Part shown: piece after piece, positions 1 through 64,000 of the stretch
Numbering within the stretch: the stretch's first letter is position 1
Layout: the number at the start of each line of letters is the position of its first letter
Assembly: GCA_027078545.1 (NCBI GenBank)
Contig: JALWXN010000004.1
Location: 864,001-928,000, forward strand
Origin: Nitrososphaeria archaeon
GTDB lineage: Archaea; Thermoproteota; Nitrososphaeria; Geothermarchaeales; JDFR-13
Length of the DNA stretch: 64,000 nt
Reading direction: 5' to 3'
The notes under the pieces: model-generated
Told to the model about the DNA's origin: nothing
The model's input: only the letters and a program-made list of their open reading frames with translations
The model's database searches: none
Translations under genes and position numbers: made by a program

Positions 1-2
1 GT

Positions 3-638
3 CCCTGGAGCCATGTCATGGATGCATGGAGCATCCTGATCCTAGGACTAGTCGCAGCCGGGTTCCACGTAGTCGCTCCAAACTTCAGGGGGTCCACCGG
101 CTATGGAACCAAGTTCATGAAGATGGATATAGGCGACCCAGGCGGGATGGATATGGAGGATGTGGAGGCAGCTACTAACTACGCGGTGGAGACAGGCCTA
201 GCATCGAAGAAGGCGATCATGGGCTACAGCTATGGAGGCTTCATGACCTTCCTATCAACAGTTAAGAAGCCCGACACCTGGGACGTCGGCGTAGCCGGAG
301 CCGGGATAGTGGACTGGGAGGAGATGTTCGAGCTGGGAGACGCGTTCTTCAAACAGTTCGCCCTAACCCTCTTCGACAATAGGCGGGACCTATGGAGGGA
401 TAGGAGCGCGATACACTTCGTCGACAACCTTAGGGCTCCGCTATGCATCATCCATCCACAGAACGACACCAGGACACCTCTGAAGCCGGTGCTTAGATAT
501 ATGGAGAAGCTCCTGGAGAAGGGGAAGAGCTTCGAGGCCCACATCATACCAGACATGGGTCACACGATAACCACTGTGGACGACATCTTCAAGCTACTAC
601 TACCCGCGGTGATATTCCTTAGGAACAAGCTGTACTAG
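3..638 (+). CDS. S9 family (acylaminoacyl/prolyl oligo-) peptidase, C-terminal part; 5' end lies outside the window
   Basis: Frame is open from the window start (G)PWSHV; contains NFRGSTGYG, nucleophile GYSYGG, catalytic Asp (QNDTRT) and His (MGH). Confidence 0.9.
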   Translation, partial: PWSHVMDAWSILILGLVAAGFHVVAPNFRGSTGYGTKFMKMDIGDPGGMDMEDVEAATNYAVETGLASKKAIMGYSYGGFMTFLSTVKKPDTWDVGVAGAGIVDWEEMFELGDAFFKQFALTLFDNRRDLWRDRSAIHFVDNLRAPLCIIHPQNDTRTPLKPVLRYMEKLLEKGKSFEAHIIPDMGHTITTVDDIFKLLLPAVIFLRNKLY

Positions 639-657
639 GGGGCTCCAGCCCCTACAT

Positions 658-672
658 CCCCCACAACTTTTT
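658..672 (+). terminator. Putative C-rich/oligo-T terminator of the S9 peptidase gene
   Basis: CCCCCACAACTTTTT about 20 nt after the stop. Confidence 0.5.
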
Positions 673-689
673 AGTAGGGCTATGGTTGG

Positions 690-705
690 AAAAAGGAGGG
701 TTGGG
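690..705 (-). terminator. Putative C-rich/oligo-T terminator of the secreted helical protein gene
   Basis: Minus strand CCCAACCCTCCTTTTT downstream of the stop at 729. Confidence 0.5.
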
Positions 706-728
706 AGTAGATAGGGACTACTAGGTCT

Positions 729-2702
729 CTAGTCCTCCCACTCATCATCGTCGTGGTCATCCTCCTCGTCATCCTCGCCGTGGTCACCACCCATGTATCC
801 ACCCTGTCCACCTCCTCTCCCATCATCGTCAGACCTATTCTCGTCACCATGCTGATCATCGTCCATCCCGTCCCCAGAGCCGCCCATATCCTCATCTGAC
901 CAGTCGTCTCCATCGTCCTCCCCATAATCCTCGTCATGACCATCCTCCATATCTCTATCCATAATTATCTCGGCCTGCTCAATCATCTGTTCAGCCTCCA
1001 TGTAGAGCATCCTAGCCTCACTAACCAACTGAAGTGCCTCGGTATAGTTGCCCATCCTAGCCGCCTCGATAGCATTTTCCAGTATAGAGAGTGCCTGGCT
1101 AAGGATATCCGTGGCATTAGTCAGGAGAGCTGCCGCCTCCGAGTTGTTCCGTGACACCGCTCTCTCCCACATCCTCTCGGCCTCATACCTCTTCTCTATG
1201 ATCTCCTCCCTCAGATCAGCTATCTCGCTGAATATCTCGCCAGCCACGTCACCATGTATATCCTCCATGATGTCCTCCGCCATGTCTACCTGCTCCTCAG
1301 CATACTCGTAAAGCCTCTTAGCCTCTAGATACAACTCATATGCATCGACTATCGAGCCGTTATCAAGGGCTGTGAAAGCCATATCGAGCATCATAGATGC
1401 ATTCTCCAGGATCGAGATGCTGCTGTTTAGGAGGGCTATTGATGCGTTGTCACCTAGATCCATGGCACGGCCCAGTAGATATTCAGCCCTAGTCATCACC
1501 TCTGATATATCTAGCCTGAGCTCGTCCATCTCACGGACCAGCCAGTTTATATTGACGCTCTGGTTACCGCCTGGATGCCTAGGCTCCTCAGGCGTTATGT
1601 CTAGTGCGTCGGCGACATCGTCTAGAATGTTCTCTGCATAGTCGATCTTGACCTTCGCAGCCTCTAGATATGCCATGGCGTCTGGAAGCGTCCCGTTGAG
1701 TGCTAGGGCTTCTGCCATGTCTAGATCGCTTGATGCATTGGCTAGATACGTCCTAGCCTCCTCTATCAGTTGGATTAGGTATGTCTTGTTCTGTGCATTG
1801 GCCTCCCCCTCGAGCTGGAGGCTAATGTTTAGTAGCCTCTCTACCTCAACCCTCTCCTCACTAATCTCTATTAGGATCTTCTCAGCCAATGTACTGTTCA
1901 CAGCCTCCTCCACCACGCCTGGCAACGTCTGGTTACCTATCTGCTGAGCCACGTTCTCCAGGATAGCCAGTGTACCGTTCAACGTGGATATAGCTAGGTC
2001 TACAGCCAGTACTGCGGCTGGATCCGCACCCTCATCCGCCAAGTAATCCCTGATCTCGCCTAGGAGATCCATGGCTATCGAGATCCTCTCCATACCCTCC
2101 TCCAGGGTATCTACACCGTCTCCACTCGTGGATAGCTCCCTAACCAGCTCTATAGCCGCCTCCACCAGGTCACTACTTATACCGCTAACTGAGATCTCAT
2201 TCAGAGCCCTGGCCACGTCCTCCAGCTTAGCCAGTGCGGACTCAAGGTTCCCAGCCTCTACATCGGATGCGATGGAGCTGTATAGCTCCTCGATCGATGT
2301 GTAGTTATACTTCTCAGCCACCACCTGTAGGACGCTGAGGACCTCCCTTACAATAGCCTCCTCCACATCCCTCTGATCCAATACATCCTCGGGGAGCGTC
2401 TCCTTCAGATCCTCGAAGTAGCCTGCGAGAATATCCCTGACACTCCTCAACTCGTCTAGGCTTAGCATGGTGAGATCCATAGATGTGATGTTCTCTATGT
2501 AGGCCAGTGCCTCCTGGGCGAGTGACTCGTCAGAAGTTATGTATGCTAGGCGTCTAACCATCTCTACATATACGTTTATCTCCCCGATTACCACGCTCTT
2601 CTCAAGGCTGTCCTCCTGGGCCGCCGAGGGGGTTGGAACCCCTGGGACTAGTCCGACAAGCATCACGAGTAGTAGCCCGATCCCAATCAACACCCTATTC
2701 AT
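729..2702 (-). CDS. Secreted acidic alpha-helical repeat protein with D/E/G/H-rich tail (hypothetical)
   Basis: Likely start ATG 2702 (MNRVLIGIGLLLVML signal peptide, GGTGA upstream); three ~95-aa helical repeats; about 18 N-x-S/T sequons; low-complexity C-terminus. Confidence 0.8.
   Translation of the reverse strand: MNRVLIGIGLLLVMLVGLVPGVPTPSAAQEDSLEKSVVIGEINVYVEMVRRLAYITSDESLAQEALAYIENITSMDLTMLSLDELRSVRDILAGYFEDLKETLPEDVLDQRDVEEAIVREVLSVLQVVAEKYNYTSIEELYSSIASDVEAGNLESALAKLEDVARALNEISVSGISSDLVEAAIELVRELSTSGDGVDTLEEGMERISIAMDLLGEIRDYLADEGADPAAVLAVDLAISTLNGTLAILENVAQQIGNQTLPGVVEEAVNSTLAEKILIEISEERVEVERLLNISLQLEGEANAQNKTYLIQLIEEARTYLANASSDLDMAEALALNGTLPDAMAYLEAAKVKIDYAENILDDVADALDITPEEPRHPGGNQSVNINWLVREMDELRLDISEVMTRAEYLLGRAMDLGDNASIALLNSSISILENASMMLDMAFTALDNGSIVDAYELYLEAKRLYEYAEEQVDMAEDIMEDIHGDVAGEIFSEIADLREEIIEKRYEAERMWERAVSRNNSEAAALLTNATDILSQALSILENAIEAARMGNYTEALQLVSEARMLYMEAEQMIEQAEIIMDRDMEDGHDEDYGEDDGDDWSDEDMGGSGDGMDDDQHGDENRSDDDGRGGGQGGYMGGDHGEDDEEDDHDDDEWED
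959..1880 (-). repeat. Three tandem ~95-105 aa helical repeats within the 729-2702 CDS
   Basis: Units begin KILIEISEE (1880), WLVREMDEL (1544) and EIFSEIADL (1238); they share the pattern L..A...L..A...L..A......G....A.....EA......AE. Confidence 0.7.
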
Positions 2703-2724
2703 ACGGGTTTCACCGGGTAGGGAT

Positions 2725-2770
2725 AATACGTTCCAACGTATTGAGGACATATGTGGAACACCGCGGAACA
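2725..2770. promoter_or_regulatory. Candidate operator: 8-bp inverted repeat plus 10-bp-phased GGA(A)CA repeats
   Basis: AATACGTT-CC-AACGTATT at 2725-2742; GGACAT, GGAACA and GGAACA start at 2745, 2755 and 2765. Confidence 0.5.
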
Positions 2771-2775
2771 TGGCT

Positions 2776-3633
2776 TCAGGGCTTCCTGAGTAGGCGGATC
2801 CTATTCCTCCTATACTCCTTGATCACCTCTACGTAGCCGAGCACCTCGAGCCTACGTATATGCCTCCATAGGGTCGTCTTCGGTATACCTAGCCTCCTCA
2901 TCAACTCGCTCTGATACATCTCTCCACCCGCCTCCTCCAGAGCCTCCAGGATCAGGAGGTCGGTCTCGTCTAGGAAGCCGGCCTCCTCCAGGTCTACCTC
3001 ACCTGTTTTGGCGGATCTGTAGCGCCAGGCCAGGAATCCAACAGCGGCTATCGATGCCAGTACGGCAACAAGTACTAGGTTCCAGGGGAGTGGCTCACCA
3101 GCCGTTGGAGGTGACCCCGGCTCAGTAGCCACGTCCGAGACGACGTATCTAATCTCGTATAGCCCCCTGAACTTCACGGTAAAGGTTCCGTCATCGTCGT
3201 AGAAGCTATCGAGTATGGTCTCGGGTAGGCTTAGCAGGACCACCCTGCTGGAAACCCTTAGTGTAGAGTCGTAGCCAGAGTAGTATCTGAATGCCACCCC
3301 CTCGCCCGAGGTGTCGACCTCGGGGATATACTCTATCATGAAGCTCTGGCCAGGCTGACCCGATATAATCACACTATTGTTTATCACCACCGGGGTTCTA
3401 AGCTCCCCCTCCACATATACCACTACAGATGCGGGCGTGGGATCCGCTGGGAGCTGGATCTCCTCAAGATCCCTCTCAAGAGTACCGTTGAGGAATATCT
3501 TGGGAACCCCATCCTCAGTAATCAGTATGGTGCCGGATATCGTGTATCCCCTGGTGGCCCCCATCATTAGGGAGAGGATGGTGATGGCGATCAGGAGGCC
3601 CATAACCATTGAGGCGATGCCGACCCTATTCAT
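2776..3633 (-). CDS. Membrane-anchored winged-helix transcriptional regulator (COG2512-like), copy 1
   Basis: N-terminal signal/TM, beta-rich extracellular domain, Pro-rich linker, TM (WNLVLVAVLASIAAVGFLAW-RYR), and C-terminal wHTH (ILEALEEAGGEMYQSELMRRLGIPKTTLWRHIRRLE..GYV). Confidence 0.8.
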   Translation of the reverse strand: MNRVGIASMVMGLLIAITILSLMMGATRGYTISGTILITEDGVPKIFLNGTLERDLEEIQLPADPTPASVVVYVEGELRTPVVINNSVIISGQPGQSFMIEYIPEVDTSGEGVAFRYYSGYDSTLRVSSRVVLLSLPETILDSFYDDDGTFTVKFRGLYEIRYVVSDVATEPGSPPTAGEPLPWNLVLVAVLASIAAVGFLAWRYRSAKTGEVDLEEAGFLDETDLLILEALEEAGGEMYQSELMRRLGIPKTTLWRHIRRLEVLGYVEVIKEYRRNRIRLLRKP

Positions 3634-3742
3634 AACCACCACTCATGAGCCATATCCCTATACTTAAATCCCGTCTCGATATAAAGTGGATGTTTCCAAC
3701 AGGTAGCGATTAAAATTATCGTTAAGCATATCATCTAATACT

Positions 3743-4186
3743 ATGACGAGGCCCATCACACTCGACGAGGTAGAGGTCGAGTTTAAAGGTGTAAAACATA
3801 CCTATTCGAGCCAGGGCAGGCCCTACAAACTAGCGGTCAGTGGATGCTGTGGGACATACGTATCCGGCGTCGTCCCTTATTCTAACCAGGGTCTAGTCTC
3901 GAATAACTTTGAGGAGCAGGTGGAGTTCGTCCTAACTGTTATTACCGAGGTAGCCAAAAAGATCGGCGGCTCATGCATAAAGACTGACAAGGAGGCTAAG
4001 AAGTCGATCCTGAAGCTGACGGTATACGTTGTCGACCTCGATAAGGGTAAGTACGATGCTCTAAACCAGGTCTTCAACGACTTCTTCAAGAATGTGGGCT
4101 ACTTCCCGGCTAGGACGACGATTGGTGTGGCCTCGATACCAATCCCTGGTGCACTTGTGGAGATCGATGCCGTACTTGACATCTAG
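3743..4186 (+). CDS. RidA/YjgF/UK114 family enamine/imine deaminase
   Basis: YVSG, EEQ, LKLTVYVVDL, LNQVFNDFF, FPARTTIGV..IP.GALVEID; conserved Arg and Glu are present. Confidence 0.85.
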   Translation: MTRPITLDEVEVEFKGVKHTYSSQGRPYKLAVSGCCGTYVSGVVPYSNQGLVSNNFEEQVEFVLTVITEVAKKIGGSCIKTDKEAKKSILKLTVYVVDLDKGKYDALNQVFNDFFKNVGYFPARTTIGVASIPIPGALVEIDAVLDI

Positions 4187-4207
4187 GGTAGGAGGGGTGT
4201 TAGAGGC

Positions 4208-5089
4208 CTGGCGGGTAGGCTGGACTATCTCCTCCTGGCTGTAGCGGTCGTATCAGTATCATTCGCGGCTATACTCTTCAGGCTATCCGAGGTAGCCGGC
4301 TTCCCAGCCGCGGCATGGAGACTAGGCATAGGTAGTCTAGTCACACTGGTTATACTACTATTCCTAGGCGGGCCGGAGAGGGGGATAAGGCCTAGGGATA
4401 TATTGTTAATGGTTCTTGGAGGCTTGGCACTAGCCCTCCACTTCGGCTTCTGGTTCATAAGCCTCGAGCATATAAGGGTGGGGCCCAGCACATTGATCGT
4501 CGATGCCTACCCAGCCGTGCTAGCGATTATTGGACACATCTTCTTCGGGGAGAGGTATGGATATAGGGATGTGGTCGGCTCCCTACTAGCAATAGTGGGT
4601 CTTGGAGGGATGATAGTAACGACCTATGGATACGAGCTGACAACCCCGGATGGGGACGTTGTCCTAGGCCTCGTGACGGTCCTCATATCCCTAGCCATGG
4701 TGACTACATACTTCATCATCGGGAAGTTTATGAGGCTTAGGATTGGGACCTGGACCTACACCTCAATAGTCTACCCCTCGGCATTCCTAGCCACCCTAGC
4801 AATTACACTGGCGACTGGAGAGTCGTTGATACCCCCGAGCCCCGAGTCCTACATCTACCTTATACTCCTAGGCATAGTCCCGATGATAGGTGGGCACACA
4901 GTCATCAACTACCTACTCCCGAGGCTTAGGAGCCTGACCGTGACTATACCCGTGATAACCGAGCCTATAGGGGCCAGCCTACTCGCATATATCGTGCTTG
5001 GAGAGACACTTCCCTTGGAGGCCTCGGTATGGATCGGGGTAACGGTTATTGGTGTAGGCCTAGTGATATCCTCGGAAGGAGCGGGCTAG
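4208..5089 (+). CDS. EamA/DMT family transporter
   Basis: Multiple TM helices, LALHFGFWFISL, GGHTVINYLL, EPIGASLLAY. The frame extends 65 codons upstream of the ORF-track start (including VSFAAILFRLS and AAWRL) to a CTG preceded by GGAGGGGTG. Confidence 0.85.
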   Translation: MAGRLDYLLLAVAVVSVSFAAILFRLSEVAGFPAAAWRLGIGSLVTLVILLFLGGPERGIRPRDILLMVLGGLALALHFGFWFISLEHIRVGPSTLIVDAYPAVLAIIGHIFFGERYGYRDVVGSLLAIVGLGGMIVTTYGYELTTPDGDVVLGLVTVLISLAMVTTYFIIGKFMRLRIGTWTYTSIVYPSAFLATLAITLATGESLIPPSPESYIYLILLGIVPMIGGHTVINYLLPRLRSLTVTIPVITEPIGASLLAYIVLGETLPLEASVWIGVTVIGVGLVISSEGAG

Positions 5090-5138
5090 CGGCTTAGGGG
5101 TCTTCTTTAAAGCAGTTCCTAGGCGATAATATAATTAG

Positions 5139-6371
5139 GTGCTGAGGATGGAGCTGAGCCACGTCCTTCCAGAGGTGGATAGGTACTTTGAGTATGCCCT
5201 CGACACTGTCTATAAATATATCCATAAGACCCCTATGGACTACAGCGCAACCCTCTCCAAGATGGTTGGTGGGGAGGTATACCTGAAGTGTGAGAACCTA
5301 CAGAAGACCGGTAGCTTCAAGGTTAGGGGCGCGATAACAAAGATCTCCAGGCTGAGGGGTAAGACCGAAGGCGTAGTAGCCGTGAGTGCGGGTAACCATG
5401 CACAGGGAGTGGCATATGCAGCCTCTATATACGGCTTGAAATCCATAATCGTCATGCCAAGAGACGCCTCGATATCTAAGGTGGAGGCCACTAAGAACTA
5501 TGGCGGTGAGGTAGTGCTCGCTGAGGGGGGCTTCGGACACCTTTTCCAGCTGGGCTACGAGATCTCTAGGAGCAGGGGGTACGAGTTCGTCCATCCCTAC
5601 GACGACCCCGAGATAATTGCTGGGCAGGGCACACTTGGATGGGAGATCCTTCAGCAGGTGAGCGATGCAGACACGATAGTAGTGCCCATAGGGGGTGGAG
5701 GCCTGATATCAGGCATCTCCTACATAGCGAAGAAGCTCAGGCCCAGTATAAGGATCATAGGGGTCGAGTCAGAGGCCGTGCCCAAGGCCAGTGAGGCGAG
5801 GAAGGCTGGTAGGATAGTCGATGTAGAGGTTAGGCCGACACTGGCGGATGGACTCTCGGCTAAGAGGCTGGGGGAGCTCACGTTCCAGTTCATCGAGAAG
5901 TATGTAGACGAGATCTACACCGTCTCTGAGGAGGCTATTGCGCAGGCGATATACTTTATCCTAGAGAGGAGCAAGATGCTTGTCGAGGGTGCGGGAGCCA
6001 CCACCGTAGCCATGATCTTCGATGGACATGGAGACCTCTTTAGGAATGGGAAGACGGTATTCCTACTATCCGGCGGGAATATAGACCTAACATCGATCTA
6101 CAGAATCCTGCTTAGGGGTCTGAGCGAGGCGAAGAAGATCGTCAGTCTCGAGGGGTATGCACTGGACGTGCCTGGGACACTTGCCAGGATAGCCGGGATA
6201 ATAGCGGAGAAGGGCGGCAACATTGTAGACGTTTTCCACGACCGGATGGATATCTATACACCACCTGGATACACCAACCTAAAGATCATTGTGGAGGTGC
6301 CCAACCCAGAGACGATAGAGGAGATCAAGGAGATGTTGCGCCACTCAGGGATATGGATAAGCAAGGGATGA
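5139..6371 (+). CDS. ilvA: Threonine ammonia-lyase (catabolic type, C-terminal ACT domain)
   Basis: KCENLQKTGSFKVRGA (PLP Lys), SAGNHAQG, IGGGGLISG, EGAGA, SGGNID, and ACT domain DVPGTLA. Confidence 0.93.
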   Translation: MLRMELSHVLPEVDRYFEYALDTVYKYIHKTPMDYSATLSKMVGGEVYLKCENLQKTGSFKVRGAITKISRLRGKTEGVVAVSAGNHAQGVAYAASIYGLKSIIVMPRDASISKVEATKNYGGEVVLAEGGFGHLFQLGYEISRSRGYEFVHPYDDPEIIAGQGTLGWEILQQVSDADTIVVPIGGGGLISGISYIAKKLRPSIRIIGVESEAVPKASEARKAGRIVDVEVRPTLADGLSAKRLGELTFQFIEKYVDEIYTVSEEAIAQAIYFILERSKMLVEGAGATTVAMIFDGHGDLFRNGKTVFLLSGGNIDLTSIYRILLRGLSEAKKIVSLEGYALDVPGTLARIAGIIAEKGGNIVDVFHDRMDIYTPPGYTNLKIIVEVPNPETIEEIKEMLRHSGIWISKG

Positions 6372-6374
6372 CCA

Positions 6375-7208
6375 CTACTCCCTAAGCCTATACACCCTTC
6401 TCTGACCCTCCCTAACAACCTCTACAACCCCATTCTCAACCAGTTTTGAGAGCCGACGATATAGTGGTGACTTGGGGATACCCGTCTCCTCCATAAGCTC
6501 CGCCGCAGTCATGGGCCTCCTCCTCAAAGCCTCGAGGATCAGCCTATCCCTCTCATCCTCCACCGCCTCCACGAACCTCCTCCTACCCCTATGGAGGATG
6601 AGGAGCGTTGCTCCCGCTGCTATGGCTACAATGAGTATGATTGGTAGCGGGTCTATTCCGCCTGTATCTGCCCCGGCACTCCCGTCGCCACTCTCCTCAC
6701 CACCACCATCTATGGGTGGTGGGCTCATAACATACTCAATCGTGACGTTACCTGGTCCGAAGTCGAGGGCTGGTGAGCTGTTCACAAAGGATATGCCGTA
6801 GTTTTCCCTTGAGACCGATAGGATGATGGTGCCCTCTGGGAGGATTATCCTATAGGGTGTCTCGAACCCTATCTCCAGCCTCCATATCTCGGCCTCCTTC
6901 GAGGTGAGGCCGTAGAAATAGGCCTCTACCCAGACCCTCTCAGAGGTGGATATGAATAGTAGCTCGTCACCCTCCAATAGGTATGGGAGGTCACCCCCCT
7001 CCGTATAGATCCTGACGTGGAACGGCTCCGAGGGCAGCTTGAGCGATACATTTTCGGGAGGCAGGGTTACCAAGTCATAGAGAACCATGACGGATCCGTC
7101 TCTATAAACCTCGACAAGGATATTCCTAACCTGGTATGGATACGCCCCCACAACCGTGGTGGCTATGAGGAGGAGGAGAAGGAGATATAACGTGGGGGCG
7201 AGCCTCAT
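6375..7208 (-). CDS. Membrane-anchored winged-helix transcriptional regulator (COG2512-like), copy 2
   Basis: Signal peptide, beta-rich ectodomain, Pro/Gly linker, TM followed by HRGRRR, and wHTH (LILEALRRRPMTAAELMEETGIPKSPLYRRLSKLVENGVV). Confidence 0.8.
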   Translation of the reverse strand: MRLAPTLYLLLLLLIATTVVGAYPYQVRNILVEVYRDGSVMVLYDLVTLPPENVSLKLPSEPFHVRIYTEGGDLPYLLEGDELLFISTSERVWVEAYFYGLTSKEAEIWRLEIGFETPYRIILPEGTIILSVSRENYGISFVNSSPALDFGPGNVTIEYVMSPPPIDGGGEESGDGSAGADTGGIDPLPIILIVAIAAGATLLILHRGRRRFVEAVEDERDRLILEALRRRPMTAAELMEETGIPKSPLYRRLSKLVENGVVEVVREGQRRVYRLRE

Positions 7209-7210
7209 GT

Positions 7211-7228
7211 AAAAAGGGATTGGGTGGG
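7211..7228 (-). terminator. Putative intra-operon oligo-T terminator
   Basis: Minus strand TGA-CCCACCCAATCCCTTTTT-AC-ATG between the helical protein gene and the wHTH gene. Confidence 0.45.
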
Positions 7229-8584
7229 TCAGCTATATTTCGCTAGGAGCTCGTCAACCCTCTGTATAAGGCTGTCTAGGTACTTGATGACGAAGTCGGG
7301 TATGTTGGGATAGCGTGAAAGCCTATCCCTAAGCTCGAGGAGCCCCTCCCTAATCATCCCAAGCTGGACTATTAGGTACTCCCTGGTTATCTCACCAGCC
7401 TCGTACTTCCTGACAAGCTCATCGATCCTCTCCTCGAACTGTCTAAGCATTGAGAGGAACTGGTTGGCCAGCCTATCCATACCACCCCTGATCCTCCTAA
7501 TCTCCTCCCTGATAAACTCCTTCATCTCCTCCAGCCTCTCCAGCACGGGCATGGGCACTGGTATACCTAGGCCTGGGAGCTCCTCCATGAGACCCTCAAG
7601 CCTGTTCAACGCCTGCTCCAGAGTAGCCAGCGCAGCCTCCACATCACCGTTGTCGAGGCTCTCGATAGCGCTGTCGACGAGGCTCTTGACATCCCTCATA
7701 ACCTCAACCACGTCTATAGCCTTCCTCCTAACCTTCTCATCGACACCGATCTCTACACCCTTCTCCGCTATCCTCTCGGCCCTCTCGATAAACTCGCCTA
7801 TGAGGCTCGATAGGAGGGCTAGACGTGCCCTGGCCTCGTTTATCTGGCCATCATTGATCAGGTTTATCGAGCTGTTTATCTCGGCCATGACCTTCATAAC
7901 GAAGGCCATGGTTATGGTGCCTGCAACCATCTGTAGGCTTATCGATGCCCAGTCCCTCCTGAGGCTCTGCCTAATACTCATTATAAGCTCCTCCAGCCTC
8001 TGATCAATCTCCCGGAGCCTCTCCATAGCTGCCTCAGGCCCTATCTCGTCGACCTCATCCATCAGCTGGAGCAGCTCGTCCCTAGCCTCCCTGAGATCAG
8101 CTATTATCTCGTCTATATTGATGTCGATACAGTAACCGGTGGAGGCGGCTCCACATACTACTCCAGACTCCTTCATCCTCTCAGCGGCCTCGATGGCCGA
8201 CTCCACTATCCTCAGCCTGACACTTATAGCTGCCATAACTGCCTCTACATCCAGGGTCTCCTCTGGGGGTGCGACGGTATAGACATACTTGATCACTGGG
8301 GCGAGGAGTGTGCCTGCCTTTATGAGCATGTCGACAGCCTCCTCCTCATCAGCCTCCCTGGCCTGGCTCACGAGGCTCTTGGCCTCCTCCAGATTAGCCT
8401 GTAGATCCTCTGGGAGGGATATGTTATGTGCCTCGATGTACTGCTCAAGCCTCTCAATAAGCCTCTCCATATACTCGATATACTTGTCTATAGGCCTCTC
8501 CGCACCGATCACAGAAGTATTTATCAAGACCCCGCTAAGCACGAGCGCCAGCAGCGTCACAGCCGAGAGTAGTCTATACATCAT
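7229..8584 (-). CDS. Secreted/membrane-anchored alpha-helical bundle protein (hypothetical)
   Basis: Likely start ATG 8584 (MMYRLLSAVTLLALVLSG signal, GGTGA upstream); E/L/I/A/R-rich amphipathic helices; one C-x7-C pair. Confidence 0.75.
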   Translation of the reverse strand: MMYRLLSAVTLLALVLSGVLINTSVIGAERPIDKYIEYMERLIERLEQYIEAHNISLPEDLQANLEEAKSLVSQAREADEEEAVDMLIKAGTLLAPVIKYVYTVAPPEETLDVEAVMAAISVRLRIVESAIEAAERMKESGVVCGAASTGYCIDINIDEIIADLREARDELLQLMDEVDEIGPEAAMERLREIDQRLEELIMSIRQSLRRDWASISLQMVAGTITMAFVMKVMAEINSSINLINDGQINEARARLALLSSLIGEFIERAERIAEKGVEIGVDEKVRRKAIDVVEVMRDVKSLVDSAIESLDNGDVEAALATLEQALNRLEGLMEELPGLGIPVPMPVLERLEEMKEFIREEIRRIRGGMDRLANQFLSMLRQFEERIDELVRKYEAGEITREYLIVQLGMIREGLLELRDRLSRYPNIPDFVIKYLDSLIQRVDELLAKYS

Positions 8585-8616
8585 TGTACTACTCACCGTT
8601 GATATGTGTGGCCGGC

Positions 8617-8664
8617 TTCCTATTTTAGGGAGCCAGTGGGAATAGGATGGGAAGATAGTGGGAA
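8617..8664. promoter_or_regulatory. Candidate operator: TGGGAA x3 at exact 11-bp spacing plus an inverted TTCCTA
   Basis: TGGGAA at 8637, 8648 and 8659; degenerate AGGGAG at 8627; TTCCTA at 8617. Confidence 0.5.
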
Positions 8665-9224
8665 ATCCTCTCAAGCCCCCTCTCAGCCGATGCCTCCCTA
8701 GCGGAGAGCCTCCTCCCTAGGATCGCGAAGATATTGGCCAGTAGTGTAAGGCTCAATGTGGGGGACACAACTGGCCGGAGGGTGGTGCTGAGCGTCTCTG
8801 GGCTTCCCAAGACACTTATCGAGACAGCCACGCCTACCGATAGGCCGGGCCCTATAGAGCCGCCCAGCCCTATGAGTAGGAGGGAGTAGACTATCGTCAG
8901 GACCATCCCGGTCAGGGATGGGAGTTTGAATCCTATCAGCTCCCTGGAGAGCCTCCTATCCCTGACCAGCGAGCCTGCCACGAGTGAGAGCCCAGCAGCT
9001 GCATAGGAGAGCTTTGAGGAGATGTAGAGATAGCTGAGTATGGGCATCTCGCCGCTCGAACCGAAGAGTAGTATAGAGACCCTGTCGAAGCCGAAGGATA
9101 CCTCACCGGCCTCCGAGGCCAGCTTGACGAGTGGCCCCCCGAAAAGCACTAGGTATAGGGTTATCAGGCCGGAGAGGAGGGCCGGGACATTTATATGCCC
9201 CAGGTAGAAGACCCTCTCTAGCAG
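8625..9224 (-). CDS. Hypothetical integral membrane protein (about 4 TM)
   Basis: Hydrophobic segments. The ORF-track start overlaps the upstream gene; a CTG at 9224, just after the upstream stop, is a plausible start. Confidence 0.6.
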   Translation of the reverse strand: MLERVFYLGHINVPALLSGLITLYLVLFGGPLVKLASEAGEVSFGFDRVSILLFGSSGEMPILSYLYISSKLSYAAAGLSLVAGSLVRDRRLSRELIGFKLPSLTGMVLTIVYSLLLIGLGGSIGPGLSVGVAVSISVLGSPETLSTTLRPVVSPTLSLTLLANIFAILGRRLSAREASAERGLERISHYLPILFPLAP

Positions 9225-9231
9225 CGTCTTA

Positions 9232-9735
9232 TCACGAGACGGAGATGTATCCGGTGAACTCGACCCTCCTGACGAATACCTCACCCTGATACTCCACCTC
9301 CATGTACAACACTATGTTCACGTCATACCTACCCTTGGCGAACTGGGAGGCAGGTATCCCAAGCTCCACGGGGATCTCGAAGCTCAACGACTTACCAGCC
9401 TCTAGGGTGCCAAGATCCATGTCTAGGGACACGTCTTGTGAGAGTCGGAGCTCTGCACCTGTAGGATCGACACTTGAGATGTTTACACTCGCATTGATAA
9501 CCTTGAGACCGAACTCCCTGTTACCTGTGTTAAGGGCCTTGACGACGAGGAGCATCTTCGAGTCCTCGATAATCATGTCCTCCAGCCGGAACTCCGCCTC
9601 TATACGTATCGTCTCGAAGTCGAGCTGTAGAAACCTCTGTATATCGAAGTCGACGAGGTAGAGCCCATAGAGTATGGGGGCCGCGAACATAATGATGAGT
9701 ATAATGTTGACTAATTTTGATACATGGCTAGACAC
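9232..9735 (-). CDS. Membrane-anchored beta-sandwich protein (LEA_2/Ig-like, hypothetical)
   Basis: N-terminal TM followed by alternating beta-strand pattern, with NTGN and LEAGKSLSFEIPV. Confidence 0.6.
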   Translation of the reverse strand: MSSHVSKLVNIILIIMFAAPILYGLYLVDFDIQRFLQLDFETIRIEAEFRLEDMIIEDSKMLLVVKALNTGNREFGLKVINASVNISSVDPTGAELRLSQDVSLDMDLGTLEAGKSLSFEIPVELGIPASQFAKGRYDVNIVLYMEVEYQGEVFVRRVEFTGYISVS

Positions 9736-9780
9736 GCGGCACCCCCACCAACAAATCCATTATTAATATCACAATATGTA

Positions 9781-10563
9781 TTAAACCCTTGACTGCTTCT
9801 CCTCCAGCTTCATCCTTAGATACGTGAAGATCATCGCGACCAGCACTATGATCGTTGAGAGAGCGTTGATATCCAGCTCAACCCTACCCCTAGCCACCCT
9901 CGTCCAGATATATACTGGTAGGGTGTCGAAGCCGGTAGGCCTAGTGAAGAAGGTCTTTATGAAGTCGTCATAGCTCCATATGAAGGTTAGGAAGGCCGCC
10001 GCCATCACAGCCGGCATCATAAGCGGGATAGTTACCTTCACAAAAGTCCTGATCTCATCAGCCCCCAGAGTCATGGCGGCCTCCTCATACTCCCTGTTCC
10101 AGCCCTGGAACCTCGCCTTAAGGATCAGGTATGCCAGGGGTGCGTCGAAGGCAACATGCCCAATTATGATTGTAAATGGGCTGAGAGGTATCCCCACTAT
10201 GCTTAGGAAGAGGGCCAGCGTCACAGCCTCGACTATCTCGGGTATGATTATCGGCACCATGATAAGGCTGTCTAGGATCGTGCTCCCCCTAGGCCTGTAA
10301 CGGGTGACCCCATAGGCCATCAATATACCTAGGATCAGAGAGACGACCACTACTACCAATGCTGTCCATATAGAATTGTAGAATGAGCCCCACACCCTCT
10401 CATTGGAGAATAGGCTGATATAATTCTCCAGGGAGAAGCCCTCAAAAACCACCTTCGACCTTGAGGCGTTGAATGAGAAGGCAACCATGACAGCGATAGG
10501 GATGTAGATGAGAATCATAACCGTCCAGAAGAATATCTTAAGAAGTGTATCCACCAGCTTCAA
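9781..10563 (-). CDS. potC: Spermidine/putrescine ABC transporter permease PotC
   Basis: YIPIAVMVAFSFN, IIPEIV, EEAAMTLGA (EAA motif), TLPVYIW, INALSTI. Confidence 0.88.
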   Translation of the reverse strand: MKLVDTLLKIFFWTVMILIYIPIAVMVAFSFNASRSKVVFEGFSLENYISLFSNERVWGSFYNSIWTALVVVVVSLILGILMAYGVTRYRPRGSTILDSLIMVPIIIPEIVEAVTLALFLSIVGIPLSPFTIIIGHVAFDAPLAYLILKARFQGWNREYEEAAMTLGADEIRTFVKVTIPLMMPAVMAAAFLTFIWSYDDFIKTFFTRPTGFDTLPVYIWTRVARGRVELDINALSTIIVLVAMIFTYLRMKLEEKQSRV

Positions 10564-11477
10564 ATGAGGGTCACCTCCCTACCCACGAAGCGGAAGTAGA
10601 GGTAGGTAGCGATAACTATGAGGCCTACATAGACCATCGCCGCGGCACTGCCCAGTGCCCAGCCCTGTATACCACTCACCTTTATGAACTGGTCGAAGAT
10701 TAGGCGGCCTATCGGGTATGACTTACCGCCACCCACTATGATAGGTATTATGAACTCACCCATTGCGGGTATGAATACTAGTAGGCTCCCGGCTATTATC
10801 CCCGGCTTGGCCAGCGGCAGTGTAACCTTCACAAGGGTCTTGAAGGGAGTCGCTCCAAGTGTATACGCAGCCTCTATAAGCTCCTTATTAATCTTCTCCA
10901 CCACCCCGTAGATCGGGAGGAGCATGAATATCAGGTAGCTATAAACCATCGTGATCAGGACAGCGGTATCCGTACCGATTATGGATATCGGGCCATCAGT
11001 TATACCGAGAGCCATCAAGGTTGTAGAGACGATCCCATCGGGATGGAAGAGGAATCTTATGGCGTAGACACGTATGATGAAGTTTACCCAGAAGGGGAGG
11101 AAGATAAGGAAGAGGACGAAGTTCTTCCTCCTCCTATCAAGCTTGAAGGCCATGTAGTAGGCCATGGGGAAGGATATCAATAGTGTCCCAATAGTCGTGA
11201 AGGAGGCGTAGTAGAGGCTCTGCATAATGCTGACCGAGGTACCCGGGCTCGTGAAGAAGCTTATATAATACTCGAGACTAGGCTGGAGACTCAATACCCA
11301 TACAAGTGCGTCACCAATCCTTTCCCTAACAAGCATACCGAAGCTGAGGAGGAGCGCGACAACGAAGGGGAGGAAGAAGAATATCGCAAGTGTTATTAGG
11401 CCAGGGGATAAAAAGAGTATGGTTTTCAGCCGCCGGTCCCTACGTATCCTATCCGCCAAGCGGCTAAGCAGCGACAC
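10560..11477 (-). CDS. potB: Spermidine/putrescine ABC transporter permease PotB
   Basis: LPFWVNFIIRVYA, YSYLIFMLLPIY, IEAAYTLGA, GSLLVFIPAMGEF; GTG start overlaps the potD stop (TAGTG). Confidence 0.88.
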   Translation of the reverse strand: MSLLSRLADRIRRDRRLKTILFLSPGLITLAIFFFLPFVVALLLSFGMLVRERIGDALVWVLSLQPSLEYYISFFTSPGTSVSIMQSLYYASFTTIGTLLISFPMAYYMAFKLDRRRKNFVLFLIFLPFWVNFIIRVYAIRFLFHPDGIVSTTLMALGITDGPISIIGTDTAVLITMVYSYLIFMLLPIYGVVEKINKELIEAAYTLGATPFKTLVKVTLPLAKPGIIAGSLLVFIPAMGEFIIPIIVGGGKSYPIGRLIFDQFIKVSGIQGWALGSAAAMVYVGLIVIATYLYFRFVGREVTLI

Positions 11478-12661
11478 TACGCAGTCTGCACCTGCTGCCA
11501 ATACCTCTGCCAGAGCTCCTCCAACTCGGGTGTCAGCATAGTCCAGTAGAGCTTGTCGTAGAGGCTCTCCGGGACGAAGATAGTCGGGTCGTTCCTAAGT
11601 ATCTCGGGGACATACTTGATACCGGCTGGGAATGGATACTTCACAGTCATGGTGTGGATAGCAGATATCACCGGGTCGAGGAACCAGTTGATGAAGGCGT
11701 GGGCATTCTCGATGTTCTTGGCATTAGCAGGTATCGCGAAGTTGTCGAACCAGGCTACGGCACCCTCCTCGGGAACCACATACTTGATCTGTGGATTAGC
11801 GATACCCATCAAGACCTCTGTCTCACTAGACTCATAGATGATACCGGCGATATCACCGTTCCAGGCCTGGGAGATGTAGAAGAGACTTCCCGTTGGAAGG
11901 TTCTCCATAATCGCCTCGGTAGATACGTATCCATATAGATACTGCTTCTGGGCAATAAGCAGGTCGGCTATGTCTTGAAGCTGGTTCTCATCCATAGTGT
12001 CGATGGGATATCCAAGGTAGATAGCGGCCGCGTCCATCACCTCGATACTCTCCTCTAACATCGTCACCTTACCAGCATGTCTCCTAATGATGCTGTCGGG
12101 ATTGTCAACGTCGAAGAGGTCTCCCCAGCTGGTTATCTCGTCCCCGCCAAGCTTATCCTCGTTATATGCTATAGCCGTCGTACCATAGCTATAGATCACG
12201 GTATACTCGTTGTCTGGATCCCACTCCCTACCCATGAAGTTCTCGGGGATGTACTCAACGTTGGGGATCTTGTCGAGATCGATCTTCTGTAGAAGCCCCT
12301 TCTCAATCAGGGATGGGATGTAGGAGGCGCTCGGAACGACGAGGTCATAGCTAACGGTACCCAGCTCAAGAGTGGCGACGAGCTCATCGTTAGACTCGTA
12401 GTGGTCGATCGTCAGCCTGATACCATTCTCCTTAGCCCACTGGTCGATAAGCTCAAGATTGGCGTACCACGTCCAGTTGTAGAAATTGAACTCCTCCTCC
12501 AGCTCCACACCAGCCCTAGAGGCAAGCTCCCTAATCCTCTCGTTGAGGCTGTCGACCTCACCCTGCCTAGCCATGTAGCCAGCTCCGACGCCCAGCGCTA
12601 GCCCGGCGGCCCCGGCCACCGCTACCCTCAAGAAGTCACGGCGACTAGACACCTTAACCAC
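11477..12661 (-). CDS. potD: Spermidine/putrescine ABC transporter substrate-binding protein PotD/PotF, Tat-exported
   Basis: SRRDFL twin-arginine signal; FYNWTWY, YESNDEL, YDLVVPS, AWNGD, PEEGAVAWFDNFAIP, AHAFINW. Confidence 0.88.
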   Translation of the reverse strand: MVKVSSRRDFLRVAVAGAAGLALGVGAGYMARQGEVDSLNERIRELASRAGVELEEEFNFYNWTWYANLELIDQWAKENGIRLTIDHYESNDELVATLELGTVSYDLVVPSASYIPSLIEKGLLQKIDLDKIPNVEYIPENFMGREWDPDNEYTVIYSYGTTAIAYNEDKLGGDEITSWGDLFDVDNPDSIIRRHAGKVTMLEESIEVMDAAAIYLGYPIDTMDENQLQDIADLLIAQKQYLYGYVSTEAIMENLPTGSLFYISQAWNGDIAGIIYESSETEVLMGIANPQIKYVVPEEGAVAWFDNFAIPANAKNIENAHAFINWFLDPVISAIHTMTVKYPFPAGIKYVPEILRNDPTIFVPESLYDKLYWTMLTPELEELWQRYWQQVQTA

Positions 12662-12695
12662 CAGGGCCTGATGTTATTCTTATCCCTGAAAACCT

Positions 12696-12758
12696 CTTTT
12701 AAATCAACCTACTCTTTCCTGTAGGTTGAGCGAAGTAACACTAAGTATGCATATTTAG
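12696..12758. promoter_or_regulatory. pot operon TATA box with two adjacent palindromes
   Basis: Minus-strand TTTAAAAG (12703-12696) abuts TCAACCTAC-N8-GTAGGTTGA (12704-12729); a second near-perfect palindrome CTAAGTATGCATATTTAG lies at 12741-12758. Confidence 0.55.
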
Positions 12759-12873
12759 GTGATCGGCTAGACCCCAACACCTATACAAGGGTTTTTATCG
12801 CTATGTGATTCCTCTCCCTAGCCCGTGACGATTGATAGGGTCTCATTAGCATGGTCGAGCCATATATTTTGAC

Positions 12874-13326
12874 ATGGGATGCATCGATCCACGCTTCTTC
12901 GACCAGGAGATATACGCAATCTATAGGGCAGTCAACGAGAAGATTGGGGAGGATACGTGGTGGATAGTCTGGAGGGCTGGAGAGATCCTACTCGACGAGC
13001 TATGGCAGGAGCTCGGCCTATCAAGCCTAGGCCTGGGAGAGGCGCTCAAGAAGCTTGGCGAGTGGCTGAAGAGGGTCGGCTATGTCGAGGATATAGAGGT
13101 CCGTCTCCACGATGGGGAGGCGGAGTACATCATGACCGAGCCAGTCATCACTCCTGGTGCCAAGAGGCTTATAGAGGAGGGGATGGTGCCCCCACACATC
13201 TCCACCAGCCTACTATTCGCCCTCCTGAAGAGGCATGGTTACCGAGCCGAGATGGCGGGGGATCCAGTATTCCTGGAGGACGGCCGGGTACTCGAGAGGT
13301 GGAGACTTGTAAGGCTTGAGGAGTAG
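12874..13326 (+). CDS. Hypothetical protein, possibly V4R/H-NOX-like small-ligand-binding fold
   Basis: Pattern of helices (..AGEIL.., LGEWLKRVGYV) then strands resembles V4R-like domains; metal-binding Cys residues are absent. Confidence 0.55.
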   Translation: MGCIDPRFFDQEIYAIYRAVNEKIGEDTWWIVWRAGEILLDELWQELGLSSLGLGEALKKLGEWLKRVGYVEDIEVRLHDGEAEYIMTEPVITPGAKRLIEEGMVPPHISTSLLFALLKRHGYRAEMAGDPVFLEDGRVLERWRLVRLEE

Positions 13327-13337
13327 GTGGTCATCCC

Positions 13338-15158
13338 TTGATAGGCTTTGAGGAGTGGGACCCATCCCTTAGGGACGAGGTCTTCCAAAAGCTGAAGAGC
13401 TTCTCGAAGCCAGGAACGGAGTATAGGCTTGCCGGGACAGAGGCGGAGGAGAGGGCGGCCCATTACATAGCGGGGAAGATGGGGGAGCTAGGTCTAGAGG
13501 TTGAGCTACAGCCAGTACCCATAGATGGATGGAGAAGGATCGATGGATACATAAGATGCGAGGATGGATATAGAGCCGAGCTCTACACCTATGCCGGGAA
13601 CCCCGGCGGCTCTGCCGAGGGTGAGCTAATAGCTATAGAGGACCCCCTCGAGGGAGATGTGGAGGGGAGGATAGTCCTCTTCCTAGGTGATACCTACCCC
13701 TCACACCTGATAACCATGGCTATAATAGCCAGTAGAGGGGCGAGGGCCATAGTCCTGGGGAAGAGGAGTGATAAGTATCCTAGCCACTACCACATAGCGA
13801 ATAACGAGTCGGCCGACTACATCCCACTGGGAGTAGTACGATGGGGGGATGTGGAGAGGCTCCTAGAGAGGGTTGGCAGACATTTCGAGCTGTCAATCGA
13901 GACAGAGATATTCAGGGGGACGGGCTACAACGTCATAGGCACGATTGGAGAGGGTCCGGAGATACTCGTGACGGCCCACCACGACGCCTACTACCCAGGA
14001 ATAGTCGACAACGCATCTGGCGTAGCCGCTATACTAGACCTAGCCAGGGCGATCAGAGACTCACCATCCCGCAGCAGGTTCAGATACAGGTTTATCAGCT
14101 ATACAGCGGAGGAGTATGGGCTTAGGGACCAGGTCTTCGACTACCTAGTGGGGAGTAGACACTACTTCCGCGAGTTAGCAGGCGATCCCTCAAGGCTGGG
14201 CAGGATAGTCGCGATGATAAACTTCGACGTTATAGGGCTTAGGGGGGAGCCGATAGGTATAGCCTATACCCCAGACCTTGAGGAGGCCGTTGTATCCACC
14301 GTCAACAGCCTATCAATAGAGAGTAGGAGTGGGTATAGACTGATCGATATGCCCAGCATATGGCTAGACATGTGGCCAGCCACCATATGGGGTATAAGCA
14401 CGGTAAGCTTCTCCCAGCTGGGTGATAACACTTATCACCAGTACTACTACCACACCGAGGGGGACACCGAGGAACTGATAGGCGATGAAAATTATCTAGA
14501 GACACTGGAGACCGCCTATGAACTAATTGAGAACATATCCAGGACGAGGACACCATTCCGAGTCTCAAGGATACTCAACAGGCTATCCAAGACCCTGCGG
14601 GAGGACTGGGGACCAGGACAGAGAAGCAGGTATAGAAGGGCAGTAGATAGGGTCATAGAGCTCGAGGCCCGGCTCCAGCAGCTCGAACATCTGAGGGAGG
14701 CTGGGGGAGAGGTCAGGGGGTATAGGAGGATAATGGGTATGCTCAGGAGGGATCTATATAGACTGCTATATAGCTACGGCCTCAGATTCCCCACCACACT
14801 CTTCCCACTGCCCTGGGGAGTGGTCCTCACACATATAGAGAGGGCCTTAGAAAGGGGTGGGGATAACGCCAGGGAGATCCTACGGACATATATGGGGGCT
14901 ACGTGGCCACTACACCTTGAGGAGAAGTATCTCAAGGATATTTTGGATAGGCTGAGGAGGGTGGAAGGCCTAGGGCTTGGCCAGCCACCAATATATCCGG
15001 AGCCTGATAGGCTGGATAGGGATCTACTAGACTGGCTAGCCACGACCCGTGAGGCCTATATAGACATGCTTTGGAACGTCTTGGAGGCGCTGGGGGAGAT
15101 CGTTAAGCACTATGAGGAGGAGGCTAAGCAGTCACCCTCCCGAGAGACCTCTCCATAA
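13338..15158 (+). CDS. M28 family metallopeptidase with PA domain, cytoplasmic, with helical C-terminal extension
   Basis: RLAGTEAE, TAHHD, GIVDNASGVA, TAEEYGL, INFDVIG, YYHTEGDT. Confidence 0.85.
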   Translation: MIGFEEWDPSLRDEVFQKLKSFSKPGTEYRLAGTEAEERAAHYIAGKMGELGLEVELQPVPIDGWRRIDGYIRCEDGYRAELYTYAGNPGGSAEGELIAIEDPLEGDVEGRIVLFLGDTYPSHLITMAIIASRGARAIVLGKRSDKYPSHYHIANNESADYIPLGVVRWGDVERLLERVGRHFELSIETEIFRGTGYNVIGTIGEGPEILVTAHHDAYYPGIVDNASGVAAILDLARAIRDSPSRSRFRYRFISYTAEEYGLRDQVFDYLVGSRHYFRELAGDPSRLGRIVAMINFDVIGLRGEPIGIAYTPDLEEAVVSTVNSLSIESRSGYRLIDMPSIWLDMWPATIWGISTVSFSQLGDNTYHQYYYHTEGDTEELIGDENYLETLETAYELIENISRTRTPFRVSRILNRLSKTLREDWGPGQRSRYRRAVDRVIELEARLQQLEHLREAGGEVRGYRRIMGMLRRDLYRLLYSYGLRFPTTLFPLPWGVVLTHIERALERGGDNAREILRTYMGATWPLHLEEKYLKDILDRLRRVEGLGLGQPPIYPEPDRLDRDLLDWLATTREAYIDMLWNVLEALGEIVKHYEEEAKQSPSRETSP

Positions 15159-16554
15159 GGCCTTCAGGGATGTATGGCGGGAACCTCTGTCTAAGCTCCG
15201 CAAATATCTCGTCAGTCGTCCTGGCCCACTCAGCTATCCCCTCAGGCCTCTCAGGATAGTCTAGGTAGTGCTGCTTCACCCTCTTCATAACCTTCAACGT
15301 ATAGTCGAGATCCCTGATCACACCCATCTTCCCATGGGCCATAGCCTTCAACACCTTTACGAGCTTGTCATAGACACTTATAACGTCATCCTCATCCCTC
15401 GCCTTGGAGACCTCCTCACTCTTCAGAATCCCATACCTAATCACGAACTCATACTCGGCATCGCTATACGCCTGCATCAGGTGTCTAAAGACGTCTAGCC
15501 TAGCCTGCCTCACACCATAGGGGCTAGTCATATATGCATGTTGATACCTCCACATCATCTCCATGCTGTAGTCCCCGGCCTCCACAGCCTCGGCTACATA
15601 TTTCGACAATAGGTATGCACCATAGAGACCATAGCCTATCCCCTCAGCCGTCGCAGGGTCAATCATTATCGCGCTGTCACCCACAGCCGCGAAGCCGTTC
15701 CCCACGAAGACGTGTCTAGGCCTCCTGTTAGGGATGTTCCAGGTGCCCTTCTTAATGATCTCCCTCTCCGCCAGTAGGTCCGGCATGAACTCCCGGATAT
15801 ACCTCTCCATCAGGATGTGGGGCTTAGGTATGTCGGGGTGGGGCATCACCCCATTCCCAATGTTGAGCATGTATCCCTCCCTATCCCATGGGAAGAGCCA
15901 TACATAGCCCGTAGGGGCATACTCGCTTATGAACTGTAGATGGACATAGTCAACCTCCTCAAACCTCTTCTTTATACGTACAACCTCTCTATACGCGTTG
16001 ATGATATCCCTATCCAAGATCTCCTTCTCAATACCCCATGTCTCGGGGGCCTTCCTTATCAGTATCGAGCTGTAGCCAGTTGCATCCACAACCACCTTAG
16101 CCCTTATCTCGTAGGGCTCACCACCTCCCCGGGGCCTGACCACGATCCCCTTTGCATAGCCATCCTCAACAACCAGGTCCTGTATGATTGTGGAGCTATA
16201 GAGCTCAGCACCCGCATCCAGCGCCATTCTGAGGAGCTCTTGCCCCCATCCATGCCTATCAACCACGTATCCACCCTCCCTAGTCTCAACGGCTATGCTA
16301 TACCTCATATCCCTGGGGTAGACCTTTATCCCCTTGATATAGCTCCTCACAATGCTGTCACTGGGGTGTGGAAGGCCCGTTGCAGAGAAGTGGTGGCCAG
16401 CTATAGCGTCTCCACATATCTTATCCCCAATATCCTCCCTACTACGCCTATCCACCAGTGCTACGCTCAGCCCCTTCTTTGCCAGGAGGTATGCAGCCGT
16501 CATCCCAGCCGTCCCGGAACCTGCTACTACGACGTCATAGGTCTTCTGCTCCAT
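15124..16554 (-). CDS. Geranylgeranyl reductase family FAD-dependent oxidoreductase
   Basis: YDVVVAGSGTAG, KICGDA, VDATG, GYVWLFP, VGDSAIMIDPATAEGIG. Confidence 0.88.
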   Translation of the reverse strand: MEQKTYDVVVAGSGTAGMTAAYLLAKKGLSVALVDRRSREDIGDKICGDAIAGHHFSATGLPHPSDSIVRSYIKGIKVYPRDMRYSIAVETREGGYVVDRHGWGQELLRMALDAGAELYSSTIIQDLVVEDGYAKGIVVRPRGGGEPYEIRAKVVVDATGYSSILIRKAPETWGIEKEILDRDIINAYREVVRIKKRFEEVDYVHLQFISEYAPTGYVWLFPWDREGYMLNIGNGVMPHPDIPKPHILMERYIREFMPDLLAEREIIKKGTWNIPNRRPRHVFVGNGFAAVGDSAIMIDPATAEGIGYGLYGAYLLSKYVAEAVEAGDYSMEMMWRYQHAYMTSPYGVRQARLDVFRHLMQAYSDAEYEFVIRYGILKSEEVSKARDEDDVISVYDKLVKVLKAMAHGKMGVIRDLDYTLKVMKRVKQHYLDYPERPEGIAEWARTTDEIFAELRQRFPPYIPEGLMERSLGRVTA

Positions 16555-16691
16555 CTAACCACCTACTTGTATATCCGGGTATCTATCTAGTATTCCCCCG
16601 GGTTACTATATATCGGCTGTAAATACCTCACGGGGGATGGGTATATACCTATACAGGGTTATCAAGCCGGATAGTCAATACTATATGGTGG

Positions 16692-17174
16692 ATGAAGGGG
16701 TACGCCGCGGTAGCAATAGTACTAAACGGCTCAGAGGTATTGATGATTAGGCGTGCCGAGAGGGACGACGATCCCTGGAGTGGAGACCTAGCCCTCCCCG
16801 GGGGTAGACATGTGGAGGAGGATAGGGACATGCTCGACACGGCTATCAGGGAGCTATGGGAGGAGGCCGGAGTATCCATAGGGAGGGGCGATACCGAGCC
16901 GATCACCCTGGGTGTGTTCCACCCCATGTCCTACCCCGAGTATAGGGTGTATGCCATAGCCTTCATCCTCGGGAAGAAGCCGAGCACCAGGCCGGGTGAG
17001 GAGGTTACACAGGTATTCTGGCTAGACCTCGGAAACGCGAGGGAGGACACCTGCCTCAAACATGTCAGGGCGAGGGGAGTGGATCTTGAGGTTCCCTGTA
17101 TAAAGACGAGGTATGGAGATGTATGGGGACTGACGTATAGAGTCTTGAAGAGGGTTGTGAGGGACCTCCTATGA
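16692..17174 (+). CDS. Nudix hydrolase, CoA pyrophosphatase-like
   Basis: IRRAERDDDPWSGDLALPGG, Nudix box TAIRELWEEAG, VWGLTYRVL. Confidence 0.88.
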   Translation: MKGYAAVAIVLNGSEVLMIRRAERDDDPWSGDLALPGGRHVEEDRDMLDTAIRELWEEAGVSIGRGDTEPITLGVFHPMSYPEYRVYAIAFILGKKPSTRPGEEVTQVFWLDLGNAREDTCLKHVRARGVDLEVPCIKTRYGDVWGLTYRVLKRVVRDLL

Positions 17175-17407
17175 AGATAGACACCCTCCTAGAGGTGATA
17201 CACCAAGTGATACGGAGGGCGGGGGCGGATAGTCCGGAGGAGGTGGAGCTATGTATAGAGGGGCTACACAACGACCTGTTGAGGGAGTTGGCTGCCAGGC
17301 TGAGGACGGCATACATCTCCAGTAGGTGTGAGGACGGGGTCTATAGGGAGGAGCTCGAGATAAGTGGGCAGAGAATAGTCGTGGGTGTCAGGAGGCTGGA
17401 GATATAA
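17171..17407 (+). CDS. Small hypothetical protein
   Basis: ATGA overlap with the Nudix stop; host-like codon usage. Confidence 0.55.
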   Translation: MKIDTLLEVIHQVIRRAGADSPEEVELCIEGLHNDLLRELAARLRTAYISSRCEDGVYREELEISGQRIVVGVRRLEI

Positions 17408-17424
17408 AGAGTAGGGGGTGGAGG

Positions 17425-20400
17425 CTACCTCCTCATCCTCCTAAGCAGTATGAGGAGGCCTACGGCCACGAGGGCTATGGCTATGATGTAAACCATGAGT
17501 GTAAGGTTGTTCTGACCCTCGATGGTGACCTCCTCCGATAGGAAACCGTCTACACTGACCTGTAGAGTCTCGCTGTATGACACTGATACAGTGGGTATGG
17601 TCACCCTGTAGACACCTCCCTCAACGATGGCGCCATCGACGCTTAGGGACTCGACCGGCTCTCCAAGGACGCGGTAGCTAGCCCTTATCTCATAGGTAAC
17701 GCTGAAGAGATCCTCAGAGACCTTCACAACCTCGAGGTCGACAGTGTCGAAGACAACCTCTATAGGCTCCGATACATAGGCATCTACGTTGTAGACGTTA
17801 TCAGCTATGCTGGTGACGCTGTAGGACACCCTTCCAGGCGTGGCCGTATCGCCGTCAGGCTCTATAACAACCTCGCCGTTGAAGCTCCTACCATCACTCT
17901 CATAGTATGCCGTGTAGCTTATCCCTGGATCACCCCCGACTGGTAGGTGGGTCTCCTCCGCACTCAGCTCCACGACCACCCTGTCGAAGACGATGGTTAT
18001 CGGGGTGCCGTCGACCGTGGCGGTCAGGCCTGGCGTGAAGACTAGTAGGCCAGAGTCGTCCCTAACCATTGATACACTGATCGATACTAAACCTATATCA
18101 TCCATCGAGACCTGGTAGACCGCCCTATATACCCCATCCTCCATAGCCAGTGCCAGCTCCACATCCTCCCCATCAACGTCTAGGATTATGACCGGGTTCT
18201 CCCCCAGCATCCCCATGGGCTCCGAGACCACTACCACCTCGATCGTCACAGTCTCCCCTACAGAGACCCTAGCCTCGCCATCCACCACCCTGAGCCAGTC
18301 AGGAGTGTTGACCTCTATAGAGACGCCTATGAAGACTATAGATATCGGCTCTGGAAGTGCTACTTCCTCGATGTCTATGTATGGATTCAGTATCTCCACG
18401 TCATCCACCGAGATAGATACCTCGCCTGGGGAGCTGCTCGAGATGTTGAGCATGACAACTCCGTCCTGAGCCTCGTACCACTCGCCGTTAACCATGATCC
18501 TTGCAGGGCCTATCGGCGACATGTTGCTGGCCAGCCTGAGAGCCACCTCCACCACTACAGTGTCGCCCACAGCCGCCCTGTCCTGCGAAGCCTCCATAGT
18601 TACAGTCAATCCAGTGTAGAGTATCCTCCTAGTTATCTTTATAGGCTCGGTGAAGGATGATGGCCCAGTATACACATCTACCCTGGTGCCATTGGTGATC
18701 AGTAGGATGTCCGAGTCCAAGACCCACTCACCACTACTCATTTCCATGGGGAGTGTCAGTAGGTCGAACCCGGCTATGCTTACAGTGACTCCGAAGCCCT
18801 CAACCGGTGTGGCGTAGACCAGCCTCGGATCCTTACCCTCATCCATGATTACGGGCCTGACATCCACCTCCAGGCCAGTAGCCAACGGATCCTCAAGGGA
18901 GAGCACCACCACGTCCTCATAGCTAGACTCATGGATGTTTCCATAGGAGTCCTCGGCAATGATCGATATGGATAGGCTGTCACCCATCACGGGTATCTCC
19001 ACCCTGTGTAGAAGCGCCAAGCCTGGGGGTGAGAAGAGTGTCCTGTCCACACCCACCTGCTCTATCTGCGCCCTCCTCGGGGTGGAGCCGTCCCAGCTAT
19101 ACAGGAACTCTAGGTTCTCCAGCCGGGAGGCCTCTGAGACCGTGAAGAGGATCTCGACCTTGTCGTCCAGGACCTCACTCTCCATCCTCAGTATGATGGG
19201 TGGCTCACGGTCAATCTCACCGGTCTTGAATACTGAGCGTCCCTCGATCTTTGTGAAGAGTAGATACTCATCATTCACCATCTCATACTCAACCTCATAG
19301 ATCGGCCCTGTCCTCAGGTTCCTGAAGCTAAGCAGTGGTATCCCGGAGTCCTTACCCCTCTCCAATACCTCGCCATCAGCCTTGAGTACATACTGAACGT
19401 CATAGTCGCCTGCTATGACGAAGGGGGTATAGCTAGACATCACGTATATGGAGAGGTTAGTCCTAAGCGTGAAGTCCGGCATTATAAGGGTACGCTCCCT
19501 ATTATAGACGAAGTATGGAGTCCTGCCAGGCTTAAACACCTTGTTAGCCGTCTCCTGGAAGAGGACGTCGAGACTAGTTATCCTAAAGTCCTCCGAGACT
19601 GTGAGGAAGTATTTGAACTCAGTGTCGAAGGTCTCCACGTCAGCTGTGAACCTAACATTGTAAAGACCACCCTGGAACATGGGGGCCACTACTAGGAATG
19701 TGAACTGCTGGCCAGGCGGGAAGACGGCGAACCCACCAAACACCGACTCGTTAGCTCTCTGAAAGCCGGTGTCCAGCCTGTTCTGGAAGAATGTGGGCCT
19801 CGGCAGGGAAGAGACATAGTCGCTCAGCAGCCAGGACGCGGAGGCGTATGTTGTTGTGTATCTCAGCCTCTCCGTATAGTTCCAGTCCCCTAGGATTGGG
19901 GGCCTCCTGATATACTGGCCGTTGAAGAAGAACTCCCTAGGGAGGCTATAGCCGTAGTACATGTAGTAGTCAGCCGAGATGTTCCATAAGCCATAGAGGT
20001 AGAGGCTTAGAGGCTCATCCGAGGGGCTGTAAAACGTTATTATATGGCCCATGGGGACGTAGGACGTCCCAATACCCTGCGGCTGTAGACTGGTGGTTGG
20101 ATACTCCTCCACATCCACTGTCAGGGTTATGTCATTATCAACCGTGATGTTCTCGGAGTAGACGAATATTGGCCCCTCGATCAGGTCTTCAGACATGAAT
20201 GTATTGGCTGAGACGCCTACGAAGGTATAATCGCCTGGTGGAAGGTCGAACCATAACACGTAGCTAGTCCCCTCGTCATCTATGGAGCCGCCAGTCGGGA
20301 GTAGCCAGTCCTTATCCACAGGGTTGTAGGTAGCAAATAACGTGAAGAATACCTCTCCATTAAGCGTCGAGTTTAGGGTTACCTTGTAGAGCCAGTAGAC

Positions 20401-22104
20401 GCTGAACATTATCTGGTATCTCTCACCAAGGTCGTCACGAAGCTTGATGATACCCATGTAGACGTCTGGAGGGACAGTGTCGGAGATGAACACCTCTATG
20501 GTTCCATGGGTCTCATTGTCCTGTACGTAGAAGGCCGTCACCATCTGTATATCGGGGCCAGTACCATACAGCCTGGCCCAGTCAACACCGAGGACCTGTA
20601 GCCTAGACGCGTCACCAAGCGTATAGACGGTGATGTTTAGATGCCTTATACCCGTCCTTGCATTGACCGATATGCTGGGCATCGTGATTATGAACGAGGC
20701 ATTTATAGCATCAACAGCGTCTACAAGGCCGGCTCCATAGGAAAAGACGTCCGGCTCAATAGGGTCAGCAGTCGTAACTATAAGACTCTTGATCTCGAGT
20801 GGGGATAGGTTTGGCCTTGCCTGCTTAATAAGGGCCACTACCCCCGCCACGTGGGGTGTAGCCATGCTCGTCCCACTGAGGGCTATGTAGCTACCCCCGT
20901 CACCCTGTATGGCAGAGTCGCCAGCCATCTCCTCTAGGAGGCTTCCCTTGGCTAGTGGTGCTATGATATTGACCCCTGGGGCCAGGACATCGGGCTTTAC
21001 ACGTAGATCTCCAGTGGGTCCACGGCTACTGAAGTCCACCAATGTACCGTTCTTGAAGGTGGCTCCAACCGTAATCGCCTTCCTGGCGACGGCGGGGCTC
21101 CCTAGGGATGAGTATGAAGGCCCATCGTTACCAGCGGCAACCACCACCACTACACCGTTGTCTACAGCCCAGTCAACAGCCATGCTTAGAGGGTCTGTAC
21201 CGTCGCCGTTGAGGCCACCGCCTAGGCTCATGTTTATCACGTCGGCCCCGTTCTCCACAGCCTCCTCTATACCAGCTATGATCCAGCTCACCAGGCCGAA
21301 GCCCTCACTAGATATCACCTTGATATTCATTAGCAGGGCGCCTGGAGCCACACCAGTGAATTCACCATCACTGGCAGCCCCTGTACCAGCAGCTATACCA
21401 GCCACGTGTGTACCATGCCCATGTAGATCCTCAGGCCCCTCCTCAGGCACCATCGAAACGCTATAGACTATCTTCGATGTGCCATTGGGGAAGAAGAAGT
21501 CTGGATGGGTGGGGTCTATACCCGTGTCTAGGATGGCTATCTTCACCCCGCTCCCATCTATATTGATGCCCAGCCTATTAGAGATCGTCTCGAGCCTATC
21601 CCTATCCACAATCAGGCCCACACTCTCATTCAGGCTTATCCTGATCTTGATGTCCGGAGCGAGACTCGCACTGTCTACACGGCTGACAAGCTGTGGAGCC
21701 CTTGACAAGGGTATCTCTAGCGCTATGAGGGGTAGCTTTCTATATACATAGGTGACCTCACCATCCATCCTCTCGACGAGCCTGATCAGCGAGACCTTCT
21801 CCAGGGGGTCTTGATACCTAGCTATAAACCTGAGCTCTATACGGTCCAGGGCCTCTGGGCCGAGGCTATAGATCCTCCTCCCATCCACATCGAGGCCATC
21901 AATATCCGATAATGGGTAGAGAAGCGTCGGCGTTAGCATCAGGTATGGCTCGCCACCTACACCTATGACGGCCAGGTTCCTACCACTATCCGTGACCAGG
22001 ATCCCTATACTGCTGTATCCACCCTGGCTCACCGAGGATCCAATAACGAGGACTAGGAGTGCCACTAGGAGGACTGGTCTCGACTCTCCCTTAGGAATAG
22101 CCAT
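17425..22104 (-). CDS. Large membrane-anchored subtilisin-like (S8) serine protease
   Basis: Signal peptide and prodomain; catalytic triad ILDTG, HGTHVAG, GTSMATPHVAG; oxyanion AAGNDG; long beta-rich stalk; C-terminal TM plus RRMRR. Confidence 0.93.
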   Translation of the reverse strand: MAIPKGESRPVLLVALLVLVIGSSVSQGGYSSIGILVTDSGRNLAVIGVGGEPYLMLTPTLLYPLSDIDGLDVDGRRIYSLGPEALDRIELRFIARYQDPLEKVSLIRLVERMDGEVTYVYRKLPLIALEIPLSRAPQLVSRVDSASLAPDIKIRISLNESVGLIVDRDRLETISNRLGINIDGSGVKIAILDTGIDPTHPDFFFPNGTSKIVYSVSMVPEEGPEDLHGHGTHVAGIAAGTGAASDGEFTGVAPGALLMNIKVISSEGFGLVSWIIAGIEEAVENGADVINMSLGGGLNGDGTDPLSMAVDWAVDNGVVVVVAAGNDGPSYSSLGSPAVARKAITVGATFKNGTLVDFSSRGPTGDLRVKPDVLAPGVNIIAPLAKGSLLEEMAGDSAIQGDGGSYIALSGTSMATPHVAGVVALIKQARPNLSPLEIKSLIVTTADPIEPDVFSYGAGLVDAVDAINASFIITMPSISVNARTGIRHLNITVYTLGDASRLQVLGVDWARLYGTGPDIQMVTAFYVQDNETHGTIEVFISDTVPPDVYMGIIKLRDDLGERYQIMFSVYWLYKVTLNSTLNGEVFFTLFATYNPVDKDWLLPTGGSIDDEGTSYVLWFDLPPGDYTFVGVSANTFMSEDLIEGPIFVYSENITVDNDITLTVDVEEYPTTSLQPQGIGTSYVPMGHIITFYSPSDEPLSLYLYGLWNISADYYMYYGYSLPREFFFNGQYIRRPPILGDWNYTERLRYTTTYASASWLLSDYVSSLPRPTFFQNRLDTGFQRANESVFGGFAVFPPGQQFTFLVVAPMFQGGLYNVRFTADVETFDTEFKYFLTVSEDFRITSLDVLFQETANKVFKPGRTPYFVYNRERTLIMPDFTLRTNLSIYVMSSYTPFVIAGDYDVQYVLKADGEVLERGKDSGIPLLSFRNLRTGPIYEVEYEMVNDEYLLFTKIEGRSVFKTGEIDREPPIILRMESEVLDDKVEILFTVSEASRLENLEFLYSWDGSTPRRAQIEQVGVDRTLFSPPGLALLHRVEIPVMGDSLSISIIAEDSYGNIHESSYEDVVVLSLEDPLATGLEVDVRPVIMDEGKDPRLVYATPVEGFGVTVSIAGFDLLTLPMEMSSGEWVLDSDILLITNGTRVDVYTGPSSFTEPIKITRRILYTGLTVTMEASQDRAAVGDTVVVEVALRLASNMSPIGPARIMVNGEWYEAQDGVVMLNISSSSPGEVSISVDDVEILNPYIDIEEVALPEPISIVFIGVSIEVNTPDWLRVVDGEARVSVGETVTIEVVVVSEPMGMLGENPVIILDVDGEDVELALAMEDGVYRAVYQVSMDDIGLVSISVSMVRDDSGLLVFTPGLTATVDGTPITIVFDRVVVELSAEETHLPVGGDPGISYTAYYESDGRSFNGEVVIEPDGDTATPGRVSYSVTSIADNVYNVDAYVSEPIEVVFDTVDLEVVKVSEDLFSVTYEIRASYRVLGEPVESLSVDGAIVEGGVYRVTIPTVSVSYSETLQVSVDGFLSEEVTIEGQNNLTLMVYIIAIALVAVGLLILLRRMRR

Positions 22105-22180
22105 ATCTTCACCTCTTGTATAAGGATAATTAAATAGGTATTTCGGGGGCCACCCCTATAAAACCATTGGTCGGGGTGGA

Positions 22181-22909
22181 CTACCTAGTTATACCGAGGT
22201 AGAGCCTAGAGAACTCGGGGTGCTCCAGGAGCTCCTTCGGGTCTCCACTATACCTTATCTCGCCACTTACGAGTAGGTAGGCATAGTCGCCTATCTCGAG
22301 TGCCTGCTTAGCGTTCTGCTCCACAAGGAGTATGGTCAGGCCAAGCTCATCCCTAAGCTCCACAACCTTCCTCATCATCATCTTGACTAGTAGGGGCGCC
22401 AGGTCGGTGGACATCTCGTCCAGCATGAGTAGCTTAGGCCTCCTCATAAGGGCCATAGCGATGGCAAGCATTCTACGCTCACCACCGCTGAGCGTGCCGG
22501 CCTTCCTATCCATGAATTCCCTAAGCCTTGGGAAGAGCTGGACAACCTCTTCTATCCTACTATCCACCTCATCCTTTGGAAGAAGGTATCCACCGAGGAC
22601 AAGGTTATCCCGCACCGTTAGGCTTGCAACCACATTCTTCATCTGGAGTAGGTATGAGATCCCCATCTGGGCTATCTTGTGTGGAGGGACACCGACTATC
22701 TCCTGCCCGTTAAATTTTATCGAGCCTTTATAGATCGTTGTGAGCCCAGCTATACTGTTGAGGAGAGTCGTCTTACCAGCCCCGTTGGGGCCGACCACCA
22801 CCGTTATACTCCCCTCCTCAACCTCCATGTTGACGTCGAAGAGGACCTTGAGCGGACCATACCCAGCCGATAGATCTTTGACGATAAGTGTCTTGGGCAT
22901 ACCCATCAC
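22181..22909 (-). CDS. livF: Branched-chain amino acid ABC transporter ATP-binding protein
   Basis: GPNGAGKT, AGTLSGGERRMLA, LMLDE, LLVEQN. Confidence 0.9.
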   Translation of the reverse strand: MMGMPKTLIVKDLSAGYGPLKVLFDVNMEVEEGSITVVVGPNGAGKTTLLNSIAGLTTIYKGSIKFNGQEIVGVPPHKIAQMGISYLLQMKNVVASLTVRDNLVLGGYLLPKDEVDSRIEEVVQLFPRLREFMDRKAGTLSGGERRMLAIAMALMRRPKLLMLDEMSTDLAPLLVKMMMRKVVELRDELGLTILLVEQNAKQALEIGDYAYLLVSGEIRYSGDPKELLEHPEFSRLYLGITR

Positions 22910-23700
22910 TCCCCGATATAGACCTCTATGACCTTCGGGTTGTTGGCCACCTCGTCGGGCAGTCCCTCGGCAATAACGGTTCCACGGTCCATGACGTAGA
23001 CATAGTCTGCGAATGGGAGGGCTATATCGATCCTATGCTCTATGAGGAGGAAGGAGACGTCCCACTTCTGTAGGAGGCCCCTGATGTAGGAGAGTATCTC
23101 ATTTGCATACTTCGGGTCGGTACCGCCTATAGGCTCGTCCAGAGCTATCAGCTTCGCATTGGTAGCTAATGCCCTAGCCACTTCCAACATCTTTAGCTGA
23201 CCAGCGCCCAGGGAGGATGCTGGCATATCCCACTTCTCCTCTAGGCCGACGCTCCTAAGTATCTCGAAGGCCCTCTTTACATTCGCCTCCTCCTCATTTA
23301 TCCATAAAGGCCTGATCGGAGCCTTCAGGGGGTTCTCACCACTATTCTTGAGCGCAACCAAGACGTTGTCCAGGACGGTCAGCCCTATGAAGGGCTCCGG
23401 GATCTGGAAGGTTCTCACAAAACCCACCCTATATACCTCGTGGGGCTTCCACCCTGTGATATCAATCCCGTTATAGAATATCCTTCCACCATCAGGCTTC
23501 AATACACCTGTACATACATTTACGAATGTAGATTTACCCGCCCCATTAGGACCCATCAACATGGTTATCTTGTTCCTAGCCACCTTCATAGACACATTGT
23601 TAACTGCTACGAGGCCGCCAAACCTCTTAACCACGTTAAACGTCTCCAGAATATACCTATTAGGATCAAGTGTATAGGTCTCAGCAGTATCCTGCAGCAT
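22906..23700 (-). CDS. livG: Branched-chain amino acid ABC transporter ATP-binding protein
   Basis: FGGLVAVNNVS, GPNGAGKST, VRTFQIP, LDEP, LIEH, VIEVYIG. Confidence 0.9.
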   Translation of the reverse strand: MLQDTAETYTLDPNRYILETFNVVKRFGGLVAVNNVSMKVARNKITMLMGPNGAGKSTFVNVCTGVLKPDGGRIFYNGIDITGWKPHEVYRVGFVRTFQIPEPFIGLTVLDNVLVALKNSGENPLKAPIRPLWINEEEANVKRAFEILRSVGLEEKWDMPASSLGAGQLKMLEVARALATNAKLIALDEPIGGTDPKYANEILSYIRGLLQKWDVSFLLIEHRIDIALPFADYVYVMDRGTVIAEGLPDEVANNPKVIEVYIGE

Positions 23701-23799
23701 AAATAAGAAATTCGGGTCTAGACGGTTAAAAAGGTATTCAGAGCAGTAGAGAACTAGGGAAGGATTACTATAGACCTAGGAATAGATGGCTAATTAAAT

Positions 23800-23826
23800 A
23801 AAAAGTGAATGTTTAGGGTTAGGCGG
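23800..23826 (-). terminator. Putative oligo-T terminator after the binding-protein gene
   Basis: Minus strand CCGCCTAACCCTAAACATTCACTTTTT. Confidence 0.45.
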
Positions 23827-23827
23827 T

Positions 23828-25144
23828 CTAAGACCTTGCCAGCCACCAGTCCTCCCAGACGATCTGACCTGTTGTGAATAGCCACTTACCAGCTCTCTTC
23901 CAAGTGGCCTGACCATCCTCAATCACTGGCACGTATATGTCGTAGTCGGCGTTGGCCCTATCACCATTCTCGTCTAGCTGGAAGACACCAGATGCGCCGA
24001 CCATCCTCTCGACAGTCATTGGGAGGATCTCCTTCACCTTCTCAGGATCAGCATCCTGGACATACTGGATTGAGAGTGCAATTGCCCATAGAGCGTCGTA
24101 TGAGGCGAAAGCGTAGGCGTCTGGAGTCCTACCCAGCTCCTGCTCAATATAGTTCCTTAGCTTCTCGTTGAAGGGAGACTCACCAGGTGCGAATATCGGG
24201 TTGAGGAACTCTACCGAGGCTGCAAACTCTGCTACTGTGGCGTCAGCCACTATATCTCCCAGTAGGGCAGAACCATCGCTACCAATCCACTTTACCTGTG
24301 AAAGGACGTCATAGCCAGAAGCGGCTGAGAAGACTGCCGCAACCTCCCTGAAACCTAGAAGTGCTACTCCTACCTTGTCAGCACCGAACTGGTTTACTAG
24401 CTGGGACACAGTGTCAGCCAGTGTGGCGACCTCAGATGTGAACTCCTCCTGGTCAGGGTTGTACCTTGGACCCTCGTGTACCATGATGCCCTTCTCCTGA
24501 GCACTCTCAGCCATGGACTCCTTTAGACCGTCACCCCAAGTGTCGCCACGCCACATGATGACCAGGTGCTCGATGCCCTGCTCAAATGCTATCTGAGCGG
24601 CTGCTGGACCCTGAAGAAGATCTGTTGGACAGAACCTGAATATGTAGTCATTCGGGATTGCCAGTGCTGGAGAGGTGGATGACGGTGATATTACCAGGAT
24701 CTTGTTGTTAGTGGCGAACTCCCTGATCTCCTTCACCTCACCGCTGGACATCGGTCCTATGACGAACTTGATACCCTGGGCGTTGAACGTCTGTATCTTG
24801 GATAGGGCTATGTCAGGCTTGACCTGTGTATCCTCCACCCTAACCTCAATCTGCCAGTCCTCACCAATGGCCTCCAGCCAGTCATTGATCTCCTCCTGTG
24901 CAAGCTCGAGGGCCTTCTGGCTATTCTCACCATATGTAGCTAGGCCGCCGCTGAGGTCTAGGAGGGCGCCCACAGTAACTGTGCCGGATACACCTACTGC
25001 TGGTGGCTGCTCACCAGGTGCCTCAGCAGGGGCCTCCTCAGCGGCTGGTGGCTGCATAGCTAGTCCGAAGGCATAGCCAAGGATGATGCCAACCACAAGG
25101 GCGACGATGATCAGCGTATAGGCTCTATTAGCGGGCATTGACAT
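23828..25144 (-). CDS. Branched-chain amino acid ABC transporter substrate-binding protein (LivJ/K type), N-terminally anchored
   Basis: VGALLDLSG, VIGPMSSG, ISPSSTSP, IFRFCPTD, YDALW, DENGDR. Confidence 0.9.
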   Translation of the reverse strand: MSMPANRAYTLIIVALVVGIILGYAFGLAMQPPAAEEAPAEAPGEQPPAVGVSGTVTVGALLDLSGGLATYGENSQKALELAQEEINDWLEAIGEDWQIEVRVEDTQVKPDIALSKIQTFNAQGIKFVIGPMSSGEVKEIREFATNNKILVISPSSTSPALAIPNDYIFRFCPTDLLQGPAAAQIAFEQGIEHLVIMWRGDTWGDGLKESMAESAQEKGIMVHEGPRYNPDQEEFTSEVATLADTVSQLVNQFGADKVGVALLGFREVAAVFSAASGYDVLSQVKWIGSDGSALLGDIVADATVAEFAASVEFLNPIFAPGESPFNEKLRNYIEQELGRTPDAYAFASYDALWAIALSIQYVQDADPEKVKEILPMTVERMVGASGVFQLDENGDRANADYDIYVPVIEDGQATWKRAGKWLFTTGQIVWEDWWLARS

Positions 25145-25300
25145 ACACGCTACACCCCCTTAAATAGGGCTTAATATTAATGTAGCCCCCTCGATTTATA
25201 AAGAAAAATTCGTTGAAGCCTTCCCCGGGGAGAGTCCAATATATATCCCGACCGTCTTTATTCTCTATTCTAAAATACAGCATTTACACGGTGAGGCGCA

Positions 25301-26239
25301 GTGTTAGAGGTTATACTCACGGCCCTCGTCATCTCTGCAGGGATAGCCCTAGCAGCTGCGGGGATCACGATCATATACATGTCGACCGAGACCTTCAACT
25401 TCGCCCACGCCTCATTCACCACGATAGGTTTCTTCGTCGTCTACAACATGCTACTAGTCTTTGGAGGCTCGCCCTACTACTACTTCGTCTTCGCAGCCAT
25501 CTTCACAGGCCTCGTAGGTGTGGCGGTATACCTAACCGTTAATAGGTGGCTCATCAAGCGTGGAGCCGACATGGTAACCCTTATGATGTCTACCCTAGGT
25601 GTGGACCTCATACTCTTTGGACTGATAAACCAGTGGGCAGACATAATCAGGGACACAATACCAGGCTCATCCCCAAGGAACTTCCTACTCAGAACCATCG
25701 ACTACCCTATCGCTGAGGTAGCAGGCACGACGATCTATGCAAGAGTACCGATATCCATAGCCATAGTAATTCTGATCATCATAGGGCTACACACATTCCT
25801 CACTAAGACAAAGTTCGGGATAGCTATGAGGACAACCATTGAGAACCCGACCCTCGCTAGGATTATGGGCGTCAACACCGAGATGGTATATCTAACCGCC
25901 TGGTTCCTAGGAGGAGCCTTGGCAGGCCTAGGCGGGGCCGTTCTCGCAATGATAGAGACGGGCTCCCCACAGGTAGGTGTAAGGTATATTGTGCCACTCT
26001 TCGCAGGATCCATCGTCGGCGGGCTATACAGCGTCTTTGGGAGCCTCCTAGGCGGCTTCCTAATAGGTCTGAGCCAGCAGATAGGGATATACGTCCTCTC
26101 GCTATGGGTAGGGACATTCATCAATGCCTACAAGCCCGTGATACCACTCGTCATCATGGTCGTGGCCCTCCTATTCTTCCCTGAGGGCCTAGGCGCACTG
26201 GCTGAGAAATATCTAGCCAGGAGGGGGGTGAAGAAGTAG
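25301..26239 (+). CDS. livH: Branched-chain amino acid ABC transporter permease
   Basis: FNFAHA, TKFGIAMR..ENP.LARIMGVN, GGLYSVFGSLLGG, FPEGL. Confidence 0.88.
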   Translation: MLEVILTALVISAGIALAAAGITIIYMSTETFNFAHASFTTIGFFVVYNMLLVFGGSPYYYFVFAAIFTGLVGVAVYLTVNRWLIKRGADMVTLMMSTLGVDLILFGLINQWADIIRDTIPGSSPRNFLLRTIDYPIAEVAGTTIYARVPISIAIVILIIIGLHTFLTKTKFGIAMRTTIENPTLARIMGVNTEMVYLTAWFLGGALAGLGGAVLAMIETGSPQVGVRYIVPLFAGSIVGGLYSVFGSLLGGFLIGLSQQIGIYVLSLWVGTFINAYKPVIPLVIMVVALLFFPEGLGALAEKYLARRGVKK

Positions 26240-27324
26240 TGGCGATAGTAATACCTCCATTCCTAATAGAGATACTACTGACCTTCGGAATATTCCTCAT
26301 AATAACGGTGAGCCTAAACTTCGAGGTTGGATACGCCGGGATACCCCAGTTCGGCCGCGTACTTACAGTTCTGGTAGGGGCGATAGTAGCGGCAGCCATA
26401 CCGGGTAGGCTCCTAGTACTTATGGCCGGGATAACAGTCGAGTTCCGTGGCGAGGAGATAGTCCCCTACGGCGCCGAGTACGCCAACCACCTCGTGAACT
26501 TCAGGCTGGTTGATCAGATAAACACCCAGATACTAGGGGTCAACCCAGGCCTATCCATAGTCATGTTCATAGTCACATTGATACTCGCAGCTATATTCGG
26601 GGCTATAATCGGGTATCTCACCAGCTACCCCGCCCTTAGGCTTAGGGAGGCATACCTAGGCATCACCCTACTAGCATTTGGAGACGCCCTACAGCTCATA
26701 GCCCTCAACTACGACCCACTAGTAGGGGCTACACAGGGAGTATTCGTACCAAACTTCTTCCTATGGGTAGGGCCTACACAGACCAGTGCGAAGATAATAG
26801 CCATACTCATAGTAGCGGCATTGATATATGTCCTTGTATACTTCTGGGTCAACAGCCCCTTCGGTAGATCCCTCAAGGCTATGAGGGATAGTGAGCAGGC
26901 GGCAGAGGTATATGGTAAGAACGTGCCACGGCTCAGGGGATACACGCTTATGATTGGTGGTGCATTAGCGGCAATCGGTGGTGCCCTATGGGTGATATAC
27001 ACTGGCTCGATGGATGCGAGGACATTCAACAGGCTCACATGGACCTTCTGGCCCTGGGCCTTCATGATGCTTGGAGGGACCGGTAGCCACAAGGGTATGC
27101 TGGTCGGCGTCTTCTTCTTCGCACTCTTCCGCTACCTCATATTCGCCTATAAAGGAGTCCTAGAGCCCTTCATACCCATCAGTATCCAGTGGCTAGAATA
27201 CATATTGATAGGCCTGATAATAGTCCTGGTATCAATGTTTAGGCCACAGGGACTCCTACCGGAGAAGCCGAGGACACTCCTACCTAAGGAGAGGGTGGAG
27301 GAGCTGGCAAAGCCCTCCGCCTAA
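26239..27324 (+). CDS. livM: Branched-chain amino acid ABC transporter permease
   Basis: SLNFEVGYAG, PALRLREAYLGITLLAF, SPFGRSLKAMRDSE, MMLGGTG, FRPQGL. Confidence 0.88.
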   Translation: MAIVIPPFLIEILLTFGIFLIITVSLNFEVGYAGIPQFGRVLTVLVGAIVAAAIPGRLLVLMAGITVEFRGEEIVPYGAEYANHLVNFRLVDQINTQILGVNPGLSIVMFIVTLILAAIFGAIIGYLTSYPALRLREAYLGITLLAFGDALQLIALNYDPLVGATQGVFVPNFFLWVGPTQTSAKIIAILIVAALIYVLVYFWVNSPFGRSLKAMRDSEQAAEVYGKNVPRLRGYTLMIGGALAAIGGALWVIYTGSMDARTFNRLTWTFWPWAFMMLGGTGSHKGMLVGVFFFALFRYLIFAYKGVLEPFIPISIQWLEYILIGLIIVLVSMFRPQGLLPEKPRTLLPKERVEELAKPSA

Positions 27325-27341
27325 CCCACACACCTATTTTT
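27325..27341 (+). terminator. Putative C-rich/oligo-T terminator
   Basis: CCCACACACCTATTTTT directly after the livM stop. Confidence 0.5.
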
Positions 27342-27354
27342 CACGGGTCTTCCT

Positions 27355-27425
27355 GGGATCAGCACTTAAAGGAGTCTTCATCACCCCTCCCATAGGGGCT
27401 CATATTCACCTCCCTCATCATCCCC
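27355..27425 (-). ncRNA. Box C/D 2'-O-methylation guide sRNA
   Basis: Minus strand GGG-ATGATGA (C)-GGGAGGTGAAT-ATGA (D')-GCCCCTATGGGAGGGG (hairpin)-TGATGA (C')-AGACTCCTTTAAGTG-CTGA (D)-TCCC, closed by a terminal stem. The D guide is complementary to the conserved archaeal 16S sequence ACUUAAAGGA. Confidence 0.85.
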
Positions 27426-27463
27426 AATATTTATTCAGGCCTCTATGGATATGAGGCTGGCCA

Positions 27464-28615
27464 CTATAGACGCCTACTCCTCTCCACCGCCTCGTATACG
27501 GGTAGGCCCCTCTTCCCAAGCTCCCTGATCCATAGCATCGGCTCCTCCACCTTCTCAGGCGGAGTGACGCCTTTAGGCACCTTACCCTGTACAAGCATCT
27601 CCAATCCGGCCACAGCTCCAAAGGCTGTCGTAACGGCAGTTACTCCCGCGTCCCACTCCTCAATGCCCTGCACCGGGCCTAGGTAGTATGTCAGCCTGGC
27701 CTCCTCCCCCTCATACACACCTCTAAGCTCCACCTTTAGACAGCCATACGTCCTTGGATCCTCCCTCGGCTTCAGGAGTGTACCCACCACGTGGAGGGGC
27801 TTCACCTTCACGCCGAGGACGTCTATCTCCTCCCTACTGGTCAGGCCGGACCTCCTAAGGAAGTCTAGCACGGGGAATATCGACTCGTCCCACGTATCCT
27901 TATATGTTATTGTCTCTACACCCTCCAATGTGTATGGTAGTGTGGCCAGCTCACTATGTATTATCGCATAGGTATACATGTACCCGATGGGGTCTGGGAA
28001 GTAGGTGAGCTCCTTCTCACTCAGGGGTGGAAGCTCCACTAGGCGGCCCTTGATATAGGCCACCGCATTCATCGAGGCCTCATCCATTATCGTGACCACG
28101 GAGAAGCCGAAGAGATCCTCCTCGCCACCCTTGCTGCCCCACCTGATATGGATCTCCCTCACACTATCCATCTTGTCATAACCTATCCTTGCCAGGATGT
28201 TGCTCGTCCCAGGATCGTCACCAGCACCTAGGAGTAGTGAGAGACCCCTCCTCCTAACCTCCTCGTCCCACTCGAGCTCCTTCCTAGTCATCCAGTATAG
28301 GCCGCCCAGGTCTAGCATATCCCTACCAGCCTTCAGCATCGCCTTTATAGCGTGGATGTTGAACTCGTACCACGCAGCGTTTATGACGTAGTCCCCCCTC
28401 CTCATCTGCTGGGCGGTCAGGTCTATATCCCTTATATCACCCTTCTCAAGTATCACCTTCTCACTGCCTAGGGACTCGACGAAGGGCTTAGCGGCCTCCA
28501 CGTTATAGTCTACGGCGTATATCCTACCCACCTTCTCATTCCTGACGAGATCTCTAAGTATTACCCTACCAACATTCCCCAGGCCTATGAGGACGACATC
28601 GTAGCTACTCATCAC
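27464..28615 (-). CDS. Saccharopine dehydrogenase family oxidoreductase (lysine 6-dehydrogenase/carboxyspermidine synthase-like)
   Basis: GLGNVG Rossmann fold, MLDLGG, GAGDDPGTSN, IHSELATLP, GVTPPE. Confidence 0.85.
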   Translation of the reverse strand: MMSSYDVVLIGLGNVGRVILRDLVRNEKVGRIYAVDYNVEAAKPFVESLGSEKVILEKGDIRDIDLTAQQMRRGDYVINAAWYEFNIHAIKAMLKAGRDMLDLGGLYWMTRKELEWDEEVRRRGLSLLLGAGDDPGTSNILARIGYDKMDSVREIHIRWGSKGGEEDLFGFSVVTIMDEASMNAVAYIKGRLVELPPLSEKELTYFPDPIGYMYTYAIIHSELATLPYTLEGVETITYKDTWDESIFPVLDFLRRSGLTSREEIDVLGVKVKPLHVVGTLLKPREDPRTYGCLKVELRGVYEGEEARLTYYLGPVQGIEEWDAGVTAVTTAFGAVAGLEMLVQGKVPKGVTPPEKVEEPMLWIRELGKRGLPVYEAVERSRRL

Positions 28616-28703
28616 GGGTCACTGGATACCCTTTTAAGAGGCGATTCATTATCACCCCATGTATATAGTCAGCATCAATAAATAGGTGTAGAGCCCGGTG
28701 GGC

Positions 28704-31442
28704 CTAGTCCCTAGGGTTGAGTATGTTTGCCTGTGCAGCCGCCAGCCTGGCGGGTATTATCCTATAGGGACTCGCACTTACATAGTCTAGCCCCGCCATA
28801 TGGAGGAGGTGTATCGAGTCTGGGTCTCCACCATGCTCCCCACAGATACCTATCTCAATATTCCTCTTTACACTCCTCGCCTTCTCCACACAGATCCTTA
28901 TCAGCTGGCCCACACCCTCCCTGTCAAGTGTCTGGAATGGGTTTGTCTTTAGTATGCCTAGCTCGAGATACTTAGCCATAAACTTGTTCTCCACATCGTC
29001 CCTGCTGAAGCTGAAGACGGCCTGTGTAAGGTCGTTTGTGCCGAAGCTGAAGAAGTCGAGCCTCTTGGCCAGCTCATCTCCGAGTAGGGCGGCTCTCACA
29101 GTCTCTATCATCGTCCCTATCTTCACGTCCAGCTCGACGCCATACTCCTCCTCAACCTCCCTGATCATTGGTCTGAGGATGTTGTCCACCACGTAGTCGA
29201 CCTCCTCGGGTATCGCCACCTGTGGGATCATTATCTCCGTCCTAGGCCTATAGCCCTCCTTGATAAGCTCGGCAGTCGCCTCGAGTATCGCCTTGGCCAG
29301 CCCCCTATAGATCTCTGGGTGGGTTATGCCCACCCTCACACCCCTATGCCCCATCATCGGGTTTGCCTCCTCAAGGGCTGTGACACGTCTATACAGCTCC
29401 TCCAGCTCAGCGGTATCCTCACCCCTCTCCCTAGCCTCGTAGATCCTTTTGAGGAGCTCCCTAGAGTCGGGTAGGAACTCGTGGAGAGGAGGGTCTATAA
29501 GCCTGATAACCACTGGGAGGCCATCCATCACCTTGAGAACCTCCTTGAAGTCTGGCTTTATCATCTCGGCCAGCCTCTCCATGTTATGCATCCTCTCCTC
29601 CGGTGACTGGCTCAGGATTACGCTCCTAAGCACCTCTAGCCGCTCAGGCTTCCTGAACATCCTCTCAATCCTCAGCAGGCCTATGCCCTCCGCCCCGAAC
29701 CTCCTAGCCGTCTCTGCGTCCTCGGGGAGGTCTGCATTGGCCCATACACCCAGCCTCCTGAAGCTGTCAGCCCACTCGAGGAGCGTCTCCATCTCATCAG
29801 GCCATTTAGGGGTCTCCGTCGGGACCTTGCCTAGATATATGTTCCCCGTCGAGCCGTCTATGGTTATCCATTCACCCTCCCTCACAACTACCCCGTTGAC
29901 CGTGAAGAGTTTCTCCTCATAGTTGATCTTGATGGCCTCGGCACCGACTACCGCCGACTTACCCATAGCCCTAGCCACTACAGCCGCGTGGCTCGTGTTC
30001 CCACCCTTGGACGTCAGGATACCCTTGGCCGCATAGAAGCCGTGTACATCGTCTGGGGTCGTCTCGACCCTCACAAGGATTACGTCAAGCCCCTCCCTAG
30101 CCTTCTCAATAGCAGCGTCGGGGGTGAAGACCACCACGCCTGACACCGCTCCTGGAGATGCGGGTATCCCCCTGGCTATCGGTTTTCCATTATAGTCCTC
30201 ACTTATCGATGGGTATAGGAGCTTCTCTACGTCTCTAGGGCTGACCTTCAGGACTGCCTCCTCCCTAGTTATTATCCCCTCCCTAGCCATGTCCACAGCC
30301 GTCTTGACCCTGGCCTTGGGGGTCATCTTCGCATTCCTAGCCTGGAGGAAGTATAGCCTCCCCCTCTCCACGGTGAACTCTATGTCCTGGACATCCTTGT
30401 TGATCCGCTCAAGCCTCTTAGCCTTCGTCACGAGCTCCTCATACAGCTGGTCACTTATACTCCTGAGGTACTCGATCGGCTTCGGGGTCCTGATACCTGC
30501 CACCACGTCTTCCCCCTGCGCGTTGGGGAGGAACTCGCCGTAGATCCTATCCTCACCCGTGGCTACGTCCCTTGTGAATACGACTCCTGTACCACTGTCC
30601 TCTCCCATATTGCCGAAGACCATGGCCTGTATATTTACAGCTGTGCCGTGGGCCATCTCCTCCGTGATCCTGTTTATATGCCTGTAGAAGATCGCCCTGG
30701 TGTTCATCCAGCTTCGGAAGACTGCCTTCACAGCCTCCTCAAGCTCCCTCCAGGGGTCGAGGATATCCTCTCCAAACCTCTCAACGATTATTGACCTATA
30801 CCTCTCGACGAGCTCCTCCAAGCCCTCTACACCGAGTCCACTGGGCTCCTCCGCACCATACCTACTGAGGACCTCCTCCTCAGCCTTGTTGAAGAGCTCC
30901 TTCCCTATGCCGAGGGCTATCTCGCCATACATCTGTAGGAAGCGTCGATAGGCGTCCAGTGCGAATCGCTCGTCACCAGTCTGCCTCTTAAGACCTTCCA
31001 GCGTCTCGTCGTTGAGGCCTAGGTTGAGGATGGTGTCCATCATACCTGGCATTGAGACTGGTGCCCCACTCCTCACTGATACGAGTAGTGGGTTCTCGGG
31101 GTCGCCGAATCTACGCCCCATCCTCTCCCCGAGCAACTCCATATACTTCTTAACCTCATCCATGAGGCCCCTTGGGAGCTCGAGGCTCCTCACAAGCCTG
31201 TTGATCTCCTCCTCTATACGGCTCCTCTCCTCGGCCGTGGATGCATTCACCAACTGGTTAGCAAGTCTATCCAGCTCCTTTTTAACAGGCCTGTAGAACT
31301 CGACACAGGCCTCCGTGGTTATGGTGAAGCCTGGGGGGACGGGGAAGCCGAGCTGGGTCATCTGTGCCAGGCTACTCCCCTTACCCCCTAGGAGTTTCTT
31401 ATTCTTCCAGTCCGCCTCCTCAAAGGTGTATATGTACTTCAT
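28704..31442 (-). CDS. ppdK: Pyruvate, phosphate dikinase
   Basis: Start MKYIYTFEE; LLGGKG, LLVSVRSGAPVSMPGMMDTILNLG, NAQGEDVVAGIRTP, phospho-His motif GGNTSHAAVVAR, FSFGTNDLTQ, GICGEHGGDP. Confidence 0.96.
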   Translation of the reverse strand: MKYIYTFEEADWKNKKLLGGKGSSLAQMTQLGFPVPPGFTITTEACVEFYRPVKKELDRLANQLVNASTAEERSRIEEEINRLVRSLELPRGLMDEVKKYMELLGERMGRRFGDPENPLLVSVRSGAPVSMPGMMDTILNLGLNDETLEGLKRQTGDERFALDAYRRFLQMYGEIALGIGKELFNKAEEEVLSRYGAEEPSGLGVEGLEELVERYRSIIVERFGEDILDPWRELEEAVKAVFRSWMNTRAIFYRHINRITEEMAHGTAVNIQAMVFGNMGEDSGTGVVFTRDVATGEDRIYGEFLPNAQGEDVVAGIRTPKPIEYLRSISDQLYEELVTKAKRLERINKDVQDIEFTVERGRLYFLQARNAKMTPKARVKTAVDMAREGIITREEAVLKVSPRDVEKLLYPSISEDYNGKPIARGIPASPGAVSGVVVFTPDAAIEKAREGLDVILVRVETTPDDVHGFYAAKGILTSKGGNTSHAAVVARAMGKSAVVGAEAIKINYEEKLFTVNGVVVREGEWITIDGSTGNIYLGKVPTETPKWPDEMETLLEWADSFRRLGVWANADLPEDAETARRFGAEGIGLLRIERMFRKPERLEVLRSVILSQSPEERMHNMERLAEMIKPDFKEVLKVMDGLPVVIRLIDPPLHEFLPDSRELLKRIYEARERGEDTAELEELYRRVTALEEANPMMGHRGVRVGITHPEIYRGLAKAILEATAELIKEGYRPRTEIMIPQVAIPEEVDYVVDNILRPMIREVEEEYGVELDVKIGTMIETVRAALLGDELAKRLDFFSFGTNDLTQAVFSFSRDDVENKFMAKYLELGILKTNPFQTLDREGVGQLIRICVEKARSVKRNIEIGICGEHGGDPDSIHLLHMAGLDYVSASPYRIIPARLAAAQANILNPRD

Positions 31443-31525
31443 ATATCCACACCATTTAAACGGAGAAGGCAAAGATAGTATTCCCGAGACCCTGTTATAA
31501 ATCGATTTTGAGGTGTACATGTAAA

Positions 31526-32428
31526 ATGTACCGGATAGTCATCCACGGGGGAGCGGGAGACTGGAGAGAGAGGAATGTGGAGGCCGCTCTGAAGAGTATA
31601 GGTGAGGCCCTGGAGAGGGGGCTGGAGATCCTCAGGAGTGGTGGCACAGCCGGCGAGGCCGTGGTAGAGGCGGTAGCGTCGATGGAGGACAGTGGATATT
31701 TCAATGCAGGTATAGGCAGCAGCCTCAACATAGAAGGGGTGAGGGAGATGGATGCTGGCTACGCAGACTCAGATGGCAATATAGGGGCGGTCTCAGGGGT
31801 CAGGAGGCCTAGGAACCCGGTCAGGCTGGCCTACTGGGTAGCCATGGAGACTGACCACGTCCTACTGACGGGTGAAGGAGCCGACAGGATCTCCGCCTGG
31901 ATCGGGCTCGAGGAGATAGGTGAGATACCGAGACACGTCCTGAGGAGGTATCAAGACCTCATAACCCAGAGGAGGATCAGGGGTGAACGTAACAAGAGGG
32001 TGGTGGAGACCTACTATGGAGACACGGTCGGAGCGGTTGCGCTCGACGAGTATGGTAACCTGGCCACAGCCGTCAGCACCGGTGGGCTATGGCTGAAGCT
32101 CCCCGGGAGGGTTGGGGATACACCTATATATGGGGCGGGCTTCATAGCCAACAGGTACTACGCGGCAAACGCCACTGGAATAGGTGAGTATATCGTCGAG
32201 AGCCTCCTATGCAGGAGGGCCCTAGAGGAATACATGGAGATGGGCGACATATACAGGAGCATCCAGGTCCCACTAAAGGAGCTGGGGCTTAGGAGGCCAT
32301 CCTCCGCCGGCCTCATAGCAGTAGACAGGTTTGGGAACATAGCCTATGGACACAACACCCCTAGCATGGTGGTCGCCTACTACAACGGTAGAAGGGCGAA
32401 AACACTGCTTTCACGAAACAGCATTTAG
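31526..32428 (+). CDS. Isoaspartyl peptidase/L-asparaginase (Ntn hydrolase)
   Basis: IHGGAG, FNAGIGS, EMDA, autocleavage site GD|TVGAVA, STGG, GRVGDTP, ATGIGE. Confidence 0.92.
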   Translation: MYRIVIHGGAGDWRERNVEAALKSIGEALERGLEILRSGGTAGEAVVEAVASMEDSGYFNAGIGSSLNIEGVREMDAGYADSDGNIGAVSGVRRPRNPVRLAYWVAMETDHVLLTGEGADRISAWIGLEEIGEIPRHVLRRYQDLITQRRIRGERNKRVVETYYGDTVGAVALDEYGNLATAVSTGGLWLKLPGRVGDTPIYGAGFIANRYYAANATGIGEYIVESLLCRRALEEYMEMGDIYRSIQVPLKELGLRRPSSAGLIAVDRFGNIAYGHNTPSMVVAYYNGRRAKTLLSRNSI

Positions 32429-32538
32429 GGAGAATCCGAATCAGATCATCAACTCATTTTCAATACAAACGTTTAACAGTTCTTTAAAATATATATTCAA
32501 GAGTAAATTGGAGTTTCGCCCCTAAAAGCCAAGTTGTA

Positions 32539-33846
32539 GTGGTCAGGAGGTCGATAAAATTGTCCATAGTGGAGAATAGAGAGGAGATACTTAAGAAGTT
32601 CTTCGAGAAGGTGGACCCCGCCAAGCTGATAGAGGAGAATGTGAGTAGGAAGGGGGACGTCCTAAACATCGCGGGGGAGAAGCTAGACCTAAGGAAGTAT
32701 AGGAAGGTCTATCTACTGGCCTACGGCAAGTCGGCATACAGGATGGCTGTGGGGCTCTACCCATACATCTCGGACAAGCTGGTAGACTCATTCGTCATCG
32801 TCGACAGGAGGAGCGGGGCGAAGGACAGTAGGTTCAGGATCTTCTGGGGTAACCACCCAATACCTGACGAGGAGGTCTATACAGCCACTAGGGAGATCAT
32901 CAAGAAGGTTAGGTACTCGAGGAAGAGCTTCCTCATGTTCAACCTCATATCGGGTGGAGGCTCCGCACTACTCGAGTATCCATTCGCAAACCTTAAGCCG
33001 ATAGACCTCGAGCGTATGTGGAGGATCCTCCTAGACCTAGGGCTCAACATACACGAGATGAACACTGTGAGGAGGCACCTCTCCGCGGTTAAGGGTGGAA
33101 GGCTGGCCAAGCTCCTATACCCCAGCAGGGTATTCAGCCTAGTCATAAGCGACGTGGTGGGAGACCCGATACACGACATAGCCTCCGGCCCAACCGCACC
33201 AGACCCGACGACATACAAGGATGCATGGAACATCCTCCTTAAATACGATGTGAATAGGAAGTGGAAGGCCTCCAGACTCATCAAGAGAGGTATGCAGGGG
33301 GCCCTGGAGGATACCCCCAAGCCTGGAGACCCCGTCTTCCAGAGGGTTACGAACAAGATCATAGCCAACATACCCCTAGCAGCGAGGATGTTCGCCGAGA
33401 CACTGGAGGAGTTCGGGATGAAGACTGAGCTGGTCGATACACAGGTCGAGGCCAGGCCTGAGGAGGCGGCTGACAGGATATTCAGGGAGCTAATGGATAG
33501 GCTCGAGCCTGGCAAGGCCTATATCTATGCCGGGGAGCTCTACGGCCCAGCCGGCAAGACGGGTATCGGCGGCACAGCCCACGAACTGGCTCTACAGCTA
33601 TACCTACGCTTCAGGGATGCGGATGTAGAGATAATAGCCTTCGACACCGACGGCCTAGACGGGAACTCACCCGCAGCTGGCGGGATACTCAGGACTAATG
33701 AGGTCGGCGTAGGTGTAAGGGATATACTAGCCGCTATAGAGTCTAAGGACACCTATACATTGATGCAGCAGGCAGGGCTCAGCCTCCACACAGGCTATAC
33801 AGGGGTGAAGATGGGGCAGATATGGGCCCTATACAAGCCTGGATAG
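32539..33846 (+). CDS. Glycerate 2-kinase (MOFRL/DUF4147) family protein with divergent C-terminal motifs
   Basis: GKSA, GNHPIPD, LISGGGSAL, NTVRRHLSAVKGGRLA, ISDVVGD..IASGPT, TDGLDGNS. Confidence 0.85.
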   Translation: MVRRSIKLSIVENREEILKKFFEKVDPAKLIEENVSRKGDVLNIAGEKLDLRKYRKVYLLAYGKSAYRMAVGLYPYISDKLVDSFVIVDRRSGAKDSRFRIFWGNHPIPDEEVYTATREIIKKVRYSRKSFLMFNLISGGGSALLEYPFANLKPIDLERMWRILLDLGLNIHEMNTVRRHLSAVKGGRLAKLLYPSRVFSLVISDVVGDPIHDIASGPTAPDPTTYKDAWNILLKYDVNRKWKASRLIKRGMQGALEDTPKPGDPVFQRVTNKIIANIPLAARMFAETLEEFGMKTELVDTQVEARPEEAADRIFRELMDRLEPGKAYIYAGELYGPAGKTGIGGTAHELALQLYLRFRDADVEIIAFDTDGLDGNSPAAGGILRTNEVGVGVRDILAAIESKDTYTLMQQAGLSLHTGYTGVKMGQIWALYKPG

Positions 33847-33898
33847 CCACGCCACAACAACCCCGATTTAAAGCCTAGTGGACCCGGAATAGCTAGGT

Positions 33899-34801
33899 AT
33901 GGAGATAAGTATAGTAGACGTATCTCCCAGGCCGGGTATAGAGGGAGATATCTGCCTCTACGCCATAGAGACTGGAGAGGGGCTGATCCTCGTCGAGGCA
34001 GGGCCACCCAACGGGTTCCAACGCCTCGAGAAATGGCTGTTGGAGAGGGGATACAGCTTCAGCGACATCAAGTACGTCCTACTCACCCATATCCACCTAG
34101 ACCATGGTGGTGGAGCTGGATACATTGTACAGAGGGGTGGGAGGCCAGAGATATATGTACATCCACGTGGGGCTCCACATCTTGTAGACCCCTCCAAGCT
34201 ATGGAGGTCGAGCCTAGAGACGATAGGCGACGTAGCCAGGGTATATGGAGAGCCCCTACCAGTGCCGGAGGAGCTAGTGAAGATCCCGAGTGATGGGGAG
34301 ATGGTGGAGCTCCTAGGCCTGGGCTTCGAGTTCATCTATACACCTGGCCATGCCAAGCACCACATGTCTATCTACCTAGAGGATGAGGACATACTCTTCA
34401 CGGGCGACTCGGCAGGCCTATACCACGGAGGCACGGTGATCCCGACCACCCCGCCTCCCCACAACGTTGAGGAGAGTATTGCCAGTATCAGGAGGATGAT
34501 GTCCCTAGCCCCCGGGAGGCTGGGATATACACACTTCGGGATAGTTGACGACGCACTGGACTGGCTCGAGAGGTATGAAATAGTCTATAACAAGTGGGTC
34601 AACCACGTGGAGAGGGGCTATAGGGAGGGACGTGGCATAGACGAGATCTACAGGGAGCTGAGACGTGTAGACCTTGGGATAGAGGTCCAAGAGAGGTTCT
34701 TCAGGTATAGGGGGTATGGGGAGGAGGAGGTCCTACTCAGCCTCTACGGGATCTATAGCTACTACGAGTGGCTCGAGACTCGTTCCAGCTCAGGATCTTG
34801 A
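33899..34801 (+). CDS. Metallo-beta-lactamase fold hydrolase
   Basis: THIHLDHGGG, VHPRGAPHL, TPGHAKHH, FTGD, YTHFG. Confidence 0.9.
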   Translation: MEISIVDVSPRPGIEGDICLYAIETGEGLILVEAGPPNGFQRLEKWLLERGYSFSDIKYVLLTHIHLDHGGGAGYIVQRGGRPEIYVHPRGAPHLVDPSKLWRSSLETIGDVARVYGEPLPVPEELVKIPSDGEMVELLGLGFEFIYTPGHAKHHMSIYLEDEDILFTGDSAGLYHGGTVIPTTPPPHNVEESIASIRRMMSLAPGRLGYTHFGIVDDALDWLERYEIVYNKWVNHVERGYREGRGIDEIYRELRRVDLGIEVQERFFRYRGYGEEEVLLSLYGIYSYYEWLETRSSSGS

Positions 34802-35102
34802 GGTGGTAGATATAGACCTTCGTATCCCTAGGTAGCTCACCATAAATATCCCTAAGAATCCCCTGGAGCTCCTCCAACGACTCGAACCCATCTATAACCG
34901 CGTCCCACTCATTCAGGGTCTCCAGACTCTTCTCAACAATATCCTCAACCACCGCCTTACCATAGATCTTACCATTGGTATCAGCTATGTAGACCGTCTC
35001 CCCCAGCTCATACTTCTTCTCAAGCCTGATAGTCGTCCTCTTCCTCCCACTCCTGAGGAGCTCGAGATACTCCGGCCTAAACTTCATCTTCCTATGCCTC
35101 AT
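34737..35102 (-). CDS. ASCH domain protein (YqfB-like)
   Basis: Start ATG 35102 after GGTGAGGGG; F...Y...L.SGRKRTTIR signature, DAVIDGFESLEEL...L..IY. Confidence 0.88.
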   Translation of the reverse strand: MRHRKMKFRPEYLELLRSGRKRTTIRLEKKYELGETVYIADTNGKIYGKAVVEDIVEKSLETLNEWDAVIDGFESLEELQGILRDIYGELPRDTKVYIYHLKILSWNESRATRSSYRSRRG

Positions 35103-37413
35103 CCCCCTCACCCTTGAGGACGTAGTAAAGCCTAAGCTTAGCCACAAGCTCCCTAGTCTTGTTAACCACCTCCTCCATATCCAGGTCGAAGTACATGGCA
35201 ACCTTCTCCCAAGGCCTAGCCTGTAGAACCCTGTTTATCAATACATACTCCCACAGCCTGGGTATCCGGACCCTCTTATCGGGGCTCCTCATAAAGTGGG
35301 TCTTAACCACCTCCCTTATGGCGTCGTAGGCCCCTCCGAAGGCCATCCCGCCATAGATATACATCTTCAGCCTCTCCCTCTGGGCCCTGCTCAGGCTCGG
35401 CTTATAATCCATCTCGAAGGGGTCCATGGAGAGGAGCTGGTACGCAAGCTTTGGCTCAAGGTTGAAGTGGCACTCGAACAGGGTGGTCATCAAGAGCTTC
35501 TTAAACTCCTTCCTAGCCCTCCTGACAACCTCCTTCGCCCTCCTACTCAGCGGCCTTATAACCACTGTGCTGAACTCCCCTGAGACGGCGTTCCTAACAG
35601 GGCTTAGGTATAGGGGGGCGAAGCCGTTCCTCCACCAGAAGTCTAGGAGCTTATCAGTAGCCCCGAAGCTCGCGCCCACCCAGTCCATACCCATCTCCCT
35701 AGCCTCCTCCACAACCTTCTCCAACGCCTTGCTACCAACACCCTTCCTCATAACGTCTGGATGGGTCGCTATCCTCACTACCCTTATACCTCTCATCTCC
35801 GGTATGCCTTCAAGGTGTGGATAGTAGCGGAGGAGTATCGTGGGTATAACATGTCCACTGGGCGGGTCTCCAGCCAAGGTGCGCATCACGTCCTCCTCGG
35901 TCATCGCCCCCTCATAGGCGAGGTGTAGGCTATTTATGACATGCCCCCTATACATCATCGCCCGCATGAAGTGGTGCGGAGCATCCATCAGGATCATCAG
36001 GTCGTTGGGCCTGTTCCTATAGTGTGCATAGATGTAGATGCCGATATACTCCTTGAGGAGGTCACGCTTCTTGAATAGCCACTCCTCGGGATCCGGCTTG
36101 ACGTATCGGAGTCTAGAGAGGTCTAGGTCGAAGATCTCCGCCTCACTATATGGATATGGGTCAGCGTCTAGGAAGAAGGTCTTGAAGAGCCAGTCCTCCA
36201 CAGGGTCTTCAGGGGCGTATCGGATCGGCTCATCCATATCCACCTCTATAAGCCTACCCCCGAAGACCTTCCTAACCATTGGTAGGAACCTTACCTGGAA
36301 CCCCCTACCAGCACCCTCATAGCCGTGGAGGGTGCTTGAGAAGACCGACTTCTCAAACTTCTCGGCGATATGCTCTAGGATATGGGTGGGTATACCGCTG
36401 GCCTCATCCACAACTATGAGGTCCGCCTTCACCTTGTAGCTGGTGGGCGGGTTGATATAGGCTATCTTACCCAGCGTACTATTGATCTCCACGATCACCC
36501 CGCCCTGCTTCTTAACATTATGCTTCACCCCATGCTCCCTGAAGACCATCCTGATGAAGCTGAATATCTCCTTGGTGTTTACCGGGTCTGGAGCCGTGAC
36601 ATAGATCTTCAGCTTATCCTTCTTCGAGGCCTTCTTCAACATATAACCTGCAACCCCGAGGCCCACGGCGGCAGATTTGCCCCTACCCCTATCAGCCGTC
36701 ACGACCACGCTTCCACGGGGCATTGAGGAGAGCTTATCGATAGCCCTGATCACCCTTACCTGGTCCTCGGTGAGGGCCCTCCTATATATCGACTCGTCGA
36801 AGGATATGTCGCTAGGTATCTCCGGGGGCCTACGTACATAGTCCGGATACCTCACCTCCCTACCCGCCAGGCCACCATCCTCATGGAAGAAGACTCCTGG
36901 ATGCTCCTCCAGGCTCTCGACGAAGTATCGCTGGAAGATCGTCTGTACATCCTCCAGGGTGAAGGGGGAGGTGACCATATCCCTGTGGAAGGGTGTCTTC
37001 ATATTCTTCCACCTCTCCCTCTCAGGGGAGAGGACTATTATGTAGCCCCCGCCCCTCACAACCTCTATTACGCGGCCTACATCGTTCGGCCTCATATCCC
37101 TCCTGAGATCAACTATCAGGGCGTCCCAGGTGGTGCCGAGTATCCTGTTGAGATCCTTGAACTGGACATACTCAGGCCTCGCCCTCGAGTCGATACCCTT
37201 TGATAGTGGCTTCCACATATTGTTCTCAGACTTGGGCTCCTTACCCGCGAATAGTAGGCTGTAGGACTCCCCCCTCACCCCGTCATACCTATTCACGATG
37301 TCTAGGAGGGCCTCGGGGGAGGGCTCCTCGATAACAATCATCCTCCTATGGAACTCCCTAAGCGCGTTCCCAAATATCTCCTCCGGCCTATATATCTCAA
37401 CCTCCCTCTTCAT
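35092..37413 (-). CDS. tmcA: tRNA/RNA cytidine acetyltransferase TmcA/Nat10 (ac4C writer)
   Basis: DUF1726 region (ILGTTWD..D...PNDVGRVIEVVRGGG), Walker A ADRGRGKSA, DEAS, STLHGYEGAGRGF, AHYRNRPNDL, GNAT RVVRIATHP..MRKGVGS. Confidence 0.93.
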   Translation of the reverse strand: MKREVEIYRPEEIFGNALREFHRRMIVIEEPSPEALLDIVNRYDGVRGESYSLLFAGKEPKSENNMWKPLSKGIDSRARPEYVQFKDLNRILGTTWDALIVDLRRDMRPNDVGRVIEVVRGGGYIIVLSPERERWKNMKTPFHRDMVTSPFTLEDVQTIFQRYFVESLEEHPGVFFHEDGGLAGREVRYPDYVRRPPEIPSDISFDESIYRRALTEDQVRVIRAIDKLSSMPRGSVVVTADRGRGKSAAVGLGVAGYMLKKASKKDKLKIYVTAPDPVNTKEIFSFIRMVFREHGVKHNVKKQGGVIVEINSTLGKIAYINPPTSYKVKADLIVVDEASGIPTHILEHIAEKFEKSVFSSTLHGYEGAGRGFQVRFLPMVRKVFGGRLIEVDMDEPIRYAPEDPVEDWLFKTFFLDADPYPYSEAEIFDLDLSRLRYVKPDPEEWLFKKRDLLKEYIGIYIYAHYRNRPNDLMILMDAPHHFMRAMMYRGHVINSLHLAYEGAMTEEDVMRTLAGDPPSGHVIPTILLRYYPHLEGIPEMRGIRVVRIATHPDVMRKGVGSKALEKVVEEAREMGMDWVGASFGATDKLLDFWWRNGFAPLYLSPVRNAVSGEFSTVVIRPLSRRAKEVVRRARKEFKKLLMTTLFECHFNLEPKLAYQLLSMDPFEMDYKPSLSRAQRERLKMYIYGGMAFGGAYDAIREVVKTHFMRSPDKRVRIPRLWEYVLINRVLQARPWEKVAMYFDLDMEEVVNKTRELVAKLRLYYVLKGEGDEA

Positions 37414-37445
37414 CTCCGCCCAATATAGGATAATAGCTATGTGTA

Positions 37446-38588
37446 TTAAGCCTCGGCCACGGCTATCCTGGTTATCAGCTTCCCATGGAGGACCTGTAGA
37501 TTCTCGAGAACCCTATATCCCGACGCCTCCAACGCATCCCTTAGGAGGCGGTACTCACTTGTTATGGCGACTATCCTCCTGATACCGAGGCTCGAGAGCT
37601 CGTCAACCACATCTCTATATAGATCCTCCAGGACCTTGCGCCGAGTCATCCTGATCCCATAGGGAGGGTTGAAGACGGCCACGCCACTCTCGAGGCTGGG
37701 TAGGTGGCTAGTCAGGTCACGGGCATCTACACACATGAACCTTATAGCCCTATCCACACCCGCCGACTCGGCGTTTCTCTCGGCGCCCGACATGTATCTG
37801 CAGGAGATATCGTTGTAGATTATCTCTGGCCCCTCCCCCGGTGGGAGCCTAGCGTTATAAGCCTCCTCACGGGCCTCTAGATATGTCTCCAATGGGTAGT
37901 ATGGGATCTTAGTTATCATGTGGTTAGGCCTATAGAGGCCCGGTGCATACCTATATCTATACAGTGCCGCCTCAATAGGAATGGTACCCCCACCGGCCAT
38001 CGGGTCTATGAAGGGCTCATCCCAGAACCCGCTGAGCAGAACCATAGCAGCTGCCAGACTCGTCTTTATAGCGGCTGGGTGGTTCCACACCCTATACCCC
38101 CTTATGTGGAGGCTCTCACCCACCAGGTTAACCCCAAATGTATACCTGTCATCAACGATCCTGAGGATATACTCCCTATCGGGGCTGGTCAGATCTACAC
38201 TAACCTTATACCCAGCCCTCTCCAACGCCCTATAGACAGCCGCCCCCACAACCCTATTGGCATCCAGGCTTGTGAAGCCGTGGCTCCCATACCTACTACT
38301 CCTGAGGGCGAAGGAGCCATCCCCACCGAAGAGCCTCAGGTCAAGAGACTCGACACGCCTAGCAATATCCTCCAGACTATTGAACACACCCTCGTCGAGT
38401 ACATGTATCACCTTGTAGATAGTCCTACCCCAAAGGATCAGCCTAGGGACGGCCTCCACACCGAGCCTAACCCTAAGCGTATTCTCAGCCTGTATAGGCA
38501 TAACACCAGTGATATCCCTAACCTCCTCAGCAGCCACCCTGGCTATCCCCTTCGTAATAGTGATTAGTATATCGGCATCGCCCGGCAA
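37446..38588 (-). CDS. trm14: THUMP-domain tRNA (guanine-N2)-methyltransferase, Trm14-like
   Basis: THUMP N-terminus, SLHIRGYR..HPAAIK, DPMAGGGTIPIEAA, NPPYG. Confidence 0.85.
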   Translation of the reverse strand: MPGDADILITITKGIARVAAEEVRDITGVMPIQAENTLRVRLGVEAVPRLILWGRTIYKVIHVLDEGVFNSLEDIARRVESLDLRLFGGDGSFALRSSRYGSHGFTSLDANRVVGAAVYRALERAGYKVSVDLTSPDREYILRIVDDRYTFGVNLVGESLHIRGYRVWNHPAAIKTSLAAAMVLLSGFWDEPFIDPMAGGGTIPIEAALYRYRYAPGLYRPNHMITKIPYYPLETYLEAREEAYNARLPPGEGPEIIYNDISCRYMSGAERNAESAGVDRAIRFMCVDARDLTSHLPSLESGVAVFNPPYGIRMTRRKVLEDLYRDVVDELSSLGIRRIVAITSEYRLLRDALEASGYRVLENLQVLHGKLITRIAVAEA

Positions 38589-38623
38589 TTTTATCCACCA
38601 TATCCTCTAGTTAATATTCGGAA

Positions 38624-39460
38624 ATGGAGCTGGATAGGATTTATAGCGAGGCCAATCAAGATCCAGTAGGTAGTCTTGAATGGGTCCTTGAGAAGTGGAT
38701 AGATAATTCTAGGGAGCTCCCAGGTCGTAGGGGTGGGGTGGTCTACCTCGAGGTTGATAGATGTCTAGTCATTGGCGATATACATGGGGACCTAGATACG
38801 CTCCATAGACTCCTCACAAAGACTTGGAGGGGCGAGCCACTACTCTTCCTGGGTGACTATATTGATAGGGGGTTCCAGCAGCTGGAGACCCTGAAGTATA
38901 TAGCCCTCCTAATGGATGATGCAGATGTGATTACCCTTAGGGGTAACCATGAGCCGCCTAGATGGCTACCGGTATATCCCCATGACTTCCCCCATATCCT
39001 CAGGACGCAGGGGGTGCACCACCTATACGATCTTGCCCAGGAGATGTTCGACAGCCTACCTATAGCAGCTGTGCTTAACGGTGAGGCCCTAGCTATACAT
39101 GGTGGGATACCGGTCAGCATATCGAGGGTGGAGGAGCTTGAGAGGCCTAGGAGGGAGGTCTTGGCAGAAGCATTGTGGAACGACCCCTTCGAGGGCGTTG
39201 GTATAAAGCCTAGCCCAAGGGGTGTGGGCCACCTCTATGGGATCGACGTGACGAGGAGGTTCCTAGGTAATAACGGGCTTAGATACCACCTCAGGGGGCA
39301 TGAGGCGGTTGACGGCTATAAGGTCTTCCATGAGGGGATGGGGATAACCCTATTCTCACGGCTAGGCATACCATACGGAAACTCTAGGGCCGCGATATAC
39401 ATCTACGAGCCTGGCGGTAACCATCTCGACCCGGCAAGATTCATATACGTATTTAGATGA
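38624..39460 (+). CDS. PPP-family serine/threonine protein phosphatase (PP1-arch type)
   Basis: GDIHG, GDYIDRG, LRGNHE, IHGG, LWNDP, SPRG, RGHE, TLFS. Confidence 0.92.
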   Translation: MELDRIYSEANQDPVGSLEWVLEKWIDNSRELPGRRGGVVYLEVDRCLVIGDIHGDLDTLHRLLTKTWRGEPLLFLGDYIDRGFQQLETLKYIALLMDDADVITLRGNHEPPRWLPVYPHDFPHILRTQGVHHLYDLAQEMFDSLPIAAVLNGEALAIHGGIPVSISRVEELERPRREVLAEALWNDPFEGVGIKPSPRGVGHLYGIDVTRRFLGNNGLRYHLRGHEAVDGYKVFHEGMGITLFSRLGIPYGNSRAAIYIYEPGGNHLDPARFIYVFR

Positions 39461-40009
39461 TCAGCACCGGGACAACTGTCTAGACGCCTCCTCCAGGAAC
39501 ATCCTATAGATATCATCGGTGTATAGGACGAAGATCACCTTCTTAACACTCCCAGGATCAGTGGAGAAGTCCTTCACAGCCCTTATCATCCCCCTTGCAG
39601 AGACCTCGGGCTCCACCCTATAGACCCCGGTAGATATGGCTGGGAAGGCTATAGACTCTAGTCCCTCAGACTTCGCTAGGAGAAGGCTATTCCTAACTGC
39701 ACGATATATCTTACTCTCCTCGTCACCCTCCCCCTTGATCGGGCCAACCGTATGTATCACCCACTTGGCCTTTAGCCTACCAGCCGTGGTCTTGACCGCG
39801 TCACCCACCTCTAGGGGGCCACGCTCCCTGATAATCCTGTCCGACTCCTCCTGTATAACATATCCACCCCTCCTCACTATGGCTCCAGCCACACCGCCGC
39901 CATGCTGGAGATACTTGTTAGCCGCGTTGACGATAGCATCGGCCTCCACCTCTGTGATGTCCCCCTTGATGAATATGATCTCAAGCCCCCCACACCTGAA
40001 CCTCTCCAT
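39461..40009 (-). CDS. Macrodomain protein (MacroD-type ADP-ribose binding/hydrolase)
   Basis: GDIT, AIVNAAN..L.HGGGVAGAI, VIHTVGP, SIAFPAISTGVY. Confidence 0.93.
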   Translation of the reverse strand: MERFRCGGLEIIFIKGDITEVEADAIVNAANKYLQHGGGVAGAIVRRGGYVIQEESDRIIRERGPLEVGDAVKTTAGRLKAKWVIHTVGPIKGEGDEESKIYRAVRNSLLLAKSEGLESIAFPAISTGVYRVEPEVSARGMIRAVKDFSTDPGSVKKVIFVLYTDDIYRMFLEEASRQLSRC

Positions 40010-40082
40010 AGCCAGCACCCCGCGACAGTAATACCATCCCCTTAAATCCGTTAAAACGGGATTCAATGGTGGTGCCTAGGAG

Positions 40083-41687
40083 ATGAAGGTATACGAGGCC
40101 ATAGCCGATGCATTGGTCAGCCTAGGATATAGGAGGGCCTATACTATACCCGGGACACACATATATCATTTGAACCACGCCCTGGGAGACAGGATTCACC
40201 AGACGGTTTTCAGGCATGAGATGGGCGCCACCTTCGCGGCCGATGCATATGGAAGGGTCACAGGTACTCCAGGCCTAGCCATAGTGACGGCCGGCCCTGG
40301 CATACTAAACGGGTTATCAGGGCTTGGACAGGCATATGCAGAGGCATCACCACTCCTATACATAACCGGCGAGGTCGCCAGGGGCGAGAGGTACGGCTTC
40401 CACGGAGTTGATGACCCCCTAGCCGTCACCTACTCATCCATACCAGTGGCTAAACGCGTATACCTCGTCGAGGATCCAGGCAGCATATGGAGCGTAATGG
40501 GTGAGGCTCACTACACAGCACTCACAGGTAGGAGGGGACCCGTACATGTATCTATCCCCTATGACGTACTGCAGAGCGAGGTTGGTGAGGGGAGGCTGGA
40601 GCAGAGGGAGACGGATGGTATAGCTAGATGTGTAGATGTTATCAATGAAGGACTTAGAGACGGTGTGAGGGGCGTCCTGGTAATCGGTATGGAGCTATAC
40701 CCAGAGCTGGCGGATAGGCTACTAGACCTCTTTGAGACATGGCCCTACATAGCCACGGTAGGCCAGATAGGCATGGCTCGGCTTAGGAGGGATAGATATG
40801 CAGGCCATATAGAGAAGAAGTTCCAGATCCACCCAGTAGCCAAGGAGATCCTTAGGGAAGCTGAATATATACTCGCAGTCGGGATACCGCCAGACTCACC
40901 AGAGGCGGAGCATATCTCAATGCTAAGCAAGGATGCCAGGATAGACTTCCTAAGGCCTAGCGAGGCCGGGTGCAGCGTGGAGAGGATAGGTAAGGGCTAC
41001 CATGTAGAGGCACCCCTCAGCGAGGCGATTGACCTCCTAAGCCCCGGAGAAAGCGGCCTAGACCATGACGTGGAGAAGATGATGAGAGAGCGTCTTGAAT
41101 GGGCTAGAGAGACTGTCTACTCCGAGAAGGGGCCAAGGATACACCAGGGAGTGGCTGCACACATGATATCCCAGCTAGAGATAGATGGCTACACAGTCAC
41201 CTGTGACACTGGCGGGAATGAGCAATGGATAAGGGAGTTCATACCACCCACCCGCGACGTCAGATATCTATACTCAGGGGGCTTCGGATCAATAGGGTAT
41301 AGCCTACCAGCATCCATAGGAGCCTACGACGCTGAGCGGGAGGTACTAGCCGTCACTGGGGACGGGAGCCTGATGATGAGTCTGGGCGAGCTCAAGACTA
41401 TAGTGGAGCATGGATATAGGGTGAAGATAGCGGTATTCAACGACTCTACCTATGGAATACTAGAGATGCTGAGTAGGAGCGATATAGGTGAGGAGATCGA
41501 GGGAGGGATAGGGAGCGTCGACTTTGCAAAGGTTGCGGAGGCACTGGGTATGGAGTCCATGGCTGTAGAGACATATGAAGATCTTGAGGAGGGGCTTGAA
41601 GAGCTCATGGATAGTACCGGGCCATTCCTCCTAGACATCAGGTGTAGCCCGGAGGAGGTCCCTACACTACTGAGGAAGAGTGATTAA
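40083..41687 (+). CDS. Thiamine pyrophosphate-dependent enzyme, acetolactate synthase-like
   Basis: RHEMGATFAADAYGR, TAGPG, GPVHVSIPYD, GSIGYSLPASIG, TPP motif GDGS...FND. Confidence 0.88.
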   Translation: MKVYEAIADALVSLGYRRAYTIPGTHIYHLNHALGDRIHQTVFRHEMGATFAADAYGRVTGTPGLAIVTAGPGILNGLSGLGQAYAEASPLLYITGEVARGERYGFHGVDDPLAVTYSSIPVAKRVYLVEDPGSIWSVMGEAHYTALTGRRGPVHVSIPYDVLQSEVGEGRLEQRETDGIARCVDVINEGLRDGVRGVLVIGMELYPELADRLLDLFETWPYIATVGQIGMARLRRDRYAGHIEKKFQIHPVAKEILREAEYILAVGIPPDSPEAEHISMLSKDARIDFLRPSEAGCSVERIGKGYHVEAPLSEAIDLLSPGESGLDHDVEKMMRERLEWARETVYSEKGPRIHQGVAAHMISQLEIDGYTVTCDTGGNEQWIREFIPPTRDVRYLYSGGFGSIGYSLPASIGAYDAEREVLAVTGDGSLMMSLGELKTIVEHGYRVKIAVFNDSTYGILEMLSRSDIGEEIEGGIGSVDFAKVAEALGMESMAVETYEDLEEGLEELMDSTGPFLLDIRCSPEEVPTLLRKSD

Positions 41688-41706
41688 AAAGGGGGAGGGG
41701 TTTGGA
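41686..41706 (-). terminator. Putative C-rich/oligo-T terminator of the zinc-ribbon operon
   Basis: Minus strand TCCAAACCCCTCCCCCTTTTT after the stop at 41707. Confidence 0.5.
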
Positions 41707-44700
41707 CTAGTCCTCAAGCCTAGTCCCACAGCTCATGCAGAACTTGGCAGTAGGCCTATTCACATGTCCACAGCTGGGGCAGACCTTGCCAGCCCTCTCC
41801 ACCCTTGTAGGCCTCGTGGGCCTCGGGATCTGTGGCTTTGGTAGGCCTCCCATGCCACGTCTATAGAGGAGGAAGCCCGTTATACCGAGCCCTATGATAA
41901 TCACTATGGTGATACCCAGCGAGGCGGGTGTGAACATTACCCCTATCTCTAGGCTGGTGGCTCCCCTCCCGAGTGAGGCTGTACTCGTCGTCACGAAACC
42001 GGTCTCTAGGACTAGATCCCTATCTGGTAGTAGGAGTGTGAACCTCCCTGAGCCGTCGGTCTGAGTGGTGGCCACCACCTCGCCTGTAGACGGGTTCACC
42101 GCCCTTACCTCTGCAGAGCCTAGTGGTAGGCCAAGGAAGTCCCTGACAGTCCCAGTCACCCTCTTCACCTCTGTGGATATAGTGACAGTGGAGTCGGAGG
42201 CTAGGCCGACCTCCTGGGTACCCACGGTGTAGCCTAGGTATCCGATCTCCACCCTATAGCTTCCTGCGGGCAGATTGTTCAGAACCGCCTCTCCACCAGC
42301 CTCTCCAGCTATTACGCTCCCATTGGGGTGGTATACCTTGTAGCTGAAACGCTCGAGAGCCTCCCCATCCATCGTCTCGGGCCTGATGACCAGGTCGTAG
42401 ATAGCCAGCTGGATAGTCTTCTCACCGGGGGACGACTCGGCGGAGTATGTTGTTGGGAGTAGTACTCCCTGGTAGACGATGTTTGTTATCGAGATCGTCC
42501 CCTTGGGCAGGAGGAGCTGTGGATTATCCACTGGGAACTCCCTACCCTGTATCGAGAGGGTGAAGGAGACCTTCCCGAAGGGTATCTCCTCCCCATCTGC
42601 ATCGACGAATCTTAGGCTGACGCTGTATACAGCCGCCTTGATTGAGAAGGACTGGTCCCCACCCGTGAACTGGATCGTCCTCTCACTTGGGAGGACGTCG
42701 AAGCCCCTCCAGCTTAGGCTCTCTATGGTATATGTACCTATGACCGCGTACTCAAGGACGAGGCTACCCGTGACCGTATACCTCTTACCACCCGGACCGA
42801 TCAGAACAGCCTCCACATCGTCCAGGACTATTGATCCTGAGGAGTCGGATACGCTTATGCCAAGCCTACCCACTGGGAGCTCAACCTGTACATCCCTGTT
42901 ACCATCTAGCTGTACATCGATGCCTAGGCCATACTCCACACCATCGATATAGACGGCCTCTACACGCCAGAGCCCCTTCACAGCCTGTTCAACAGTCAGT
43001 CCACCGGTGAAGGTTATGGTGGATCCGTTGGGGTGTCTAAGCACGAGCCTGAAGTCTAGGCCAGAGCTGGATAGATCCCTTCCGAGGGTGTCCCTGGCGT
43101 CTAGCCTAAGCCTATAGACAGCGAGGCCCACCTGCATAGAGACGTCTCCATCGACCTGTATCGAGACGGGGCTGGGCAGTACGTTTACACCCTCCATGTA
43201 GACACCGATAAGTCTATGTGTACCCCTGGGCATCTGGTAGGCGGCTCCCCTAGCCTCGAGGCTTATGATCCTACCAGCCACGTCCAGCTCTATCCGGAGA
43301 GCCCTGTCTATAGCCCCTCCATTGGCGTCTCTAAATGCCAGGCTGAGGTGGTAGACCTCGAGGTTAACAACAACCTCACCAGGACCATCGACGTTGAAGC
43401 TGTTCTCACTGGGCGTCACGTCCACACCTAGGTAGACCACCCTCTCAATGGTTATCGTGCCAGGCACGAGGGCGACTCCGTCAGGCGAGTATACCAGGCT
43501 GCCAAGCCGGTCATGCCTGATACTAACCTCCTCAGGCGGAGTGGTAAGGGGCTCGCCATCCCTATCCCTGAATACGAGGTTTATCCTGAATACACTGGTC
43601 TCAACAGTCCTGACCCCGCTGCTCGTCTCCCTGAAACTGGTGTTCGCCACCTCGACACCCGACCATATAACCCTTATCCTATAGTCCCCCCAGGGCGCAC
43701 GGTCAACCGTTATTCTACCAGCCTCGTCGGTCCTGAAAGTCCTTACCGTGCCGTTTGGATATGTGACCTCCACATCTACATTGGGGAGTGGCTGCCCAGT
43801 CTGATCCACAACGGTGTAGCTGAGGCTTAGGAGGTAGTCCTCCACGTTGAAGGTCACGTTACCCATATTCTTGTATGCGTCGAGGGCGTTGGAGAGGGCG
43901 TTCTCATAGTTGCCAGCCCCGGACTTTATGATGTTTATCGCGGTGGATAGGCTCTGGTTATACTGGCCAACCTGGCTCCATACATCGTCTGGTATAATGG
44001 TGAAGCCGTACCGCTTGAAAGGCTCAAGAGCCGTGTCGAGCTTACCATATGCCTTGTCGATATAGTAGAGTGCATAGAGCATACTCGCCTGCTCGATCTG
44101 GAAGACATCGTTCCTACCCCAGCTATGGAGGTAGGTCATGTATCCCCAGGTCATGCTCCAGAGCCAGAAGACATCAAGAGCCCGGCTAGGGTTACGTGTA
44201 GCCATCAACTCCCTCCAATTAATCCCGTTGTGGGGATGGTTTAGGGAGAAGATATGTCCTGCCTCGTGTACAAGTAGGGTGGTAAGCCCTAGCCATGGCG
44301 GTACCTTACTAAGTATTGTTATGTTAACGTAGGTGTCAAACCACTCGTTGTTCTGGACGAGGACTACATATGTATCCCCGATGCCACGGGGCTGGACACG
44401 GGCGTTTACCACCCCATTAAAGGTCTGCCGATATATGGGTGTGGGGCTACCACCGTCTAGGAACTCCCTATACCCTGCACCATCTAGAACTATTATATCC
44501 ACCTCTCCGAATGTGAAGCCCTGTATAACTATCTCCCCACCAGTGACCTTGGGGAATATTGGCACAGGTTGAGCCGCTATCTGGAAGGCGGGTAGATAGC
44601 CTATCAACGGTTCGGAGGGGATATACCCGCCGATAAGTGCAGGTGTCTGTAGGACGGCTATGATATGGGATGGGATGGTGTTCTCATCGGTAAGGGCGAT

Positions 44701-45948
44701 CCCGCCTGCATACGCTATCCTCACATCGAGGAAGATGAACATGGGGACTTCATAGACTGGGTCGGGATCCCTAAACCTATCGATATTCTCCATGATCCAG
44801 TTATGGACGACTTCCAGTGGCGCTCCCTGGCCAAAATACATATTGTAGAGAATCTCATCCCTCAGGTCGGGGAAGTCGTCAAGGGTATACAGACCCTTAT
44901 CCTCATAGGTTATGTTCAACGCTCCGCCGAAGAGGTTCCTTAGCTCTGATAGGAAGACCTCAGGTGTGAAGTAGTTCCTAGGGTCTAACTGGGTGCCGTT
45001 GACTATGTAGTAAGCCTCGAAGGATATGTTGAGGGCGGGTATAGGTGGGTAGACAGCGGTGTGTACAAACTTGAAGATTACTGCAGAATCGATAACCCTA
45101 GCGAGCTGCTGGTTCAAAAGCTGCTTATCACCGGGTAGACTCAGGAACCTCATCGGCCTTATCTCGACCGATACGTTGTTGAAGGAGGTGGGGCCGGCGC
45201 TCAGGTCGAAGAAGATCAGCCTCGTCGAGCCTCCACCAGCCACCGATTGCATAGAGTCCTTCCTTAGGTAGACGTTCCACCCCTGGTCAGGGTCTGGGAG
45301 CGTTATGTTGTAGAAGTATAGGTATGAGATGTCGGGATACGTGTTTATGATAACCAGTGTATACTTCCCCTCGGTCTCGGGGAACTCCTGCCTAACCCTG
45401 TTTACGAGCCACTCCTCGAACTCCATGGCGTTGATGTAGGCGGCGTCCCTCTCACCAGTCTCGAGCTGGGCTCTGAATGGAGCTTCTCCCCAGACTCGAT
45501 TATTATTGATGTAGCTGACTATATCGCTCTTCAACTGGCTAGATGCATATAGGAACCGGTAGTTCAGGGTGAAATTGATATAGATATATGCCTCACCCTT
45601 CTCCAGGATCCTCTGTAGATCAGCCCTTGCATACCACTTGTGTACATTCGAGAGTATATACTCCTCATCGACAAGATCTTGGCCAAGGCCTACGAAGACC
45701 ACATAGATATCCAGCGGCACCCCATTAAACAGATCCCGTAGGGTGCCCGAGACCCACTCCAGCTTCCTAAGACTAGTCGCCATCTCATCGCCCTGGGCAA
45801 CCAGGTCTAGGAAGCTGTTGGCAGTATACTCAGACCCTGCACCACCAACATATCCAGATAAGTCTATAGATGGTGGTATCGGTACGGCAAGGAAGACTAG
45901 AAGGGTAAAAAGTAGTGGGAGTGGGGATCTCCTCGGCCCAACACCCAA
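41707..45948 (-). CDS. Large membrane-anchored metzincin-like zinc metalloprotease with beta-sandwich stalk and cytoplasmic zinc ribbon
   Basis: Signal peptide; HEAGHIFSLNH plus downstream YMTY Met-turn; about 8 carboxypeptidase-regulatory-like repeats (..D..G..L); TM; CPSCGHVNRPTAKFCMSCGTRL. Confidence 0.8.
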   Translation of the reverse strand: MGVGPRRSPLPLLFTLLVFLAVPIPPSIDLSGYVGGAGSEYTANSFLDLVAQGDEMATSLRKLEWVSGTLRDLFNGVPLDIYVVFVGLGQDLVDEEYILSNVHKWYARADLQRILEKGEAYIYINFTLNYRFLYASSQLKSDIVSYINNNRVWGEAPFRAQLETGERDAAYINAMEFEEWLVNRVRQEFPETEGKYTLVIINTYPDISYLYFYNITLPDPDQGWNVYLRKDSMQSVAGGGSTRLIFFDLSAGPTSFNNVSVEIRPMRFLSLPGDKQLLNQQLARVIDSAVIFKFVHTAVYPPIPALNISFEAYYIVNGTQLDPRNYFTPEVFLSELRNLFGGALNITYEDKGLYTLDDFPDLRDEILYNMYFGQGAPLEVVHNWIMENIDRFRDPDPVYEVPMFIFLDVRIAYAGGIALTDENTIPSHIIAVLQTPALIGGYIPSEPLIGYLPAFQIAAQPVPIFPKVTGGEIVIQGFTFGEVDIIVLDGAGYREFLDGGSPTPIYRQTFNGVVNARVQPRGIGDTYVVLVQNNEWFDTYVNITILSKVPPWLGLTTLLVHEAGHIFSLNHPHNGINWRELMATRNPSRALDVFWLWSMTWGYMTYLHSWGRNDVFQIEQASMLYALYYIDKAYGKLDTALEPFKRYGFTIIPDDVWSQVGQYNQSLSTAINIIKSGAGNYENALSNALDAYKNMGNVTFNVEDYLLSLSYTVVDQTGQPLPNVDVEVTYPNGTVRTFRTDEAGRITVDRAPWGDYRIRVIWSGVEVANTSFRETSSGVRTVETSVFRINLVFRDRDGEPLTTPPEEVSIRHDRLGSLVYSPDGVALVPGTITIERVVYLGVDVTPSENSFNVDGPGEVVVNLEVYHLSLAFRDANGGAIDRALRIELDVAGRIISLEARGAAYQMPRGTHRLIGVYMEGVNVLPSPVSIQVDGDVSMQVGLAVYRLRLDARDTLGRDLSSSGLDFRLVLRHPNGSTITFTGGLTVEQAVKGLWRVEAVYIDGVEYGLGIDVQLDGNRDVQVELPVGRLGISVSDSSGSIVLDDVEAVLIGPGGKRYTVTGSLVLEYAVIGTYTIESLSWRGFDVLPSERTIQFTGGDQSFSIKAAVYSVSLRFVDADGEEIPFGKVSFTLSIQGREFPVDNPQLLLPKGTISITNIVYQGVLLPTTYSAESSPGEKTIQLAIYDLVIRPETMDGEALERFSYKVYHPNGSVIAGEAGGEAVLNNLPAGSYRVEIGYLGYTVGTQEVGLASDSTVTISTEVKRVTGTVRDFLGLPLGSAEVRAVNPSTGEVVATTQTDGSGRFTLLLPDRDLVLETGFVTTSTASLGRGATSLEIGVMFTPASLGITIVIIIGLGITGFLLYRRGMGGLPKPQIPRPTRPTRVERAGKVCPSCGHVNRPTAKFCMSCGTRLED

Positions 45949-45954
45949 TCCGGG

Positions 45955-47652
45955 TCACCCCTCAAGCTTGGTTCCACACTTGACGCAGAACTTGGCGCCA
46001 GGCTTATTTGGATGCCCACAGCTCGGGCAGTATAACGCACCCTCCACCGGCTCAGGCGGAGCCTTCCTAGGTACCTTGACCCCTACTCCTCCCCTCTTGA
46101 GGAATATGTAGGCGCCGACGCCTATTAGAGCCAGTACTGGTAGGGCGATCATCCATAGTGGTATGCCTGGTGAAGCCACCTTTACCGTGAGGGTGCTCGA
46201 CGCAGGGTTGAAGTCATCGTCCCCAACAAAGCTGGCTGTGACCACGAGGTCTCCACCAGTAGATGGGGTGTATGTAAGGCTGAAGGTGTTGTCCTCACCG
46301 ACCCTCACGGTACGTGTCTCGGTGTTGCCCCCAAGCTGTATGGTTATATCCACCAATACGTCTTTGAAGGAGACGTCTACGCCTAGTGGGTTGGGCCCAT
46401 CATAGCTCAGCGACCCAGTTATAGTCACTGTCTCACCAGCATTCACCTCGGTGGCATTTGCCTGCAGCGATAGCGTGACGTCGCTCTTAGCACCCTCGGC
46501 CAGCTTCGACTGGGCCTTCTGGATCATGTACGACGCGTACCAGTTGAAGGGGTAGAGGTTCCTAACATCCTCGAAGACCTTCTTGGCCCTTGAGTAGAGC
46601 CCTGCATAGAAGTATCCAACACCCTCCTCCCACATCTGGTCGACAGGCCCACGTGTATTGTAGCTCACACCCTGCTCAGCCAGATATTGTTTAAGCACGT
46701 CACCCGGTATGAAGAAGTTGAACCCCGCTACAGGCTCTAGATTCTCATCTACAGAGGCCATATTGGCTACACCTATGACTTCACCCCTCTCGTTAACCAC
46801 TGGCCCACCACTATTGCCTTTACTAATGTCCACATTCGTCTGTATAGCCCTTACATCCGTGATCGTCCTCCTCTCACCACTGATGATACCGTTTGTATAT
46901 GAGGGGAAGAGCAGAGTGTCCTCACTCAGCATAGTGTGGAAGTTGACCACACCTGGATAGCCGAACGCGTATATCGTCTGGCCAGGCTGATACTCATCTA
47001 CCTCGCTAATCTTGAGTGAAGGGGTATTCGCCACATCAATCTTGAGTACGGCGAGGTCCCTACCCACTAGGAACGGATCGGGAGTACCTACGACCCTAGC
47101 GATTATACCATCCTCCCTAATCTTTCCTCCGCTTGACTCGCCGACCAGGACATAGACTATCCGGATGGCGTTCCTCACCTCACCATAGGTAAGGACATGG
47201 TTTATAATGAACTCTATGTCCTCCTGGGTAATATTATAGCCGCTCTCTATAAGGTTGTTGATGATGTCGATAGCTGCACTCCTAACTAGCTCCGTCTTCA
47301 CGAAAATATCCTCGAGATAGTCCGAATGGGTCATGGCGAAGACTACATGCCCATTGGTCACTATGTAGCCATCGTTATTAACGAAGAATCCGCTCCCAAT
47401 ACCCCCTATCATCGAGGTGACGGTGAAGAAGTCGGCTGTGGGGCGTCCATACCTATCCACATATGGAACCTTTATCTCGGCCTCTATAATCGTAACTATG
47501 AAAACGACTCCGGGCAGGACTAGGTCGTAGATAGCCTCTGGACTGATAGCCTCCTGAGCCGCCACAGGCTCCACGACGGGCGTGTATGGATTAGCTGTCG
47601 GGCCGAGGAGTATTCCCAGCAGGATCAATACGATTATCCCATTCCTAACCAT
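45955..47652 (-). CDS. Membrane-anchored trypsin-like (S1C) serine protease with Ig-like domain and cytoplasmic zinc ribbon
   Basis: Signal peptide; GSGFFV, TNGHVV, DLAVLKI, GNSGGP; TPR-like hairpin; Ig-like domain; TM; CPSCGHPNKPGAKFCVKCGTKL. Confidence 0.88.
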   Translation of the reverse strand: MVRNGIIVLILLGILLGPTANPYTPVVEPVAAQEAISPEAIYDLVLPGVVFIVTIIEAEIKVPYVDRYGRPTADFFTVTSMIGGIGSGFFVNNDGYIVTNGHVVFAMTHSDYLEDIFVKTELVRSAAIDIINNLIESGYNITQEDIEFIINHVLTYGEVRNAIRIVYVLVGESSGGKIREDGIIARVVGTPDPFLVGRDLAVLKIDVANTPSLKISEVDEYQPGQTIYAFGYPGVVNFHTMLSEDTLLFPSYTNGIISGERRTITDVRAIQTNVDISKGNSGGPVVNERGEVIGVANMASVDENLEPVAGFNFFIPGDVLKQYLAEQGVSYNTRGPVDQMWEEGVGYFYAGLYSRAKKVFEDVRNLYPFNWYASYMIQKAQSKLAEGAKSDVTLSLQANATEVNAGETVTITGSLSYDGPNPLGVDVSFKDVLVDITIQLGGNTETRTVRVGEDNTFSLTYTPSTGGDLVVTASFVGDDDFNPASSTLTVKVASPGIPLWMIALPVLALIGVGAYIFLKRGGVGVKVPRKAPPEPVEGALYCPSCGHPNKPGAKFCVKCGTKLEG

Positions 47653-47656
47653 CTAA

Positions 47657-48088
47657 TCACCTCTTGAAGATCTTCTTGACACCCCCTAGGAGACCCTCGT
47701 CCTCCACCAGCTTGGCGCCACAATTCTCACAGAACCTACTACCAGCCGCGTTTGGATGCCCACACTCGGGGCAGTAGATAATGTTACCGGTATGGCTATG
47801 CCTAGCCGGAGTCGTAGAGGTAGGCTCCGCCTGTTGTGTCTGCTGGGCCGGCGGCTGGCTCGAGACACCTCCAGACCCGCTTAGCCCACTGGTCTTCAGG
47901 AGAACCACGTCCCCAACGGCCTGGATATTGCTGAAGAAGACATAGTTCTGCTCCTCACCCTCGCCGATGACCATCACTAGGTTGCCCTTCAGGTCGAAGC
48001 CTATGTCACTGACCTTCCCGAGGATCTTCCCGTTGGCGTCGATTACGGTCTTACCGACTACATCCTCCCTTCGGAAGAAGGAAGTCAT
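47657..48088 (-). CDS. PRC-barrel protein with zinc ribbon and amphipathic C-terminal tail
   Basis: VVGKTVIDANGKILGKVSDIGFD...IQAVGDVVLL (PRC barrel); S/Q/P/T linker; CPECGHPNAAGSRFCENCGAKL; EGLLGGVKKIFKR. Confidence 0.85.
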   Translation of the reverse strand: MTSFFRREDVVGKTVIDANGKILGKVSDIGFDLKGNLVMVIGEGEEQNYVFFSNIQAVGDVVLLKTSGLSGSGGVSSQPPAQQTQQAEPTSTTPARHSHTGNIIYCPECGHPNAAGSRFCENCGAKLVEDEGLLGGVKKIFKR

Positions 48089-48200
48089 GCTATCACGAAA
48101 TACAATCAATCCACAAATTTATATAACTAGTATTTTCTGTGAGGAGGGGTTTGGAGGCCAGGCATTTCCATATGCTTAGAAACTTAAAAGACTCTATTCC

Positions 48201-48626
48201 CTAGATTTCTACACCGTGTTCCTTCAACATTTTTGAGAGTTTTGAAACCGTGTTGATGATATAGTCGACAGCTCTATCCATATCGATTATCCTTACTAGG
48301 AGCCTATGTCGCCAGAGGATCCTCTGGTTATTATGGTCTATGAAACGTGTGAAGACCCTTTTAAGCTCGTCGGGAACCTGGATATCATTCTTCTTTAGGA
48401 AGAAGTCTACGTAGCACCATGTATAGGCATCCTCCTTATAGTCACTGGCATGGGCCAGGTCGAAGGATATGTAGAAGGGTATCCCGTTGGAGACGGTTAT
48501 CCTATCCTCACTCCCCTCTATGGGGAACTCGACCTCCTTGAGGCCATAGCCCTTGAGGTCGTTCCTGACTAGGAACTCCACAATAGCCCTTCGCCGCTTC
48601 TTATTCAGCTCTGCTAGATTCGAAAT
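48201..48626 (-). CDS. Hypothetical protein
   Basis: Open frame with coding-like composition. ORF-track start is GTG 48581; a possible ATT start at 48626 follows GGAGGGGAGGGG. Confidence 0.6.
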   Translation of the reverse strand: MSNLAELNKKRRRAIVEFLVRNDLKGYGLKEVEFPIEGSEDRITVSNGIPFYISFDLAHASDYKEDAYTWCYVDFFLKKNDIQVPDELKRVFTRFIDHNNQRILWRHRLLVRIIDMDRAVDYIINTVSKLSKMLKEHGVEI

Positions 48627-48768
48627 CGCCCCTCCCCTCCCGACTCACTGGGATCTCCATATTAGCCCGGTATTACCAATATCTAACTATATGGTTAATA
48701 TATTACAAAAACACCCACCTTGACATATATAGCGCCCAAGAGGGGATGATGAGGGAGCGGTGCATATC

Positions 48769-50451
48769 ATGTCGCAGGAGATAACCCTCAACAACCTTGT
48801 GAAGGAGTATTTCTCCAGCCTCCTACAGATATATCCCCATCTAGGCCTAGACCTAGACATCAATATCAGCACCGAGCTTCCCGACATGTCTATAGACGTC
48901 ATAGAGAGGGAGAAGGGGCTCATAAAGCTGACCCTGGAGAGGCTGGAGGACATAAGCTTCGAGGATCTAAGCCTGGATGGGAAGGTACAATACCTAAGTT
49001 TTAGGGACTATCTCAGGCTTAGGCTCTTCTTCATAGAGGACTGGCAGCTATGGCGTATGTATCCCGAGTCCCTCGACATACTCATCAAGATCCTGACATA
49101 CATCCTATACAACCCGAAGATAAGCCTGGAGGAGAAGGTCGTACAGATAGCCGAGTATCTAGACGATCTACACCGCTTCCTAGAGCTTAGTAAGCAGAGG
49201 ATTAGGAGGCCCCTGAAGCTGCTTGTGGAGCTGGGCCTCCTCATGGTGACGTATCTCAAGCAGCTACTGACATATATCGAGGAGGAGGCGGGTAAGGATC
49301 CGAAGGCTGCAAAGGTTTTCAGCAAGTATAAGCAGAGGTTCGACAGGGCGATGGACTACCTCGACGACTATAAGAACTGGCTAACCAACCTTAGGCAGAG
49401 GGAGCTCTTCGACATATCGATGGGTGAGCAGCTCCTAGAGAAGCTTATAAGGGTTAGGAAGCTGGGCTCAAGTGTCAAGAGGATTCAGAACATATTGAAG
49501 GCAGACATCCTGAAGATAGAGGAGGAGATCGAGAGGAAGCTCGCGGTCATGAACATGTCCAGCCTCAGGGACTACCTAGAATCGGTGAGGGAGGTAACGT
49601 ATAAGGATCCATACATGATCTCCTCGAGGTATGAACAGGTATTCGTCGATACTAGAAGGCTACTCCTCGAGAACAACCTACTAGAGCTGCCAGAGATAGA
49701 GCTCGACATCAACATAGTCCCCTTCAGGGCATACTACGTAACCCCTATATTCAGCTATAGAACAAATGTGCTCGATGGTAAGCTGAAGATAGAGATCTAC
49801 ATCAGGGTGAAGGACGAGGAGGACGCTAAGTGGCACAACGAGTTCGAGAGCCAGCTGAGAATCGTCAGGGACATCATACCGGGCTCAGCCCTAATAAGCT
49901 ACTACCTCAAGAAGTCTGGTAACCTGCTGCAGAAGATCCTCGACATCCCCGAGTACCAGGTGGGCTGGGGATACTTCGTACAGGACATGATGGTCGATGT
50001 AGGTATACTCAGCGGCGAGGATATGGAGCTCCTAAACCTGGTGGAGAAGTATAAACTAGCACTCCTCGCAAAGATGGATCTAGAGATGAATCTGGGGAAG
50101 ATAACCCATGTACAGGCGGCCAAGTTCCTGAAGCAGGCCGACGGAGTCTTCAGCGACGACGAGGTGATAATAGGGACGATGGAGATCATGACAACCCCGA
50201 CTATGCACCTATCAAACTACCTCGCATACAAGTTCTACAAAAGGATGATCAGGATACTCAGGGGCATCTCAGACGAGGGGCCCTACGCAGCGGACAGGGA
50301 TGCGGAGAAGGAGAGGGAGTCGAAGATCTTCAACTATAGATGGTTCGCCGAAAAGATCTTCAAGTATGCCGTGACCCCACATAGATACCTGGAGAGCCTA
50401 CTCCTAAGGGACTATGCTTCGGACAAGATAGATAGGGAGTTTAGAGGCTAG
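48769..50451 (+). CDS. DUF885-family protein with degenerate metal-binding motif
   Basis: N-terminal EYF...YP..G....ELPDMS and C-terminal P...SNY / FNYRWF...P pattern of DUF885; the HE..PGH site reads RDIIPGSA and EGW reads VGW. Confidence 0.65.
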   Translation: MSQEITLNNLVKEYFSSLLQIYPHLGLDLDINISTELPDMSIDVIEREKGLIKLTLERLEDISFEDLSLDGKVQYLSFRDYLRLRLFFIEDWQLWRMYPESLDILIKILTYILYNPKISLEEKVVQIAEYLDDLHRFLELSKQRIRRPLKLLVELGLLMVTYLKQLLTYIEEEAGKDPKAAKVFSKYKQRFDRAMDYLDDYKNWLTNLRQRELFDISMGEQLLEKLIRVRKLGSSVKRIQNILKADILKIEEEIERKLAVMNMSSLRDYLESVREVTYKDPYMISSRYEQVFVDTRRLLLENNLLELPEIELDINIVPFRAYYVTPIFSYRTNVLDGKLKIEIYIRVKDEEDAKWHNEFESQLRIVRDIIPGSALISYYLKKSGNLLQKILDIPEYQVGWGYFVQDMMVDVGILSGEDMELLNLVEKYKLALLAKMDLEMNLGKITHVQAAKFLKQADGVFSDDEVIIGTMEIMTTPTMHLSNYLAYKFYKRMIRILRGISDEGPYAADRDAEKERESKIFNYRWFAEKIFKYAVTPHRYLESLLLRDYASDKIDREFRG

Positions 50452-51304
50452 CAAGTATAACGGCCACGGTATAGACTACGAAGAGGTATGGACTCGTAAT
50501 CTTGAAGAGCGTCCATACATCCCTCATATTGGGCCGGGTAACCACGCGGTAGGAGTAGTATAGCACCAAGATGTTAAGCGCCGCCAGGGTCCCTAGGAAG
50601 GCTGGATGGGTATATATACCACCTGCAAAGGGGAGGAGTAGGCTAGAGACCGCCAGTGCAACAGCGGATAGGCCTATGACCTTGATACTACGGTCCTCAT
50701 CAAGTATAGAGGTGTACATAGGCACACCAGCCCTCCTATAGTCATCCCTATAGACGAGGGCCAATGTCCATATGTGAAGGGGAGTCCATATCACGACTAG
50801 GAGGAATAGGAGCCAGGCATCGAGCGGGATAGTCCCATCATAAGCGGCGTAGCCGATGAGTGTGGGTACACCCCCTGAGGGGGCGCCCAGAATAATGTTT
50901 AGTGGGGTCCTCCTCTTACTCCATAGGCTATATACAACCACGTTGTCGAAGAGGCCTATAGCCATCAGGATGGCTGAGAGGGGGTTTAGGAGGAGGGCAA
51001 GGGTTATGCTCGATATGGATAGGAGGAGGCCATAATACAGTGCATATCCAGGGTCGAGCCTCCCACTAGGGATAGGCCTCTTCATAGTCCTCTTCATAAC
51101 AGCGTCTATATCCCTATCGATATACCCAGTCAATGTGTTCGCCCCACCCGTCCCCAGGATGAGAGCTATGGTTAGGATGAGGAGCCTAGTATCTATAGAG
51201 CCACGAGAGGCTATCAGGTATCCAGCCACACCTGTATAGACCAGGAGGGACCATATACGTGGCTTAGTAACCTCGATATACTCCCTAAGCCCCATTACAA
51301 TCAA
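50441..51304 (-). CDS. ctaB: Protoheme IX farnesyltransferase (heme o synthase)
   Basis: TKPRI, DRDIDAVMKRT.KRPIPSG, YSLWSKRRT..NI..G, WTPLH, DDYRRAGVPM. Confidence 0.93.
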   Translation of the reverse strand: MIVMGLREYIEVTKPRIWSLLVYTGVAGYLIASRGSIDTRLLILTIALILGTGGANTLTGYIDRDIDAVMKRTMKRPIPSGRLDPGYALYYGLLLSISSITLALLLNPLSAILMAIGLFDNVVVYSLWSKRRTPLNIILGAPSGGVPTLIGYAAYDGTIPLDAWLLFLLVVIWTPLHIWTLALVYRDDYRRAGVPMYTSILDEDRSIKVIGLSAVALAVSSLLLPFAGGIYTHPAFLGTLAALNILVLYYSYRVVTRPNMRDVWTLFKITSPYLFVVYTVAVILASL

Positions 51305-51358
51305 GTATTAAAGTCGGGCCTACAACCGTTAAATTGGGGTCGTATAATAGGATATATA

Positions 51359-52435
51359 TTGGCCTCCCGGGGGATGGGGCCCTTGCTAAACACGGTCTTC
51401 AACAAACAGGTATTCAGACCCGGCGAGACGATAAAGGCATACATAACGTTGAATATCCCCGACAGGATAGAGGTGGAGTATGGCCAGCTAGATCTTAAAT
51501 ATATCTTCCGATCCCGGGAGGTCGACGGAGGGTTCAAGAAGATCTATATCGATGAGAGCCTAGGCTTCATGAAGCCCGGCCCCTACAACCCAGGCGTCTA
51601 TAGCTACAACGTGACATATACGATCCCCACCAACGTCCCCCCATCCTTCAGGGGGAGGATACTGGAGGGGGTGCTTCGATACGAATGTATAGTGAAGGCT
51701 AGGGGAGGCTTCTCACTCAGGAGGACGGGCGAACTCATCATCACCAAGGGGTATGAATCGCCTAGCCAGGAGACGCTATACTCCATCTCCTCAGGCGATA
51801 TACACCTCACCCTACTCCTCGACAGGCCGGTCAAGGGGAGGATACTGAGGGGTGTACTCACCATCGAGGAGGGTAGGGAGCTGGTCAGGAGGATATTCCT
51901 AGACCTATGTATCTACGAGGGCTACAGGGTGCAGAAACTCCTATTCCTGAAGAACTTCAGGGAGACGAGTAGATGTATAACGATCCACTCTATAGGGGTG
52001 GATAGGCGTGGAATGGGGAGCTACCCCTTCAGGGCCGACCTATCAAGGATGCTTGGGGGTAGGGCGATATATACAGCCCCCTATGCAGACGGCGATATCC
52101 GTTTCCAGACATACCTGAGGCTCAGGATGATAACAAGGGAGGGTATGAGGACATACTACCAGCCCATAGAGTGGTATCCATATGAGGAGAGTGAGGATAC
52201 CCAGGTAGAGACAGAGGTCCTCACCATGGAGGAGAGGATTAGGAGGGCGATCATAGAGTTTTTCGAGGTGAACCTAGAGGGGGACATCATAGATATCCAG
52301 GAATACCTTGAGGTGAAGGGCTTCAGCGTAAATATCCACATGCTGGAGAGGATGATCAGGGGGCTGATAGAGGAGGGCGTCCTACAGGAGGCCGATAACA
52401 ACCCGATACTGAAGAAATATAGGCTCAGGGGCTGA
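51359..52435 (+). CDS. Arrestin-fold (SpoOM/alpha-arrestin-like) protein with C-terminal winged helix
   Basis: VFRPGETIKAYITL and PGVYSYNVTYTIPTNVPPSFRG...LRY arrestin-N signature; second beta-sandwich (GSYPF); C-terminal IIEFF...IQEYL...LERMIRGLIEEGVL...YRL. Confidence 0.7.
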   Translation: MASRGMGPLLNTVFNKQVFRPGETIKAYITLNIPDRIEVEYGQLDLKYIFRSREVDGGFKKIYIDESLGFMKPGPYNPGVYSYNVTYTIPTNVPPSFRGRILEGVLRYECIVKARGGFSLRRTGELIITKGYESPSQETLYSISSGDIHLTLLLDRPVKGRILRGVLTIEEGRELVRRIFLDLCIYEGYRVQKLLFLKNFRETSRCITIHSIGVDRRGMGSYPFRADLSRMLGGRAIYTAPYADGDIRFQTYLRLRMITREGMRTYYQPIEWYPYEESEDTQVETEVLTMEERIRRAIIEFFEVNLEGDIIDIQEYLEVKGFSVNIHMLERMIRGLIEEGVLQEADNNPILKKYRLRG

Positions 52436-53342
52436 GCCTCCTATAGACCGTATAGGCAAGGTAGCCATCCTGTACAGCGGTGCCCACACTCTTGAATATC
52501 GTCAGCTCATCACTAGACTCCCTACCAGCTACACGCCCAAGCAGGAGCTCCGAGAAGAGATGTACATCACCCCTGGATACCAGGCCCTCCCTAATAGCGA
52601 GTCCAACCTCACCCACTTCATAGAGGTCGGGACTATCTATGAACACCTTGTCAGCCGACGCCACTAGCCGTGGATCCAGCTCGGCACTATCCCTACCCAT
52701 ATAGCCCATACTAGCTATGTGCCTACCCCTAGGCGAGGAGTCTATAACAGGCTCACTACTCGTAGTAGCTGTGATGACCACCTCAGCTCTCTCCACGACC
52801 TCGCCTGGTGAGGACACTACATATGCCTCTACACCCCTCCTACCCAGCTCCTCAGCATACTTCACGGCCTTCCCAACCCTCCTGTTATGGAGATATACAC
52901 GCCTAACCCCTGGGAACCACTCTAGATGCATCTCTAGGCTCGCCCTCCCTATACGGCCCACCCCAATAAGCCCAATAGTCTCCGGCTCCCCGTAGAGCTC
53001 GATCGTCGATACTAGGGCCATACCAGCTGTACGTAGAACGGTTATAGAGACACCGTCGACGAGGCATAGCGGCTCCATAGACCCCAGGTCGTATACAAAG
53101 ACATATGCATTGAAGGGCCTACCGTCGAAGGGATAGTCCACAACCTTCAGCGTATAGACCCCATACTCCCTGATGTGGCATGGCATAGCCCCTAGGAAGC
53201 GTGACCCACCCTCTATCAGGAGCTCAGACCTGGGGGGCTGGTCGACACCCGGGTCTAGGAAGCCTCGGAACGCCCTGTACACAGACTCTACGACATCCCT
53301 GAGGGGTAGAGACTCAACCTCCTCCCTACCTATCACCCTCAT
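52425..53342 (-). CDS. Ornithine cyclodeaminase/mu-crystallin (archaeal alanine dehydrogenase-like) family protein
   Basis: MPC, LKVV, ITVLRTAG, GLIGVG, ITATTS.EP, IFKSVGTAVQD. Confidence 0.9.
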   Translation of the reverse strand: MRVIGREEVESLPLRDVVESVYRAFRGFLDPGVDQPPRSELLIEGGSRFLGAMPCHIREYGVYTLKVVDYPFDGRPFNAYVFVYDLGSMEPLCLVDGVSITVLRTAGMALVSTIELYGEPETIGLIGVGRIGRASLEMHLEWFPGVRRVYLHNRRVGKAVKYAEELGRRGVEAYVVSSPGEVVERAEVVITATTSSEPVIDSSPRGRHIASMGYMGRDSAELDPRLVASADKVFIDSPDLYEVGEVGLAIREGLVSRGDVHLFSELLLGRVAGRESSDELTIFKSVGTAVQDGYLAYTVYRRLSP

Positions 53343-54274
53343 GGCTCCTCTACACCCACATACTCCATGATTAGAGCCCTATACCTATCGGGATCCTCTA
53401 CATAGCCCATATACATGCCCTGACCACCTCCACCCCGGCCTCCACACTCACCCCTTATCCTAGCCTTAAGACCCTCTATATCCACACCAGAGCTGGCTAG
53501 GAAGACCCTATGCCTCTCGCCATCCCAGCTGAGTACCGAGAGGATATCTACTCCACGCTCATCCATAACGTGTCTAGCCCGGCTAGTAACCCTCTTCATA
53601 TCGAGGTGGGGAAGCTCTATAGCTAGGAGGCTATACCTACCCCTCAGCAACGGCCACCTCGAGAGGGCAGTGTCGACCACCATCCTCGAAGCCTTCTCCA
53701 ACCTATCCTCAAGCTCCTTAAGACCCTCTACACGGCTATAGAGATCCTCTAGGGACGAGCCTAGTAGGCGTGACATGCTATACATGTTGGAGGCGCTCTC
53801 AAGGGCATACTCGACGGCCCTCTCCCCAGTATAGAACTCCAGCTCATAGAGCCCGGAGCGGACCCTCCTAAGCAGCCTAGGTACCACTAGCCGTACTTCT
53901 GACGCCCTCTCCACATGAGGGTTTATACATGCCGAGGCGTCGTAGTCACCTATCCTGACCACCCTTATAAACTCCTTATCACCCAGCCTCTCCTCATATG
54001 CCCTGAGGCCGGGATACCTTGCCCTAGCCTCCTCAAGGCTCCCGAAGACCTCCACGTGGAACGGCAGGTCATCAGTGATAGCCCTGTTAGCCATCCTCGC
54101 AGCCTCCACAACAGTCTCCCAATCAATATCGCCGTCATACCTGAGGAACGCCTTGTCCACACCTGTATCTTCATGGACTACCCTCACCACCTTGAGCCCG
54201 GGCACTAGCTTGTATAGACTACCCACGAGGAGATGCTCCCCCGAGTGTCTAACCCTTATATCCCTGTTCTCCAC
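53339..54274 (-). CDS. AlaX-type alanyl-tRNA editing protein with C-terminal DHHA1/C-Ala domain
   Basis: HSGEH (HxxxH), IRVVRIGDYD.SACINPH (CxxxH), GGRGGGG in the C-terminal domain. Confidence 0.85.
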   Translation of the reverse strand: MENRDIRVRHSGEHLLVGSLYKLVPGLKVVRVVHEDTGVDKAFLRYDGDIDWETVVEAARMANRAITDDLPFHVEVFGSLEEARARYPGLRAYEERLGDKEFIRVVRIGDYDASACINPHVERASEVRLVVPRLLRRVRSGLYELEFYTGERAVEYALESASNMYSMSRLLGSSLEDLYSRVEGLKELEDRLEKASRMVVDTALSRWPLLRGRYSLLAIELPHLDMKRVTSRARHVMDERGVDILSVLSWDGERHRVFLASSGVDIEGLKARIRGECGGRGGGGQGMYMGYVEDPDRYRALIMEYVGVEEP

Positions 54275-54348
54275 CTCGAGACACCCCGTGGGGACAAGCC
54301 ATTATAAACACCCCAAGCCGGAATAATTATTTTAACACGCTCCGAGGG

Positions 54349-57042
54349 GTGGTCATTATTGAATACAACCTCAGGATCGGCCTCGAGGTACACATCCCAC
54401 TCTCAACAGTAGAGACCAAGCTGTTCTGCACCTGCCCAAACCCGTTCAGACATCCTCCTGAGAGGCCTAACCAGTACGTATGCCCCACATGCCTAGGCCT
54501 ACCCGGAGCCCTACCCAGCCCCAATATGGAGGCTATTAGGAAGGCGATAATCCTAGCGAAGGCCCTGAAGATGGAGATACCCAGGAAGATACAGTTCTAT
54601 AGGAAGCATTATCTATACCCAGACCTACCCAAGGGATACCAGATAACCCAGTACATGGCTGGTGGAGACCTCCCAATAGGGATTAGGGGAGGGATGCTCT
54701 TCAGGGAGAGGTATATAGGGATAAGGAGGATACAGCTGGAGGAGGATCCAGCCAAGCTGGAGCACCCAGGGGGGCTAGGCGAGTCGAGCAGGACGCTTAT
54801 CGACTATAACAGGTCTGGCGCCCCACTGATAGAGCTTGTTACTGAGCCCGAGCTATACAGCCCTAGGGAGGCTAGGATATTCATAGAGGAGCTGACCAGA
54901 CTCCTGGTCACCACGGGCATAATAGCTGAGGATACACAGCCAAAGGTGGATGCAAACATATCTATCGAGGGTGGGCCTAGGGTAGAGATCAAGAACATAT
55001 CCTCCCCAAGGGATGTGGAGAAGGCCCTGAGCTACGAGGCAATGAGGATGGCTAGATACATGGAGCAGGGTGTAAGGATCAGACGGGAGACGAGGCACTG
55101 GGACGATAGGAGGAGGGTCACGATACCCCTTAGGGAGAAGGAGTATGAGGAGGAGTATAGATACATACCCGATCCCAACCTCCCACCGATAGACATATCC
55201 GACATGATAGCCGAGGTCGAGGAGCCGGAGACCCCCCTGAAGATCCTGGAGAGACTCATCAGGGATGGGGTCGATGTATACCCGGCCAAGATCATAGCCT
55301 CGGACAAGAGGCTCCTAAGAATCTACGAGGAGGCCTCGGAGGGTCTTGGTAAAAAGGCTAGGATGGAGCTGGCGAAGACACTTGTAAACGAGGCTAAACA
55401 CATGCTCAACACAGGGAAGACTGTGGAGGAGCTCATAGAGACTATGAAGCCCCTATACCAGCTGGTGGATAAGGGCATCATCACCCCGGCAGAGGCGAGG
55501 AAGAAGCTCCTAGGGAGGAGGGGGCTGAGACAGGCCGACACAGGGGAGATACTCAAGACGCTTGAGGAAGTCCTCAGAGAGGTGGATCCAAGTAGGAGGA
55601 GGAGCCTAGACTACGTGGTCGGCACCGTGCTCAGGAGGCTCAGGGAGAGGGGGCTCGACGCAGATCCAAGGATTATTGCTGAGTATGCCCGTGGAAAGAT
55701 CGAGACTGCTAGGAAGATAGAGGTTAGGAGGGCTAGGGCTGGAGGGGAGAGGGTGTATAAGGGCGCCGTGGAGGCCCCTAGGCCGCTGGATCCCAGCCAG
55801 CTACCCAGCCTGGTTGGCTCAGAGGCGGTCATAGGCGGCTGGATAGAGACTCGGGCATACGTGGGGGACAAACTATTCCTAAGGCTCAGGCATTGGAGGG
55901 GCACTATACAGGTGGTGGCCCATGGGGATATCCGGGCCTACCAATACCTGTCGAGCCTCCCGAGAGAGGCATACATAGTCGTTAGGGGAAGGGTAGTCAG
56001 GGACTCCAGAGCCCCAGGCGGGCTAGAGATCCACGCATCAGAGGTAATCCCCATAGGTACATCCACCGACCCACCAATGACGCTGATGGACCTGGCCAGG
56101 TCAAGTCTCCCAACCAGGGTCAGGCATAGATACCTAGACATTAGGAGGCGTAGGGTAAGGGCTGTCCTATACATAAGGGCGAGGCTACTAGAGATCGTTA
56201 GGAGCCTCCTAACCAGGAAGGGCTTCGTGGAGATACAGACACCCACGATAATAGCCTCGGCCACGGAGGGAGGGGCGGAGCTATTCCCACTGATATACTA
56301 TGGTAGGGAGGCCTTCCTAGCCCAGAGCCCCCAGCTATATAAACAGATGGCTATAAACGCCTTCGAGAAGGTCTTCGAGATCGATAGCTACTACCGCGCC
56401 CAGAAGTTCGACACCCCACGCCACCTAGCGGAGTTCTGGTCCCTAGACGTCGAGGTCGCCCACCATGGGCTGGATGATCTGATCAGCCTAGCCAGGGAGA
56501 TACTCCTAGAGATACATGGGACGCTCCCCTCAAAGGCGGGTGACGAGCTCATGCTCCTAGGGGTTGAACTTGAGCCAGGGCCTAGCTTCGCGGAGATGAG
56601 TTATGACGAGGCTGTGGAGATATCGGGGACGAGGTATGGCGAGGACATCTCTGCAGAGGCGTTGAGAGAGGTGTATAGGGAGGCGGGCGCTAGATACCTG
56701 TTCATAACCCACTGGCCAGAGGAGACCAGGGCCTTCTACTACCGCTCGATAGACGGTATAACCAAGAGCTTCGACCTCGTAGGACCCTTCACAGGGACGC
56801 CTATAGAGCTCGCCAGTGGCGGGGAGAGGATAAACAGCTATGACGAGCTCGTCAGGAGCATAAGGAGGAGGGGTCTGAGGGAGGAATCGTATGGATGGTA
56901 CCTAGAGATGTTTAGGTATGGAATGCCCCCACACGGAGGCTTCGGGCTGGGGATAGACAGGCTACTAGCATCCCTCCTAGGCCTCGACTCAGTGCTGGAG
57001 GCCACTCTAGTGCCCAGGACGCCCAAGTACTACATCCCATAG
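54349..57042 (+). CDS. gatB/aspS: Fusion of Asp-tRNA(Asn) amidotransferase subunit B and aspartyl-tRNA synthetase (GatB-AspRS)
   Basis: GatB part: IGLEVH, TKLFC, CLGLPGALP, RKHYLYPDLPKGYQITQ, LEED, DYNRSGAPLIELVTEP, VEIKN, YRYIPDP. AspRS part: OB fold GW..., EGGAELF, LAQSPQLYKQ, RHLAEF, GMPPHGGFGLGIDR. Single uninterrupted frame. Confidence 0.93.
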   Translation: MVIIEYNLRIGLEVHIPLSTVETKLFCTCPNPFRHPPERPNQYVCPTCLGLPGALPSPNMEAIRKAIILAKALKMEIPRKIQFYRKHYLYPDLPKGYQITQYMAGGDLPIGIRGGMLFRERYIGIRRIQLEEDPAKLEHPGGLGESSRTLIDYNRSGAPLIELVTEPELYSPREARIFIEELTRLLVTTGIIAEDTQPKVDANISIEGGPRVEIKNISSPRDVEKALSYEAMRMARYMEQGVRIRRETRHWDDRRRVTIPLREKEYEEEYRYIPDPNLPPIDISDMIAEVEEPETPLKILERLIRDGVDVYPAKIIASDKRLLRIYEEASEGLGKKARMELAKTLVNEAKHMLNTGKTVEELIETMKPLYQLVDKGIITPAEARKKLLGRRGLRQADTGEILKTLEEVLREVDPSRRRSLDYVVGTVLRRLRERGLDADPRIIAEYARGKIETARKIEVRRARAGGERVYKGAVEAPRPLDPSQLPSLVGSEAVIGGWIETRAYVGDKLFLRLRHWRGTIQVVAHGDIRAYQYLSSLPREAYIVVRGRVVRDSRAPGGLEIHASEVIPIGTSTDPPMTLMDLARSSLPTRVRHRYLDIRRRRVRAVLYIRARLLEIVRSLLTRKGFVEIQTPTIIASATEGGAELFPLIYYGREAFLAQSPQLYKQMAINAFEKVFEIDSYYRAQKFDTPRHLAEFWSLDVEVAHHGLDDLISLAREILLEIHGTLPSKAGDELMLLGVELEPGPSFAEMSYDEAVEISGTRYGEDISAEALREVYREAGARYLFITHWPEETRAFYYRSIDGITKSFDLVGPFTGTPIELASGGERINSYDELVRSIRRRGLREESYGWYLEMFRYGMPPHGGFGLGIDRLLASLLGLDSVLEATLVPRTPKYYIP

Positions 57043-57051
57043 GTGGTGCAT

Positions 57052-58470
57052 ATGCTGAAGCTACTAGACCTCTTCGAGGCGGACGACCCGATAAGCCTGA
57101 GCGAGAAGTACTATGAAAGGTTAAAGAGATGGGAGGAGAGGATAAACATCTTCATAACACTGAGGGAGTGGGGGGAGATCCAGCTTGTCCACGAGCCTGG
57201 TAAGCCCCTCTCAGGAGGCCTGATACCCGTCAAGGACAACATATCAACAAGGGGGGTGAGAACCACCTGTGGAAGCAGGATACTCGAGAACTACATACCC
57301 CCCTATGACGCCTATGCCGTGGAGAGGCTGGGGGAGATAGGCCTAAAAGTGGTTGGGAAGACCAATATGGACGAGTTCGGGATGGGGAGCACCGGGGAGA
57401 ACAGCGGGTATGGACCGACACGTAATCCATGGAACACCAGCCACGTCCCCGGGGGAAGCAGCTCAGGGAGCGCAGCAGCTGTAGCGGTGGCTGGCGGGAC
57501 TTCCCTCGGGAGCGATACTGGTGGTAGTGTCAGGCTACCAGCTGCATACTGCTACGTACTGGGTTTGAAGCCGACATACGGCCTGGTGAGCCGCTACGGA
57601 CTAGTATCCTACGCCGATAGCCTGGAGCAGATCGGGATACTCGCTAGATACCCGGAGGACATGGCCTACATACTATACCACATATCCAAGCTCGATAAGA
57701 GGGACATGACCATGCCACGTACAGAGGATAGGGAGGAGCTTAGGGAGAGGCTTATAAACCTCTACACCGGAGGAGCCGATGGGCTGGAGGGGTTGAGGAT
57801 AGGCTACTCCCCAGAACTGATAGAGATGGCCGACGATGCCGTGGCGAGGGAGGCATACCGGGCGCTGAATAAGCTGGTCGAGCTGGGGGTAGAGACCCTT
57901 GAGATAGACCTGGGATTCATGGAGGCAGGCCTACCCACCTACTACGCCATAGCTATGGCCGAGGCATCCTCGAACCTGATGAGGTACGACGGCGTCCTAT
58001 ACGGCTACATGGAGAGGGAGGGGGAATACTGGAGCAGCGTATATAGGACACGGGCGCTGAGGCTTGGAGAGGAGGTTAAGAGGCGCATCGTCTACGGCTC
58101 CCTAATAACCTCTGCAGGCTACAGTGGGAGGTACTACATAAAGGCGCTCAGGATAAGGAGGTGGATAAGGGACATGATGATAGATAGGCTTAGGAGGGTC
58201 GACGCCGTGCTGATGCCAACATCACCATCCACACCGCCCAGGCTCGGCGAGGTTGAGGGTGTGGACATGTATGCCCTAGACCTATACACAGTGATACCCA
58301 ACCTAACAGGCCATCCAGCCATAAACATCCCAGCCGGATTCGTGGGCGGCCTACCAGTGGGGATACAGCTTGTAACCAGTTATTTCAACGACGACCTATT
58401 GATAAGGATCGCCAAGGGGCTCGAGGGAGTCCTATACGACCCTTCAAAGGAGGTGGATACCGATGGATAG
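57052..58470 (+). CDS. gatA: Asp/Glu-tRNA amidotransferase subunit A
   Basis: VKDNI, GKTNMDEFGMGS, PGGSSSGSAAA, GSDTGGSVRLPA, EASSNLMRYDG, EVKRRI. Confidence 0.95.
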   Translation: MLKLLDLFEADDPISLSEKYYERLKRWEERINIFITLREWGEIQLVHEPGKPLSGGLIPVKDNISTRGVRTTCGSRILENYIPPYDAYAVERLGEIGLKVVGKTNMDEFGMGSTGENSGYGPTRNPWNTSHVPGGSSSGSAAAVAVAGGTSLGSDTGGSVRLPAAYCYVLGLKPTYGLVSRYGLVSYADSLEQIGILARYPEDMAYILYHISKLDKRDMTMPRTEDREELRERLINLYTGGADGLEGLRIGYSPELIEMADDAVAREAYRALNKLVELGVETLEIDLGFMEAGLPTYYAIAMAEASSNLMRYDGVLYGYMEREGEYWSSVYRTRALRLGEEVKRRIVYGSLITSAGYSGRYYIKALRIRRWIRDMMIDRLRRVDAVLMPTSPSTPPRLGEVEGVDMYALDLYTVIPNLTGHPAINIPAGFVGGLPVGIQLVTSYFNDDLLIRIAKGLEGVLYDPSKEVDTDG

Positions 58471-58729
58471 GGAGGATGTGGAGAAGGCCTTAAGACTAGC
58501 CGGTATAGGGGACGACCCTGAGAAATATATTGAGCAGCTGGAGAAAGTGGAGAGGCTCTTCAGCCAACTCGACAAGTGGCTCGACGAGGCTCCTGAGAGG
58601 CCTCTCTACCATCCCCTCGACATCAATACAGAGCCAAGGAGGGACGAGCCCAAAACCAGCGACACTAGCACCTGGATAGAGGGGGATGAGGAGGGCTATG
58701 TAGAGGCCCCACCCCTAAGACGTAGATAG
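58463..58729 (+). CDS. gatC: Asp/Glu-tRNA amidotransferase subunit C
   Basis: Size, overlap with gatA, DVEKALRLAGI, RRDEP, GYVEAP. Confidence 0.8.
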   Translation: MDREDVEKALRLAGIGDDPEKYIEQLEKVERLFSQLDKWLDEAPERPLYHPLDINTEPRRDEPKTSDTSTWIEGDEEGYVEAPPLRRR

Positions 58730-59194
58730 GCTCCCCAAGAGACTCTCAACATACCCCTCCTTAACACCCTCGGATACGATGTTGAGTATGAGCCTAGTAT
58801 GGGTCCGGTCGACATACTCGATCCTCTGAACCTCCTTTATGAAGCTGTCCAGCTCACTCCTGGTGCGGAACCATGCATAGAGGGTTATGTCATACTCACC
58901 AGTAATGTCATACACGGCCTGGACATTAGGCATCGATGCCAGTCGCTCCTCAACCTCCCTCAGGAAGCCGCCCCTAACCTTCACATCGATCATCACTGGG
59001 AAGATGTATCCAAGCTTCTCCAGGTCGATATCCACGGTATACCTCCTAATAACCCCCATGTCCTCAAGCCTCTTCCTCCTCGCCTCCACAGTTCCCACGG
59101 AGACGCCCAGCCTCCTAGAGAGTTCACGGCTACTTATACGCCCCTCCCTCAGGAGGATCGAGAGGATCTTGAGGTCCAGCCTATCCAGCTCCAT
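58715..59194 (-). CDS. Lrp/AsnC family transcriptional regulator
   Basis: LDRLDLKILSILLREGRISSRELSRRLGVSVGTVEARRKRLE..GVI, LEKLGY, YDITGEYD. Confidence 0.92.
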   Translation of the reverse strand: MELDRLDLKILSILLREGRISSRELSRRLGVSVGTVEARRKRLEDMGVIRRYTVDIDLEKLGYIFPVMIDVKVRGGFLREVEERLASMPNVQAVYDITGEYDITLYAWFRTRSELDSFIKEVQRIEYVDRTHTRLILNIVSEGVKEGYVESLLGSLSTS

Positions 59195-59339
59195 ATGTAT
59201 CTCTATATGCACCGCCCTACATAAACAAATGTCCAGTTTAGAGTCGACTAGATGGATGAACATTAAACATGTGTCTAGATCCGTTTTATGACTGACCCGT
59301 GAGAAGCTCTTTACATATACATCCATGGGGTGGTAATCC

Positions 59340-60743
59340 TTGGACGAGGTTGTCGAGAAGGTATTCGAGGATATGGAGCTGAACAAGGTGAGGTGGGTAA
59401 CACTCACCTTCACAGACCTAAGGGGCTACCAGAAACAGGTCACGATCAAGAGAAAGCCAGAGAAGGAGTGGCTCGAGAAGCTCTTCAAACGGGGGGTGGG
59501 GAAGCTTGACGGGAGCAGTATCGAGGGGTTCCAAGACATATCGGAGAGCGACCTGATGCTGAGGCCCGACCCCACGACCTACGCGATACTCCCGTGGGCC
59601 GGGGACACCGCCAGGCTAATATCCAACATATTGATCAGGGGTGAGGACTATCCAAAGGACCCCAGGGGAGCCCTAGCCAAGACCGTGGAGAAGATGGGTC
59701 CATACATACCATTGATGGGTGCAGAGGTAGAGTTCTTCATACTCAACGGAATATCCACGGTTGTCAACGACCTGGAATATACATTCCTGACAAGCCTGGA
59801 GACGCTCGAGGCACCAGTTACACAGGGATATCCCTACAGGCCGAAGACCGGGTACTACATGGAGTGGGGCCTCGACACTGTGATAGGCTTTAGGAGGAGG
59901 CTGGTAGAGGTGCTGGAGGGCTGGTTCGGGATGGAGGTCGAGAGCCACCACCACGAGGTGGCCATAGCTGGGCAGAGCGAGATAAACATCAGGTATGGAG
60001 ACCCCGTCTCCACGGCGGACAACGTGATGACCCTGAAATACGTGGCCCGTGTACTGGCTAGGGAGGAGTATGGGGGCATAACACCCCTCTTCATGCCTAA
60101 ACCCATACCTACCGATAACGGCTCAGGCCTACACATGCATATAAGCCTCGTGAGGGATGGTAGGAACATCTTCTACGACCCAGACGACGAGTATGCACAT
60201 CTAAGCCAGGAGGCCAGGTACTTCATAGGTGGGCTGCTCGAGCATGGACGGGCATTGTCAGCACTGGTCTCCCCAACAGTCAACAGCTACCATAGACTAG
60301 TCCCAGGCTACGAGGCACCGATATACCTGACATGGGGAAGGTCCAACAGGAGCGCGGCTGTCAGGGTACCATTCTACGACCCCGAGAGTAGGAATGCGAA
60401 GCTGGAGTATAGACCCCCAGACCCGTCATGCAACCCATACATAGCCATGGCAGGGATACTCGCGGCTGGCATGGACGGATTAAAGAAGAAGAGGGATCCA
60501 GGGCCACCGGTCGATGAGAACGTTTATAAAATGCCTAAGCAGAGGGTTAGGGAGCTGGGTATAAAGACCCTACCAGCCAGCCTACTAGAGGCTCTGGAGG
60601 AGCTGGAGAGCGACATGACATTCCTCGAGAAGTATATCCCGAGGGAGCTCCTAGAGAGCTATATAGAGCTCAAGAGGGAGGAGGCCAAGACACTGGCTAA
60701 GTACCCATCCCCCGCCGAGTTCCAGCTATACTCATCCCTATAG
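59340..60743 (+). CDS. glnA: Glutamine synthetase type I
   Basis: DGSSIEGF, ESDLML.PD, EVEFF, HHHEVA, FMPKP...NGSGLHMH, NSYHRLVPGYEAP, NRSAAVRVP, EYRPPDPSCNPY. Confidence 0.96.
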   Translation: MDEVVEKVFEDMELNKVRWVTLTFTDLRGYQKQVTIKRKPEKEWLEKLFKRGVGKLDGSSIEGFQDISESDLMLRPDPTTYAILPWAGDTARLISNILIRGEDYPKDPRGALAKTVEKMGPYIPLMGAEVEFFILNGISTVVNDLEYTFLTSLETLEAPVTQGYPYRPKTGYYMEWGLDTVIGFRRRLVEVLEGWFGMEVESHHHEVAIAGQSEINIRYGDPVSTADNVMTLKYVARVLAREEYGGITPLFMPKPIPTDNGSGLHMHISLVRDGRNIFYDPDDEYAHLSQEARYFIGGLLEHGRALSALVSPTVNSYHRLVPGYEAPIYLTWGRSNRSAAVRVPFYDPESRNAKLEYRPPDPSCNPYIAMAGILAAGMDGLKKKRDPGPPVDENVYKMPKQRVRELGIKTLPASLLEALEELESDMTFLEKYIPRELLESYIELKREEAKTLAKYPSPAEFQLYSSL

Positions 60744-60751
60744 CCGGCCTA

Positions 60752-60765
60752 CCCACACACTTTTT
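60752..60765 (+). terminator. Putative C-rich/oligo-T terminator of glnA
   Basis: CCCACACACTTTTT. Confidence 0.55.
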
Positions 60766-60862
60766 AAACACTACATTCCTAGAGAGATCCCTGGGAAGCC
60801 TTATTTATAGAGTAGGCCCCGTATAATCTTGTTAGTCCACATCCAAGGAGTTGAAGGAGGAG

Positions 60863-61300
60863 ATGCCGAACGTATTCGTCTTCAACAGCCTGATGAGTAC
60901 CTACCGCCACCCCTGGCGAGAGAGCGTGGAGGACGGGAAGCTGAAGATACTGCTGGGGGCCTACAGGAGGAGCGTAGGCGTACTCGACGAGTACATAATA
61001 GTCTGGAAGAGGGACAGCTCCTACCCATACCTAGTCAGGGACCCCGAGGGCCTAGTAATAGGAGAGGTGATATTCGACGTACCCCAGGACGTTATAGGCG
61101 TCCTAGACGAGTATGAGATGAGTCCGAGGAAGAACTATAGGGTGGAGGAGCAGATACGCCTACCCGATGGACAGGTCGTAGACGCGTTTGTATATGTATG
61201 GAAGGGAGAGGACACCCATGAGAAGGATGAGGAGTTCAGGACACTCCTACCCGCGGATAAGATACCTGAGGAGCTGAAGAGCGAGGTAAAGACCGACTAG
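60863..61300 (+). CDS. Gamma-glutamylcyclotransferase (AIG2/GGACT-like) family protein
   Basis: VFVFNSLM (compare xFVYGTL), YPYL, VIGEV, LDEYE, Y.R, AFVYVW. Confidence 0.75.
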   Translation: MPNVFVFNSLMSTYRHPWRESVEDGKLKILLGAYRRSVGVLDEYIIVWKRDSSYPYLVRDPEGLVIGEVIFDVPQDVIGVLDEYEMSPRKNYRVEEQIRLPDGQVVDAFVYVWKGEDTHEKDEEFRTLLPADKIPEELKSEVKTD

Positions 61301-61302
61301 AG

Positions 61303-62295
61303 ATGCTACGTAGGATAATCGAGACAGTGGGTATAACCATACTCCTACTATTTATCCTAATAGTCCTGGGAGCCATAACCTTCTCCATAATAGAGGGGAG
61401 GAACCTACTAGACTCCCTCTACTACATGATAACCGTCCTAACCACCGTGGGCTTCGGAGACATAACACCCCAGACCGAGCTTGGGAAGATACACTTCATG
61501 ATAACCATCTTCCTAGGCCTAGCACTATTCGGATACTTCATATCCAGCGTATCCTCAATACTTTCTGAGGATAGGCTGGCCAAGCTATTCCCCGGCCTGA
61601 TCGGATATGGAGTGGAGGGGGAGAAATTGAAGAACCACGTGATAATCATAGGGTGGAACGAGTTCGCCAGCAACGCCTACCAGGAGGCGACGCTCAACGG
61701 CATCGAGGTGGTCGTCCTAGTCACCAGTGAGGACCAGGCTAAGACACTGGCGAGGGAGGGGATAACCACCTACCCAGGCAGCCTAGACGACCCAAAGACA
61801 TATGAGGAGCTGAGGATGGAGGAGGCGAGGGGGATAATACTTACCGAGCCAGACCCGACGAGGCTCATCATAGACATCCTGAAGATCAGGAAGAGGGTTA
61901 AGGAGACCCCGATAACCGTGCTTGTATATAGCTCAGAGCTGGAGGACGTCCTGAAGCAGGCGGGAGCCAACTTCGTCCTAAACATAGCCGAGGTGGGTGG
62001 GAGGCTACTAGCCAACAGCGTGATAGAGCCTAGGGCGACACATATAGAGATAGACATGCTGAAGAGGGGCGGCCTAGACATCATGGAGTACGAGGTGAAG
62101 GAGAACCTGACAGGCAAGACCATGGGCGAGGTGGAGGAGGAGATCGGGAGTGATATACTGGCGCTAGTCAGGGGCGACGAGTATATCCTCAAGCCGGACA
62201 GGAACACGAGGCTGAAGCCGGGGGACAGGATAATACTGATGGGCTACAGCGACCAGATGCAGAGGGATATGGATAAGCTGGATAGGAAGGGGTAG
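61303..62295 (+). CDS. Two-TM potassium channel with RCK (TrkA-N/TrkA-C) domains, MthK-like
   Basis: DSLYY..TVLTTVGFGDITP selectivity filter, NHVIIIGW, AGANFV, TRLKPGDRI. Confidence 0.92.
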   Translation: MLRRIIETVGITILLLFILIVLGAITFSIIEGRNLLDSLYYMITVLTTVGFGDITPQTELGKIHFMITIFLGLALFGYFISSVSSILSEDRLAKLFPGLIGYGVEGEKLKNHVIIIGWNEFASNAYQEATLNGIEVVVLVTSEDQAKTLAREGITTYPGSLDDPKTYEELRMEEARGIILTEPDPTRLIIDILKIRKRVKETPITVLVYSSELEDVLKQAGANFVLNIAEVGGRLLANSVIEPRATHIEIDMLKRGGLDIMEYEVKENLTGKTMGEVEEEIGSDILALVRGDEYILKPDRNTRLKPGDRIILMGYSDQMQRDMDKLDRKG

Positions 62296-62326
62296 GGCCG
62301 TCACGGGCTATACGGATCGGGCGGAA

Positions 62327-62334
62327 CACTTTCA
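62327..62334 (+). promoter_or_regulatory. Candidate DNA-damage-responsive element (ANTTTC-type)
   Basis: CACTTTCA about 50 nt upstream of the radA-like start and upstream of a weak TATA (GATATAC). Confidence 0.45.
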
Positions 62335-62384
62335 CACTACACATCACCTGGATGATATACACCTAGGCAGTCCATACACTATTG

Positions 62385-63026
62385 ATGAGGAGCACCGGCG
62401 TATGGTTCCTAGACGAGGTATTCGGCGGTATAAGGCCTGGGAAGACTTATGAGGTGGACGGCTATCCATGGAGCCTCCTAAAGGAGGTTATGCACCGTGT
62501 GGTGGCCCACCTCTCCATGGAGAGCCGCGTAGTCATCATATATGGACAGTACTTCGACGGGCTTGATCCATACCTCCTGATAAGGATTGGGCGTGAAGAA
62601 GGGCTAGACACGGGCCTCCTGAAGAGGAATATAAGGCTCGCCCGCTGCTTCAAGGGGGAGGACATGGCGACGAATATCAGGAGGGGTGTTAGGACGGCTG
62701 GATACCTATTGGTGGTCGACCCCTACCTACACACCTACATGACTGGTAGGGCCGATCTCTATCCCATGATAGCCTCCGAACTATACAGGGCCAAGATGAG
62801 GGGTAGGGGGATACTCATCTTCAACAGGATAAGGTGGGATGGGAAGCCCCTAGGCGGAAACCTCCATCGACACTCCCTCGACTATGTAGCCAGGCTCGTT
62901 ATGATGGATAGGCTTATACATGTGGAGCTGGTGAAGGCACTGGACAGGCCATCCATAAGCTTCGCCATCGACTCCTCAAACCCCTGGAGAAGGGGGATAC
63001 AACACCTCCTCGACAGGTGGATATGA
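62385..63026 (+). CDS. Inactivated RadA/RecA-fold protein of the PolB2 cassette
   Basis: STGVWFLDEVFGGI..G...EV.G with no Walker A GKT; GLDPY, NIRLARCF, PLGG..H..D. Confidence 0.8.
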   Translation: MRSTGVWFLDEVFGGIRPGKTYEVDGYPWSLLKEVMHRVVAHLSMESRVVIIYGQYFDGLDPYLLIRIGREEGLDTGLLKRNIRLARCFKGEDMATNIRRGVRTAGYLLVVDPYLHTYMTGRADLYPMIASELYRAKMRGRGILIFNRIRWDGKPLGGNLHRHSLDYVARLVMMDRLIHVELVKALDRPSISFAIDSSNPWRRGIQHLLDRWI

Positions 63027-63027
63027 G

Positions 63028-63294
63028 ATGGGGAGGTCTATACCCAGCCCAACCAGGCATATAGACCGTGAGATAAGGAGGATTAGGAGGCTGGCCAGGA
63101 GATACCCGATGTATAGAGAGGGGCTCGAGAGGCTGGCGAGGATACTGAGGAGGCGGAGGAGCATAGTATACCTCCTAACCGACCCTGAGGACGTGGCCGA
63201 CCTACCATACCTAGTCGCCGCATCGGTGCTACAGGGTGGTGAGGATGGGGACGGGCTGGATACTCAGGGTATTGAGAGACCTAGAGAGGGATAG
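63028..63294 (+). CDS. Small helical PolB2-associated protein (arCOG07300-like)
   Basis: MGRSIPS N-terminus typical of this family; sits between the radA-like gene and polB2. Confidence 0.7.
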   Translation: MGRSIPSPTRHIDREIRRIRRLARRYPMYREGLERLARILRRRRSIVYLLTDPEDVADLPYLVAASVLQGGEDGDGLDTQGIERPREG

Positions 63295-64000
63295 ATACGT
63301 ACTCGTCATCAGGGAGTTTAGTGGTAGGAAGATCCTCAGGGACCTAGTGCACCACCCCTCGATATACGTCAGCGGGGATAGGGAGGACCTGAGGGAGCTG
63401 CTTAGGGGGCTGGAGGCCTCGGACTACCTAGTCGACTATGTATATGAGGAGTGGCTCCTCCCACCCTGGTATAGGAGGAGGGGGAGGATACTTAGGATAG
63501 ACCTGCCAGGCCCTAGGGAGTATGACGAGGTCCTTAGACACCTTAGGCTGGACGGGAGGTATAGGCTGTGGAACACCTATCCAAGCGACACCCAGATGAC
63601 GATGTATAGGATGGGGATAGCCCCCTCACTACTCCTCAGGACAATGGATCTCCACCCAATAGACAATCCATGGGACATGAACTATCTAGAGCCCAGGTTC
63701 AGAAGGGTGGTCATAAGGCTCCTAGACTGGTACGGAGAGGTGGTGAATCCATGGGCTAAGGAGCCGACGATCTACGAGGTGTCCTACAACCTGGATGGCT
63801 ACTGGGACGAGGCTATCTATAGAGGGCTGGACAGCCTCATAGACGACCTGAGGGAGTACGACCCCGACGTGGTGGAGTTCACCTCATCATCCGCATATAT
63901 ATGGCTGAGGGAGAGGGATGAGTTCTTCAGAGACACTTCGAGGGCATATATAGACTATGAGAGGAACGTCCTGGAGCCCCATGAATACCACGGCTTCATA
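63245..64000 (+). CDS. Family B DNA polymerase PolB2/Dpo2, N-terminal part; runs off the window and is missing from the ORF track
   Basis: ATG 63245 after GGTGAGG; MGTGWIL..., PSIYV, EEWLLPPWY, LWNTYPS..Q; frame stays open to the window end; cassette context. Confidence 0.75.
   Translation, partial: MGTGWILRVLRDLERDRYVLVIREFSGRKILRDLVHHPSIYVSGDREDLRELLRGLEASDYLVDYVYEEWLLPPWYRRRGRILRIDLPGPREYDEVLRHLRLDGRYRLWNTYPSDTQMTMYRMGIAPSLLLRTMDLHPIDNPWDMNYLEPRFRRVVIRLLDWYGEVVNPWAKEPTIYEVSYNLDGYWDEAIYRGLDSLIDDLREYDPDVVEFTSSSAYIWLRERDEFFRDTSRAYIDYERNVLEPHEYHGFI

Follow-up and report, generated by a model that had tools for sequence, protein, structure and literature searches.

A putative YqfB-type N4-acetylcytidine amidohydrolase gene overlapping the end of tmcA in an uncultured hot-vent archaeon, and the recurrence of the pair across archaea

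N4-acetylcytidine (ac4C) is the only known acetylation of RNA, and the RNA of hyperthermophiles is rich in this modification. The E. coli protein YqfB (PDB 9KYF/9KYH), a single-domain ASCH β-barrel of about 100 aa, accepts various N4-acyl cytosines, and its alanine mutants at Lys21, Thr24 and Arg26 are inactive (PMC6972931); the yqfB gene sits in E. coli K-12 between trhA and bglA, away from tmcA. Recently, in a preprint of February 2026 (10.64898/2026.02.27.708502), all 19 ASCH proteins tested have been described to remove ac4C from tRNA in vitro, with Afu2ASCH active on tRNA ac4C34, D-stem ac4C12 and free ac4C, and being among the most effective on the two former, and the RNA ac4C of E. coli ΔyqfB was reported as unchanged; according to its introduction, the ac4C levels rise with temperature in hyperthermophiles. 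The same preprint describes the archaeal proteins Afu3ASCH and Pku4ASCH (ASCH + AAAD_HTH), whose ASCH domain is of the GKTR type, as is that of the protein considered here; however, such two-domain forms have about 185-205 aa and a C-terminal tRNA-binding HTH domain, whereas the present protein, like YqfB, is single-domain. In the EOLA1 study (10.64898/2026.08.01.741249), human EOLA1 is presented as a stand-alone ASCH protein that deacetylates free ac4C for nucleotide salvage, and the ASCH genes of the YqfB clade are stated to form a conserved operon with TmcA/Nat10, which is read by the authors as a hydrolase acting on the ac4C from the acetyltransferase. The operon takes up one sentence of the main text and a supplementary figure, the main text being without the word 'archaea', and it is the present analysis, not the passages concerned, that gives the numbers, the overlap of start and stop and the spread over lineages presented below.

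The window, i.e., the whole stretch of 64,000 nucleotides that was analysed, originates from an uncultured hot-vent archaeon. Three open reading frames follow in a row on its minus strand (37446-38588, 380 aa; 35092-37413, 773 aa; and 34737-35201), the last of them containing an in-frame ATG at 35102 that gives an ASCH protein of 121 aa. The features of the locus are as follows.

37446..38588, minus strand: Trm14-like gene with THUMP and class I methyltransferase domains (380 aa, TTG start; Pfam, NCBIfam)
37414..37445, minus strand: 32-nt spacer between trm14 and tmcA, AT-rich (TATA-like), with GGCGGAG at its end, just before the tmcA ATG
35092..37413, minus strand: tmcA, RNA cytidine N4-acetyltransferase, 773 aa (Pfam)
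35108..35112, minus strand: GGTGA resembling a Shine-Dalgarno element, within tmcA and 5 nt ahead of the ASCH start codon
35092..35102, minus strand: overlap of the ASCH start with the tmcA end, 11 nt (ATG 35102-35100, TAG 35094-35092)
34737..35102, minus strand: ASCH gene, 121 aa, YqfB-type putative ac4C amidohydrolase (PF04266, AlphaFold model, hhalign)
35025..35048, minus strand: octapeptide GRKRTTIR, ASCH residues 19-26, holding K21, T24 and R26 (Lys21, Thr24 and Arg26 of YqfB)
34842..34892, minus strand: ASCH segment from D71 (YqfB Glu74 position) to Y87 (YqfB Tyr89 position) (alignments, hhalign)
34740..34784, minus strand: Arg/Ser-rich 15-aa C-terminal tail, ASCH residues 107-121 (alignment), overlapping the opposite-strand MBL gene
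33899..34801, plus strand: convergent MBL-fold hydrolase gene (Lactamase_B 6.2e-31), a neighbour outside the module

The order trm14-tmcA-ASCH on one strand, as given in the first-pass annotation of this DNA, is borne out by the same-strand reading frames and their Pfam domains, and the DNA contigs from two vent metagenome runs, used as an assembly check, span the junctions without differences. The 773-aa protein unites three Pfam domains of TmcA, all above their cut-offs (TmcA_N, 2.6e-37; the NAT10/TmcA helicase NAT10_TcmA_helicase, 5.7e-51; GNAT_acetyltr_2, 1.6e-37), and is the sole PF05127 match in the genome; with the halobacterial equivalog tmcA_Halo of NCBIfam it scores 464.8 bits, below the cut-off of 700. 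The label trm14 was retained only in part: the 380-aa protein has the UPF0020/RMKL-like methyltransferase (2.3e-40) and THUMP (2.8e-07) domains, but its Trm14_Arch score of 244.7 bits falls below the cut-off of 280, and 'Trm14-like' is therefore the safe name. To judge by the letters of the spacer at 37414..37445, tmcA may have a promoter of its own there. At the other side of the locus, the 3' ends of the MBL-fold gene and of the ASCH gene overlap by 65 nt.

The junction sequence itself agrees with what had been annotated, i.e., an ASCH start at 35102 overlapping the tmcA stop at 35092, with the Shine-Dalgarno-like element within tmcA. This GGTGA (35112-35108) is complementary to the 16S rRNA 3' end of the same genome (...GGAUCACCUCC; the 3' end in this genome, ...GGATCACCTCC). 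A second in-frame ASCH ATG is present at 35087, and 35102 is favoured as the start because in the orthologues the conserved (L/M)xF strand is preceded by 3-8 residues. Such an overlap of the ASCH start with the tmcA end was found in 31 of the 35 adjacent pairs among the loci fetched with the ASCH profile, where the nearest ATG at least two codons before the conserved strand, or else a GTG/TTG, was taken as the start codon; a comparable overlap occurs in 11 of the 12 phylum-sample loci showing the junction, the twelfth (L014) being without a canonical start.

The protein matches PF04266 (ASCH) with an E of 1.8e-14 and 54.7 bits (cut-off, 21.2), over the profile positions 1-100 of 103. The PDB sequence search with this single protein gave weak matches, with PH0355 (2z0t) as the best at E 0.18, and the fold search and profile comparison were therefore needed. 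The AlphaFold model of the 121 aa (pLDDT 86.9) has a PUA-like β-barrel fold, to which the E. coli YqfB crystals 9kyf/9kyh are the closest structures (Foldseek TM 0.86-0.87). The superposition of a model on YqfB, suggested in the first-pass annotation, placed YqfB as the top structural match in VIA (Z 15.7, rmsd 1.7 Å, 99 residues), the next ASCH structure being at Z 12.2 and all the top 17 matches being of ASCH or ASCH-like (DUF984, EOLA1) structures with Z 7.3-15.7. Unlike the YqfB-type window protein, human EOLA1 (5y7d) is a member of the TRIP4-like clade, whose octapeptide contains Glu, and it is a much weaker match (Z 8.1). The full-length profile was aligned with YqfB by hhalign at a probability of 95.7% and E 9.7e-9, and the identity of the two proteins is 27% by MAFFT and 25-26% by structural alignment.

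The YqfB-type motif G-x-K-x-x-T-x-R is kept, with K21, T24 and R26 in register by MAFFT and hhalign, and by the same two methods D71 of DAVIDGF, an acidic residue with a shorter side chain, stands at the position of YqfB Glu74; the alignments are thus in accord with the earlier reading of a kept G-R-K-x-x-T-I-R and of an acidic residue of DAVIDG at the YqfB Glu site. Tyr87, which occupies the position of YqfB Tyr89, is shared by 75 of 76 rows. Overall, K21, T24, R26 and Y87 are conserved in 74-75 of the 76 related archaeal rows, K, T and R being found in every row with a residue at those columns (74/74), and the invariance of DGF in the related rows is partly imposed by the pattern used to search them. 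Mutating the YqfB counterparts of these four residues inactivates or weakens the enzyme (PMC6972931). However, the His70 and Asp27 of YqfB, conserved in the enterobacterial clade, are not matched in the window ASCH, where His70, as well as Glu74, is replaced by Asp (Asp67 in the former case) and the Asp27 segment is deleted, as it is throughout the 13 linked archaeal sequences. With the YqfB equivalog of NCBIfam (NF003443), the protein scores 21.7 bits (E 1.8e-4), below the cut-off of 93, and is not an equivalog by the NCBI rule. The score far below that cut-off and the altered His70, Asp27 and Glu74 count against the main reading of the locus as a YqfB-type hydrolase gene tied to the writer.

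By alignment, the Arg/Ser tail is absent from the orthologues; it is predicted to be disordered (pLDDT about 50) and lifts the pI of the protein from 6.75 (core) to 9.3. The ASCH proteins linked to tmcA in archaea have a median pI of 9.58 (n=37), most of them being basic, against 4.68 for the acidic YqfB, and the substrate handling may therefore differ. A tree of the ASCH domain built on 112 columns left the backbone unresolved and put the window and L017 sequences on long branches; the joining of the window protein with YqfB in this tree was flagged as long-branch attraction.

A counterpart is encoded by Archaeoglobus fulgidus, whose tmcA-linked ASCH is a single-domain protein of 103 aa with the motif GEKITTVR and 35% identity to the window ASCH (E 1e-13), its ATG overlapping the tmcA stop. 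By elimination, this protein is Afu2ASCH. It comes from another phylum than the window and is devoid of the Arg/Ser tail; the macro-domain gene AF1521 is found there directly upstream of tmcA, in the place of the Trm14-like gene of the window.

In the window, the ASCH gene of the threonine (GKTR) type lies directly downstream of the TmcA/Nat10 orthologue on the same strand. According to the first-pass annotation, a linkage unique to this genome would have told against its reading; counted across archaea, the adjacent pair occurs in at least six archaeal lineages. Thus, in a same-phylum sample of 301 genomes, 125 of them tmcA-bearing, the pair was found in at least 12 genomes besides that of the window, these 13 falling into 8 families, which is a lower bound resting on 150 of 184 ASCH matches. 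In the Archaeoglobus class (Archaeoglobi), it is adjacent in 44 of 70 tmcA-bearing genomes, a tmcA on the plus strand close to an unseen contig end being scored as 'not adjacent'. Among the 72 loci fetched with the ASCH profile, 35 have the pair adjacent, covering Bathyarchaeia, Hecatellales, Nezhaarchaeales, Methanomethylicota, Archaeoglobi, DHVE2, and Baldrarchaeota, and 8 of these 35 share contigs with the phylum-sample loci (L019=L003, L023=L013, L027=L004, L030=L010, L032=L011, L040=L005, L048=L008, L050=L012). The TmcA proteins of the linked loci are only 33-40% identical to that of the window.

Each of the genes is also found apart from the other. Whole families have tmcA without ASCH among the matches listed (ASCH in 0/10 vs tmcA in 10/10 for the family f20, and 0/4 vs 4/4 for f16), and the hydrolase is therefore dispensable for writing. 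An ASCH-like match was obtained in at least 42 of 43 class-mates (f2) and a tmcA match in none of them, and the seeded loci of Desulfurococcales, Pyrodictiaceae and Thermococcus contain a related ASCH gene unlinked to tmcA. Among the unlinked relatives, those of Desulfurococcales, Pyrodictiaceae, Thermofilaceae and Thermococcus that come nearest are the two-domain ASCH proteins, which are not adjacent to tmcA, with the exception of the Baldrarchaeota forms.

When the flanking reading frames of 41 linked or near loci and the window were clustered all-against-all, no conserved neighbour was found besides tmcA and ASCH, the clusters being those of the two genes, antisense shadow frames and lineage-restricted genes. 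Nucleoside salvage genes, acetyl-CoA synthetase and others considered as conserved neighbours were absent from these clusters. The inclusion of trm14 in the operon, as annotated earlier, had to be given up: tblastn with the window Trm14-like protein gave 0/13 among the phylum-sample loci, and its sole match in the 72 seeded loci was L036, which is without tmcA, the link thus being confined to the window. An MBL-fold gene beside the pair was likewise not found in the 13 + 72 loci, with distant matches only in L054 and L077. A macro-domain gene lies in the window at 39461-40066, and AF1521 adjoins tmcA in A. fulgidus; as a recurring partner, a macro gene was mostly rejected, tblastn giving none in the other loci, and the macro gene that stands between tmcA and ASCH in L056 is regarded as part of an inserted DarTG-type cassette because a DarT-like gene adjoins it. 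Toxin-antitoxin cassettes are inserted between tmcA and ASCH in two loci, where both genes are kept on one strand.

Taken together, tmcA and ASCH probably constitute a two-gene module, in which the ASCH protein would be a YqfB-type ac4C amidohydrolase translated as a unit with the writer. As judged from the orthologues, hydrolysis of ac4C by the window ASCH is likely. In the proposed mechanism, TmcA would acetylate the N4 of cytidine in RNA, and the ASCH protein would hydrolyse the N4-acetyl group with the formation of cytidine and acetate, with Lys21 as the putative base, Thr24 as the nucleophile, Arg26 as the oxyanion hole, Asp71 acting for YqfB Glu74, and a contribution of Tyr87. Since the ASCH start codon is inside the tmcA end, the ribosomes finishing tmcA would re-initiate on ASCH, and the hydrolase supply would therefore track that of the writer. 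The functional proposal of the first-pass annotation was sustained by sequence, fold, context and orthologue as far as an ac4C hydrolase tied to the writer is concerned, but recycling and erasing, which it had named side by side with reading, fit this evidence alike. Several observations count against the main reading: the co-made writer and eraser look futile if the same RNA sites are targeted, the linked clade is basic vs the acidic YqfB, there are ASCH-free families, and RNA ac4C is reported as unchanged in ΔyqfB (10.64898/2026.02.27.708502). That the A. fulgidus protein was equated with Afu2ASCH by elimination is a further point on this side.

Provided that ac4C is hydrolysed, the chances come close to even that the main job of the protein would be salvage, i.e., clearing free ac4C nucleosides, nucleotides and oligonucleotides, which would come from the turnover of heavily acetylated RNA; under the same proviso, a mainly RNA-acting protein, eraser or proofreader of misplaced acetyl groups, is a tentative possibility. 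Considered as a rival on its own, an RNA eraser or proofreader of ac4C in tRNA, rRNA or mRNA is rather unlikely. It would remove the misplaced acetyls of a promiscuous TmcA or set a reversible, temperature-tuned ac4C level, its co-translation supplying an 'antidote' in constant proportion to the writer. The 19 of 19 tested ASCH proteins that strip tRNA ac4C in vitro, prominently Afu2ASCH, argue for this, but Afu2ASCH is absent from the list of clear tRNA binders by EMSA, and no eraser phenotype is known to have been described in vivo, E. coli ΔyqfB being unchanged (10.64898/2026.02.27.708502). The basic character of the linked archaeal ASCH proteins (median pI 9.58) and the Arg-rich tail of the window protein also point to RNA, but its core is near neutral (pI 6.75). 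Also in favour of this rival, the Baldrarchaeota tmcA-linked ASCH carries an extra C-terminal domain of about 90 aa, which agrees in length with the tRNA-binding HTH domain and may correspond to it, and the organism of the window encodes reverse gyrase, with ac4C reported to rise with temperature in hyperthermophiles (10.64898/2026.02.27.708502). However, a writer and an eraser made constitutively at 1:1 would run a futile cycle if neither was regulated.

In eukaryotes, THUMPD1/Tan1 helps NAT10/Kre33. A non-catalytic PUA-like 'reader' of RNA or ac4C, or a specificity adaptor aiding TmcA in substrate finding or release, would fit the PUA-like fold of the ASCH protein, with its weaker matches to the PUA domains of TruB and Cbf5 (VIA Z 5-6), the tight overlap, which suggests stoichiometric production, and the nucleic acid binding by some ASCH proteins (10.64898/2026.02.27.708502). 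However, the linked proteins retain all the catalytic residues of YqfB (K, T, R, the acidic one and Y), for which a mere binder would have no need; Afu2ASCH, the orthologue, is reported to be an active enzyme (10.64898/2026.02.27.708502), and many tmcA-bearing lineages are without ASCH among the matches listed, so that TmcA does not need it, all of which makes a mere reader very improbable. Equally improbable is a functionless, inherited gene order with an ASCH protein acting on some other N-acylated or modified base, for which the ASCH genes of genomes without tmcA (at least 42 of the 43 f2 class-mates), the unlinked relatives in Desulfurococcales, Pyrodictiaceae and Thermococcus and the various N4-acyl cytosines taken by YqfB (PMC6972931) might speak, but the pair survives where all other neighbours changed, including lineages with TmcA only 33-40% identical to that of the window, keeps the start-stop overlap in 31 of 35 pairs, and has both genes on one strand in the two loci with a toxin-antitoxin cassette between them.

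The expectation, expressed when the locus was first annotated, that a genetically linked archaeal ac4C eraser would be new did not hold, as the February preprint reports archaeal ASCH proteins removing tRNA ac4C (10.64898/2026.02.27.708502). Since the pairing and the idea are already contained in two 2026 preprints (February and August), the locus is a further example and not a new principle; this example, the archaeal counts and the start-stop overlap are what the present work adds. It is improbable that TmcA and ASCH, made in fixed ratio, act as a physical writer-editor pair. If so, the hydrolase would strip the acetyls from wrongly or transiently modified RNA cytidines, ac4C would, in thermophilic archaea, be subject to proofreading, reversible and tunable by temperature, and the Arg-rich tail of the window protein and the extra C-terminal domain of the Baldrarchaeota forms would be the RNA handles. 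With regard to the main reading of a hydrolase translated with its writer, the tight attachment of a hydrolase gene to that of the writer in so many lineages of archaea speaks strongly, on the genomic side, for cells that manage the product of the writer, and such pairs, for example AF1521-tmcA-ASCH of A. fulgidus, would be natural systems in which salvage might be distinguished from erasing.

The ORF reading of the window places three consecutive genes on the minus strand at 34737-38588, with the following features.

37446-38588, minus strand: Trm14-like gene, with THUMP and RMKL-like methyltransferase domains (Pfam); NCBIfam Trm14_Arch 244.7 bits against a cut-off of 280
35092-37413, minus strand: tmcA, 773 aa, with all three TmcA/Nat10 domains (Pfam)
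35094-35092, minus strand: tmcA stop codon TAG (sequence reading)
35102, minus strand: in-frame ATG of the ASCH gene, giving an 11-nt overlap with the tmcA end
34737-35102, minus strand: ASCH gene (PF04266, E 1.8e-14)

This one-strand row, described in the first-pass annotation as trm14-tmcA-ASCH, is borne out by the window sequence, including the overlap and a GGTGA that sits 5 nt 5' of the ASCH ATG and pairs with the 16S 3' end of the same genome; the name trm14 holds for the THUMP and methyltransferase domains, but the Trm14_Arch score lies below its cut-off, and the product is therefore named Trm14-like. The alternative ATG at 35087 gives an ASCH protein beginning within the first conserved β-strand, ahead of which the aligned orthologues carry 3-8 residues, so that 35102 is the better start. 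At its 3' end the ASCH gene overlaps a convergent MBL-fold gene by 65 nt and encodes a 15-aa Arg/Ser-rich tail, absent from the aligned orthologues and disordered in the AlphaFold model. Both junctions are spanned with zero differences by DNA contigs of two vent metagenome runs, and tmcA and the ASCH gene are each the sole match of their kind in the genome (1.24 Mb, 11 contigs searched). The presence of the stretch in hydrothermal-vent metagenome runs and a reverse gyrase in the genome (1189 bits) fit a thermophile. A THUMP-domain enzyme encoded immediately before the Nat10 homologue calls to mind the NAT10-THUMPD1 partnership of eukaryotes; no other examined locus shows this adjacency.

The ASCH protein was compared with E. 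coli YqfB (sequence from NC_000913), with which a 13-sequence profile aligned over the full length in hhalign (95.7% probability, E 9.7e-9). By MAFFT and hhalign, K21, T24, R26 and Y87 align with YqfB Lys21, Thr24, Arg26 and Tyr89, and D71 falls at Glu74, as the YqfB-like motif and acidic residue noted at first reading had suggested. The alanine mutants of YqfB Lys21, Thr24 and Arg26 are reported as inactive, and Glu74Ala as 100-1000-fold slower (PMC6972931). Unlike YqfB, the window protein has Asp in place of His70 and lacks the Asp27 segment. The nearest structures to its AlphaFold model (pLDDT 86.9) are the YqfB crystal structures (Foldseek TM 0.86-0.87), with Z 15.7 and rmsd 1.7 Å over 99 residues by VIA, the next ASCH structure having Z 12.2. 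Given this residue register and fold match, yet an NCBIfam YqfB equivalog score of 21.7 bits against a cut-off of 93, the protein is, as judged from sequence and model, a distant YqfB-type relative predicted to keep the core catalytic set, and by its octapeptide it falls into the threonine ('GKTR') class of the February 2026 preprint (10.64898/2026.02.27.708502).

The tmcA-ASCH pair recurs well beyond this genome. Among 301 genomes of the window's phylum (125 with tmcA, 142 with an ASCH match), at least 12 others from at least 7 further families carry, like the window, a same-strand ASCH match whose distance downstream from the TmcA helicase domain is about 1.04-1.06 kb, and one more case (G230) is interrupted by a contig end. 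The adjacency is present in 44 of the 70 tmcA-bearing genomes of the Archaeoglobus class, absent in 23 and cut at the contig start in 3. A profile-seeded scan with one genome per species gave 72 loci, in 35 of which tmcA ends at the ASCH start (8 of these being contigs already in the other counts); it lies 1.5-1.6 kb upstream in 2, the flank is without tmcA in 33, and 2 do not allow a call. Of the 35 pairs, 31 have the chosen ASCH start within the tmcA end, and the other four have gaps of 1-15 nt. Linked loci cover Bathyarchaeia, Hecatellales, Nezhaarchaeales, Methanomethylicota, Archaeoglobi, DHVE2 and Baldrarchaeota, their TmcA being just 33-40% identical to that of the window, and in the flanking-gene comparison no neighbour apart from tmcA-ASCH was common across lineages. 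The tmcA-linked ASCH frame of locus L014 (4420-4752, genome G069) has no ATG, GTG or TTG from the upstream stop to the conserved LNFSKEY strand; translation may start at an ATT codon or by re-initiation past the tmcA end. At G368:C33:6408-10159 (Archaeoglobus class), tmcA is followed by two same-strand ASCH matches (open frames 138 and 182 aa), which appear to be a single-domain and a longer ASCH in tandem.

The closest relative, L017 (51% ASCH identity), is one of the two near loci and carries VapB and PIN VapC, then a MarC membrane protein gene, between tmcA and ASCH on the same strand (3588-4931); in locus L056 (3360-4795) a DarT-like and a macro (DarG-like) gene occupy this place, also on the same strand. 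These inserts are inserted toxin-antitoxin cassettes. In seven loci, L017 (629-1132) and the Nezhaarchaeales L006, L007, L009, L040, L045 and L048, tmcA is preceded by an ORF of about 167 aa with an ACT domain, which was not detected in window 29001-45000. A macro-domain gene lies at window 39461-40066 (minus strand), 0.9 kb upstream of the Trm14-like gene, and in A. fulgidus (L094, 751-1353) the same-strand gene just before tmcA-ASCH encodes the macro protein AF1521 (full-length match of 422 bits to PDB 1vhu); since tblastn found no macro gene near the pair in the other loci, this proximity may be a coincidence.

Most unlinked relatives have two domains and a length of 185-205 aa (Desulfurococcales, Pyrodictiaceae, Thermofilaceae, Thermococcus). 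In the ASCH domain tree, linked and unlinked forms cluster (7 changes versus about 26 with shuffled labels), the backbone being unresolved and the window protein on a long branch. Archaeoglobus-class genomes without the link have a short GKTR-type ASCH elsewhere; in one of them (L099, 4426-5057, genome G353) a 101-aa rubrerythrin/EncFtn-like gene precedes it with a 4-nt overlap. No tmcA match occurs in the 43 sampled genomes of family f2, the class-mates of the window genome, and 42 of them have a partial ASCH-like match, covering profile positions 1-67 in open frames of about 152-158 aa; these look like a different ASCH subfamily present without the writer.

Three ASCH genes occur in A. fulgidus:

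ASCH gene 1: 103 aa, GEKITTVR; its ATG overlaps the tmcA stop
ASCH gene 2: about 175 aa, GRKRLTIR; C-terminal extension
ASCH gene 3: GEKKWEIR

Three were cloned in the February 2026 preprint, with Afu2 and Afu3 assigned to the GKTR group, Afu1 to the GKER group, and an HTH domain to Afu3 (residues 100-177); thus, by elimination, the tmcA-linked gene is probably Afu2ASCH, and the window protein is 35% identical to its product (E 1e-13). According to the same source, tRNA ac4C in E. coli falls strongly when Afu2ASCH is overexpressed; the protein clears ac4C34 in vitro, readily removes the D-stem ac4C12 of eukaryotic tRNA and has detectable activity on the free nucleoside.

The window protein probably hydrolyses ac4C. 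TmcA would write the mark, and the overlapping ASCH gene would provide an enzyme that hydrolyses this group, in an amount proportional to the writer. Such an enzyme may serve salvage, clearing free ac4C species from RNA turnover: YqfB is highly efficient on the nucleoside (PMC6972931), E. coli ΔyqfB is described as having no RNA phenotype and Afu2ASCH is absent from the list of proteins with clear tRNA binding by EMSA in the available text of 10.64898/2026.02.27.708502, salvage is concluded in the August 2026 EOLA1 preprint (10.64898/2026.08.01.741249), and a co-produced writer and eraser of the same sites would be futile. The hydrolase may instead work on ac4C in RNA, as suggested by the in vitro tRNA data of the February preprint, the basic character of the archaeal ASCH proteins linked to tmcA (median pI 9.58, n=37, versus 4.68 for YqfB), the Arg-rich tail of the window protein and the tmcA-linked two-domain forms of Baldrarchaeota. 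An obligatory subunit or pure reader is unlikely, because the protein retains its catalytic residues and ASCH is missing from entire families that have tmcA (f20: tmcA 10/10, ASCH 0/10; f16: 4/4 and 0/4).

A genetically linked archaeal ac4C eraser, considered new in the first-pass annotation, is preceded by the August preprint, where YqfB-clade ASCH genes form a conserved operon with TmcA/Nat10 (Fig. S1a), and by the February one, where ASCH proteins, archaeal included, are established as ac4C deacetylases and whose available text yielded no mention of an operon with tmcA. The window pair therefore belongs to a known kind, to which are added here the archaeal counts of the tmcA-ASCH pair, the conserved start-stop overlap of the two genes, the split between linked single-domain and unlinked two-domain ASCH, and the probable identity of Afu2ASCH with the tmcA-linked gene near AF1521.
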